Part shown: positions 1 through 64,000 of the stretch, one piece after another
How positions within the stretch are numbered: position 1 is the stretch's first letter
Layout of the letters: each line of letters begins with the position of its first letter
Origin: Anthoceros angustus
Taxonomy: Eukaryota; Plantae; Anthocerotophyta
Assembly (NCBI GenBank): GCA_010909165.1
Contig: MU008183.1
Location: 744,001-808,000 of the forward strand
Direction: 5' to 3'
Length of the DNA: 64,000 nucleotides
Notes under the pieces: generated by a model
The model's input: the letters and a program-made list of their open reading frames with translations, nothing else
The model's database searches: none
What the model was told of the DNA's origin: nothing
Position numbers and translations under genes: made by a program

Positions 1-3000
1 CATCGCTGCCAGAGCCAAATATACGGTTATTGTTCGTGAAGACAAAATCAGAATCGTTCGATCCGCGTTGATTGCTGTCGCCGCTCATTTCACAATAACC
101 AGTCCATTGTTGCCCATAACCCTTTCTTCCGGCTGCCTTCTCAATTTTCAACTGAAATGCTTGGGGATTCTCTCGAGGTGCGTTCACATTCAGGTGCCAG
201 TGACCTTCGATCACCTCAACGTCATTCAGGGTGCTTCTAACACCATTGTACAGGGCCCGATACTGTGGCTTATCCAGATATTGCTTCCGCAGCTCCAATT
301 GGTTGCCGTCTGCATCACCTGATACCGAAAATGCAGGATCAACCTTCGGCTCTTTGAACCCAAATCGTCCAGCGATGGAAAGGAAACAGCAGTCTCGGTG
401 AGTTGGTTACCTTCCCAGGTCCACTCTCCGCTTGAATCACTACCAAACCCACATAACCTATTGCTGCTTGTAACATACAATTCTGCAGTCATTTCGAGAA
501 ATCGCCCATCTTGTTGGTACCATCCTTTCCAAACCTCCAGCTCAGTGACACCATGTGGGAGCTACAGAAAGAAAAGAAAATGAAAGCCACTATTAAGAAC
601 TCTTTTCTACAAGCTGTTCCAAAACTTGACAGATGACACTCATCAACAAGATCAAGTTCTAACCTCCCAACTCAACACATACCTGCACACAGCTTGAGAC
701 TGAGGGTGGAGAAAGTTCAGCACAGAAATCTCGTGTCTCCAACCGAAAGATCCCCTCTCCAGAATCAGAGACATTGACCCATTTGCCCTCCATGAGACTT
801 GAAGCCTGGAATCTAAGATATAATTGTCCCCAGTAAATGACATAAGGAGAAGTGTTGGGTTCATAGACCTTCAAGGTAGTAATCTTTAAAGTGTTTCCTT
901 CTTGAGCATACGTCCCTGCATGCCGACCATACACAGGGTCACAAAACGACCGGCTCACTTGAGCTAAACTTAGCCATATGACAATCCTCTGCAAGGAGGA
1001 CTGATCAATGTCCTGACAGTGAAGAAGAAATCATGCCATTAAGGAATGATTTGCAAGCTTTTGCTGTCAAGTAGAAGACGGAAAATGGACAATTTGATAA
1101 ACACCTGTGTGAGTGAAACTGCCCTCCATATCACTTCCAAAACCAAACATCTTATTATGACTGGTGAAAACGAATTCCGTGTCATCTGTCCCACGTCGAC
1201 CACTGCTGAGCTGCCAATAGCCTGTCCAAAGCTGTCCATAAGCTGTCTTCATTGAAGACGTCTCTCGCTGCAGGAAGAATTTTCCGGCATTCCTATAGTC
1301 GACCCTCCCATGACTTGTCAAAATTGACCAAGTTCCTTCCAATATCTCCTTCCCCTCTTCTTTGAAGCATTTTGTACCAAGATATCTAACACGGTGATCA
1401 CGCTTATTTATGTATTGCTTGTGAAGGAAGACTTGATGAATCCCAACATATTCACCTATTTGAACATCCAGTGAAACCCTCATCAGGAATGGATGACAAT
1501 TTACCATTTGCCATTGCTTGGACAAAACAAAAAAGCCACACACCTTCCCATGTCCACTGTCCAGCAGCGTCACTGCCATAGCCGCAAAGCCTGTTGCGGT
1601 TGGTAAGGTATAAAGCTGCTGTCATGCTTCTCTTCAATCCATCATGCTCATACCAGCCCTTCCAAGACTCGAACACACCTCGAATACGGGGGCTCTACAA
1701 ACATACAACCCACTGTCACTTCACTCCCTGTTCAACTAAAAGGGATCCAGCAAAATGAAGATTCAGAAACTCCCAGAAGAGAATGCTACCGAACGTACAA
1801 GTACACACCAGTCTGTTCGAAGACAAGGGGCCGGGAAACACTTCAGGAAATCCCCTCGTCTCCAGTCGAAATCGACCAGGTGCATTATGTGCTATGCCTT
1901 CCCAAATGCCCTCTAGGACTGTTGGAACCCCTGAAAACCCTCTGAACAGCTGACCCCAGTAGAGTGCACAAGTCGAATCAGGGTGTGGGTGGTCATACAG
2001 TTTCAAGAAAGCAACTTTAACCCGGTTACCTTCCTGGGAGTAGGTACCTGCCACAACAACCACACAACACAGGAATTGAGAGCATGAAAGACCAATTTGA
2101 AATCTATTGCCCATGACAGTTCTGAGCTAAAGAACTCACCTAGGTACATGAAGCGGCCACGGTAGTCTTTCCCAGAGCCAAATAGCTTGTTATGGCTCGT
2201 GAAAACAATGTCACTTTCCTCAGTACTGCAGTCAATCGCATTCTCATCCTGCTGCCAGTGGCCAGTCCATTGCTGAGCATGCCCTGCTTTCGGAGATAAT
2301 AAAACCCTTTCCAAATAAAATCCACCTTTCTTTTGATTGCTATCAATTAAACGGGTTTGGTCACCCTCCATGTACTCAGTCCCATTGGTTTTGAGATGTC
2401 GTTTGCCAGTGTACAGCACTTGCTTTTCCCGCTGATAAACATACTGCACTCGGAACTTCACATCATCACCTGAACAATGACCTGCTTACAGGCAGAAAAG
2501 AACAAAAGTTGAACGTGAGAAATCTTCCTGCTGGGCACAATGTGTTACAAGCCTTCTCCGTCAATAGCATTGTCCTCGTGTAAGATCTAAAGACAAGTCT
2601 AATATAGTTTCATATCCGAGTATTCTGGGCATCCAAACGTAAGGCAACTTTCAGCCACTGCAGTGTAAGTGCATGGCCTACCTTCCATAATCCAGTCGCC
2701 ACTTGCATCACTGCCATGGCCATACAACCTGTTTTGGCTTGTGACAAACATCTCCAGATACATGTTGAGGCTGTGGCTGTCAGATCGATACCAACCCATC
2801 CAAGATTGCAGCTCACCAGATATCTGGAACATCTACACGCACTACACAACATCAGAGGGCTGTTTGCGCAGCAAGAATCTTAAACATTCGACCAGCTCCT
2901 TCCCCCCCCCCACTTTGAATACCTGGGCATTCTCTTCCATATCCCGATATGACATGCCAGGCATGCTTGGTTCATCACGGTCCTTCAACATGCCAAACGA

Positions 3001-4439
3001 TGCACGGCCACGACTCCTTTGCTCCTGCAAGGAGCACCTTGCTGAAACAAGTAACTTGGTACAGCAAGAATCTGATTCTGCCCATTTGAGCACATTTTCC
3101 AGCATCAAAATGGCCTCTGCGTACTCCATCTGATCAACCTTCCTTACAGCTTCATCACGATATGCACGCCGGAGGCTCAAGTAACTAGTCTCCTGTTCTG
3201 GGAACATTTCAAACAGCCTCCCTCGGACATCCACATCATCACATATAATGAAAAAAGGATCACGGTTGTCGAAGGGCCCTCGAGAGACCTTGTTGTCGAT
3301 TATAGTCCAGCGATCATAGGTGCGACCATCATTACACTTGACAGGATCAACTAGCGTCTCCCATGTGAGCGGATCCTGGTGCCACCGAAGTTGCGTGGCA
3401 GACTTCTGCTCATGGCTTCTGGAGGCCCCATTTACCGTGGCCAAAACCTGCATGGTAAATTACTCGACTGGATCAGAAAGTGCTTTGATCATTGCAGACC
3501 ACTTCCTCTTAAGGACCACTGCACGAAACAGCTGCCAGAAGGCAATCTCAGAAGTTGCCCGTAACCCTTGACCTTACAGCTACCAATTCTGCGTGTACAA
3601 CGTAATCCGAATCACATGAGCAAAATCAGAGTTCTTACGTCATCAAGGAAGTCCCCAGAACAAGTGGCCTTGGCAACCTCCTCGATCCGCTTACACGTCG
3701 AGACATCCAAAGCAGGCTGTAACACGTAACGCAAAGCAGCAAGCCTCTGCGCCGAACAAGTATGCTCCACAGAGGCATGTCTCGAACGAGGTTCAGCAAC
3801 TCTCAATTCCAACAAACCCAGGCCCTCCAGAAACATCGCATCCCCTTCCTTACTAACAATATCTACCTGCATTCCCGCACTGCAAGTAAGCATCACGACT
3901 GGCCCCATCCCTTACCAGAAAACCGCAACCACAACAAATTCCCAAAATTCCTGCCTTTAACTCACATCTAAAGCGGTGATAAGAAGAGCAATCTGATAGC
4001 TATAGAACAAGCTCTCCTGAATCCTCAGCAGGTCTTGCTCAACGAACCCTAGACCCGACCCTAGCACAAAATCCCCCTTGTTCAGCTCGCATTTCAGAAA
4101 CTCGGCAGCTCGATCCAGATTAGTACGCAACAATCCTGCACACAAAGCCACAGACAAGGATGACTCGTCCTCCTTCCCGCAGGCAACAAGAACACAAACA
4201 CCACCATTTGCACGCATGCATTGTCCCGCACCAAAACTGAGAGCCGACGGCCTGCTGCCGATGACCTTGTCCCGCAAAACAGGCAGTCTGGCCTCCAGCT
4301 TCTTGGCGAAGATATCAATCTGCAGCGCATTGCTGGATTCCGGGAGTTTCTCACTGACGAGCGCCTTGCAGCGTTGCAGGAGGGCGTGGAGCGAGTGGGC
4401 AGCTGCAACCACCTCAGGCGTGCTGCAGAGTTCCATCAT
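1..4439 (-). CDS. U-box-like protein: N-terminal helical region + U-box-like domain + TPR-like helices + three tandem modules of paired beta-rich repeats; 3' end lies beyond the window start
   Basis: Phase-consistent GT-AG exons: 4439-3966, 3866-3639, 3447-2923, 2823-2682, 2481-2140, 2047-1809, 1694-1544, 1455-1105, 915-683, 561-411, 318-1. U-box-like motif DPLTWETLVDPVKCNDGRTYDRWTI. Repeat motif W.G[WYH][YWC]...(F/Y)(V/L)T..N(R/K)(L/M/I).G.G.D..G occurs six times. Confidence 0.75.
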
Positions 4440-4783
4440 CCCCTCCGCCGGATGCTTCACCGGGCCGGATTGGATTCGATCAGCGGTCCGGATCCCGAGC
4501 TTCGGGCAGCGAGGAACTGGCGACTCTAGATTCCTTTCAGCCACAAAGGCAACTTGGGTTTAGACGCCTAAGGAGGAGACGAGCTTAATTTGCCTTGTGG
4601 GCCAGGCAATGCGAACGACTCCAGGGCGTTCCTGGCCACTCCCTGGACTACTTCAACATTTTCACCTCACGCTTTGCTTGCCCGGAACAATAATACATTG
4701 ATAAGTCTCCACGCTCTCCGCATATCCCCTTCCCATTTTCAACTCACTGGCTCACATACTCCTGTAACCAGCTATACTATAGA

Positions 4784-4878
4784 TTTGATACTTCGCCCAA
4801 TGTTGGAGCACCTACAACAGACGTCTTTCGTTTGATACTTCGCCCAATGCTGGAGCACCAACTACATACGTCTATCGT
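4784..4878. repeat. Imperfect 47-bp direct duplication upstream of the U-box gene
   Basis: tttgatacttcgcccaatg(t/c)tggagcacc occurs at 4784 and 4831. Confidence 0.8.
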
Positions 4879-5856
4879 TTTCCTATAACACTATAACCGG
4901 TTCCCACAAATCGAGGTTCTCCAACCCAACCAATGGAAGCGCCTTTTATCTCTAGTTCTGTCAACACAAGATAAAATGCTATTCCTTTAATAATGAAGCA
5001 AGCCAACCTTGAAATGTTACAGTTCATACTATTTGTACATAATATTTTAGAAAATAATTTTTATTTTAAATATAATAATTATTTTTATAATGATAATATT
5101 TAATCTAGCATCTTGTGGTTGTGTCATAACCAATCATATTCAAGTAAAAGAGCACAAACTTGCACAAATTTCATTATAAGAAACGGACTAGTATAAGAAT
5201 CATTGTAGCTTAATACATAATGCTCGATATAATATTTAGCCCAAGATGGATTGTCTTAAGACTTAAATTGAGTCTCTGGGGTTTGGAATCTCTATATTTT
5301 TAAAACCACAGCGTTTTTCGGCATAATCAAAAGACAGATTGTTCCTCGTGTTATGATCTTCCTACCTCTCATTTTTTTTGAAATAAATCAGAAAAAATAA
5401 AAAAACACTCATTCCGAACCGGGCCGAGTGACCTAACCAACGGTAGGTAACTAAAGGTTCCAAGAGAGTGCATTTCTTTTGGGATCGTTGTCCCACCAAT
5501 TTGCGCCTCATTGTGAGCCTGCGCCACATGTTACGATGTAGAAAGCCAGCAAACCAGTTGTCAGGAGTCTTGCCATGGCATTGATCGTACTTCGTTCCTC
5601 CCCCAATGGAAAGGCCATCACCTAGTCCCCTCGCCAGAATGAAACCATGTAGACAATCGATAAAAGAAAATCACGAGGTCTTGTCGAAACTTAAGTAGCT
5701 TCAGGTGTAGATCGGGTGCTTTGCGGCCTTTGGGTTAGCTAGCACCAATGCACATTCATAGCAGACTTAATGGAGACTCGGTGCCTCGTGATTCAATAGA
5801 CCTCGTACCTGTCTATACGCAAGGCAGATGTCTATGGTTAGCAGCAACTTCACACA

Positions 5857-6068
5857 ATGACTCTCTACATAAGTGCTCTCGTTATGTAAGGACCCTGTTA
5901 CTCCGCGGATGCGTGTGAGCAATGACTCTCTACAGAAGTGCTCTCATTATGTAAGGACCCTGTTACTCCGCGGATGTGTGTGACTCGTTATGTAAGGACC
6001 CTGTTACTCCGCGGATTTGTGTGACTCGTTATGTAAGGACCCTGTTACTCCGCGGATGCGTGTGAGCA
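5857..6068 (+). repeat. Tandem array of four units (spacings 65, 41, 41 bp), each containing TGTAAGGACCCTGTTACTCCGCGGAT
   Basis: tgtaaggaccc starts at 5885, 5950, 5991 and 6032. Confidence 0.9.
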
Positions 6069-7894
6069 TCTGGCGCGAGTGTATTGCTAGGTGTATAGGG
6101 GGGACGTTCATGAGGGGTACGAGTATTGTGCTTAGGGGCTCGAACAATGTCCATTGGGGTGAGGTGAGTGGGATGAGGCAAATGAGCGAGACCTTTTCTT
6201 AAGTTACATTTAGCTTGAATGGTGATGGCATTAATATTCATGCCATCACCATTCAATATGGGACAATATTAATGTCACAATTGTCCATTTGTCACAATTG
6301 TCACAGTGACATCATTGACTTAGTAACTGTCTGTTCTTGCAGAGAGTGTCGAAGCTCGAAATCTCTAGTATTTGTGTGAGCATGTAGCAGGGTACCTACC
6401 AAGCTGTTGCTGTCCCTAGCACAACGGTAGTAGGCTGGTGGCACCTAGCAAGTCCATGCACTAGTGGGTCCATGTGAATCCAATGATTGCTCGGCGATTG
6501 TAAGTTTCTGCATAACTTACCGTAGGTACTTCTCATTCGCCGCCTGTTGCCTGAGGGAGAGAGGGCCTGAGAATATAACTGTCTGCATTGTACCATTGAA
6601 GAGTGAGTAGGGGCAAGGGCCCTTAGGCTCAAGCAGGCCGGTTACCTTAGTGAAAGGAGTAGTTAACAAAGACTTGCACTACTAGGAAAACTGCACCTTT
6701 ACTAACCGCAGATTTGTAGAGAGAGGAGATAATGGGGCACGTTTTCATTTTACTATAGGTGTCTTGGGCCCATGTATTATTTTTCGGCATAACCTGGACT
6801 TTACTATGGGACTTCACTATGGGGGTTTTATTACCTGGGTGTTTTCGCCACGGTTTATTACTGTAACGTAACAGCGGTGAATGAAGTTTACTACGATGGT
6901 CCTTTCACTTTACAACAGAGCATGAGACTTTACTACGAGGTTTTGTGTTTTACTACATGATGATTTACAATGGGACACACTTATTTTACTACATGGTTGT
7001 TTACAATTGGGGTTTGACTTTTACAACAATACTATTTACAATAAGGCACTGTACTTTTTCTCCACAACGTGATTTTATAAATGACGCAGTGGAATAAGTG
7101 TATAGTAACAGGTTTAGTTGTTTTAATGTGGAAGGGTCTGCTACGGGTGAATGCGACACTTACAACGGGCCGGCTTTTACCATGTATTGTAGTGGTTTAC
7201 ATCAAGGCCTTTGTGTATGGGTTCAACTCTAAACCCACATATACCTAATTTACCCGAGAGTTTACTGGGTAGGGGTTACGGGATTTAGAATCTGTACTAA
7301 GGGGAGTTTGGGCCGAACCGTGCCTTTATGGCATCCCACAAAAGCCTCATGGTATACCGCTGAGCTTCTACCTAATCCAGGAAACCGGGCATCCACGACA
7401 TTGCTATCATTATCATGGTATCAATTTGAGAAAGACACCTCCCCATCACCATAAACCACTGTCCGAAATCCAAAAACTCAGCCTTAGTATGGAAACTACT
7501 CATTATCCTCCGGGCATCCTTTGCGGACATAAGCGGGTCGAGGGGGGAGTTGCCGTATCGCCTATGCATCGGCAAAGGTTTGGCGCATGTTCGTCTCGCA
7601 CTCGGCACCACACCCCACCCACCCATCACCGGACGCTATGGCCATTTCAAATCCTGTAACTCACAACCAGAACTTGCATTATGCCATTCCATTCCCGTCT
7701 TCAAGATATGGACGGGGATGGCTTGCTACGGTTTCTACGACCCCATGCACTCAAAGTCCCTCGAGAAGCTATTCACTCAAAGTCTGTCGGCAGCGCATTC
7801 GCTCAACGTCGAGAAAGCTGTTGAGAAGGCTACCATGGCCAAAACGCGTATGCACCGGCAAGATACGAAGTTGCAAACAAATATAGCAGACATT

Positions 7895-8285
7895 TTCTTT
7901 GTCCATAGTTCACAATTTGTGCACATTCTTTGTCCATAGTTCACAATTTGTGCACATTCTTTGTCCATAGTTCACAATTTGTGCACATTCTTTGTCCATA
8001 GTTCACAATTTGTGCACATTCTTTGTCCATAGTTCACAATTGTGCACATTCTTTGTCCATAGTTCACAATTTGTGCACATTCTTTGTCCATAGTTCACAA
8101 TTTGTGCACATTCTTTGTCCATAGTTCACAATTTGTGCACATTCTTTGTCCATAGTTCACAATTTGTGCACATTCTTTGTCCATAGTTCACAATTTGTGC
8201 ACATTCTTTGTCCATAGTTCACAATTTGTGCACATTCTTTGTCCATAGTTCACAATTTGTGCACATTCTTTGTCCATAGTTCACA
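7895..8285. repeat. 31-bp minisatellite, about 12.5 near-identical copies (atagttcacaatttgtgcacattctttgtcc)
   Basis: Head-to-tail copies without spacers. One copy near 8040 lacks one T. Each unit contains the palindrome tgtgcaca. Confidence 0.97.
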
Positions 8286-9869
8286 GTTCACATCCTAATA
8301 GTAAAAAAGGTTGCATCGAAATCTATGAGTTATCCAAATCTGTCACTAAGTGATAGCCTAGAGAGTGAGCTATGCAAACTATTACCAAACCTTGAGCAAA
8401 TGTTAGTGGAAACCTGGATATCTTCCATGCTCCATTCTGCCATTTAATAAGAATGGGGTGCGGGGGCTCAGGGGTGGGATGCTTCCATCGGTCACGATTC
8501 AAGCACCCAAATAGGCACCAACCTAGAAGCCAAGCAAACAGAGGCACCCGAACGGTTCCTGATGACCCCCAACCTCTTCATAAACCAAGAACGCGGAAAG
8601 AAGTGGATTTGTGGATGAGTTACTATGATCATCACAGCTGGTGTCCATTCGAGGATTTAGAGGCTCTGAGGAGGCCTTTAACTCAATTGGTAAGTACTGA
8701 AATCTTCGAGTGGACAGCACAGTGTGACACAGGCTTCAAGTCACTACGGACGCATTTGTGGCTACATCAAATAACTGCCGGAGTTGAAGCATTGGGGCTT
8801 GTGGAGGACGCAAGGTGTTTGGAGAGGCGGCTCACTAATCATGGAGAGTTGCAGGTGTTCTTAGCAGCGTTACAAGTCTTTGGGAGGAGCAGGGAATATG
8901 CGGATTGGTACAAGCTCATCCATCCCCTTATCATGTTGTTATAGAAAGACGTGGTTTTCTGGAAGTGAACACATGACTGCAAGGTTGGATGGGAAGTTTT
9001 GTAAGGTTCTGGCGGCAGCCCGAGTATGGCCGGCACCCGGGTGCTGACCCCAGAAGTTGAACGACCGGAGGCAACTTCGGCAGAAAGCTCAAGCGATGTC
9101 GGGAGGTTAGGGCAAAGGGCCAGAGACAAAGATTATTAGAGTTGAGGAAGAACTAGTCAAGTCTTTGGCAAAATTGCTCCGAGGGTTTAGAGGAGGTGAG
9201 GAGTCAGAGCTGGCTACTAAAACAGAATACAAGACATGAAAGCCGGAAGCCGAATCTGGGTTGTTGATATTGAAGAACGCATTGCAGGGGTGTGAACTTT
9301 TCCAAGCTTGTCTCATCGATTGTGCACTGTGAGTTGTGTGATAACACTGCTGGGTGGAGAGGCATGCATCTTTGGAGACCGACAGGATGGAATTTGGAGG
9401 AGGGGCCATCAAATAAAATGATCAAAGGATTGCGGATCCTTGCGCTCAGCCATGCGTGTGCCAGCTGTACGAAGCAAGGGTGAAAATTGCACATGGGCAT
9501 CCCCATATCCTTGATTACGAGACATGCTGATTTTAGGGGTGAGCAGCGAAGGTAGGAAGTAATACATCTACAGGTCAAATGTGATTTGTATGGAGGGCAT
9601 GCCCTCATCCTGGTTGTGAGGATGGCCCTTGGTGGCATGGTGGTTGTATAAATGAGTAGGGCTGTTAAATCCGAACTAAGTAGAAGGCCAACACCTAGTC
9701 CCGGTAATCTCGTCATTACCTACCCCGCCCGAATTGCTGTGGGTGCTGCGGACAAGGCCATACGTTGCCTTGCCTTGGTGCTGCATGCCCTCTCTGAACA
9801 ATGGAGGAAGCTGTGCATATCTTCACCAATACAAGTACTCAGGAGTCGCTTCTGGCCGGTACAGAAAAT

Positions 9870-10076
9870 ATGGAGCAAGATTCGGATGATGATGTGCTGC
9901 CAGGGAGTGCTAGGAAATATGCAGACGCCACAGGAAAACGTTCGGAGGTCATCACTTGGACCGAAGAAGCAACTGCGACTTTAATCAAGGCATATATCGA
10001 GATGCAAGTGGTCCACCTCAATCGCGGCACTGGTAGTCGAATGGCTAAGCCAACGAGATTATATATCATCGTCATT
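9870..10076 (+). pseudogene. Myb/SANT-like (trihelix or Harbinger-type) DNA-binding domain fragment
   Basis: ITWTEEATATLIKAYIEM resembles helix 1 of Myb/SANT-like domains. The rest of the domain is not recognisable. Confidence 0.3.
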
Positions 10077-10932
10077 AGGTTAGGCCACGGGACCCGGCCC
10101 GCTTATCATGCCGACCTAGCCCGCTTATCATGGAGGGTCATAAAGCCACGGTGCCGTTCGGTGCTCACGGCGCTGTGAGGCCGGCTATGCCCGTAGTTAT
10201 GCTATTTTCGGTAATCTACCAAAGCATTAAAGGCGCACTGCGCCGTTCGCAGTTCGCTTGTCGTCTTTGATGTGAAAGGCTCATCAAGCCTGCATTTCTA
10301 GCAATAAACAACACCCTAAGCTGCCCATCAAAATCCCAAGCGAAAAAAACCTTGGAAAATCTTGGGAAATCTTACCTTGATTTCCCACACTTCTTGCTCA
10401 TCCTCTACTCTAACTCTATGGGCTCCAAGCTGCTGCCCCTCTTAGTCTGCGGTCCGCAACTGGCTTCTCTTCATCCAACAAGATCATCTTGGACCTCTTT
10501 GCTGCGGTGCATGGACAAGCAAGATGGCTAGACAAACATACATTGATACTTAGCTGTTAGACTCGGAGCTAGGGCATGACACATCAAGGCCACAGTAACG
10601 CGGTTGGTCTGTAAGAAAACAAATAGCGACGAAGCCAGCCAGCCAGTACTCAATGAACAGAATGTGTACTCGGAGGCATGCTTCTCGTTCCACTTTGGTT
10701 TCACTCTTCAGATCTCAAGTGCACGATTTTCTAGGTGGGTGCCAAGAGGCCTTTATTGCTGTAGGCACATTCCCGAATGCTGGCCACTATACTAAGCTAA
10801 AAGCACTTCTCTAACATTATTCTGCACGTTCACTTATCATGACCGAAGAATACATATGAATTAATGTTACAATGCGATAGTGTTACACATTTGTACAAGC
10901 AACTGTACATTCCGAAGAGGCCAGAGATTGCA

Positions 10933-13900
10933 CTATCTATCCTCCCTAGGGCTGGAGAGTTGTATGCCGGCCGTAAAGTTTGTTTTATAGGGGGAATGTA
11001 CAGCTCGGAGCTCGCTCAATCTCCTTTTTTCGCCAGCTATTCTGGTCTGTAGTGCAGCTTCATGGTCAGAGATGGTTGGGATAATTTTCATAAACAAACG
11101 GAAATGAAATGTGGGAGGATATTACCGTTAATCTTATGTCTGACAGTTCCCTCTCTGCCGTATGAAGGCGATCTTCAAGCTGGCGCAGAGCTTTGATGGC
11201 TATGGTTGAATCAACTTCCGTCGAAGGAGACCCTAGTCCCGCGGCCTGGGTGCGGGAGAAATCAAAAGAGACGTAAGGTAAAGCAACAGATCCCCAAATT
11301 AAGCAGAGCCGCAGCTGTTGCTGCTGCCTGATTCCTACCTGCATTATGCTGGTGCATAGGCCAATGAGTGTTTGGGCTATTTGAATCCTGTTGTCCTCTT
11401 CCTCCTGTACCAGATGCAAGACGCTTAGTCCTCCGTTACTTAAATACAGATGGCGAAACATCTGGTGTGTGAACGCTGGGAGATACCTTCAGTTGGTTTT
11501 TCAGGCGTTGTTCTTCATCAATGTTTAAGAATGGCTTCTTTCCTTCGGCAGTACGGTAGCGAGCGAGCTCATCACTCACTCTCGCTAAAACTGCTTCCGT
11601 TCTTCGAAGTCTGCCGGTCAGATCGTCGTTATGTACTCTCAGCTGATTGTTCTCCTCCTGCAATACCCACGCCAAAACATGTGAGTCCAAATGAACAACA
11701 ACTCCATAATTACGTGTTTGGTGATTGTTGGGTGATGCATCACCTTGATCTTAGCATGATGGTGAATTCGCTGCTGCAGATTTTGCTGACCAGAGAGCTT
11801 TTTCACCTCGCCTTCCAATTCTGTAAGCCGTCTCCGCTGAGCACCATTTTCTGCCTGCAAGGTGAAAGACGAGTTGCTTAGCCGTGAAGATTTAGGAGCG
11901 GTCAGGTTGCCTAAGAGACCGGAAGATATAGATCTTATACCAGCAGTCTCTCATTGTCAGCTGTGAGTGTCTGGTCTCGCAGCCTCAACTTCTCAGCAGC
12001 AACACGAGCAGCCACCATCTCAGCCTGTCGCCTATTAATCTCTTCCAGCCAGCTGCACAACAGAAAGGGACGGTAAGAGAATGCGGAAGTTGGCATTTGG
12101 AATGCGGAAGAGGCAAATGCCTTTCTTTTACCTTTCCCGTTCTTCTATGAAATCGTTCAGTTGAGCCCTCACACTTTCTAGCTCTGTTTCCTGAACAAAC
12201 AACAAACAAAATTCTTAATGCTTCTGCTTCCTCGCACAGGCATGAAAGCTCAGGTGGATACAGAACAGGGCTTGAACCTTCTCTCTTGCTTCGTCACTTC
12301 GCTTACGCGCAGACTCTGCAATTTGCTGAATCTTCTCCTGGCTGAGAACAGACTGTATGAAGAACATTAACTGTCAGCACACATCCCCAAGCACAAAGGA
12401 TGCACGTCCCCACCACGGGACAGTGACTTACAGCATAGTTCGTGATGTCAAGTTTTACACCCAGGAGATCTCTCACGACATCATGAGTCATACTTTCGGC
12501 TTCAGCAAGTCGTGTATGTAACATGAAAACCTGCAAGGCAAGGTGCGTTGGCAGGGGCCCAATCGTTGCGAACAGCAAAAGCCGAGCTGACAGTGAGTTC
12601 AGTACCTCCTTTTGCCTTGCTGCGGCTATGCCCTCCAACTCTTCAATCCGATGGCGGTTGGCGTACAGTTCTTCATCAATGTCTGAGTGCATCTGTTGCA
12701 CGAGCCCTTTTCCCCCGCACTTGAATGGGGATCCTCCACCTTTTGTCTTGATCATTGCCCTCTCACTTGATTTGCTGGAAGATTGCTGAAGCGTGATTGG
12801 TTTGGAGTGCTCCAACAAAGATTCAAAGTGTTGAATCTGCAAGTCGGAGAACTTAAACGACCACTCATGCGCTTGTTCGAGAAGCTTTTCAAGAAGCATT
12901 GCAGCTGTTGACCAACCTGTCCACTTTTTTCTTCGAGCTCCTTTCGAAGTTGGTCTGCCTCGTTGCGAGACTGCAAGAGCAGCATCTCCTTCTCTTCAAG
13001 AGTCCTAACCATGGTTTGCCACGACATCAGCAAAATGTGCCACATGAAAGAAATAGGAAAACCGCAGACGATTCTTCCGGCAGCTCCGGCAGACCTTTCT
13101 AGCTCGTCCGTCATAGCCCGTGCTTCTCTGAGATCTTGGACCCTCTGAGCATTTCTGTCTTCAGTGCTGGCTTGGACGATGTTCATATGGTGCTTCAGCG
13201 ACTGCAGCTCCATTTCCAAATCCTCTCTTAAGATGCGCTGCCTTTCTCCTTCTCTTTTCACTATCCCGACCTGGAATTTAGGACCTGGTTAGGCAAAGTG
13301 TGCGAACACTCTATGCTGAAAGCAAGAAACAAGAGACTGTCGCAAGGCTTCACCTGGCTCTCAAGGGCATTCACAGTACTCTCTAGTTCCTCCACTGATC
13401 TCTCTAGCAGTCTAGCTTCGGCATCTCGCTCTTCAGCTCGAGTTTTACTCGACTCCGCCATCTGAAGGGACTCGGAGTTAGAAAGGAGCTCAATGGCAAA
13501 GCAATCTGTTCCCGGGGTGGAAAAGTTTTTCACCTGACGAGCTTCAGAAGCGAGGGACTCCTGCTCCTCAGCAATTGCGTGGGCCATTTCAAGCTGTTCA
13601 GTGAGCACCAGCAACTCGGCATGAAGCCTATCCCTCTCCTTGGTCACATGATTCAACTCTTTCTTCAGAGATCGAGCCGTGTCCTGCTCCATGGACGTGA
13701 CATCGAGCAACTCCATCTCCAAAGCTGCAATAGACTGTTGTTTGTCCTCCAACTCATCCTCAAGAACATCCTTTTGCCTGCGCAGACCATCTACTTCTTC
13801 CTTCAGTGCCGAAGCCTCTGCTGCAGCTGCCTCAGCCAATTCATTTGCTTGTTCGAGCTCCTTTCTCAAGGAATCGACCGACCTGGACTTGGCAGCAAGT

Positions 13901-16900
13901 CCCGTCTCGAGACTTGCAGTCTCCGACCTCAGATCCTGTAACTGAACCTTGATCTGGTCAGCCTCCTCTATACAGGAGGAGATAGTGCTCTTTGCTTGGG
14001 CCATCTCTTTGCACATAGCAGCCAGGAGTCTGTCCTTGTCTTGCAGCGCTCCTTCAAGTCTGCAGACTGTAGCTTCCATCTCACGCATTTCCTGCTCTCG
14101 TGTGTCAAGCTCTTGCTCAAGCTGCAGAACAGCTGCCTCTGCCCTTTGTGCTGCATCCTTTTGATCCTTCAACTCAACAGTCGACTCTTGCAGGAGACTT
14201 ATATCGAACTCGAGTCCTCTCTTCAATTCCTCTGTTCTCTGCAGCTTCGACTGAAGTGCAGCATATTCATCCTGGCTCACAGACAGCTTCTTCTTTTCCG
14301 ATTGCCAGGCTTCAGTGTGAGACTTCAGACTCTCATTGGCAGATATGAGCGCCTTCAAGGTGCCCTCCATCTCTCTTAATGTTGACTGCCCATCTTCTAA
14401 CCTCTTCCGCAGGGCTGCTGCCTCAGCTTGCTGCTCTTCAGTCTTCACTCTGGCTTCGTCAAGCTGCAGTAACAAGTTCTCCTTCTCTTGTTGGAAGTGG
14501 CCCTGAGCCTTCGCTAACCTCTCCTGCCCTTCGTGTTCACGACTCACCAAAGTAGTCTTTGCATCCTCCTTTGCCGCAAGGATTGCTTCTTCAAGTCTCT
14601 CAACCTCAGCCACCAGCTGGCTCCTTTCTGAACTCCACGCTTCTGAAGCGTGGTCCATCCTTGATTGGGCTATTTCCAAACATTCAGACACCTGTGAAAG
14701 TTCCTGCTCCAATTGCAGAACTTTCGCCTCCAACTCGATTGCCTCAGATGTCTTTCTGTCGGCGAGAGATTGAGTTGCTTCCAACTGCTGGCGAAGTTCC
14801 TGAATTCTTAGACTCTGTCCTGTTTCGGTGTCAGATAGCAGTGCCTTTTCCGCACAAAGCTCTTGCTTGGCACTTTCTAGCTCGGCCTTCAACCTCGAAG
14901 CATTTTCTAGAAGCTGATTCCTTTCGGTCTTGTAGCCTGATGTATCAGCTTCTGTCTTTGCTAACACTTCTGCCATCAACCCCGAGAGCTGCGCAATCTC
15001 TTGTTCCAGTTGGCTGACTTTTTCTTCTGACTCCAAGGTTCTCTTGCCTGCAGCAGACTGGGTTTCGTCCAACTCCATGCGGAGCTGCATCACTCTCTCC
15101 CTCAGTTCCACCTCTGCTGCGTTCTTGTCAAGTAACTCCCTCATGGCACTGTCCAGAGCAGCCTCCACCTTCAAAGCATTCGCTTGCAGAAGACCCCGTT
15201 CTGTGTTCCATAGCTCAGTATCTCCGTTCATTTTAGCCTCTGCTCCTTCCAACGATTCAGCCAGCTGAGAGATCTCGTGCTGCAGCTCTCTGACTTTGCC
15301 TGTCAGCTCTTCAACCTCAGCAGTTCTCTTCTCCGCGATAGAGTTGGCTTCTTCAGCACGAAGACTCCACCCTGCCTGAGAGTCAGCCATGATCGCACTC
15401 TTAGCAGACAGGTCTTCCTTAGTTGTCTCTAGCTCAGCCTCCAGTCGAGAGACATGTTCTTGCAACTGACTCTTTTCAGAACTCCAAACTCCAGCCTGGG
15501 ACTCTGAAGTTGTCTTCGCTGCTTGCAGCGCCTCAGACAAATCTGTAAGCTCAAGCTCCAGAAGTCTGACTCTGCCTTCCAGCTCCTCTGCCTCAGAGCT
15601 TCTCTTGCCTGCAACTGTCCGGGCCACGAGCAGTTCTTGCGTAGCTGCCTCTAACTGTGTCTCTAAACGGGATACATTTTCCACCAGCTGATGCCTTTCA
15701 TCGTTCCACAATGCTGTGTCAGCTTCTGTCTGCAATTTCGAACCTTCCAACACCCCAGAAAGCTGTGTAAGCTCAACTTCCAGAAGGCTCACTTTGCCCT
15801 CCAACTGCTGTGCCTCCAAGGTTTTCTTGCTAGCTGCAGACTGGGTCTCTTCCAGGTCCAGTCGCAGCTGCTCCACTTCTCGTCTCAAATCCGCCTGTGC
15901 TGAATTTTTCTCACGCATCTCCATCCTAACCGTCTGCAGCTCAACTTCCAACTTGGAGGCGTTTGCTTCATGAGCTTCAGCATCGACTTTCATCTTAACC
16001 TCTGCTTCAGTCAGCTGTTCAGCCAACCGTGAGAGCTCATCACCCAGTTGCCTTTCCTTACCCTCCAGTTGTTGCACTTCACAAGTTCTCGTCTCCGCCA
16101 GAGCCTGTGCCTCTTCCAACTCCAATTGCAGCTCAGTCACCCGGTTTCGCAATCCCGATTCTGTCTCCACCTGGTGAGCCAGAAATTCGCTTTTCTGTGC
16201 AAGCTCCCTCTTCGCTGTCTCAAGCTCGGTCTTTAACTCTCCAACATGTCCTTGAAGAACTTCAGCCTTGCTGCTCTTCTCACTTGCCTCACTTCGAGCT
16301 TCACTAAGCTCCGCCAAGAGCACCTCAAGCTTGTGTGTCCAGCTGCCTTGTGCAGCATCTTCTCTCTGTTTCAACACATCCCGCTCCACAGGTTCAGCTT
16401 GGGAAGTTTCAACGCCCTGGCTCTCCTCGTTGCCGTCACCTGCAGCGTCTTCACAGAAGTCCCGAGGCTTCCTCACAGAAGTGAAAGCTGCATTCACCGT
16501 CTCCTCGGCCTGCCGCAACTCTGCCTCATACTCCTCCTGGTTCAAACTGAGCCTCAAATTCTCAGACTTGGACTTCTCGTTAGCCCGGATGAGCGCATTC
16601 ATAATCCGCTCCAGCTCCATCAACGTGGACTGTCCCTCCTGAAAGCGTTTCAGAAGCGTTGCAGCCTCAGAGCCTTTTTCCCTGGCTTCCAATCTGGCCT
16701 CATTCAAATCCAAAAGAAGCTGATCCTTCTCCCTCCTCCACTTCCTCTTCAGGTCGTGAATGTTCTCGTCTTTAGCTTCCAACGCCCTCTGCACATTCTC
16801 AAGCTCCAACTCGAGATTCGCAATTCGACACTTGAGCTTCTCAGTGCCTTCATCTGCCCCCAGGCTCTTGGCTTCCGAGACACCACTGTGTTCCCTCCCA

Positions 16901-19900
16901 TTCTTACGACTGTCCTGGGCCAGTGACAGTCTCTGCCTTGTTTCCAACAACAACCTTGACAATCTAGTTAATTCAGCCTCGAGGCTGTCTTGAGCGGCTT
17001 TCGCCCCCTCAAGGCTGCCAGTCAGGCTCTGCTTCTCAGCATTCCACGACTCACGCTCCTGGTGATGAGAACGCTCGCCCTCGGCCCTTGATGCCTCCTG
17101 CCGCTCCAGCTGAAGCTCCAAGCTGGAAATCGTAGAACCTAGTTCCGCAGTATGTTCCTGAGCGGTCTCCACTGCCAGTCTCAGACGCTGTCGCTCAGCA
17201 GCAAGCGTCTCCCTCTCTTGTTCCCATTGTGACTCCTTGCATCGAATTCCATCCTCTGCAGCCTGCAGACTGCTCGTCAGCTCCTGCAATTCCGCTTCCA
17301 TTATTGCAAGCCTCTCTGCTAGCCTGCAAGCTTCAGCGGTTCCGTTAGCGGAGTCTGCCTTGGCCTTAGCAAGATCGGCAGAGAGCTGTTTTTGCTCCAC
17401 CGTCCACTGAAGAGCAGCGGAGCATGATTGGTTCAGGGATAGCGTCAAGCTCGCCACCTCAAGATCCAACTGCTGAATTCTGCCTTGGAGCTCGTCCACC
17501 TCAGAAGCCTTCCTGGTTCTATCATTCCTCGTCTCCTCCAGCTGCAGCTGGACTTCCTCCAGCCTCCTCGCCCAAGTTGTCTCTGCCTGGGCAGTGCTTG
17601 AAGTCTTCTCGACAAGCGTTCTCCTTGCAGTCTCCAACTCTGCCTCCAACAGCTCAGTCTTACTTCCCTTCTCCTTTGCCTCTCCTAATTCAGCTGCAAT
17701 CAGGTTCATCTCCTCACCCTGCTGGGAAAGAGCAGCCTTCAGATCCTCCACCTCAGATTCCAAGAGGGCAGCCTTGCTTCCCTTCTGCTTTTCCTGCACC
17801 AATTCTGCTGAAATTACGTTCATCTCGTCAGCCTGCTGGGAGAGAGCAGCCTTCATGTCCTCCACCTCAGATTCCAAGAGAGCAGCCCGGTCGTGCAATT
17901 CACAGAAATTGTCCTGTTTGTTCCTCACGAACACTAGGGCAGCATATGCCTTCCTCTCAGCCTCACCACACTTCAACTCCAGCTGCAGCATCTCGGCTTG
18001 CAATTCGGTAGCTTTCCTGGACATGATGTCTGCAGCATCGCTGAGCACGATAATCTGCTCCTTCAGTTCTGCCTTCTCCTGTTGGTGAGACTGGTGGAAC
18101 TCTGACACGGACTTGCTGAAAGCCCGGAGCTCAGCTTCAGTGTCCCTAGCCAGACAATGCGCGCTCTGGAGCTTCTTCTGCATAATCTCCAAAGGCCTGC
18201 CCCTATCAGCCACTTTGAAGGAAGAACGGACAGAGCCGTGATCGACAGTCATCCTCTGAGAGAACGTTTCCTCGATGATCTCATCCATCTCTAAGGACGC
18301 ATCAAACAATGCCTGGTCACCTTCAGCAAGATATTCTGCCAGCTTCGCGGTGGCAGCTTCCCACTCTCTTCGCAGCGTCTCATTTTGCTGTTCCTGGTCC
18401 TTTAACATCAGCTTCAAATCATCAAGCTCAGCCGTTAACTGGCGGATTGTCTCTGCTGCCGATGCCTCGGCTGCTGCCCCTTCCTGCATGTCCAGCAGTT
18501 CGGACTGCAACGCAGTGATTGTTCTTGCCGTCTCCGTCTCAGCTTGCGCGCGGGTGGTGTCCATGTCTCGTTCCCTGGCCAGCTGGGCAGCATGTTGCGC
18601 TTGCAGCCTCTCGTTCAAGCGTTGCGCTTGCTCGAGCTCCCTTCTGCTTTCATCCAGCCTACCCTCCAGTGCAGACTTCCATGTCCCGTCATATGCTCCG
18701 CTCCTCTGCTCCTCCGCGGACCTGGTATGGAACTCGGCCTCAAGCTTCTTCAGCTCGTTTGTTTTCCTCAGTTCAAATCGAAGGTGATGAACTTGCTCTT
18801 CGAGCAGCTTGTTCTGTTCCTCACTCTTCTGTAAGCTCACAACTGACTCCTCCAGCTCCCGAATGGTGAACACCTGCTGACCCTCCATAGCCTCCACCAC
18901 AGCCTTTTCCTCGTTCAGCTTCTCCGTCAATTCCCCAACCTGCTGGCTGAGCTCTGCACATCTTTCCTCCAGGACTTTCCTTTGCGTCTGCTCTTCCTCA
19001 AGCATCGCCTCGTAGGACTCGATTTCCAACTGCAGTTGCATGACCTCCTCGGAATGCCTCATCTCAAGGGAATGCACTTTCTGCATTCGTCCAGAACAGC
19101 TCGCATCTCCTGACCTGTCATCCCCATCCCCATCGCCTCCAGCTGTTGCTGTCACCGACAACTTCTCGATCAGACTGCGGGCTTCCTGAAGCTGAGTCTT
19201 GAGCTCCTCAAGTTCCATTTGGACCTCGTCCTTTTCCTCGTCACCTGCAATAGTGGGCTGTGGCTCCTCCTGTTGGTCCAGCTCAATCCTCTCCTCCCGA
19301 TTCTGCTCTGGTGATAACATCCGGATCGCAGTTTGAGCCTTCAAATCAACCTCTTTTTGCTGCCACATAGCAGCCACCTCCTGAACATTGGACAGGGATT
19401 CCCTCTGCTGCAAAGCCCTCTCCTCCGTCTCCATCCTCAATCGCTTTACCGAAGCTTGAGCAAAGAATGCAGTTTCCTGGACATGCTTCCGCAGCCCCTC
19501 TGCTTCCTTCATACCATCTTCCAGCTGTCGTTCCACCTGCAATCTCAACTCAGTCTCTTGCTCCCGCAGCGCAATTTCCTGCTGAACCCGCTCTTGTTCC
19601 TGCACAAAGAGCCAAACAACCCATCAAACATCACCATCCATCCTGAGTCGCTCTCCTCCCCTTTACGACATGCACAAACCTTCTTCAACTCTTCCTCCAG
19701 CCGAGCCACGACGTCCCTGCTCTTCACAAGCTGCTCTTCGAGCTCCTCGACTCTCTCTTGGTTGGACGCCCTCGCCTACCAAGACAGAAGACAAAATCAC
19801 CCGTCTCCAGCATCAAAACAACAATCACCCACCTCCAGCATCAAAACAGCATAAAACCAGTCCCAATCATCTTCGTCGCAATCAGCATGGCCATCAACAC

Positions 19901-22900
19901 ACCTTCATCGCCTCCAATTCCCTGTCCTGATCAGCCTGAAACCCAGAAATCTTCACCTCCATTTCATCAATTTGTCTGCACCAACAAAACGAAATCAGAC
20001 ACCAAAATCCCACATCAGCAGAGCAGCAATCAAAGCCACAACCCATCACATCCACCCACCTGGTCATCTTGGCATTCGACTCCAGGCAGCTATTTAAGTT
20101 ACTCCGATACTCGTCAATCTGTCGCCGGTAATTCTCCACCTCCAGATGCAGCAGCTCATTCTCACGCACAGCTGAAGCGAGCTCGGGAGCCAGAGCCTCC
20201 CTCTGCCAATTGAACAACCCAGCCGTCGCAGGATGAGCATCATCACAAGGCATGGCCACACAAACACAACCACCCGAACACTCCACGAGCCCGCTCCCCT
20301 TCACCAAAAACACGCCACCCTCAAGGCGACATGAATGCGGTTGGGGGGAAACGGGGCATCCTTAGCCACGAGGTCTGGGAGCGGGTGCAACCTGGGAGAT
20401 TGTGAGCGTCCCCGCGCATTCATCGAGGAGCTTTCCATCCAGCACTTCAAGCAGCTGTTGCAAGCGAGAAAGCAAGACCGGGATGAGTCAGACCGTGGGC
20501 ATGTACATACCGGGAACCGATCCGGTGCAGAAGCCAGCAGCAGCGGTCCAGGCATCGGGATCCGGGACCTGCAGCTGACTGCCACCCAATGCTTCTTCTG
20601 CGCGCTTCCCACGTGCAGCAGGAGCATTGGGTGAGCGTGTCAGGGAGGACAGGATCCCGTGACCCGGAGTTCCTTCCGCTTGGCCACACGCTTCCCAGTC
20701 CTGTTTGTGCAATAAAGCGCCATACCCGCATGCCCACCTCCAAAACGCATCCCACCACGTACCTGGTCACGGAGACTGGCCACCTCTTCCACCAGAATTT
20801 CCCGTTCCCCGCCTTCGTAAAACTCCTGGTATCTGCGGGGAGCAAGGCAGGCGTGATGTCGGGCAGTCTGATCCAACCAATGCCGAGGCTTGACTCGCGG
20901 GCTGTGGGATGTTTACCTCCTGAGATCCTCCATGAGTCGGATGTTCTCCATAGCGAATCTCGTGAGCTCGGGATTCCTGTCGATCCGAGCACGGACCAGC
21001 TGCAGCTCTTCTTGCAAAGCATTTTTCTCTTCCATCAGATAATCTTGTGCTGGCAGGATGCCGTCTGCGACTAATTCCAGCCTCCTGATCTTGTCTTCCC
21101 GGAAGCGTAGCATCATCTTCCCGCACTGAGTGTCCTCTTCCCTTTGCCGTACCTGCAATCATGGCACGGATCAAAACCTGGGGAAGCCAACTGGTGATCA
21201 TCAGGTGGAGAAGGAGACTCATTCCGCGGGAGGAAGACTGACCAGGCGATTGAGTTGTTCGATTTCGGCAGCAAGCCGTTTGCTTGCATTCTCTGCTTCC
21301 TGCTCTCTTCTGAGAGAGCCTGCTAGCACAGCTTCGACATGCCTCATCTGACAAGCCGTCAGGCTGTCAGTGCTCTGAATGGACTGACTTGCAGCAAGGA
21401 ATTTGATGATTTCCGCTCACCTTTTTCGATGACATGTGTCGGAACTTTGCTGAGTCCCATGAAGAATCAACAGATCTCCGAAGAGTATCGCTGGCATTGA
21501 CACCTATTATGGCCATGGAGGCGTCATCGTATCCCTGAGCCGACTCTCGAAGAGGGAGGGATGACCGAATTGATGGGGTTCTCGACACACTTTGTCGACG
21601 CAGTCGATTCAACTCATCCTGGTTGACGTTCATGGAGTCAGTGAGAGGAGACGGGAACATCGGTTGAGAGCAGCATCTGGTTACAAGAAGCTGATTACCT
21701 TGAGCTGTTGAATCTGTTGCCGCAAAGCAAGGACATCTCCAGAAGCATCCTCGTTCACCACAGCCTGCAGAAACAAGAGCTTTGTTTTAACAACCTGACT
21801 AACAGGAAACGGCGCAGTCATTTAAAGCAGCGATTGATCCTTGCAACACAGGATAAAACAGCAGCTCAATTACGTTGTTGCGAATGAATTTAGCTCGCTG
21901 CGCGAATTTGAGGGTGCTGAGGGTCTCTAGTGCACAGCTGAATGTCGAGGACAAAGTCAGGAGGAAGGCCAGCTAAACAGATTGTGACAACGAAAATGCA
22001 GAAACATGAGAAATCGCCTGCACGCACCAGCCTGATGGGCTGACGTTGGCGATGATGGTTGTCTTCGAGTTACCGCCAAGAGAATCCTGAACACACGATT
22101 GCATAAGCCTAATACTTCTCACATCATCAACGATAACACTATCTGGAGCAGAGATTCAAGGCAAATGGTCCGGAAACGGCAGCAACCTGAAGAAGGAAGG
22201 TGAGTTTGGAATCTCGATATGGTACATGTCGCTGCTTCCCGTTTGCAACATCAACTAGAACCATAATAACAAGTCTGAAAACAAACACAACACCTTAGCA
22301 TGTTGCAGGGGCGTCCATCCTGGACATGACGGCATTGAGAGAGAACCGTACCCCAAAGTAGAGAGAGATTTGTTAATGTTCGCTGCTTCCTTGAGCCGTT
22401 CACCCTCAGCCCCTGAACTCTTTTGTCTGAAGCCAGCATCCGCAGTTCAATGTACAATCCCTTCGCCTTGCAACACACGGAGACGAAGTTGGTAGGGAAG
22501 TTCAGGATTCACCTCTCTGACCCAGCAAGGTCCACAAGATTCAGACGCCCGAACCTCGTGTTCACCATCGAATCACTCTCCCACTGCACCATAACCCACA
22601 AACAGAAGCATTAGCGCAAAAGGAAGCGTTCACATCCGGCACTTCACCTATAACTCTTGTCGATAACGTGCTATCCAAAGAAGGGAAACTCACCTTGCTC
22701 TCCACCACACAGGTGAAAACACTGTGAGATCTACTGCTCTCTCTGTTCATGTTTGTTGCTGCAACTTTCCTGTTCGCCGCTCCCTGATACAACAACACCA
22801 GGCATGAGCACTGTGTGAATGGCTTGTTGTCCAGAGGACCCGATCTCAAGCCGATTATGGAATACCTGCAACAGCAACTGGATCACATCTTGGACTCCCA

Positions 22901-24885
22901 AAACCTCAACTTCGGTGAGGTTCTCCACATAGACACCTTTCTTGGCATCCTCCCTCATCTGCACGTCGAGGTGCAATAGTGGTAAGCCCGTGCACACAGG
23001 CTAAAGACCTCGGACGGGCAGCCTAGTGGATGCAGCCTTACTTGCAAATTGCACGACGCGGGCTCCAGAAGATCGGTGATCTGTTCATTGTATATCTCCA
23101 GGAATGAGCACTTGCAGAGGTACTTCAGTCGCTCATGTCGGCGTACTTCCTCTTCCTGCCAGCCAAAACGATGAAAGCATGAGTTTAGAGGAAAGAATGT
23201 GCTGCCATACACTAGACTCACGTGAGATAAGGCTTACATGGCGAATCCTTGCGAACAGGTACTCAAACACACGGGGAGTCATTCCGCGGTTGCTGCTAGG
23301 ACGATTGTTGTCCAAGCCATCGATGTCTCCCAGCATGGTATGTGTCTTACCACTTCCCGTCTGAGAACATGAGATTCGCCCAACCAACTCCGTAAGATGC
23401 TTTCAAACCATGTTGCAAAGGAAGGACACAAATTTTGAATATGCAGAGAAACTGACCTGCCCATACGCAAACATGCAGCTGTTGTAGCCAGAAATGCAGT
23501 TGTCCACCATAGGCAGACCAGCAACATGAAAAAGCTTTTCCTGCAACGCGTGAAAGCCTCTTGGTCAGCTTGCAGCATTCCAGTATGCCGAGAAGTACCA
23601 CCATGTCTGACAACAGAGAACCTGAGAGCAGAGGAGTGGGGCATACCTGACTTATGCTTTCACAAGCCACATGATCAAAGGTAAAGCGAGCTTCTGGCTG
23701 GCCTAACCACGTGATCGTATGGGCACTCTCTTGTTTAAGGCATCTAGCATAGCCTTGAGCGGAAATCTCAGAACTGCTAAGTGGACGAGTTCGGATGAGC
23801 ACCTGCACAATGCAAAGACATGATAAGCACGAGCCATTTGTAGTCCAGAATCACAAGACTCCCTGCACAGCGAGCACCATTCCAGTTGACACCACTGCAG
23901 CTCACCTGCACATTATGATCCCTCCAAAACATGGGATCCTCCTCCAGATCAAACTGTACGTCAGTGACCATACTGCTGCTGGGAGCAGCAACACTAGATT
24001 TGGCAGGTTGTGCCGAACTTGGTGGCCGAGGAGCTACATTCTGAGAAACCTGTGAGCGACCACTCACTGGAACCCCTGTAGCACCACCATACTTAAGTGC
24101 CCTGGACACACTTCTTGCAGGGGTTGGCAAGGGAGCCACTGACCCCAAAACTGTGCCATTCTCTGCATCACCATTTTGCCGGATGCTACTGAGTCGTTTT
24201 GGGGGGGTCAAAGGATTTGAGCCGGCTGCAGCAGCATTCTGGTTGGCCATTACTGGTTGAGCGTCCGCCCCATTCACCTGCCTAGCCAATCCTCGACTGG
24301 GGGTAGTCACCTCAACAGTAGGGACAGAGGGAGACCGTTTCAAGCCCCCAACCGCACCTGCAAAATGCAGAGGGTGGCAAAGGTGACGAAAGACCATCAA
24401 GCAAGGCAACACGCCCATCTCCATGCACACCCACCAAAACGACATCCCGGCACCGCACATAACCTCAACAGGAACTTACCAGTAACAACACACTCCACAG
24501 CAGGAGCAGAATTGTGCCTCTGGTGCCAGGTAAACCTGCTCTTGGACACCTGTGCCACGGGGGCTGCAGAAGAGGACAGCACATGTTTCTCCGGCGTCAC
24601 AGCTGCCTCAGAATTCTCCAAATGCGGGAAACTCCCACCTCCCAGACCTGACCCCGCCACTTTCTTCTTCGGAGTACCCGGATCCACTTTTCTTGGAGAC
24701 AACCCACCACCGTACCCGTCTCCAGCCACCGGATTGAACGCACTCTCCGGAATAGAGCTCAACGGAGCCCTCCCTGTTCCCGAGCCCCCGCCCTTGGCCT
24801 GAACCGCATCCGCGCTCAAATCCTGCGCCGGTTTCTTCGGCGAACCTCTGGAGAACAACCGGAGAGGGGAAACGCCCTTCACCAT
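10933..24885 (-). CDS. KIN12: Kinesin-12, phragmoplast-orienting kinesin (POK1/POK2) type, estimated over 3,000 aa
   Basis: ATG at 24885. POK-like N-terminal [10 protein letters not shown] and SKSRFTW. Motor motifs [68 protein letters not shown]. 6,066-bp coiled-coil exon 13534-19599. C-terminal ...[12 protein letters not shown]...EDR* with TAG at 10933-10935. Confidence 0.95.
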
Positions 24886-26179
24886 CTTCTCCACCCCTCC
24901 TCCCTAAAGAGCTCAAATTGCCCACCGCCCCTCACCGCAAATCCGACCACGACATCTCACAATCCCGACACCCCCAATTCCGCCCACAAGCTCCGTCCAG
25001 CCCGAATCAATTCCCTCTTCCAAACCCACCTCCCACCTCACCGCAAAAATGCGCACCGAACCAGCCCAAGAAACCTGCACCACCAAGAACGCAGCAGCAG
25101 CGAGCCCAGACTCTGCTCCAATTCCCAGGGGGCCGGGGAGCCCCTCAGTCCGTCGAGGACGAGCTCTGGGACTGCGACCCGGGGCCCCAGAAGAAGGCAG
25201 CCTTCTCGCCCATTGCACGGACGGACGCAGGCCGTGTGGAAGAATTGCAGAGGAGGACTGGAGGGGCCGGGACTAGCTGGGAGGAAGTAGAGTAGAGCAC
25301 TGCAGGAGAGCAACGGCCATTTCGGTGATGCCAGAGATGGACAGTAGTGCGAGAGGGCAATCTTGGCCTTGGCTGGCTGCCTGCTCTGCTCGCAGTCGCG
25401 CAGGCAGGCGGGCCTGGATGTGCTGAATGCAAGCACGGCAAATGAAAGAAAGCGTGCCGATTTGAACGACGGAGCGTGTTTTCCCCCGTAATTATGTGCT
25501 CTCCTGTTGCCTGTTCCACAAAGGGGGACCGGGGTACGTACGAGCAGCAACGGGAAGAAGCCGTGACTCCCTGGCCGATTTGAATTGCAACGGTCGCTAA
25601 CGGCACTGCTGCCTTAACGGCTAGTGCGTGCCCGTTCTGACAGCGCACCCAATCTTCACGCAGCCTTTCTATACACGCACATTGCTATTTCGCGGAGTCC
25701 ACTCCACAAACAGCGTTTCTTTCGTCCATGGCGATTCCACCACAACTTACACAGCTTGCAGGAGTCTTTGTTCCTGCTTACCTGTTCGCTTCAGGCCCAC
25801 ACTCTACTCTAACGATTTTAATCATGTAAACAAATGTAAAAGTTAGCATTAAGCTGTAACTTTTAAATTTCGTTAAAATTTATAATTATTGATAATTTTA
25901 TGGGCACTAATTACACATTGAGTACCTTCTCGTTATACCATGTAATAATTTACTTCAACTTATCTGCATGTGGAAATGGAATTTTAGTTCCTAGGTTTGA
26001 GATTTGGGAAAAAACAAAATGTTGATGAATGTCGACATCTTAAAGCCTCTCAAATCTAAAGTGGTGATGACCTCTCGAACATGATGGATGTCCTAATTCA
26101 AATTGATTAAGCAAAGAGGCAATGATCAGAGGGAAGAGGGAAGAGGTCACACGAGGCCTCATGATCTATAAGATAGCCC

Positions 26180-26450
26180 AATATGAGAAGAGTGAATGAT
26201 CTTTCTCAAAAAAAACTTCCATTTTGTACCAAATAGACAAATGTGCGAAGGGTGAATGATCTTCCTAAAAAAAAACTTTCACATCGTACCTTGTAAGGGA
26301 ATATGAGAAGAATGAATGATCTTTCTCAAGAAAAAATTTCACTTTGTTAGGAGTTTATAGCCCATAAGTGATAAAACCTGACCCGATAAGAGTGAATGAT
26401 CTTTCTCAAGAAAAAACTTTCACTTTGTTAGGAGGTTGCAGCGTATATGA
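26180..26450. repeat. Four degenerate copies of a motif of about 45 bp (gagtgaatgatctttctcaa.aaaaaactttc) in AT-rich intergenic DNA
   Basis: Motif visible near 26190, 26252, 26312 and 26390. Confidence 0.65.
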
Positions 26451-26757
26451 GTGACAGGTATTCTAGACTTGGAGTGTGGTGTAACAATTGACATTACCAA
26501 AACATGACCGACGAACCAATGTGAACGGTTAAAGCCATTCATAGAGCCCAAAAGCGATTCATAGAGCCCCCATGGGTTTGTGACGTCCGCATTGTATGGT
26601 ACAAATGTGTAAGCTCACCACTGTCAAAAGGTTCAGTTTTGGGGAAAAAAAGTGGAAAAAATTAATCAAATTAATAAAAAAAGTAAAAGAGGGTAAAAGA
26701 AGTTGAATAAAGAAGATAAGAAGGCAAGCACCTTAAATGGTTATTTATGGGTTTTTC

Positions 26758-26782
26758 TCCATCGTTTTTTCCCTCAATAAAA
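26758..26782. repeat. Dispersed repeat; identical 25-mer also at 35908-35932
   Basis: tccatcgttttttccctcaataaaa is identical at both sites, each at the edge of an AT-rich block. Confidence 0.75.
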
Positions 26783-27379
26783 CATAACCAACAAGTAGAC
26801 ACACAAAAAACAATCTAGACACACAAAAAACAATCTTGAGACTGTACATACTTATCAATTGAATAAAATATTTCAGAGTAGTTATCTTCAAAAATATAGA
26901 CCCTGGAGACTTTATTATGAAAAAGAGATGGGAAAACCCATCTACCCGAAAACCCATCTACCCCAAGGGAAGAGAGGGAACACACCTTAGGAGAGCACTA
27001 GACCATAGAGGACTAAACCCTGTTGTCGTCAAAGTAGACCATAGGAACTAACCCTTGTTGTTACCAAAGCATACCATAAGTCTGTTGTCGCCAATCTTGT
27101 AACTACTACCCTTTATCTTTAAAATACAGACTAAAATTTATGGTTGTTGAAATGAATGTTTTAAAAATTGTGGGTCTATCATACACGCCCTAATAAATGG
27201 TTGGTTTGAGACCGCTACAAAGGTTCCCAACTAGGGGGCTTGGGCTCAGATCTGTGCTTCGATGGGCACGCCGTTCTAGTGACACAATCAACGCAAACCT
27301 GCACTTCCTCAGAAGCATGACGTTGAGGTGATATTCGACAAAGAATGTGGGAGGCCCCTGACCCTTTGGCTTGTGTTGT

Positions 27380-30300
27380 TCATGGAACAAGCACAGCGTT
27401 CCTTTTCGTGACTGCCTCTGACAAGTCCAAACCCTTCTTCACTTTCAAGAAGACCGGTTTCAGCAATGCTTGACTTTTGGGATGCTTATTATCCCCGGCC
27501 ACAAAATTGTGCTTCAATCCATCCACGTCTGTCCACCAGCTCTGGCCTGGCTGCTTCCATGCCCTGACTTTCATTCTTCTCTCCTGCATTTCCTGTGCCT
27601 GCTCCCACATCCGGGCACTGGTGTATATGTTCGACATCAACACATATGCTGAGGTATCTTTCCTGTCAAGCTTTACTGCCTCAATGAAAGAATGGTATCC
27701 CACCTCCACATTGCTCCACTTTCGACAAGCACCCAAAAGCGTGTGCCAAACTCCAGCATTAGGAAGTACAGGCATTGTCCTTACCAAAACTAGCGCCTCA
27801 TCAATTCGGCCTGCACGACCCAGGAGATCCACCATGCATGTATAATGTTCCACTGTGGGAGTGACGCTGCAGTGACTGCCCATAGCTTGAAAGTACTCTC
27901 TTCCTTTGTCCACAAGTCCAGCATGACTGCATGCTGTTAGAACACTAAGGAATGTGATGCTGACTGGCTCTATGCCATCCTCCATCATTCTCTGCACCAA
28001 CTCAAACACCACTTCACTGTCTCCTTGACAGGTGTAGCCTGCAATCAGTGCACTCCAGGCGAAAACATCTGGTTCGGCCAACGCATCAAACACTTGCTGT
28101 GCATCGATCATGCTCCCAGACTTCCCATACATGTTTATCAAACTACCGGCTATAGACAAATTGGATTGAAGCCCCTGTTCTTCAACCTGAGCATGTAGCT
28201 GCCTCCCTAGATGCAGGGCAGCCTCATTTGCACATGCCTTCAGGAGGCACACAAAGGTCACAGCGTTGGGTATAGCGATATCTTCTTCATGCATAGAACT
28301 ATAAAGAGCCAGGGCTTCCTGGCACATGCCCTGCTGGGAATACCCCACAATTAAATGAGTCCACGTTGCCACACTTTTTTCAGCAAGTCCATCAAACACT
28401 GTCCGAGCATCCTCTAGGCTGCCACACTTTGTATACATGTATACCAAACTGCTGCTGGTTAGAAACACGTCAGCTTCATGTCCTCGTTCTCTGATTTGTG
28501 CATGAAGCAGCTTCCCCGTCTCCAAAGCTGGGTAGCCAACGGTTGCACATGCCTCCAGGAGGCACACAAATGCCACCCAATCAGGCACAGCTATGTCGTC
28601 TTCTTGCATAGCACTGTAAAGAAGAAGCGCTTCCTGGGCCATCCCCTGCTGGCAGTATCCTGTAATTAGAGCAGTCCATGCCACAACATCTTTTTGAACG
28701 AGACCATCAAACACTCTCTGAGCATCCTTTAGGCTGCCACACTTTGCATACATATGTACCAGACTATTGCCGACTAACACATCAGTTTCATGTCCGCGTT
28801 CTCTAATCTGCACATGGAGCTGCTTCCCATTTTCCAAAGACCTGGTGCCAACACTTGCACATGCCTGCAGGAGGCACACAAATGTGACAGAATTGGGTAC
28901 AGAGATGCCTTCCTCCTGCATAGCACTGTATAGATGAAGGGCTTCCTCGCCTAAGCCCTGCTGGGAATATCCTGCCATCAGAGCAGTCCATGTCACCACA
29001 TCTTTTTGGTTGAGTTCGTCGAACACACTCCGAGCATCCTCTAGGCTGCCGCACTTTGCATACATGCTTACTAAACTGTTGGCTATGTACACATCTGTTT
29101 CGTGTCCATGTTCCCTAATTTGTGCATGAAGCTGCTTCCCCTTCTCTAATGCCTGGGTGCCTACACATGCACATGCCTGCAGAAGAGACACAAATGTCAC
29201 AGAATTTGGTACAACAATGCCTTCTTCTTGCATATCACTGAAGAGATGAAGGGCCTCCTGACCCATGCCTTGCTGGACGTATCCCGCAATTAGAGCTGTC
29301 CATGTCACTACATCTTTCTCATTAAGTCCGTCAAACACTTTCTGAGCATTGTCCAGGTTGCCACACTTTGCATACATGTTTACCAAACTGCTGGCCACAA
29401 TAGCATCCGCTTGATGTCCATGTTCTCGAATCTGAGCATGAAGCTGCTCCCCCTTCTCCAAAGCTGGGGTGCCCACACTTGCACATGCCTGCAGGAGGCA
29501 CACGAATGTCACACAATCAGGTGCGACCTTGCCATCTTCTGACATAAGACTGTGAAGATGAAGGGCTTCCTGGCCCATGCCATGCAGGGAATATCCTGCA
29601 ATGAGAGCTGTCCAGGTCACTGCGTCTTTTTGACAAAGTTCATCAAACTCCCTCCGGGCATCCTGCAAGCTACCACATTTTGCATACATGTGTATCAAAC
29701 TGTTGGCTACAAACACACCACCTTGGTATCCACGCTCTCTAATTTGTGCATGAAGCTGCTTCCCCTTCTCCAAGGCTGGGGTGCCCACACTTGCACATGC
29801 CTGCAGGAGGCACACATATGTTACAGAATCAGGTACAGTCATGCCATCTTCTTGCATATCACTGTACAGACGAAGAGCTTCCTGGCCCATGCCTTGCTGG
29901 GAGTACCCAGCGATTAGAGCAGTCCATGTCACAACATCTTTTTGGGCAAGTGCGTCAAACTGCCTCTGAGCATCATCTAGGCTGCCACACTTTGCATACA
30001 TGTTTACCAAGCTGTTGCCTACAAACATATCTTTTTGTTTTCCGCATTCTCTGATTTGAGCATGAAGTTGCTTTCCCTTCTCTAAAGCTGGGGTGCCCAC
30101 ACTTGCACATGCCTGCAGGAGGCACAGGAATGTCACGGAATTGGGCTCAACGCCACCTTCTTGCATAGCACTGTAGAGATGAAGAGCATCCTGTCCCCTG
30201 CCCAGCTTGGAGTATCCTGCCAGCAGGGCATTCCATGTTACAACATTTTTATCAACAATTCCATCAAACACACCCTGAGCATCCTCTAAGCTGCCACACT

Positions 30301-31207
30301 TTGCATACATGTCCACCAAGCTACTACAGACAAACAAATCAGGCTCGAGCCCACTGGCCAGCACATCTGCATGCACCTGCTGCCCAGTTTTCAAGTGCGA
30401 TCCCCTTGCACAAGCCTGAAGGGCTGCCACAAATACATGGCCATCTGGCTTCACACTTGACTTGCACATTCGATGATACAGTCGTATGGCCTGCTTGTCT
30501 TGTCCATGTTTGACGTGCGCAGAAATTATGGAAGACCACATGAAGGCATCTGGTGTGGCAGCCACGTTGAACACATCCATGGCATCTTCCAACCTGCCAT
30601 ACGAAGCATACATTCGCAGAATGTGGTTGCACAGGAACGTGTCCGACTGAAACCCATATTTCACCGTTAAAGCATGGACGCGGCGACCCAAAACAAGATC
30701 CTTCTCGACCACACACTTCTTGAGGACAGTATAGAAGAGAGATTTGGAAATGCAACAGTCTGCCTGCACCAGACTTCCCAGAGCCTCGACAGCTACAGTG
30801 AGATAGCCCTGATGACATAGATTGGTCACGGTTTCAGCCGTTACGCCCCTTTCAGATGCTGCAGCCCTGCCAGAATCGGGATCATACTGCAATGTCGTTA
30901 GCCAGAGGACCCCCTCGAACTCCCTATCCCTCGATTCAGGCCAACAGACGCTCTTCTTATCTGGCCTACGACCCTCCCTACAAGATCCATCTCCAGCCAG
31001 ACATCCTCTTGAACATGCTGGTTCCCGTATGAAAATGCTGCACCTAGCCGCCACCGCTTGGTTGCTTGCAGTCAGATGGGCGGGAACTCGTCCTACAATA
31101 CCTCTTATTGCACCATTTTCTTGACTCCACGACGTGGTCCTCAATGGGATAGCCGAGCCGCAACCCCTTGCTATGGTGTAAGTCACATGACTGTGTAGAT
31201 CACACAT
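27380..31207 (-). CDS. PLS-class pentatricopeptide repeat protein (about 9-10 PLS triplets, P2-L2-S2, E1, E2, E+ with PGQSWW box, no DYW deaminase); organellar RNA-editing specificity factor
   Basis: Intronless 1,275-aa ORF. Repeated DVVTWTALIAGY / SVTFVCLLQACA / VGNSLVHMYAKCGSL motifs. Ends VEHYTCMVDLLGRAG...WKQPGQSWWTDVDGLKHNFVAGD with no HxE/CxxC motifs. True start codon uncertain. Confidence 0.95.
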   Translation of the reverse strand: MCDLHSHVTYTIARGCGSAIPLRTTSWSQENGAIRGIVGRVPAHLTASNQAVAARCSIFIREPACSRGCLAGDGSCREGRRPDKKSVCWPESRDREFEGVLWLTTLQYDPDSGRAAASERGVTAETVTNLCHQGYLTVAVEALGSLVQADCCISKSLFYTVLKKCVVEKDLVLGRRVHALTVKYGFQSDTFLCNHILRMYASYGRLEDAMDVFNVAATPDAFMWSSIISAHVKHGQDKQAIRLYHRMCKSSVKPDGHVFVAALQACARGSHLKTGQQVHADVLASGLEPDLFVCSSLVDMYAKCGSLEDAQGVFDGIVDKNVVTWNALLAGYSKLGRGQDALHLYSAMQEGGVEPNSVTFLCLLQACASVGTPALEKGKQLHAQIRECGKQKDMFVGNSLVNMYAKCGSLDDAQRQFDALAQKDVVTWTALIAGYSQQGMGQEALRLYSDMQEDGMTVPDSVTYVCLLQACASVGTPALEKGKQLHAQIRERGYQGGVFVANSLIHMYAKCGSLQDARREFDELCQKDAVTWTALIAGYSLHGMGQEALHLHSLMSEDGKVAPDCVTFVCLLQACASVGTPALEKGEQLHAQIREHGHQADAIVASSLVNMYAKCGNLDNAQKVFDGLNEKDVVTWTALIAGYVQQGMGQEALHLFSDMQEEGIVVPNSVTFVSLLQACACVGTQALEKGKQLHAQIREHGHETDVYIANSLVSMYAKCGSLEDARSVFDELNQKDVVTWTALMAGYSQQGLGEEALHLYSAMQEEGISVPNSVTFVCLLQACASVGTRSLENGKQLHVQIRERGHETDVLVGNSLVHMYAKCGSLKDAQRVFDGLVQKDVVAWTALITGYCQQGMAQEALLLYSAMQEDDIAVPDWVAFVCLLEACATVGYPALETGKLLHAQIRERGHEADVFLTSSSLVYMYTKCGSLEDARTVFDGLAEKSVATWTHLIVGYSQQGMCQEALALYSSMHEEDIAIPNAVTFVCLLKACANEAALHLGRQLHAQVEEQGLQSNLSIAGSLINMYGKSGSMIDAQQVFDALAEPDVFAWSALIAGYTCQGDSEVVFELVQRMMEDGIEPVSITFLSVLTACSHAGLVDKGREYFQAMGSHCSVTPTVEHYTCMVDLLGRAGRIDEALVLVRTMPVLPNAGVWHTLLGACRKWSNVEVGYHSFIEAVKLDRKDTSAYVLMSNIYTSARMWEQAQEMQERRMKVRAWKQPGQSWWTDVDGLKHNFVAGDNKHPKSQALLKPVFLKVKKGLDLSEAVTKRNAVLVP

Positions 31208-31539
31208 GACTGGACATGCAATTCAACAAATGTCCTCGACCAAAACATGAAACCGATCGTTAGAGGTTGCCATGCACAGCTGTAATTCTCTCTTCCACGG
31301 CAACATTCAGTGTGGTGAACATCACATTGTACGTTCATGTTAAACCCTAGTGCAAAACATGCATCATGGAATCCTCCTCAACTGAGCAAGTCCAGCTCCT
31401 GCGGATGTCCCAATGTAGCAGTGAAACAGCAGAGGGGCGGGAAATTAAATACCTCGATGCTGTCTCCTCAACGCAGCTGCCGACGACGATGAGGACTCTG
31501 GTGCACCTGCCGATGGGTCGGCTGCCAACTGACCCCGCA
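31208..31539. promoter_or_regulatory. Probable bidirectional promoter region between the PPR (-) and Ycf54-like (+) genes
   Basis: Divergent candidate start codons only about 330 bp apart. Confidence 0.4.
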
Positions 31540-32543
31540 ATGGCAATGCCCAAATCTCCTGCGCAATTCAGCTCCCCCACTTCTTTCTCTCACTCCATTT
31601 CCCAGGGCAAAACTGTGTTCTGGCAGAAATGGTCATCTTCCCCCCGTGGATCCATCACGCTTGGAACACGCTTGCTCAGGTTCGCATCCTCGCAGCCTTG
31701 GGTTGCTGGAGCTCTCACCTCAGCCGCATCCCGGGCGTCCGATGACGGGGCTCATCTTGAAAGCAAGGTTTGAATTCTCGTCAGTCCTTGACAGAAGTAT
31801 TATGTCGCGAATTCTTGAGCAGGTGACAGTATAGCGGATTTGCTCTGTTGTGCATCCCCCTTACTGTTGTGGGCGCTGTGTGTCGCGCAGGTTTGGTACT
31901 TCGCGATTGCAAATGCTCAGTCGCTTATGTGAGTTCAGGGAGTTGCTCTTGCTTTGAAGCTTTCTATCCACCACTATTGTCTGTTTTCACTGACAACACT
32001 GTTGAATTCTGCGTCAGGTTGGAAGGCGCTGCTCTCGAAACTGTACTCCTGGATGGGATCCAGCGAGCTGAGAGGTGATGTTGCAAGCACGGCACGGCCT
32101 AGGTTTATATTCAGGCGATGTTTGTGGATGAAGCCTGTCCTGTAACATGTGCGTGGACTCATCACCATTGGCAGGGCTGGGAGAGACAGAGACGTGTGGC
32201 TTATCATGGAGCCTGCCTTCTTGACTGAAGATCCTGAACTCGAGTCTCTGAATTCTACGTTGCAGAAGCCTACTGCCGCCATCCTTTCATCAAATGCAGA
32301 CTGGATGCTCACTTATGTGAAAGAAAAGCTGCCTCAGGTACAACATTCAACAAATTTACCTCATCAAGTTTCTCCGGATTGGGTGCTAGAGGACGTCGTG
32401 CCAATAAGTTGCTTTCTCTGCGTGAGCTGGATCAGGCGGTAATAGGCAAGTTCCGTGCTCCCTCGGCTTCAGTTGGAAATCCATTGAAGTCGAACTTGGA
32501 GGCTGGGGGTGATCTCGTGGGCGGAGGAGGAATTTGGCATTAA
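31540..32543 (+). CDS. YCF54: Divergent Ycf54-like protein (DUF2488, Mg-protoporphyrin IX monomethyl ester cyclase accessory factor family) with predicted plastid transit peptide, 197 aa
   Basis: Exons 31540-31767, 31891-31928, 32018-32074, 32175-32337, 32436-32543, all GT-AG and in phase. Spliced product: Ser-rich N-terminus, then VWYFAIANAQSLMLEGAALETVLLDGIQRAERAGRDRDVWLIMEPAFLTEDPELESLNSTLQKPTAAILSSNADWMLTYVKEKLPQAVIGKFRAPSASVGNPL, matching Ycf54 motifs (YF..AN, DFW.V..PAFL, A.VSTN, GEF.APS...P.PL). Confidence 0.75.
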
Positions 32544-33416
32544 CGTGAGAGCCTGTGGGAGTGAGAGGTTCTCTCAAGAAGAAGAACGTAACCTGGAGCA
32601 AACCACGCCACTGTGCAGGTTAGTGAGTATGTCCTTCTACAGTTCGTTTCCTGAGAGGCTCTGAGCTCAACCCGTTTAGCTATGCTCCAGTAGCTAAAGC
32701 ACCTTAACCGCACGACATCCTTTCTTCTTCTCATCCGCTGTCGTTTGAGAATCCATACGCTGCTAGCAAGCTTCAGGAGGGCATGAAACCTTCCTCGACA
32801 TGAGGTTCTCGAAGGCTGCAGCTTCTCAAACTTTCAGTGTGACAGAGTCTTGTTCAATGAAGATTTATTTTTTCGAAAACCGTCAGTTAATCTCAGCGCT
32901 CGTTGGTTTACAGCACGAGCCACTTCTCTGATTCACTAGGTTTACAAGTCCGATGATTCACATTCCCCATCGTGAAGCTTGTTCGATCAGATGCAGGAAC
33001 AGGAAGAGTCTCGAGCGTGCTTATCAGCAAACTGTTTCTCTGTTTGTCTACGTTGGTAGCATTCGAAGAGGGAGGGAAAGGTCATAGACAGGGCATCACT
33101 TCACAGGTATAGGGACTGATGTTCGGTCTTCGAAACGGATCAAGAGCTGAAACGAGGCGATTTCAGTTGCTAACCGCGTTGCTGACACACCTTCATAAGA
33201 GGCAACGGTGTTTAGTCAAGCGAGCTCAATCCCAAATCCCTCCTGACTCTGCGCTCAGTTCGAAGTCACGCAGATCTGGAGGATTGCTATCCCAGCGGAA
33301 CTTCTTGTAGGTTTGCTATGCTGAATTCTCCCCGAAACAGGTTGCAATGCTGATTACAGCTCTAAAGAACCTTGCTGACCTGTTGTTCCTTTGCCTCTAG
33401 GCTGCTGACTGACAAC

Positions 33417-34150
33417 ATGGAGAAGGCGAAGCCTGCTGAAATTGATGGATGTTTTCTGCCTTACACGAACGGACGTGCTCGAAACTACAAAGGGACGCTG
33501 CAGGAGTACGCTCAGGCAGCCGGTGTGAGCATACCTGAATACGAAACCTTCGAAAGGCCTTCCGTGATGAACTGCTATTCGTCAGTAGTTGTTGTAGACG
33601 GAGTTTCCTACAGCAGCAGAGGCAAGCACCGCACCCGCAAGGGAGCCGAGCAGGACGCGGCGAAAGTGGCCATCAAGAAGCTGGAGCTCAGACCGCAGGT
33701 CGTGCCGGAAACAAAGCACCAGGCTAGGTTACCACACCGTTTGAGCTCGCATTTTCTAACACTGTATTCCTCCTTGTGCTCCATCGCAGGACAATCCGTT
33801 GGTCAATTCTCTCCTACGGAATGCCACACACTCACAGCTCAACCTGTCGCCCGGCGTTGTTGAAGAGCTCACCTCGAAAATTTCCTACATCCTGGCTAAG
33901 GAAGATTCCCTGACCGCGCTGAAGAAGGCGAAGGAGGAGTTCGATAGAGCCGTCACCAATCGCAAGCTCAAGCGCCTCGTGCAGGACGCCGTGGAGGAGG
34001 TTGAGTTCAAGTTCCAGCTGGTGAATGACCTGATCCACAAGGTGCGTATACTGTAACCTGGCGTTCCTATCACTGACCTAAATGAAACCCCGCCTGGAAG
34101 AGGCCTGATTTTGCTCTCGTCTGCAGCAAAACAAACACAAACCGAGCTGA
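33417..34150 (+). CDS. Small double-stranded RNA-binding protein with a single dsRBD plus a C-terminal helical segment (DRB-like)
   Basis: NYKGTLQEYAQ...PEY...YSSVVVVDG...RKGAEQDAAKVAIKKL is a canonical dsRBD. Probable exons 33417-33722, 33790-34041, 34127-34150. The first intron needs a GC donor. Confidence 0.75.
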
Positions 34151-34744
34151 ACGAGAGAGCTCTCTGCAGTCTGCAGGAGTCACCGTTGTGCAAGACTTCC
34201 AAAATGCTCCATGCAATGTCTCTGCCTGCTCTGACACACAGATTTCCAGTAGACATGATCTAGATTAGTTCCTTATGAAGACATGACTTTAGACATGAAG
34301 ATAAAGTTAGTTCTGAGCTCATGTACTTCATGATGGAGTCACTTGCATCTGGTAATAAAACTTGGCCCCCGATGGGGTCGGTAGAGGACTTCAGTCCTGG
34401 ACTCCTGCCTGCGTGAGGATATCCTGCCGAGAGTAACTCGAGTCTCCAGCAGTTGGTGGAGAAGAGCACGTTGGAAAGGGAGGAGAGGCTGCAGAGCGGT
34501 GGTTACAGCGAATCCTGGAAAAGAAGCCTCCATGTGCGCTCATCACATCGCGGTGAGTATGCATGCAGGGAATCCTGGATTTGTTTAAGGCTTTTAACCC
34601 AACAGACACTTCGATCATCCCCTGAGCTGATGAGCGCTATATAAGCAAGCGCGGGCGTGCGCTGCTAACAGCCCACATTGCAAGCACGCGAATTCGACGA
34701 AGTCTATCTCTCAATCGGCCGAGTCTCCCCCGGCGACGACAACC

Positions 34745-35784
34745 ATGGCCACCGCAAGGCGCGTCCTGGCAGCTGTGTGCGCGACGCTGCTGGTCGTCCT
34801 CCTGTGCTCGCAGCTGGACACGGCGGCGTGCAAGTCCAACTCGTCCAACAAGCCCGAATGCAGCAGCACCCAGCTCTGCCCCAACAACCAGTGCTGCAAC
34901 AACTACGGCCACTGCGGCTCCACCGAGGCCTACTGCCACAAAGGCTGCCTCTCGCAGTGCGGCGACGGGAAGGGCAAGCCCAAGGGCGGCGACAACGGCT
35001 CGCACTGCTTCCCGGGCGACGCGATCGTGCACCTCGCCGGGGGCCGCACCAAGCGCGTGCGCGAGCTCGGACTCGGCGACGAGGTGGGTTTGCCGGGCAC
35101 TTCACAAATCCCTCTCTCGACAGATGCTCCAATCCAGAATCACGATGGGCTACGCTTCTCCTGCAGGTCGCAGTCTGGAGCTCCAAGACGGGGACCATCG
35201 TCTACGACCAAGTGTACGCGTTCGGGCACAAGGACCCCGACGCGGAGGCCGAGTTCGTCACCATCCACGCCGGCGCGGTCTCCGCGCTCCATCTCACCGC
35301 CCACCATTTCCTTCCGACGGCGACGGGGCCTGCAGGGCCGGCAGCGGTGTACAAGCGAGCGGGGGACGTGAAGATCGGCGACCTCGTGTGGGCGGGAGCT
35401 GGGAACGGCACAGCTCCGAGTGTGAGGGCGGTGAGCGGGATCTCCAGCGTCGTGCGCCAGGGCCTGTACAATCCGCTCACCATGAGCGGGACCATCGTGG
35501 TGGACGGCGTGGTGGCGTCGGTGCACAGCGACTGGTTCCTGGACCCGCTCTTCGACCTGCTGCGCGTCCCGCACCACCTGCCCGCCGCGTACCAGGCCGT
35601 GCTGGCTCCGGTTCGCCTGCTGTACACTGTGCTGGGGAAGCAGGCCTACGGGAGCATCTACAGCGCGCTGGACTCCCGCATCGATCTGGCCAGGTTCGGG
35701 AGCCACCACGGCGGCTCCGTCTTCACGCTCCTCCTCATGCTCGCTTTGTCGGCCACATTCATCTCGTCTTCCAAGAGAAGCTGA
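34745..35784 (+). CDS. Secreted hevein/CBM18 domain fused to a Hedgehog-type Hint (Hog) autoprocessing domain with a hydrophobic C-terminal tail, 318 aa
   Basis: Exons 34745-35083 and 35167-35784 (83-nt GT-AG intron, phase 0). Signal peptide; 8-Cys hevein pattern C39-C45-C50C51-C57-C64-C68-C72; H87|C88-F-P junction; LGLGDEV; T157-A-H-H160; GLYNPLTMSGTIVVDGVVASVHS; hydrophobic tail VFTLLLMLALSATFI. Confidence 0.9.
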
Positions 35785-37619
35785 CTGTCGGACAAACTCC
35801 GGCCAAATGTGCTGCCTGCTTTTACATAGCTTAGAATTAGAGCTAAATACGCATGTAAAGTGACATGACGAAGGATGTATGTAACTACATATGTACATCG
35901 TTTTTTTTCCATCGTTTTTTCCCTCAATAAAATATACTTTCCCTCAAATATACTTTCCCTCACACTCTCTTCACAAAGAGGGTAATAATGTGAACCGAAG
36001 CTCACACTCTTATATCCGAAACACTTTTTATAAAGGTTAATAATATCTTTGGTCATTCATTTAGAGTTTTATTTAATACATATATCATGAAGCCTGTCAA
36101 CCACCTGTGTCTATTTTTATTGAATTAAGTATATATAATTATATATATTAGATAGATTTTTTTGAATAAAAACTTACACTATTAGTAATTCATGATTTAT
36201 ATTAATAATTATATAAGTAAAATAAAATAAATTCAATATCAGAATATAAATTGATGTAAATTCTTTGATTCATATCGTCCTAAAACTAAGTCCTTACACC
36301 ATAACTTCATAGGTAACTCATAACCTATCATTGACACATGAAACACTCCAGAGTTACTATGTCCAAATGGCTTAGGCCAAATGGACACACATTTATAAGA
36401 ACGAATGTCGTGATTAAAAAGCACACCATGGTACAAGTTGTTAAGTACCAAGTCCCATGACGGAAATCCATCCTTAGTGGACTTAAATAAAGGTCTTCTT
36501 CTTCTACTACTACTATGACACATGAAGGCTTCAACATTGACACATGAAACAAATCATGATACGTAGAGAAGCTTCAGTAATCCAAATTGAGGAAATCTGA
36601 TGATGACACATAAAATACATTGTGATGGGTAAAGAAGTTTAGGAAATAGCGAGGAAAATATGAGACTCTCATGCACACAGAGTATGGGATCATGCATAGA
36701 CAAGAGTACCATGGTAGTAGACTTGTTCTCCTATGGAAGCCACTAGATCAAGAAGTACTTGCTCAAGTCCCATAGCGTGGAGGAACCAAGTTGGGTGAAT
36801 CTCAGAGACATAATTCAGCAAGGTATGCCCCTAACCAGTGGGTAATGATTCAGTTCGTAGGGGATAAGGGCAAATTCTATTTTCATGTTTATGGATATGA
36901 AATAGATCTACTTATGGAAAAAAATGAAATTAGGCTAAGTATATAGGTTAGTTTAGGGCGAGGGTTTAGAGTAAATATATGAGGTTCATAGTGGTGAGCT
37001 ATGTGAGACCACAACTTTTGCCAGGCATCTTTTGGAAGATGACCCTTGTTGGCAGTCTTGTGTTGTACTCTTTGCCCTGAAGTAAAGAGCAGCATAGAAG
37101 TAAGCTCTATGACCGCAAGTGACTGCATTTTCTGCTACGGGTCTTTTGGCCTAATGCTGTCCTGTGTAGTTAACAACAATAGGAAAGCACTTGGGCTAGT
37201 TGTGCTCAAGGTCCGCTAGTATGGATTACTTGTGCCCAGTCCCATCATTAGGCTTGCGCTCTAGGGCTAGTTGTGCATTGGGGTCCGAAAATAATCTGGG
37301 TCAAAGTAATTTTTTCATATGTATCAAGATATCCTGATTTGGATTTTGAAAATCCTCCTGACAAAAAAGTAGAGAAGTTTTTTTCCATAAGATGTTGGTT
37401 TATATATAGGAACTCATGAGGAAGAGAAAAATATAAGAAAGTAGAAGACGCACATTACGAAATTTCAAAAGCATGTCTGAGGTAGTAGGTAGACAAAGGA
37501 TGGGCAAGTAAAAGATATCTATAATCATGAGATAGTAGTAGACAAGACATTGACCATTTACCATCTCATGATTGAGACATAGTAGATGAACATACGTACT
37601 CACGAAACACTATTTTCAC

Positions 37620-37800
37620 AACGTATATGAGGATCAATAATACTTCATAGAAACCTTCAAAAAAAGGATGTCGTAAAGCCTGGTGTGCTGTTATTCTATC
37701 TTTACATTGAAAGACAAGTAGCTCTTTAAGTAATGACAAAGTAGTAGGATCAGATTTTGGCAATCGGACTTCAAAAGAATATGTTGCAACCACTGTTGAT
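37620..37800 (-). pseudogene. MAPK-like kinase C-lobe fragment, homologous to the relic at 57.9-58.8 kb
   Basis: FEVRLPKSDPTTLSLLKELLVFQCKDRITAHQALRHPFF aligns at both DNA and protein level with FEVRFSKADPTALSLLKRLLAFQLEDRITAKQALQHPFS (about 58540-58680). Confidence 0.7.
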
Positions 37801-39090
37801 GTCCTATTTAAAAAATAAAAAAATTAATAAACAATTATTGGTCCTCATTATTATTATTTTCAAATAACATTCCTCATAACTTGTAGTACAATTTCACCGT
37901 ATAATCCACATATCAATTGCTGATGTGTAGCATTTTGGATTTGTATACTAAGTTGCTGTCTGTTACAACCACATGTGCAACGGAGACTTGGTTCTCTCGG
38001 ATCTGAAATAGGGCAGTCGTGAGAGTTGCCATTCGGCCAAGTACGTGGGCACTCCTTGGAAGGAAAAAAATCCGCTCTCCTTGGCTATTGAGAACATGAC
38101 GTCTCGCATAGCGCCATGTGTAGAAATGTCATGCTTTCGAGTTGTATAGCAAGCTAGGTGAGTCCTAGAGTCGTTGAAAGGGCTTCCCTGAGCAAGAGCC
38201 GAGGCCAGCTCAAGCGAGTTGGGGAATGGAGGAATCCAGGAGTAGGAATGATGAAGAGCATTTCAGTCCCAATTAGATTTAGTTTTTGGATTCCTATACT
38301 CGATGGAGCATGCTTGTTCACTTGGATTGATCCTTTTTCTACTTCTTGAGCGGTTGTCTTGAAGAGCGCACTTTAGTCCCAGTCATCTCGAAGAACATAT
38401 AAATGTGGATATGGACTATCCATATCTCTAGCCGAAGTGCACCTCATAGTATGAGGATTATCATGACTCAATAGATCATTAGATGATGATGATGTATGAT
38501 TTTGATTGCTTAGATGAAACTTGTAGGACCACATGAAGAGGGATTTACAGAGATATAAATTTTTTTTTTTGAGCATTACAATGTAGGATAAGTTGGAGAA
38601 GCGAAAGATTGGTGTGTGTAAAGAGCTCATGTGAAAAAAAACTATGATTAATAATTTAAGGTGCAAAAATTGTAAAGGAGTTAGAGTCAATTTTCAAGAA
38701 GTTATTAAAGGTTGTAACTTTAACTTGTGTACACAAGGACCTTAGGAGATGGCCTTGATTTGAAGAAATGGTTGCAAGGATTCTATAGAGATAGCTTCTA
38801 TGTCTTAAATTTTTTTTTGAAGATTTAGTGCGCTAGTTTAGCATAACCTTCATGTTTTATAATTACTAATTAAAAAATTAGAGCTTGGACTTATCAATTG
38901 AATCAAATATTGAGCTTGGTCTTATCAATTGATCATGTCTTCTTAGTTGTAGTCTCATCCATAAATGGAAATAACAAGTTGAGAAGTCCTAGTGTTTAAA
39001 AACTATACATAAGTTATATATTAGAATTTATCATTAAATATATATATTAATTACTCATATACATGGACAATATTAAGGATATATTGAGAA

Positions 39091-42000
39091 TTACACATGT
39101 TTTGACAGGAAGAGGTCTTCAAACTCTCCATGGTTACCATTTGATAGTAACACATTCGTTTCCTCAACCTTTGCCTCCTGCTTCCATATAGGTCCTTGCG
39201 GTTGACATTTTTGTAAGATTTCTACCACTTCTTGCATAGAGGGTCGATGTATAGGTATCAACTTTGTACACAATAATCCAAGTTGGAGCACATGCAACAT
39301 ACTATCATCCCACTCCGCTGCCAATGTGATGTCACGCAATTCAACCCCTTTTTCCCATTGGTTAGCTGCCCAGGCACCCAAATTGACCCCTTCCCCAAAC
39401 ACCTTGATATCAAGAGGCTTCCTTCCTGTTACTAGCTCTAACAAAACTATTCCAAAGCTGTAAATGTCACTCTTCTCTGTAATATTGTTTGTATAACTAT
39501 ACTCTGCAAAAGCACCACCACCATGTATGGTTAATAGAGGGCTAAAGTATAAACTACTAGAGCTGATGGCAATGCCGCAGGTTTGGAAACAAATAGGTTG
39601 CGGGGTCGATCTCACCTGGCGCAATGTAGCCCCTGGAACCGGCCACGCCGGTGACGGCGTCGTCCGCGGCGCCGACGTCGTCGTTTACCATCTTGGCCAG
39701 CCCGAAGTCCGAGAGGCAGGCCTCTAAGTCGACGTCGAGCAGGATGTTGTTGGCCTTGATGTCGCGGTGCAGGATCTGGCCGTCCGGCGCGTGGTGGTGG
39801 AGGTACGTCAGCGCGTCGGCCACACCGACCGCGATGCGGAACCGGCTGCGCCAGTCCAGCCCCCCGCCTGCCGGTGGCGCGTGAAGTACGTCTCCCAGGC
39901 TCCCGTGCGGCATGTACTCGAACACCAGCATGTTCCAGTCGCGCGTGGCCCCGCTGCACAGCAGCTTCACGATGTGCCGGTGCCGCGTGTTCCGGCCCAG
40001 CGTCTGAACCTCGGCTTCGAACCCGTGGTCAGCATGCTTCTTGTCCGACTGCAGCCCCTTGGGCTTGGGCAGCAGCTTCGCCGCCACGCTCGTCCCGTCC
40101 CGAAGCTCGACCTTGTACACCTGCCCGGATGCCCCGGCCCCGATCAGGCGCGCGCCCCGCAGCCCTGCCAGCACCTCCTCGGGTTCGAACCACAGGTCCT
40201 GGAACGACTTGAACGACCACTGGTCCGCGTCGCCGCCGACCTCCTGCCGAGCCCGCAGGGAGAAGCGCCTCAAGCCAGGCAGCAGGCGGTCGCAGCCAGA
40301 GCCACGGCCGCGACCGCGACCGCCAGGCTCACCCAGAGCCAGCTCCGGGTGCCGCGCGTGCCGGTGGTGAGGCTCGGGCAGGCTCACCCAGGCCGCACAG
40401 GCCCGGGTTGTCGAGGAAGGAATTGCCATAGGCGCCGGAGTCGAAGGCCGGCGGGATCGGGCCCGAGAGATCGTTGCTGGAGACGTCGAAGAAACTGAGG
40501 GTGTTGCGGAATCCGGGAGGGATGGCGCCGGAGAGTTTGTTGTCGGAGAGGTCGAGGACGGTGAGAGTGGAAAGATTGGCGAGAGATGGCGGGATGGAGC
40601 CGGAGAGCAGGTTCTTAGAGAGGTCGAGCTGCTCCAGTCTCCCGCAGTTGCCGAGCTCGGAAGGGATGGCGTCGGAGAGGAGGTTGGATTCCAGATAGAG
40701 AACCTCCAGCAAGCTGAGGTTGCCGAGACTCGGCGGGATGGCGCCTTCCAGCGAGTTGTGAGAGGCGTCTAAGCGCACCAGGGAAGCAAGATTGCCGAGC
40801 TCCGGCGGGATCGGGCCGGAGAAGCGGTTGTTGCCGATCACCAGCATGGTGCGACTCGGGGAGGCGCCTGCTTCCGGCGGGATGCTGCCGTTGAAGAGAT
40901 TGTAGGAGATGTCGATGTAGTCTAGGGTAGGGCTGGCCCAGAGCTCCTTGGGGAAGCTCCCGGAGATGGAGTTGTTGGAAGTGCGGAGGCCGTGGAGAGA
41001 GCTGCATTTGGCGTAGGAGGCCGGGAAGGGCCCGGAGAAGGCGTTGGACTGGATGGCCAAGGTTACGAGCTGGCCGGCGTTGCATGCGGCCCAGGGCACG
41101 GGGCCGGAGAAGCTGTTGGACGCGATCTCGAACTGCTTCAGCGGGCTGTTGGCGCCGAAGGTCTGCGGGAAGGGCCCGCTGAGCAGGTTGTTGAAGACGG
41201 TGAAGTTGGTGAGCTTCGTCAAGCCGGCCATGGCGTCCGGCACGCTCCCTGTGAGCATGTTGCTGATCATGGAGAACGTGGTCAGGTTGCTCCACTCTCC
41301 CAAGTCCTGCGGGAACTCCCCGCTCAGCTGGTTTGTGCTCCCGGAAAAATCCTCCATGTGCACCAGCTTCCCCATCCCGGACGGCAGGGTGCCGCTCAGC
41401 CGGTTGTCGTTGAAGTAGAACGCCTGCAAGCTGGTGAGCTCGGTGATGGCCTGCGGGATGGATCCCGAGAGCTGGTTGTTTCCGAGGTAGAGCGTTACCA
41501 GGTTCTTGAGCGTGGACACTGTATGTGGGATGGAACCTGTGAGCAAGTTCCCGGTCAGATCCAGTGCCTGGAGCGCCGTGAGGTTGCCGATGGAATCGGG
41601 GATGCTGCCGGAGAGGAAATTGCCGAGAGCCTGGAAGTCCTGCAGCTGCGTGAGGTTGCTCAGATCTGGAATGCTCCCGTTCAGCTGGTTGTCCCCGAGG
41701 TGGAGCAAGGCCAGGTTCCGGAGGCTCCCGACGGACGCCGGGATCGGGCCTGTCAGCATGTTCTGCGTGAGATCCAGGTAAGTGAGATTGGTGAGCCTCC
41801 CGATGCTTTCCGGGATGGAGCCTGTGAGAAGATTGTAGCCGAGATTCAGCACCGTGAGCTGCGTGCTGCCGATGGAATCGGGGATGGTGCCGGTCAAATT
41901 AGAGCAGTGATCCGCCTGGAACACCTGCAGCTGCGTCAGATTGCTGAAATCGGGGAGCAAGGCTCCTTCCAGCCCGTCGTTCCAGTGCACCAGAAGCGTC

Positions 42001-42593
42001 TGCAACCTCGCCAGCTTCCCGTACGCGGCAGGGATGCCCCCGGTGGTGAAGAGGTTGGACTGGAGCACCAAGGTTTGGAGCCTCCATAGCTCCCCGATGG
42101 AGGGAGGCATGCTCCCGGTCAGGTTATTCTCCCCGAGGTCCAGCGTCACCAGGTTCTGGAACACGGCGAACTTGTCCGGCAGCTCGCCCCCGATCAGGGT
42201 GAGCCGCACCTGCATGAACGTCAGCCCGGTGCAGTTGAAGAGGCCGTCGGGGAAGCTCCCGTTGATTCCCGTCATGTTGTACAGCAGCAGCACCTGCAGG
42301 GTGGGGATGTTGCAGAAGGCGGGCACCAGCGGGCCTGACAAGTCGGCGGAGGAGATGTCGAGACCAGTGACCACCTGGCTGCCTCCGCTGCCGCTGCCGC
42401 TGCTGCTGCACTGCACGCCGCTCCAGGAGCACACCGGGATGGAGGTGCTCCAATTCTCCAGCGCCCCTCCGGGATCCTCCAGGGCTGCTTTGAATGCCAG
42501 CAGGTTCGCCATGTCCGACTCTGCTCCTGCCCTAGCTGCCGGAAGCAGGAGCAGGCATGCCAGGAGCAGCGGGACGCGGCTGGAGCAGGCCAT
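39091..42593 (-). CDS. LRR receptor-like kinase (LRR-XI-like, RD kinase); as sequenced it has two 1-bp frameshifts flanking the transmembrane helix
   Basis: ATG 42593 with signal peptide; LRRNT (LLAFK...W..C.WSGV.C); over 20 plant LRRs; GNSFLDNPGLC cap; TM WLWVSLAVAVAAVALAATACCL in a different frame; kinase GAGASGQVY, HRDIKANN, DFG, GSRGYIAPEY; intron 39504-39615. Confidence 0.88.
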
Positions 42594-43456
42594 GGGGAGC
42601 CCCGAGCTCCGCGACCTCGCCCCGGCAGCAGCTGGGAGGTCCGCCGAAGGCTGTGCCTGATCAGACAGATCAAGAACTCCGCAGCACAGAGCCAGGTGGG
42701 ATTGGCCTGGTTGGAGGAGCTTTGGGTGGCGCGCGGTCGTTGGTGGTGTTGCCAGGATGCTGCGGAGGGTGCTGCGGAGCCGCCCTCGTGCGCTGTCCTT
42801 GAAGTATATATATTCGGTTAAGTGCTGAAGAACCTTCTTTTGCGAGTCGGTCAAGGTCCTCGCGCCATCAACCGGCCTTTGCTGATGCACATCAATCCAA
42901 GATGCTCGCCGGTCACCCGCTCCACCTCAGCATGCAGCTGTGGCCCCAGTTCCCATGCACATAGGCCAAGGCCACCATAGATTCGAGCCCGTCCCGTCGG
43001 ACGGGGCCGGTGAAGAAAATGGTCACGGTTAACAATATCCCGTTTGGCAAAGTCGGTAAGGGAATTGTCCTGTGTGAGTGCGGGTTTTCGGCTCCCTCCC
43101 GCAAGCTGCTCTGAATGATCAGACCGTTTTCGTTCAGATCGGCGGGTAGTGAAAGTATGGGAGCCGGCTTGCTGCAGCTGGAAAGCTCGGAGAATTGTGG
43201 GTGTTGGGTTTGTGAATCTCTCGCAGCTTCCTGGTTGAGGGGTTCCTGTCTGTGACATTCTAATCCAAACCAGCATGAGAGGATGTCTCCGGAGCATACG
43301 GAATATGGGGAACTGGAAGATGCAAGGAGGGTTTTTGACAGCTTTTTCACAGGATCCTGTATGGACAAATGGAGCAGGAGGGCCAGACTGTGACTGATCC
43401 TGCTCCTGATCCTGATCTTGTTACTTTCGCTCATCTGCTGAAGACCTGTGCCCGCT

Positions 43457-45349
43457 TGTTAGAGATTCAATCCTTTGCTACTAGTATATTAGGATATACT
43501 AGGATATTGTACTCTCGAGTCTAGGGCTTACCTCCTCGATAATTGCCTAGCCTAAGGGCTATATATGTAGCACCGTGTGCACCATATCGATGTGTACTGT
43601 GGAGCCTATCTAAGCCAGTGGTGCTATTGCATGTGCCATCCATTGCCTCTTCTTGTGTCTGCTAACTGTGTTGATCCTGTGCGTTGCCCAGGCTGTGTTG
43701 TGTCTGAGCTAGTTCTTACATGGTATCAGAGCAGGAACACTAATCGCGAGACTTGATAAGAGAGGACGGAGTTGTGATGGTGATGGGCTCAGTTACCACC
43801 GCGGCCTTGAGGACGCGGGTGTTTGATGGAGCGGAGTTCCATGTATGGAAAAGGTCCATGAAGGTTCTGCTGATGGCAGAGGACGCGTATGGCATTGCCG
43901 AGGGCAAAGAGCCGAAACCCGAAGATGAGGGGAGAGAGCAGAGAGAATGGATGCGGAGAGACCACAAGGGTACAGCCCTCCTATACATGAATCTCTCTAC
44001 GGCGGTCCAGCTGAAGGTCGGAGAACCAGACAAGGGCACGGAGTATATTTGGAATCTTCTCAATGAGAAATATGGCCAGAAGGGAGCAGGTGAAGTATTT
44101 CACTTGTTTTGTCGTGTGACGACATTGAAGTATTCAGACGGAGACAATTTGCGAAAGCACATCGACACCTTTCACGAACTGTTTACAGCGCTAGCATCAG
44201 CTAACGAGCGCTTTGCTATCCAGGAGGACATACAGAAGATGTTTCTATATCGTTCTATGCCCGAAGCTTGGTCACGGTTCATAGATATCCTATTAGCCCA
44301 AGACACTCTCACATGGGAGGAGGTCACCTCTAAGATGTTGGCGAAGGAGACTCGCCAGTTGGACGCAATGGCGGGATCTTCAACAGGTCCGCAGCATGCG
44401 ATGTTCATCAAGGGGAAGGGACGGAACAACCGGAACAAGGATAAGCAGGGGGAGTCCTCGCAGGGACAGAAGGACAAGAGAATAGTGGAGGGGCGATGTA
44501 AATGCTTCAAGTATGGTCATTATGAGAAGGATTGCAAGGATCTAAGACCGCACATCTCACGGAGGGTGAGAGTAAAGGTGAGGTTGCGAGGCAACGCCGC
44601 AGAAGAAGCATCGCACGCCAAGCAGCCGAAACGATGGATAGATCGCATGTACATCCTTTATGGTGAAGGATAAGGAGCTCCTTCAAGACTACAGGAGGGA
44701 GAAGATGCGCCTAGGGAACGAGATAGCGATCCGAGGGTGTGGGGAGGGCTCATTGCTCGACGGCGAGGTCAAGGCAATGGAAGGAGAGCTGTTTGTATCG
44801 AACCTACGTAGAAATGACGAAATTATAGAACAATGAGGTCACTGGCCCTTCATCACACCGACTAAATCGCCATGAACCTGAGTATAAGGCGCCAGCGCGG
44901 TGTAAATGACTCGACAGGAAGTGATGCCGGAGCCGAGAATGCCCGAAACCGATGGATGAATACCTACAAAAACCAAACCAACTTCAGTTTCCGGCGAAAA
45001 AGGGTTGGGATTTTTTCCAAAACCCCTTTTGACAGGAGAAACCTCTTTCTAAATAGACGCTGTTTTTAGCTTGAAGGGGGAGTGTTAGAGATTCAATCCT
45101 CTGCTACTTACTCTAGTATATTAGGATATACTAGGATATTGCACTCTCGAGTCTAGGGCTTACCTCCTCGATAGTTGCCTAGCCTAAGGGCTATATATGT
45201 AGCACCACATGCACCATATTGATGTGTACCGTGGAGCCCATCTGGGTGCTATGCTATTGCGCAGCCATCCATTGCCTCTACTTGTGTCTGCTAACTGTGT
45301 TGATCTTGTGCGTTGCCCAGGCTGTGTTGTGTTTGAGCTAGTTCTTACA
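43457..45349 (+). mobile_element. Internally deleted (non-autonomous) Ty1/copia LTR retrotransposon, 1,893 bp
   Basis: LTRs 43457-43720 and 45083-45349 (TG...CA); PBS TGGTATCAGAGC (tRNA-iMet) at 43721; PPT ttgaagggggag 45071-45082; 5-bp TSD CCGCT on both sides; gag present; integrase/RT/RNaseH absent. Confidence 0.95.
43753..44673 (+). CDS. Copia gag ORF (UBN2-type) with a degenerate zinc knuckle
   Basis: FDGAEFHVWKRSM, YSDGDNLRKHI..F, LYRSMPEAW..F, CKCFKYGHYEKDC. Confidence 0.8.
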   Translation: MIREDGVVMVMGSVTTAALRTRVFDGAEFHVWKRSMKVLLMAEDAYGIAEGKEPKPEDEGREQREWMRRDHKGTALLYMNLSTAVQLKVGEPDKGTEYIWNLLNEKYGQKGAGEVFHLFCRVTTLKYSDGDNLRKHIDTFHELFTALASANERFAIQEDIQKMFLYRSMPEAWSRFIDILLAQDTLTWEEVTSKMLAKETRQLDAMAGSSTGPQHAMFIKGKGRNNRNKDKQGESSQGQKDKRIVEGRCKCFKYGHYEKDCKDLRPHISRRVRVKVRLRGNAAEEASHAKQPKRWIDRMYILYGEG

Positions 45350-45609
45350 CCGCTCTAGTGCCTTTAAGTTCCAAATAGGCAGGCTGGTGCACATTGATAC
45401 TGTGAAAGGAGGACAGCACCCAGGACAGTCAGATGCCATCCTGGAGAGCCATGTTCAACAGAAACTTCTCCTCGAGCTTCGAGGACCAGGTCATGTGGAA
45501 CAGGGGCGAGACGGTACATGTGGGTAATCGATTCATTGAAGCGTGCATCAGCAAAGATTATGTATTGGAAGTGCAGCAAGTCTAGCAACAATCCAAGCTG
45601 TCGTGTCAT

Positions 45610-46159
45610 AAAGATGGAGGATGGTCAGATGCATCTCACCACGCTCGAGCTTTCACACCTAACGTTGTACCTCGAACATCCAGGCCTGATGACCAGAAGA
45701 TTGAGTCACCTAAATACCATGTGCATCAGCGTGAGGCCAACCGGATACACAAAATTCACGTGCTTGGACGAAAGTTGCCACTGTTACGAAATGTCGCACA
45801 ACCAACAGCTGTCATCAGCTGGCTGCAGTTAAAGGAGTTCCAGAAAAGGTCCGTGGACTCTACATGCATCCGTGCCAGTGCATAGAACAGCAAGCTCATC
45901 ACTAACTCTGTTGACAAGGATCTGCCTGCTGGACAGCAGGATGGAAGGGAGGAGTAACGTGGAAGTGACAGCCAGAGGACGCCACTCACTTTCCCTTCTG
46001 CTAGAGCTAAAGCCCACGGAAAACATTACTCCACTGCCAGAGTCCGCCTAACTGCATCCTCCACAAACGACTCATCTCGAATTGAGGTGTTCGAGGTACA
46101 ACGTTGGATGTGAAAGCTCGAGCATGGTCAGATCCCGCATCTGACCATGCTCCATCTTT
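45610..46159. mobile_element. Fold-back / TIR-like element: imperfect inverted arms of about 72 bp flanking about 400 bp
   Basis: 45610-45681 is the imperfect reverse complement of 46085-46159. The right arm contains a perfect 14-bp hairpin (46120-46133 with 46139-46152). No clear TSD. Confidence 0.6.
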
Positions 46160-47545
46160 CAGATCTAAAAGTTGTCCACGAGTTGGATCTCCTTATGTGC
46201 CTCGTTCCACTGTCTCACAGAGTTTAGCATGAAGAAGAAATGGCATAATGCATGTGGGAGCCACCCACAGTCTCTTTTGTGATGCACTATCAGTTATCTT
46301 TATGAGTAAAAGTTGCAACGTGCTTCTGCAGACACTTCATATCGATCCTGACCATGGAAGAAATGTTTTCCATGACTTAGGAACCCCTCCGGAGAGTCAT
46401 GCATTGGAACGACGGGGGCAGCCGTCGGGCTTGAGGTTCTGGGTGTGACGACGCTGAGACTCTAATGTTGCTGATTAGTAGTCTCCTGGGGTGTTTGTGC
46501 CATCCTACATGCAGAGACGACAGTCCAACTGGGTTGTTGTGACATAGCAGATTGCATCCAAGGCTGTAACCCCCTGCTGCTCAGAAAATAAGCCACTATA
46601 AACCATGTACCACTGTTTTCGATGTATAGACAGACTGCAAAGAATTGGGTCTGCATTTGCTCAAATGATCGATGTCCTGATGTCCTTTCTTCCTAAATTA
46701 CAAAAGCTGAACTTGATGTATACTCCATCGTCACAATGCATCACTCTCAACATACTCTTGATGGATGCGCCATTGTGTATCTCTGTCATATACTTGACCG
46801 GTGGCCGGTTTTTCTCTTAGTGAATTTTAATTTATTCTATATTATTTGAACTTTAAATTTATTATTTTAATTTTTAACCAAACGTCCGTTATAAGGGATA
46901 ATAAGAATGTTTGGCTTTCAATTATTTTAAAACAAGGTCGTAAAATTTCCGTATTTAAAAAAATGTTGCTACGTACATACATACACCTCGCTCGGATTGT
47001 GACTGTGTAGGCACACGAAGCCGGAAGCTAAAGCAGGCATGGCCTGTTCGTTGTGACAGTAAATAGCAGTGAATCAGAACGGCGTTCAGCATGGACCACG
47101 TCCACTCTGCTACCCAGTCTACAGCCACATTGCTTGCGTCCCAACCTGAGGTCCCGTTGGAACGTGGTAACGTCACCTTTTGCCTTTCCCCGTTCGCCAC
47201 TACGGTACTCGCTTCTTCTTGGGCCAATTTTGGGGACGGCTGCTGCGGTAATTACCTCTCTTGTACCGTCGAGATGCCTGCTCTGTTGGTGTTCGCCAGA
47301 GGGAACGGGCTCTGAGGGTGTCCGGGCCTGCTCCTTGTGCCTCTGCTTGCAGCTGTTCTTGTTGCTGCAGGCTGCCATTACGCCGCTGGCTGTCCTGTTT
47401 CTTCAGTTGCCGTCTTGTAGATTCTGAGGTCCTCTACCACGCTTTCGCAGATTCCAGTTAAGTTGTAGCCAGCTTCCGGTCTTGCAGACTCCAGATCGCT
47501 TTCCGATGCATTAAAGAGCGTTGTCGGTGGTTCTGTGCAAGCAGA

Positions 47546-49537
47546 ATGGCTGGCAGCCCTGGAGAGGGGGAGGAGGAGGAGGTGGCGCGGATGAGCGGTG
47601 ATGAGAAAGTGGAGCTAGGGAAGTGGTTTCTGACCATGTCGCCTCCGGATGAAGTTGCGGTGGTTGCTAAAGGTTTGTTCCTGCTTCAGGATAGGTTGAG
47701 TTTGTGTGATTGCCGAATTCGATGTGCGGTGTCGCTCCAGTCATTGGCTGTCAGTGCAAGAGTGAGTTTTAGCTGAAGGCGGAAGGTTTGTGAGTTTAAT
47801 GCGGAGACGTTGTGCGTTTGGTGCAGATGTGAAGGTGGTGCTGGGGAATGACAAGCTCTTTGATATTGCGGCGAATCAGGCGTTTCCTGTATATAATCGC
47901 CAGTACATGATTCCTCTTGAGCTGTCGGATGGCAATGGCAGGGTAAGGGCCTGCGTTTGACTCATTCCGACTGGAAGCTCCTGTCCTCAGGACTAGTGTG
48001 TTGACAGCCTTTTGCTGGCTCCTGGACTTGTCGTAGAGGTGTACTGGTCGGCGCCTGAGCTGTAATATGCTGATTTGGCAGGGACTCTTGCTGCTGCACT
48101 GTGGTGTGGCAGGTTCTTGTGACACAGTTCGGTGAGCTGGATGCACAGAGTTACCTCGACCCTCGCACAGCTCAAGTGGCAACAGTTGATCATGTCAAGC
48201 AGGTTGGTTCAGTCTGAAGTCTTCTGGGGTGCTTTGCTGGGACTGGTGCTTTGCCGCTGAAAGTATTTAAGCGCCTTTGCATATGTCGCCAGGTCTGCAC
48301 AGCCGTCCGGCCAGCTAGTGATGATGAACTTCCATCAGCCTTTGTGGAAGAATATAGGTGAGTCAGTGCAATGCTAGTTGCAAGTTTGGATGTCAGTGTT
48401 TGATCTTGCCAGCACGATTCATGTGGTTTGCATCTTCCTCGTGAGCCTCATGCTCTCTGATCCAACTTGCTGGTCTACTGGTAACCGAACAGAGCAGCCG
48501 TGGATGTGGAGCTATGCAAGTATGTTGAGCGAGCCTTTCCAAAAGGGGATTGTGCTGTGTACGTTACAGCTGGAAAGGATGCTCAAGAAGGGCAAGGGAT
48601 AGAACTCACAGCCGTCATTCGGAACTCCAGATTTAGAGCTGAAAACTTCTGGTCAGCTCAGCTCCTACCCTTTTTCAGTTGAGAGTACAGTTCTGTTTCA
48701 CAAAGAAAGGTCTGGTGGCCATGCGACAATCTTGTTCTGCTGCGGGACTCGTGACTGGGCCTTTGGGGTCTGCTGTTCTGCAGTAGTGGTTGCTGGCTGT
48801 CCACGTGGAACATCAAGATCAATCAGGAGGTGCAGCTGAAGGGTTATATCAAGGTAGCTGTCGCTTGTCTGGGGGAATTTCTGATAGCTGGCACAGTCAG
48901 TCAATATGGTCTTCTAGCGTAAAGTTGTTTACGTCTTTCTGGGTGCCACCGTTGCAGGTGAAGGCCCACTATTTTGAGGAAGGCAATGTCCAATTGGACA
49001 CCAGCACGGAGTGCTCAGACTCCACTGCCTTTCAGGTGTTCTGTCTGCTTTGTCCTGCTGGCAGTGTAAGCTTGTTCATTCCCCAGAGGGAATGTGAGTG
49101 ATTCTTGGAGTTCTCTGCAGAATGCAACAGATACGAGTGTCGCAATTGCAAATATCATCTCCCATCAGGAATCAGAGTACTTGACTACCTTGGAGGTACA
49201 GTCGACAGCTTTCTGCATTGCTCGGGCTTGGGTCTGGGTCTGCAGCTTATGCGCTCTCTGCTGGTGGGTTTTATGGCAGGACTCATTTGCCAAGCTGTCT
49301 GACAATATGTTCAAGGTATATTTCGTGCTTGGTCTATCTTTCTACAATCTCACCCCACCACGTTCTTTGAAAGATGCTGGTTGATATCTGCTAATGTACA
49401 TTCTGGTTGTTGAGCAGGAGTTAAGGAGAAAACTTCCAGTCACAAGAACTCAGTTTTCCTGGAATCATGCTTTGCAACTAAGCCTCTCCAGAGAACTTGC
49501 AAAAGAAATGAGTGGAAAGAAGACAGCTGCGTCTTGA
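47546..49537 (+). CDS. CPA: F-actin capping protein alpha subunit
   Basis: Ten in-phase exons: 47546-47672, 47827-47942, 48113-48202, 48293-48357, 48493-48651, 48784-48853, 48958-49035, 49121-49195, 49280-49315, 49418-49537. Motifs KWFLTMSPPDEV, VKAHYFEEGNVQL, FKELRRKLPVTRTQFSW. Confidence 0.95.
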
Positions 49538-49712
49538 AACCCAGGACTCCTGTAATTACTTGGTAGGCTGGACTATGTGTATAAGTGGGTGGTGGTGGTG
49601 GTTGGTGCTGCATCTAGTCAGAAAGGAGTATGTGTTCTAAAAATTGCGTTGAGAGTGTGCCGACGTCGTCCTGGGGAGATTGCCTTGTGCATAGTTGAAA
49701 GCTTCAGCGAAA

Positions 49713-52700
49713 TCAGGATCGATGGTCAGCTCCATCTCCTTTTAGCAACGATGAATCTAGTGACTGAGGGGGCTGAGGCGACGAGACATCGCTCGGCTGA
49801 GATGGTCTTGGGACGGATTGTCTTTTATCCGGTTGATGGGGTACTTCGTTATCCCGTTGAATCAATAGTTTCTTACCCGGTTGAAAGGGTGTGGTCTCCG
49901 ACTGAAGGGGTAGTCCGGTATCCTCTTTATGGGACGGGTTCCTCTCCGCCGGCACATTAGACCGTGTTGCCGCACTTATGTCTGTTCGGGAGCCCTTTTT
50001 GCTTGTTGAACCTGTTAGTTCCTCCAGCGTCAGGCGAGGGATAGGAAGAGATCTCTCGTCATTCGTCTCAGCATATGGAAGCTTCTCTTCGTTGATTTGT
50101 TCTGCCTTCACTGGAACTACAGCAACTTTGTTTGCTTGTGAGCTTAACTTCAGTTTTGCTTGAGTCCATACAGCTAACTCTTTGACAATCCTCAATCCAG
50201 CATCCAGACTCTGCTACATACAAAGGTGATGGGTGATCAAGAATCAATCATAGCAAAGCTATAGGTACAAACTTCTCCACATGGGAACGACAAATAATCA
50301 GGGTGAAACTGGGAAGTTCGGAAAGCCAGTTGAAATAGCATTATTCCGTGGCCAGTTAATAGTCACTGACTAAAGTCCTGCGAGAGCCTCTCCTTACATC
50401 ATTCTGAGAATTTTGCATTTTCGAATGACCATGGGGCTTATAACCTAGATCAGCACTCCCATCGTTACTTCCTATATCCGAACTGGCATAGGAGGAAGAT
50501 TTATGCATGGGAGACAGAGGTGGGAGACCCGAAAACATCTTTCCAGACTCCGAATCGGACAAACTAGACAGTGAAGGCTTCCTTCTATGCCGATCGTGCG
50601 GCATGCTTGGTGTAAAGCCAATGCGGCTTTTTTGGGATGTGAATGACACAGGAGGGTTAGCATATGCTTGCATACGCCTTACTGCATTGAATTCTGCCTG
50701 GGTGGTTACCTCCATGAAACATATAGTGTTGATGCGAGTCCTCCGTAACTCAAAGGGCAATACTTCTGTACTGATTTGGTGAGCAAGTGCCTGCAAGTGC
50801 TTCAACATGCCCCTTGTCACTAAATAGTTCAGACGGTTTCCATCCAACTCAAACCAACATAAACAATACTTACAAGAATGTCATCCGGTGACATTTGCAT
50901 TACTCTCTCATCCATGTTTCCATCGTCGCTGCCTCTGCCCAAACCCCTACGAGGGCCAGCAGCTTCTCCAGGATCTCCCAGAAGCTCAAGTACCTTCTCC
51001 AACAGCAGATCCCTCAAAGTCACAGAGGCTTCCTGTGCTGCTGGACTGAGAAATGCTCGTAGAATAGCTTCAATGTAGTCCAACTGGCGAAGAAATAAAA
51101 CAAATGTTATTCGGAGAGTACATTCGGAGGACCAGAATTCATAAGGCAATCATCAGTAAAGAGTTATTCTCAGAACACTAACCTCAAGCATCAGTTGACA
51201 GAAGCCATTGATGTCCAATGTTCTCAACACTTGAGTTTTCTGCTCACTGAAGATATTAACCAGGGCATGCATAAGCCCCTCTACGAGAACACCAACCACC
51301 CGTTCAAGGAATGGTCGTGCACCAGCATACACCTACAAAAGGAAGCCAATGTCAGTGCACATCATAAAACACGCGTAAGCATCAATGATCAAGTGAAAGG
51401 AACGTACCTCGGCATGCACAGCAACCAGAGGATGTAGCAACTCCACAACATCATACCGTATACCCTAAATTACGAGAGAATTGCATAAGCAATGTTGCAC
51501 GTCACAGAAAAAGCTGTAATGACGTATCCGCTGGTTTGAACACAAATACGAGACAAACCTTCACTGGAGGGGCAGCGGCTAATTGCATGGCATCATCCAA
51601 AAGATAAGCAGCAGCTGCAACGCCTATAACTGAGGCCTGTAGGAAATAAGTTATTAGAATTTGCTACCGACAGATAAGGATCCAAGAACAGTTTTAATGC
51701 TGACGTGTTCCAAAGTGCTCACTTTTGAAGATGTGTACATTTCAAGAATCTTCTCTTCCAGATCTGTCAATGCTTCCACAGCATCCTCTGCAGTAGCTGC
51801 ATTATCATCATTAGGCCCCTTGCCCTTGGGGACTTGGCTCACACTGCAATAAGAAAACCATGTGAATTACAACCCCTGGTGTTCGGCAGGACATAAGGGT
51901 ATAACTTGTTGGAACCTTCCTTGCACCCTTACCCAGGATGGAGCCACACAGGCTTGTATTTCTTAGATAGTTCAGGCAAAAGATAGGTCTTGCAAAACCC
52001 ACAATTGCTCAGAACCATAAGTAGTCTTTGGTGAGGACTGATGACTTCCACCCCTGCTTGAAGGCCTACAAACTTGTCATCTTCAATGAGTCCATTCTCT
52101 GACTCTTTATCACTATGAAGTGCTGCCTGAGATAATTCCAGAGCCAATTTCTCCAAAGAATCTAGCATCAGAATGTGCAATGATATTATGAGATGATGCC
52201 CACAGCTTTGAAAATTGATGTTCACGTAGCACAAAAGAGTAAACAACGAGACATGTACCAGCTAGGTCAAGAAAACATTCGAAGAAGGTGAATCTCACTG
52301 AGTCCTGCATAGAGAAAACTTGCTCCATCATATCCTCATGCAGGCCTGAGGCCTCGCTTCTTAACCTCTCAATCATTCTGTAACATCAAAGCCATATCAA
52401 TAACAACGTTGATCTGCAGTTTCAAAGTAGATAAGTGCATAAAGCTGCAACTTTGAAGATGCACTGTCACCCCAACTGGAATTCACATAGGTTTGCCATA
52501 GCTGCTGGAGCAGCCTAAAGAGCTCACTCTTTCATGTGCTCCATGGACGAGACAAGCATCTCCTGGAATCTCAGTGGCAAGGCAGATATGGAGAAAGGAG
52601 ACCCATATCGCTCTGCCGTTGGCACTGGTGACCAATCTTCATCGTAAACAAGCTCCGACGTGGCCCCTCTCATCAATGTACACAGGCGCAGTACGAAAAC

Positions 52701-55700
52701 CTTTGTGATTTCCGTCCGCAAAATTAGAAGTGCTTGCACTGAACAGAGTGATGATCACAGCAACGCATAATGTCTTAGAAGAACTCCACATATGCAGTAT
52801 CATGTCATTTGGAAAACGAAAACATTGCACTACACCCCATAATGCTTGAATAAATGGACCCAACCTGCACTGGGAGGAGCAGCATCTTTTGCTTCTAGAG
52901 CAACACATGCTTTTGAAATCTCCCCCACTGCCTCCCTCATGTAAGGCCGCACAACAGTTGCCTCTGCTAGAGCTGTGAAGGCGTTTTGCACCTGCCAGAG
53001 GCCATTCAATAGCACCTGTGAGCAGCTTCTCTCACCCATTTCACCTCTCATAGTAGACACTCAAGACGAGAATTGGCTAGCAGCAGTAAGCTGACTTGGA
53101 TTATATTTACGAATCTCAGAACCTGGTGCACACCTGCTACAAATATGCAAGGAACTCGCATACCTTGCTCTCATACAGGGCAATGATATTATGAACCATC
53201 GTCACGACCTCTTCAATTGAGTGATTGCTGTACTTTGATTCTACCACCCTTTCTTCAAATGGATACTGGGCAGAGAGATCTGGAACATTTCTTCCCTTGC
53301 CTGGTTTTGCGACACTGCCAGCAGAAGAGACCGGTTGGCCAACCTGATGCACGCAAGCTATCAGACCTCCGAATTCATGAGTGACAAATACGTATTAAGA
53401 GCAGCGAGGGCCAACAATCAGACCTTTGAAAACTTCCCACTAAAAATTGAAAGAGCCAACCGCCAAAAATTGGGCACATGCCGGATGAGGACTGCAGTGA
53501 GCCGCCTGATTAATCTTCCCAACAGGGCATCAGACTCGTCACCAGCTGATTCCTTCAAATTTGGTTCTCCCACATCCTTGTCATTGTCATCTAGCAATAA
53601 GGACAAGTCTACCTCCATCTGCTGGGCAAAAAAACAGCACACCTCACAAACTGCACTTTCACCAGCACAACAAACCAAAACTGCAAATAATTTCGGCTCT
53701 TCTTACTCACAGTCTTATTTGACTCTCGCTGCAGCTGCTTCCACCGAGCATCTGATTGAACTTTTTCACGAAATCTGCCATGAAGGGCATCCATCCGAGC
53801 TTCATGCTCCACAGTGCATCCCTCAAGAAGACCGCGAATCCTACGGTCCTATTATCACATAACAATGCAAACAAGTTTGTGTCAAGCCTGCATATCAAGC
53901 TTTGAGAGTGAGTGACACAACAAGGACAAAATGGCGTCCAACACATTGAAGGGAAAGCCTGGATAGTAGTACCTGAATATTAAGGTAGTGCCAAACAGGG
54001 TCCGAGTCCGGCTCCAGTTCCAACAACAGTCGAATTGTATTTTCCAACTAGAGAATTGACCAAAAAAAGGGACTTTAATGCTGTCGATATGCCTCAAACA
54101 CATGCAAAATACACACAGAAGTACTGGCAAACCCAATCACAACACTGGATACCTGGGTCATCTCCACTTGAGGGTCTTCCATAGTTCTGTACAATGATTC
54201 TTTGAATTCTTGCACAATCTTGTCAACCTCTTCGAGGACTCTTTTGAGAATGCCAACCTGTACAGATACACATGTACTGTGCAGTCAAGAAAGAAGGTCA
54301 CCAATACATCCTACAATTCAGCTAGGACGTCAATGCCAGCAATCCATGTCAACTTAGATTTACCTACATGTGAAGGGAGAACAATTGACTTCGCTTTTTT
54401 GTACTCTCTGATTGCAAAATCAAAGTCTCCTTTGCTGATGTTGTTCCTAATTGTGCTTGGAAGATTGAACAACGTCCGGAAACGCTGAAGAAGTCCCTGT
54501 ACAGACCTTATTCTTTCCGCTTGAGCCTGCAGAGTGAGTGGACGCATCAGTTTCAGGTCTATGGCCAATAAGCTTGAGCAGGTGGCTAACAAAGCTAATA
54601 GTATCTAATAAGCAACCTGTCTTTCAAGGAGGGGTCCAAAGGCACGTCTGGCAACAGCATCCACATCAAGTATTGCAGCACTGAGGTGATTTGTGCCAGC
54701 GCCTTCAGGATCCGCTTCTATTTGTTTCAGCTTGGAGTGAATATCTGATAAGAGGCAGGCCCAATTATTACTAACCTTAACGGTGGCGAACGAGATCACA
54801 GCACAAATAACTCGCCTTGAACACTGGTCAACATGTTAATGTGAGTAACGAAAGGACGTGGCCAAAACAACCTACCATCTATGGTGTTTTTGCAGGATAT
54901 AAAACAATCAAAGTTCTCCTTGACCAGCTTCTTCAGTTGTTCTTTCCGATTCTGTAGATCCTGCTTCAAGGCTCTGTCTCCAGATTCCAGTGAAGCTGAA
55001 CTGGTGTTTTGGTGAATTCTGGCAAGAAAGTACTTCGGGTCAAATTTTTCAGAGTGGTACATCACTTTTTCTGCATGACAAGGTGCCCATGATCAGCACA
55101 GGTAACGGAAAGGAGACAGTAACAAAAGCTACTGCGCCAGCAACTCTGACCTCGGACAACAGGATCTCGAATAATAGGAGCCTCCTGCTCAGCCTCTTTA
55201 CTCTTTCCGGAGCCACGAGCTCCAAGAGCAGCTGAGCTCTCTTCATGTGTCATAAGAGTCAAGGTCTTGATATTTATCACACTGCCATTCAAAGACAGCA
55301 CAAGGGCACGACTTTCTTAATGTCCTGAAAAACCCTGATCCCAGAGACAGGGCTTTCATCATGATTAGCAGAATACAAATGGCATTACCCAAGGCCAAGG
55401 GGATCAATCAGGTCCTCGCCACGAGGGAGAACATCAATAACAGTGGTGGATCGCCGCATCCGTGTAACACTTGCTGCAGGAGCAGCCCTGGTTTCACGCA
55501 TTTCACGAACCCTGCGGACAAGCTGTGACAGGGAAAAGTCAGTAATGGCCAAAGCATTGCAAACTACCAGCAAACTTGATCACAGGCCAGGCCAGGACCC
55601 TTCAAAGGTACAACAGCTGACATATCATATCAATCGAAGCCCGATATCCCACTGCAGCCAGGTTCCCAGCAATCGCCTTCTAGTGATGGAAATGCATCAG

Positions 55701-56176
55701 GCGCCCTGTAGAGCTCCCCCCCACCATTCACAGCTGCTAGTAGGACATGTCAGTGACGCGAGTAATACCTCCGCTTCATCCACAAACTTCCAGGCCTCGG
55801 GCTCCTCGTCATCCTCATCCCACCCAAGGTCGCTGTCATCATCAAAATCGTCTTTATTCGCCTGCTTTGGGTCTGCACCTGCTGCAGCTGAAGTTTTCCT
55901 CGGGGGAGTGTCTTCCTCTTCAGACGATATACTAAGAAGCTCCACCTCCGACTCCTCATCGTCCTCGATGGGAGGAGGCGGAGGCTTGGGCGGAGCCCTC
56001 TTGGGAGGAGTCTTCGGAGCCGCGCGCGGTGGAGGACCTTGGCCAGCCAGGGCGACCACGGGAGGTGGGTAGTTCGGGGGCCGCTGGAACTTGGCCATCT
56101 CCCTTTGAGCCTGTTCCTGCACAGCTTGGATCAAAAGCTCGTCCTCCTCCTCCAGCTCCTCCTCATCGCCCACCAT
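49713..56176 (-). CDS. SEC5: Exocyst complex component SEC5 (EXOC2), multi-exon; stop at 50356 if the last intron is retained, or at 49713 with the extra exon
   Basis: ATG 56176 (MVGDEEELEEEDELLIQAVQEQAQR). Motifs LIDPLGLG, FDPKYFLARIHQNTS, LKKLVKENFDCFISCKNTID, FRTLFNLPSTIRNNISKG...AIREYKKAK, HVPNFWRLALSIFSGKFSK, ELRRTRINTICFME. Confidence 0.93.
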
Positions 56177-56583
56177 GGCTGCAGACACCAATCTCGGCCC
56201 AGCAGCCAGCTAGCTCCGCGCACAGTGTCACATATGGCGAGAATTACCAGGAACCGAATCCCGCAGCAAGCACCAAATCAGGACTTGCAAATTCCCGTCT
56301 CCCCAACCACACCGCAGATTAGACCGCCTGTATGCGACCCGAGGCAAACCAGATCCAACGGATGCAGCAAACATTTCCGGCAAAATGCGCCAACGATGCG
56401 CCAGCCAGGCAAACCCTGGCCTGGAGGACCAGATCTCGCTGCATGCAAAGCGCATGTGCTGCAGCCCGATGGTCGAGTCTACGGCCGAACCTAAGCCCCG
56501 CCTGGCTTGGTGCCGAACCTTGTAACCGGGTCTAGCCAGCTTCCTGCCGGTGGACTCCGAGGGCTCGGAAGAGCGAGCGAGCG

Positions 56584-57081
56584 ATGGCGGGAGTGAAAGT
56601 GAAGCCGGCATGGAGCGCGCGACTAGCGATCCAGCTGGTTCGAGGCTTGCCAGGCACCATGGCACTGCATCGCCGCACCGTGGCGGCGCTGGGGCTGCGC
56701 AGGCGCCACCAAACCGTTTTCAGGGACAACACTCCAACAATCCGGGGTCAGATCAATCAGGTCCGTATTCCAGTCACCTTTCGCCCTGCCTTGTTCAGGA
56801 TTTGAGCCATCCTGACACGGCGCTGTCAGAGATTTGGTAGCATTGAATGACAGATTCAATCCGCAACGAGAACTGGATTCCTGTGAGCCTTGCAAGGCTC
56901 CGCCAGGGTTTCGTGCGTGTTTTTGTGCGCTGGCTCTGTTTTGATTGTTTTTCCTTTGTAGGTGAAGAGGCTGCTGTATGTCGAGACTCAGGAGATGTAT
57001 GATGCAAGGGTGAAAGCTGAAGCTGAGCACAGAGCACTCAGGCCGCCTCTGATCTTTGAGCATACCCCGGCGAAGAAGTAG
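56584..57081 (+). CDS. RPL30: Mitochondrial ribosomal protein uL30m (bacterial-type L30), 98 aa
   Basis: Exons 56584-56760 and 56962-57081. LAIQLVRGLPGT...TVAALGLRRRHQTVFRDNTPTIRGQINQVKRLLYVETQEM...HRALRPPL. Confidence 0.9.
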
Positions 57082-57860
57082 AGATCGATTAGTATTCATG
57101 AGTTTTGCGAGCCTGCTTCAAAATTATTTTGCAGCCAGCAGACTGACCCTGCCTGCTTGGATTCGAGTGAGTCCTGAAGAATTAATCCCCTTCATGCCAT
57201 TGTGGTTTCGTTTGCACCTTCGGCATTCGACCACGACGAAGAGGATGGCAAAGGGTCTGGAGATGCATGGTTTGCACTGTCGTTCGAAAACGCAATTTCG
57301 GCAGACCGATGTGCCGGGGAATGGGAGCTTGTCCGACCGTAGTCTATATTCGACGGGCTCTTTAATGTTTTCTTAACGGTGGAATGTCATAAATAGGTGT
57401 AGAACTTTTATACTCCTATTTATCCTTACTAAGTACTAAGTTTTATAAACTGACCTCGTTTCATCGTACTAATATATACCTATTGTTATATTGCCAAACT
57501 ATTTATGTTTTCTTGGTAATATCATTAGAAGTCATATGTACGAGTGTGGTACACAGGACTTATTATTATACTAATTCTTTGTACGACTCATGAGTGTAAT
57601 AAATCCAAAAATCATCTTATCTATCATTTATTACGTCAACCCTCTTATCTATCGATCTATGCGAGAGCACTTTCACGACTCATACGTATAATAAATCCTC
57701 TATGTATCTATCTACATGTGGGAACTTTCATACGGGAACTGAGCACAACTTTCATACGGGAAATTAGTACATCGCAAATGCAAGAAAAGGAACTCAAAAT
57801 GTATCAGCTTCATAAAAAGACTAGCACAAGACCTTAACTCATATTTTTGGAAATATCATA

Positions 57861-58813
57861 ATCAATCTCTGTACCTTCTAACTAAAATTCAAGGTAAAGA
57901 AGCTTATGAAGAAGTTTGTGCGATAAAAGATTTAACAACCGGTATAAATGTGGCTGTAAAAAATATTAAATTAAAATATCAAAGTCGTATCACAATGATT
58001 TCTCTACTGCGAGAGATAACATTGCTCGAGCTATACGGCTATTATATTAGAGGTAATTATTTGTTCACCAACGGAAAAGGTAGATGAAGTTTATGTAATA
58101 ATATAACTAATATATCATGATTTATTTCAAGAGTTACGAAATATTGAAGAGCTTCCTATTGAAAACCAACAATCTTTATCACATCAAATACTTCAAGGTG
58201 TGGCTTATTTGCATGCAGCAAAAATTGTTCACCGAGACTTGAAGCCATCAAATATAGTGCTAAAATCTCAAGATGTAAGTAAAAGATGTGATTTTGAGTC
58301 GGCTCGGTTGATTCCAACAAGTCATTTCATCCATCAATAGACTTCATATTATGATATTGCAATTGAATACTATTGTGCTCTAGAGATATGTGGAGCATAG
58401 GATTTATCTTTGCCGAAATATTACAACGAGGAGTTTTATTTAAAGAAAATTTATCTCAAGGAAATGAAAACCAAATCAAGCTAATTAAAAGTTTTTTTGA
58501 AGCTGAAAATGGGACGTCAACAATGGTATTAACAAATGCTTTTGAAGTTCGATTTTCAAAAGCTGATCCTACTGCTTTGTCGCTACTTAAACGACTACTT
58601 GCCTTTCAACTTGAAGATAGAATAACCGCAAAACAAGCTCTACAACATCCTTTTTCGGAAGGTGTCGATGAAGTATCAAATTTCCATGTACAGCAAGACA
58701 TCATGAATATGAAGTTTCCTTTTGAAAGCCTATTTGTTAAAGAACTAAGAGATTTTTTTCTCATAAGATGTGGAATTATACTCTTCGCAAGAAAGAGAAA
58801 AAGTTGGGCATGA
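57861..58813 (+). pseudogene. Decayed MAPK-like (CMGC) kinase pseudogene in AT-rich DNA
   Basis: QGKEAYEEVC (eroded GxGxxG), VAVK, LLREITLL, HRDLKPSN, DFE instead of DFG, in-frame TAG, a frameshift before DMWSIG, ADPTALSLLKRLLAF. Retains an intron-like GT-AG segment at 58053-58131. Confidence 0.8.
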
Positions 58814-60056
58814 CCAAGATACACAATACCACAAAGAGGAAGATGTCGAATAAATCAATTATCCATAATGATTTAGAAAGCAAATCTGATTGCAGCTCAA
58901 ATGATGAAAATTTTGAAAGGGATCCAACCTATAAGCCAAGCTCAAAATTGAGCCATATATCAACATCCAGTATAGTTCTTCGCAAAAAACAAACTTGATC
59001 ACTAGGCTTTTATGAGAGTATGATGAATTGTGAGATAATACTTACACAAGGAGAAAGATAATGAGAATTAGAGTTGCAATCCCAAAATTCAATTTTAGTT
59101 GTAATTCATATACTTTGATTCATATTAAAAAAAAGCTACGGTAAAGGATGATCATGTACTTTAATAGAATATTTTTAAAAACTATTCCAATTATTATTTA
59201 CATGTTCGTGGTCACTCGCACAAGGATCATTACATGCTTGTGACGACAACTATCCGACCATTTAGGCAAGGATCCGACCCAATAAAATAAAAAACCAGAC
59301 ATGGTAATAAGAAGAATGTTAAGTCGTATTAGAATTAAATATAATTATTAATATGAATATTTTAATTTTTAATATAAAAAGTAAAAAATAAATAAATTTG
59401 TGTGTTTAGTTACATACAAGGTGTTGGGTATGCGTTTGTCTTATGTTTTCTTTTGTATCCTACAAAGTTCATACTCCCGATGTTGCATTTTGTGTCTTGT
59501 AGTGTGAACAAGACTCATATAGACTGGTGTGATAAGTAGCTTGTGAGTGTGAAAGGGGCAGGGTATAGCGAATATAGCATTGGACCAAAACACATTATTA
59601 TCTAGGGCAAGTGCTGGACCGCTGGGTATTCCCCTACTCGTGGCCTCTTGCCGGCATCACCTTACGAAGTGAAGGTAATCTCAACTACCCGGCTTAGGCT
59701 AAGTAAAGACGGATCACTTTACTCTGAAACCTAGACCATCTGTAAGCAAGCTTCGCCTCAACGCCATGCGGTCACACCACTTGCTCAGATGGATGGGGCC
59801 AGCAACTGCAGTGCTTTAAACCCGTGGAAATCATGCATGATCAGGCCTCGTTTTCACGGCCTAATCTGGCCTATCAGGCTGTGACCAATCAGGCCACTCA
59901 TGCTCGATCCGCACACTCATCTACACATGGTGAGCCTTAGCGTGACAACCAACTTCACCATCCAAACAGAGCAGCATCTCGTCAAATCCATAACGTTCAT
60001 AATGTTGCAAAGAGAAGCATGGCACAGGGCACCGTGACTGGAGTACTGGAGCGGTG

Positions 60057-62001
60057 TGTTAGAGTCAGACAGAAAGAGTGTGAGCGTGGAGACCGGAGGC
60101 CGGAGCTGCCGGGCTACACTGGTCTCTGTGTGAAACCAGTTCATGTCATAATGCTCGTCGTTCTAAATAGGCACCATCGTAAGAGACACGATCCGAATAG
60201 ACGACTCCGCCTTTGCAGACATGTTTTATGCCTCGCTACACTCATAATTCACACGCTTGTATTCTCTCTTCTTCGTCGTGTGTTTTTGCATTCATGTGTG
60301 TAGCTACGCACATGGTATCAGAGCTCGTGCAGTAGAACGTAATGAAATGCTTAGCATTCTACTAGGCACTATAATGGACAGAATATAATCCATAAACATC
60401 ATATCAAAATGGATAGACTCTGTCCACAATGCCGTGGAAATAAGAGACGAACTTCTACAAACAGATTGATAGAAGTCCCTCCTCATACAGAGAAAAATAC
60501 TTGTAGACACAATTCATTGCCTTGTCTTACAGTGCTAGAATTCATTCTCCTACATCAGAAAACAGCCCACAAACTCATTAGACAATCAATGAGCTACGCT
60601 CAAACTAGAAATCATGAAAATAGATACCAACTTTCTACCCTTTCCACTGATGTGGATGATATTTACAGGAGACTGATTTTGGTGCTGTTTCTGGTGCTGT
60701 TTTTGTTTCTGGTGTTACAAGAGACAGCATGATATCTATGAAATCCTAGAGAAGATTACGTCACAACTAGAAATTATGACAAAAAATCTTTGATTCCAAT
60801 TACCCTTGCCAAGCACAATGTCTACTCCCTCAAACAACAGGGCTTATCAAATTGATAAGTGGACCAGCGTCAACTATCATACGTGGGCAGCCCGCATTGA
60901 AATGCTTCTCTTGAGAAGCTCCACATGGTCTGTAGTTGATGGCACAGAAGCTCAGCCTGCATCTGGACATGCTGATTTACCTGCATGGCTGACCAAGGAT
61001 GCACAAGCACGATCAGACATTCTGCTGCATGTGGGAGATAGGTTTATACCTCTAATCAAAAGATTAACTACATCTAAGGACATGTGGGATAAACTAAAAT
61101 CCACATACCTAGAGGGGAGCATGGCATTTAGACTATATGCACAAGAACAGTTACAATCAATTAAACTAATAGAGGGAAATTCAGTCCTAGATTTCTTAGA
61201 AAACTAGCAAGCTTCTCTAGATTCAGTCATCTCCTTCGGATTATCCCTGGATGATGAGACTCAGGTGATGCATCTTTTGAGGGCTTTACCCCCATCATGG
61301 GGCCCTTTTATTTCAGGCCAATCAAATAGTGCAATACCTAGCAATCCTTTAACTCTAGCCACATTAATTCCTAGAATAATTGATGAAGCTAGGCTAAGGC
61401 AATACCTTACTTCAAGTACTCCTACAAGTACCTCTGCTTTCTATGTAGGCAGTAAGAAGCCCTAGAAACCCAAACCATCTTCCTCCACTTATGGATCCCA
61501 ACGGATCCCACAGCCTCCTCCAAATCCTGTTCACAAAAATAAGACATGTCACTATTGTCAGAAACCAGGTCACATAGCACCTAACTGTAGAAAAAAGAAA
61601 AGGGACAAAGCTGCAGGGATTCACATTGTCAACCCTAATACAGCACCAGCTTCAGTTAACACTGCATAAGCTAGTGATCAAGGCCCTTCCTACGTCTTCA
61701 CTGCTCAGTCTGGTAGCCTGGTTTTTGAGAAACCCCCTCAAGATCTGTGGCTTCTTGACAATGGAGCAACTGAGCACATGTCTCCAAGGAGGGATTGGTT
61801 CTTCCAATATACCTCTTTGCCCACTCCACAACCTGTCTACATGGGAGATAGCTCTCCACATATAGCTGTTGGTAAGGGAGTGGTAAAAGTGCAGCTTCAA
61901 AATCATGTAGCTTTCATAAAAAACGTCCTACACATTCCTGCACTGACACACAATTTGCTGCCAGTCACACAAGCTACTAGATCTCAAAACAGCAAAATTG
62001 A
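60057..62001 (+). mobile_element. Truncated Ty1/copia element: 5' LTR, PBS, disrupted gag, zinc knuckle and protease
   Basis: PBS TGGTATCAGAGC at 60313; LTR start is approximate (60057, alternatively 60003); gag 60806-61465 with an internal TAG; CHYCQKPGHIAPNC; LWLLDNGATEHM protease; no integrase or RT. Confidence 0.85.
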
Positions 62002-62280
62002 TGAGAATCATAGCTGCTCTAAGTAGCAAAACATAGAAGGCAGATAGTAGAAAGCTTTGCACAAAAGAGTTGTATGCATTGATTATAATAGAAAGTACAA
62101 AGCCTTTATATAGGCTAGGTGGTTATAACCATAAGGTGGTTGTAACCATAAGTAGTTCTAACCTCTAGGTGGTTGAAACAACTAACTACTAAATAAACTA
62201 CCTAAAGCCCTAAGAACTAAATTAAATAATAGTCTTAGGTGCCCTAGTGAAGAGTGCCTTAAATAGGTCATATTTCATCA
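62002..62280 (-). mobile_element. LTR of a second retroelement in opposite orientation that truncates the copia copy
   Basis: On the minus strand, purine-rich agtgggag precedes TGATGAAA... at 62280. The sequence ends ...TTCTCA at 62002 and contains a ctatataaagg TATA-like box. Confidence 0.55.
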
Positions 62281-64000
62281 CTCCCACTCACTATGAACTA
62301 GGTGTGAAGAAATAGCTTCAAAATAAGCCTAAAAAGGTTAGTTAGCTCCCACTAACTTGAAAGCTACCCGCTAACTAAGAAAACAATTAAAAACTGGCTT
62401 AAGTTACATTTAAGCAGAATTTAATGTAATCAAAATTAATTACCAAAAACTTAATTAGGAAAATGGTAAATTCCTAAACAAGGTAAAAAGATAAAAGTAA
62501 AACTTAAACTAGGTTAATCTTAGTAAAAACCATAGGTAAAAGTTAAAGGAAAACTTGAAAGAGGTAAAAATGAAAACCCATTAAATGGGTAACGGCCCGG
62601 GCCATATGATGCCCGTCCGTATGCCCATGTGGGGGGGTCATACCGTTAATGTACCCTCCCCCATACGGTTTTATTTCTGACGCTTCCCGCTCCATCGCGC
62701 TCCCCGCTCCTGTCGCCCTCCTCTCATTCTGAACCCAAAGAAAGCACCTTGCGGCCATGGCTCGAGACGGATTCGGTGCGGAAAGGGGCGCGCGCGTCCG
62801 TCGGAGGGACGTGCAACCACCGGCGGGCGCCCGGCCCGCCACACATGTACCATCGCCCTGCGGTCGCACGGCGCCGATGCTGCAGGAGGATGAACGCCGA
62901 CCTGCCTGCAGCGGGAAAAAGAAATTGGGAGGAGCGCCCCCGGGAGGGATCGCGCTCGAGCGAGCCCCCTCGGTGCCACAGTGATCCTCACCGCATCTGG
63001 ATTCCAACTTTTGTTGAGAGCCCACCACGATTTCGTGGTGGTAGGAAGTGGTCTGGCACTCGTGTCAATGTCGAAGTCACCTTTGGAGAGGTGGAGGTCG
63101 TCCCTGCAGGTGCTGGAGGTCGCCAATTGATGTGTGAGTGCTGCCGGATGCGGAAATACCTCACTCAGGCCGGGAAATTGGAGAAAGATGTTGCCCCCAT
63201 GTCTTGTCTCAATTTGCTGAAGGTGCCTGCTGCCAATCCCAAGCCGCCTGCTCGTACTGCAGCATCTTGCAGTTGTGTGCAGATGAGGGATCGTCGAGGA
63301 AGATTCCAGAAGGTTCTTGTGGAGAAGAAACCGCCTGAGATTGTTCTCTCATCTGATTCAACTGCCTTGGAAGAGTCTTCATGGAAGGGCTTCCCTGCTT
63401 CTGCTGATGAAGACGAGGCTGTAACCTCAAGTAAGACACCCCCTGGTTGTGTGTAGCAAGGTATTCCCCCCCTGTCGTGAAGGGGAGGTACCTTGGAGCA
63501 GGATGTAGGATGCCTCCCCTTCTTTCGTGAGGGAGAGGCACCGAGTTGTAAGCCCGTTTGTGGGCATGTTTAAGTGACCATTTTCCAGTTCCAAAAATAT
63601 AAATTGTAATGAATTTTCTGATACTATTTTCGCAGATTTATGTATGGAAAATTGTGGGAAAAAGGAAAATGAAGTGGAAAATGAAGAAAATGAGAAAAAT
63701 GAAAAAGGTAGACATGCCTTTTGTGATTCTAAAAAGGTGTTCTAACTTATTTTTCTCTTGCTAAAAACTTGCCCATTTTTAGATTTCTTTTCTGGCCCCG
63801 AAGGAAGACATAGGATAGGAAACATAGGGTTCTGGAAGCCCGGCATATATCCCAAGGGTGATGATGTGAAGCTCATCTATATAATCACTAATATGAAAGG
63901 GGAGAGCGGGCCAGACGTACCACCATGCTCCTATGTTTGCCAGGAAACTAAGATACACATATGGGTTATGTATGTTGTCTATGAAGAATTTCCCGGAGTT

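Follow-up and report, generated by a model that had tools for sequence, protein, structure and literature searches.

Hevein domains usually occur together with Barwin, with a chitinase domain or with a short pro-peptide, and ordinary hevein precursors carry a C-terminal pro-domain that is removed by cleavage. The Hog module, a Hint domain followed by an adduct-recognition region, serves in animals for the production of Hedgehog signals by self-cleavage. For Hog proteins outside animals, we know of no case in which either the adduct or the role of the cargo has been established.

Hog genes of Physcomitrella and Selaginella were reported by Bürglin in 2008 (PMC2362128), and the presence of the Hog family in non-seed plants, which the preliminary description of this locus had mentioned, is known since that time. 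The proteins of Marchantia paleacea (KAG6550003.1), Ceratodon (KAG0565218.1), Adiantum (KAI5067500.1) and Diphasiastrum (KAJ7298589.1), with 42-53% identity to the protein described below, belong to this group together with Selaginella relatives, among which are entries named 'warthog protein 4/6'. These non-seed-plant Hog proteins have in common with it the signal peptide, the C-F-P junction, FGH[KN]D, TxxH, motif J without its Cys, the motif HS[DE]WFLD...YQ..L.P.R in the adduct-recognition region (ARR), and a C-terminal tail of the form GG[ST]-hydrophobic-basic. Some of the named relatives are without cargo; in the others it is a Pro-rich stretch, small peptides with four Cys, a Cys-rich region resembling STIG1 or an unassigned domain of ~250 aa. 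A hevein domain is absent from all of them.

The gene analysed here is located within a window of 64 kb (the whole stretch of DNA that was analysed), and all its features are on the plus strand. The order of elements along its product of 318 aa is signal peptide, hevein/CBM18 domain, Gly/Lys linker, H87|C88-F-P, Hedgehog-type Hint domain, helical ARR and hydrophobic tail. A total of 2935 matches at E up to 0.001 were obtained in the search for its Hog relatives. The window protein forms a clade, supported at 100/99, with the Marchantia, Ceratodon, Diphasiastrum, Adiantum and Selaginella proteins, thus with Hog proteins from liverwort, moss, lycophyte and fern, whose members share the signal peptide, a variable N-terminal cargo and the same C-terminal tail.

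Organization of the hevein-Hog gene

Codons 1-113 form one continuous frame in exon 1 (34745-35083), which encodes the signal peptide, the hevein domain, the linker and the Hint domain as far as its 26th residue; exon 2 (35167-35784) runs to the TGA stop codon (35782-35784). The intron of 83 nt between them (35084-35166; GT..AG, with the ends GTGGGT...CCTGCAG) is in phase 0 and follows E113, the last residue of exon 1, at the junction GDE|VAV. Upon joining of the two exons a single open frame of 318 aa plus stop was obtained, with the frame intact and both splice sites canonical, in agreement with the gene model first proposed. An intron at the same position is present in the Selaginella gene P0007. 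Because exon 1 codes for hevein as well as for the catalytic Cys (C88-F-P), the fusion of hevein and Hint is independent of the splice model. The translations of the two exons were queried separately in the databases, and the spliced protein was joined for local analysis only.

As judged from the sequence, a TATA-like box, TATATAAG, a putative promoter element, is located at 34638-34645, ~100 nt 5' of the ATG, and a putative polyadenylation signal, AATAAA, at 35926-35931, ~145 nt past the stop codon. The start codon stands in the context ACAACCATGG. No paralogue was detected elsewhere in the 64-kb window, no Rfam family within 30000-40000, and no notable repeats on the flanks of the gene.

Hevein cargo and its occurrence among Hog proteins

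The predicted signal peptide (aa 1-28; 34745-34828) consists of RR, a hydrophobic core at residues 7-21 with the Kyte-Doolittle maximum of 3.0, and a probable cleavage site at TAA|C. It is followed by the Cys-rich hevein/CBM18 domain (aa 29-72; 34829-34960), which was identified by Pfam Chitin_bind_1, by sequence matches in PDB and by the Cys register with the heveins of two transcript contigs, P0064 and P0206 (see below). The Pfam match (PF00187, aa 42-72) is marginal, its 28.8 bits being 1 bit over the cut-off of 27.8. Against PDB, the domain matched pokeweed lectin-C (1ULK, E 3.6e-16), hevein (1HEV, E 1.4e-5) and wheat germ agglutinin. With these hevein-like peptides and lectins the domain has in common the eight-Cys CBM18 pattern and the core CPNN.CC..YG.CG....YC. 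The pattern C39-x5-C45-x4-C50C51-x5-C57-x6-C64-x3-C68-x3-C72 is in the canonical order with all eight Cys in register. The preliminary description of an 8-Cys domain was right as to these eight residues, from C39 to C72, but the region N-terminal to Hint holds nine Cys, of which C29 is extra. The domain differs from hevein in its shorter first loop (C-x5-C), in C29 and in an Asn at the binding-site Ser. It differs also in its C-terminal partner, which is not one of the usual ones but a Hog domain that is predicted to be self-cleaving.

The sugar-binding positions are occupied by N52, Y54, H56 and Y63, which we take to be the counterparts of S19, W21, W23 and Y30 of hevein. A repeat of wheat germ agglutinin has YGHCG and Tyr at the places of Y54-G-H56-C-G and Y63. 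In the window protein Asn stands at the place of hevein Ser19, and position 56, His in this protein, is Gln in a close relative. Given the marginal Pfam score, the Asn for Ser and the Gln at position 56 of the relative, the domain may bind chitin weakly or no longer at all. The AlphaFold2 model of the hevein piece, made from an alignment of five sequences, was too poor for a fold search (pLDDT 55). The Gly/Lys-rich linker GDGKGKPKGGDNGSH (aa 73-87; 34961-35005), for which pLDDT was below 50 in a low-confidence AlphaFold2 model, has as its last residue H87, directly N-terminal to the scissile bond.

Among 60 close Hog relatives, Chitin_bind_1 was found in two, both of them transcript contigs: P0064 (SRR17638753) and P0206 (SRR32617131/2). 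Both show the same architecture, from the signal peptide through Chitin_bind_1 to Hint and ARR, but their Hog part is only 41-44% identical to that of the window protein, hevein directly adjoins the catalytic Cys without a Gly/Lys linker, the motif-J Cys is kept (ASCHS), and the hydrophobic tail is lacking. In the tree the two contigs stand apart from the window protein, yet a common clade was not rejected (AU p = 0.14), and for this reason the fusion may have arisen either once or twice. The window gene is thus not unique, there being two other natural fusions. The two domain matches, which are independent of each other, and the existence of homologues exclude an architecture due to chance.

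An annotated and widespread family, as the preliminary description had allowed for, was not what was found, since neither of the two contigs with Chitin_bind_1 is a named protein and the literature searched contained no paper linking hevein with Hint or Hedgehog, nor any that cites the three run accessions of the two contigs. A query with the hevein junction of P0064 matched only P0064 itself and two plain hevein proteins. In the ESM Atlas, no cluster of at least 50 members combines hevein and Hint. Exon 1 gave no match in a collection of 5.8 billion proteins, a result of little weight given that the length window of this search leaves out full-length fusions. The combination of hevein and Hog is rare and seems to be undescribed.

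Hint domain, adduct-recognition region and C-terminal tail

The Pfam model Hint (PF01079) matched the end of exon 1 (aa 86-112) with profile positions 11-37 and the start of exon 2 with positions 43-162 (E 3.8e-21). The score was 76.1 bits from exon 2 alone (cut-off 29.7), with 20.3 bits from the exon 1 part, and the profile positions are contiguous. Since the two exons match successive positions, the profile continues over the proposed splice. No match to Hedge/HH_signal was obtained in the Pfam search of the window protein, whose N-terminal domain is hevein. The Hint core (aa 114-234; 35167-35529) was recognized by Pfam, by alignment to 6TYY/1AT0, by AlphaFold2 (pLDDT of the Hint model, 91.4) and by Foldseek, in which the best solved folds were the Hh-C structures 6TYY and 1AT0 (TM 0.75, rmsd 2.1 Å), ahead of every intein. 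The sequence match to Drosophila Hh-C was at E 1.7e-5. These results agree with the earlier assignment of the domain to the Hedgehog type. Inteins and bacterial intein-like domains have the Hint fold in common with it (Foldseek E 1e-5 to 1e-2). An intein was rejected as the identity of the domain: neither the terminal His-Asn nor a C-extein nucleophile is present, the Hint part ends in ...VVASVHSDW and runs into the ARR, and the Hedgehog-type Pfam model and Hh-C structures score best.

The predicted nucleophile C88 (codon 35006-35008), within C-F-P-G-D-A, is equivalent to C258 of Drosophila Hedgehog, and T157 (35296-35298) and H160 (35305-35307) align with T326 and H329, the Thr-x-x-His of block B. 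At the position of the general-base Asp of Hedgehog (D46/D303) the window protein carries H134 (35227-35229), which aligns with the His of the D46H mutant 6TYY. The engineered D46H Hedgehog remains active in cholesterolysis, with a wider range of accepted sterols (review PMC9163320). By analogy, the general-base function may well be kept by His134, even though the residue differs from Asp. C-F-P is nearly invariant and H134 and H160 are invariant among the 60 relatives, H134 being invariant throughout the plant and algal clade. Motif J of the window protein reads GLYNPLTMSGTIVVDGVVAS, and Val232 occupies the position of C143/C400 of Hedgehog, so that the motif-J Cys is absent. A role in a branched intermediate has lately been attributed to Hedgehog C143 (PMC12054796). 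As Bürglin had already seen the loss of this Cys in Hog domains of moss and red algae (PMC2362128), it is not defining for the wider Hog family.

The helical ARR (aa 235-296; 35530-35715) contains FLDPLFDLLR...YQAVLAPVRLLY and carries the motif HSDWFLD...LP..YQAVLAPVR..Y, which is found across the clade and is kept in the 60 relatives. Four helices are predicted by AlphaFold2 with pLDDT > 85 at the place of the Hedgehog sterol-recognition region (SRR), as the preliminary description of a helical SRR-like region had anticipated. Foldseek alignments to Hedgehog proteins reach query residue 172, into their SRR, with predictions on both sides of the comparison. No sequence similarity between ARR and SRR was detected, and the Pfam Hint match ends at profile position 162 of 213. 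The C-terminal hydrophobic segment SVFTLLLMLALSATFI (aa 297-312; 35716-35763), with the hydrophobic stretch at 298-312, is followed by SSSKRS; its hydropathy is 2.4, and a long helix is predicted. Such a GG[ST]-hydrophobic-basic tail is common to most land-plant relatives, and the segment probably anchors the Hog fragment in the membrane. The motifs quoted at the outset (H87|C88-F-P, T157xxH160, motif J, FLDPLFDLLR with its continuation, and the hydrophobic tail) were all located in the protein.

Animal Hh-C (1AT0, 6TYY) likewise shows the catalytic Cys at the junction, TxxH, motif J (G.Y.PLT..GTIVV...AS) and helices past Hint. With an identity of ~25%, the window protein differs from it by a His general base, as a natural counterpart of the engineered D46H, by Val for C143, by His instead of Gly before the scissile bond, by an ARR unrelated in sequence to SRR, and by an additional membrane helix at the C-terminus. 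In place of the Hedge signalling domain, its cargo is a lectin peptide. Val at the position of C143, His and not Gly before the scissile bond, and an ARR unlike SRR in sequence are points against the processing proposed below.

Predicted processing and expression of the precursor

Leaving the nature of the adduct aside, we consider it fairly probable that the locus is a real gene of the Hog family with a hevein cargo and a self-cleaving product. By its signal peptide the precursor would enter the ER, where the hevein domain would form four disulfides, and the C-terminal hydrophobic helix would keep the Hog part at the membrane. C88, aided by T157 and H160, would attack the carbonyl of H87 (N-to-S acyl shift), and the thioester would be resolved by a nucleophile that the helical ARR would position and His134 would activate. 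The Hog domain would thus act as a self-cleaving pro-domain. The predicted product is the peptide C29-H87, with a C-terminus that would be either a free carboxylate or esterified to a hydroxyl compound, sterol-like or other. Its length, given as ~58 aa in the preliminary description, was recalculated as 59 aa for a signal-peptide cut after A28. Self-cleavage with release of a hevein peptide of ~59 aa is likely. Secretion, cleavage, an adduct, chitin binding and a biological role are what we infer for this protein, and attachment of a sterol and a role in defence are conjectural.

Cleavage might also proceed without lipid, water or a non-lipid nucleophile (a sugar or a wall polymer) resolving the thioester. 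The product would then be a soluble hevein-type peptide or a peptide joined to a non-sterol partner, and only the adduct would differ from the pathway above. We regard this variant as possible but less likely than not. Consistent with it, the ARR has no sequence in common with the Hedgehog SRR, C143 is missing, sterol-independent cleavage of Hedgehog thioesters is possible (PMC13738340), and the adduct of nematode Hog proteins is likewise unidentified, for which reason Bürglin named the region 'ARR' and not 'SRR' (PMC2362128). It is opposed by the invariance in the family of the general base His134, which plain hydrolysis would not need, by the strong conservation of the helical ARR, which is matched in structure by the SRR in predicted models of Hedgehog, and by the membrane anchor of the Hog part, which would place it beside membrane lipids.

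The opposite outcome is that Hog esterifies the C-terminus of hevein to a phytosterol or another membrane lipid, giving a lipid-anchored chitin-binding peptide at the surface, and that Hog in non-seed plants is a general device for maturation and anchoring of Cys-rich secretory peptides, one that seed plants have lost. We regard this wider proposal as rather unlikely. The invariant His, as the natural counterpart of a D46H mutant that accepts more sterols, would fit a family exposed to the sterol mixture of plants. Esterification to lipid would, if true, make this the first plant protein with Hedgehog-type 'cholesterolysis' chemistry and its peptide the first hevein to be lipidated. Whether released or lipid-anchored, the peptide would represent a new maturation route for plant antimicrobial or lectin peptides, and would help explain why many Hog genes with interchangeable cargo are kept in non-seed plants. 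The hevein cargo is small and its activity (binding of chitin or N-acetylglucosamine) is well known and easily assayed; the hevein-Hog protein is therefore a convenient test case, in which cleavage, the chemistry of what is attached at the C-terminus and the fate of the released peptide are directly readable.

A protein that stays uncleaved and acts at the surface, anchored in the membrane and binding chitin, with the Hint fold as a stalk only, would agree with the loss of C143, the unusual His87 before the scissile bond and the C-terminal hydrophobic anchor, but it is improbable, the retention of C88-F-P, T157, H160 and H134 and their conservation over 60 relatives being hard to explain without catalysis.

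Transcripts were found in RNA libraries of relatives, in which contigs span both exons. One contig, from the library of a close relative (run X3; ~95% identical), skips exactly the 83-nt intron, and the splicing at 35084-35166 put forward in the preliminary description was thereby seen in the relative, not in the source genome. In run X7, the sole run matching the window exactly, the neighbouring gene was covered and the hevein-Hog gene was without transcript, and no protein identical to its product is on record. Despite the lack of coverage in X7 beside an exactly matching neighbour and the lack of an identical protein, it is highly improbable that the gene is silent or decaying in the source genome, an assembly chimera or a contaminant, in view of its intact frame, canonical splice sites, TATA-like box and start context, of the ~95% identical copy that is transcribed and spliced in relatives with mostly silent changes, of the typical land-plant genes on either side, one with matching codon bias, and of the land-plant Hog proteins as its nearest relatives. 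Contamination was rejected on genomic context and phylogeny. The hevein-Hog gene is a genuine, intact nuclear land-plant gene, and the plant is most probably a non-seed plant. Its neighbours are a PPR-E gene and an LRR gene with LRRNT_2, and GC3 of the LRR gene is similarly high. For the PPR protein, an exact look-up gave no record. Between the window gene and that of the close relative, 18 of the 32 changed codons are silent, and the gene is under purifying selection in the close relative.

Organization of the hevein–Hog gene

The hevein–Hog gene at 34745-35784 (+) is composed of two open frames, exon 1 at 34745-35083 (+; 113 codons ending in GDE) and exon 2 at 35167-35784 (+; from VAVW to TGA), which are separated by an 83-nt intron at 35084-35166 (+; GTGGGT...CCTGCAG) and join cleanly to encode a protein of 318 aa. 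A candidate TATA-like box (34638-34645, +), the start-codon context (ACAACCATGG) and a candidate AATAAA (35926-35931, +) were read from the sequence. In Pfam analysis, Chitin_bind_1 was matched at aa 42-72 with 28.8 bits (cut-off 27.8), and the last part of exon 1 (profile positions 11-37) and the first part of exon 2 (43-162, E 3.8e-21) both matched the Hedgehog-type Hint module PF01079, leaving the profile unbroken over the proposed splice. Since exon 1 alone spans hevein domain, linker and C88-F-P, the fusion forms one continuous reading frame, independent of the gene model. With the frames joined and both families matched, the hevein–Hint/Hog fusion noticed in the preliminary description is confirmed, and all the motifs listed there were found in the translated protein.

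Among solved structures, the 63-aa hevein piece matched pokeweed lectin-C (1ULK, E 3.6e-16), wheat germ agglutinin, hevein (1HEV, E 1.4e-5) and several hevein-like antimicrobial peptides. The register C39-x5-C45-x4-C50C51-x5-C57-x6-C64-x3-C68-x3-C72 corresponds to the eight hevein Cys, with C29 as an additional Cys at the predicted mature N-terminus, and the residues at the putative sugar-binding positions are N52, Y54, H56 and Y63. In the solved-structure alignment, one repeat of wheat germ agglutinin, which we take to be domain B, reads YGHCG, as does the hevein domain in the window. The structure model of this piece was poor (pLDDT 55 from a 5-sequence alignment); membership in CBM18, as judged from the sequence, is supported.

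Exon 2 matched by sequence the Drosophila Hedgehog C-terminal autoprocessing domain (Hh-C; 6TYY, E 1.7e-5). The AlphaFold2 model of the Hog part (pLDDT 91.4, 60-sequence alignment) consists of a beta-rich Hint followed by four helices, ending in a long helix, and its top solved folds were Hh-C 6TYY and 1AT0 (TM 0.75 by target, rmsd 2.1 Å), with all inteins ranking below them. Identity as an intein is ruled out because no His-Asn is present at the end of the Hint. Against predicted Swiss-Prot structures, alignments of Hedgehog, Warthog and Qua-1 reached residue 172 of the Hog piece, spanning the helical region and entering their sterol/adduct-recognition regions.

By alignment with Drosophila Hedgehog, C88 corresponds to the catalytic nucleophile C258, T157 and H160 to T326 and H329 of the block B TxxH, and H134 (in YAFGHKD) to the general base D303 (D46), aligned to the His of the D46H mutant in 6TYY, while V232 stands at C400 (C143), the second Cys being lost. 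Among the 60 relatives, H134 and H160 never vary and C-F-P is almost invariant. Since D303H Hedgehog retains its structure, remains active in cholesterolysis and accepts a wider range of sterols (PMC9163320), a His at this position is compatible with general-base catalysis. The motif-J Cys is absent from moss and red-algal Hog domains (Bürglin 2008, PMC2362128).

Land-plant Hog family and its cargo

When 1.84 billion representatives were searched exhaustively with HMMER, 2935 matches were obtained at E <= 0.001 and 457 at E <= 1e-10, the best named matches (42-53% identity) being from Marchantia paleacea, Diphasiastrum complanatum, Ceratodon purpureus, Adiantum capillus-veneris and Selaginella moellendorffii. 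Maximum-likelihood analysis placed the protein within a clade of 19 such land-plant proteins (support 100/99), with green-algal and metagenomic Hog proteins outside it. Members share with it a signal peptide, the adduct-recognition region (ARR) motif HS[DE]WFLD...YQ..L.P.R and a GG[ST]-hydrophobic-basic tail; the cargo varies, some members having none and others a Pro-rich stretch, small 4-Cys peptides, an unknown domain of ~250 aa or a STIG1-like Cys-rich region. The intron of the hevein–Hog gene is matched in the Selaginella gene P0007 by one between the corresponding codons (GD[EK]|VAV, phase 0); the M. paleacea gene is without introns.

The P0007 intron is apparently of GC-AG type. In S. 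moellendorffii (L004:501-1469, GL377597.1; P0001-P0008) Hog proteins form a multi-gene family in which the cargo is absent, Pro-rich or a small 4-Cys peptide, and the database label "warthog protein 4/6" on some members is misleading. The ~250-aa cargo domain, frequent in land-plant Hog proteins and shared by P0058-P0062 and P0069 (liverwort, lycophyte, moss and fern), is without a Pfam family, has a Gly-rich hydrophobic end directly before C-F-P, and is probably the "conserved upstream region" of Bürglin.

Hevein stood directly before C-F-P in one of 200 retrieved proteins, P0064 (309 aa; transcript contig of SRR17638753; Chitin_bind_1 36.4 bits), and a second fusion, P0206 (312 aa; SRR32617131/2), was concealed beneath a truncated cluster representative. 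Among 60 close relatives, Chitin_bind_1 was detected by Pfam in these two only; the cargo is thus rare, but the fusion in the window is not unique, at least two other natural fusions being present in public data. Unlike the protein in the window, P0064 and P0206 have no linker, keep the motif-J Cys and are missing the hydrophobic tail; they are placed apart from it in the tree, with a common clade not rejected (AU p = 0.14). No large cluster pairing hevein and Hint domains was found in the ESM Atlas. In the literature searched, no paper connected hevein with Hint or Hedgehog, and no experimental study of plant Hog proteins was found. The sole relevant paper reported Hog genes in Physcomitrella and Selaginella without mention of chitin or hevein (Bürglin 2008, PMC2362128). 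The Hog family of non-seed plants is thus already known, and its hevein cargo is a rare variant, apparently not described before.

Transcripts and proposed processing

Seven RNA-type runs shared words with the stretch, four of which were compared in alignment. Contigs of X3, from a close relative (organism A), covered 34766-35001, 35011-35081 joined to 35165-35326, and 35359-35690 with 93-96% identity, and the join omits exactly 83 nt with GT..AG ends, equal to the predicted intron; contigs of X6 (organism B) covered the hevein part. These contigs are from relatives or paralogues, and X7, which matches the window exactly at the neighbouring gene (34132-34282) with its intron spliced, gave no coverage of the hevein–Hog gene; expression and the predicted splicing of 35084-35166 are therefore established for the copy of the close relative only. 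The differences in the contigs alter 32 codons, 18 of them silently; the catalytic residues within contig coverage are the same, and the changes include H56Q in the hevein binding site.

All steps beyond the gene model are modelled on the established chemistry of Hedgehog autoprocessing (PMC9163320, PMC4695875, PMC13738340). The precursor would enter the ER, disulfides would form in the hevein domain and the terminal helix would anchor the Hog part; an N-to-S acyl shift would take place at H87-C88, and the thioester would be resolved by a nucleophile that the ARR selects and H134 activates, setting free a peptide of ~59 aa. The resolving nucleophile might be water, a sterol, some other lipid or a different compound; we consider attachment of a sterol or lipid rather unlikely. 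From the usual functions of hevein domains, a part in sensing chitin or in defence against fungi is a reasonable guess. The earlier interpretation is partly supported: the Hedgehog-type Hint stands by sequence match, predicted fold and conserved catalytic residues, while the H87/C88 chemistry, the adduct and the defence role are inferred. The gene offers a good experimental handle on the adduct that non-animal Hog domains join to cargo.

Neighbourhood of the locus

The hevein–Hog locus is a native land-plant locus. Just upstream is a gene for a double-stranded-RNA-binding motif (33372-34282, +), the 85-nt GT..AG intron of which (about 34040-34124) is spliced out in X7. A PLS-type PPR protein with E motif, of the organelle RNA-editing-factor type (27383-31207, -; 1275 aa, intronless), has no identical protein on record, and an LRR protein capped N-terminally by the plant-type LRRNT_2 is encoded at 40332-42890 (-). 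GC3 is high in the hevein–Hog (0.91) and LRR (0.84) genes and 0.48 in the PPR gene, neighbouring genes differing strongly in codon bias. A copia-type gag open frame (43753-44670, +; Retrotran_gag_2, E 2.7e-24) places a retrotransposon ~8 kb downstream of the hevein–Hog gene. An unbroken open frame of 2114 aa (13264-19605, -), rich in E, L, A and Q and resembling one giant coiled-coil exon, gave no Pfam match at E <= 0.001. In the short segment 36349-36522, each of the four RNA-type runs showed very high contig depth (hundreds to thousands), with plentiful loose ends and odd joints; it is probably a piece of a repeated or mobile element that is widespread.
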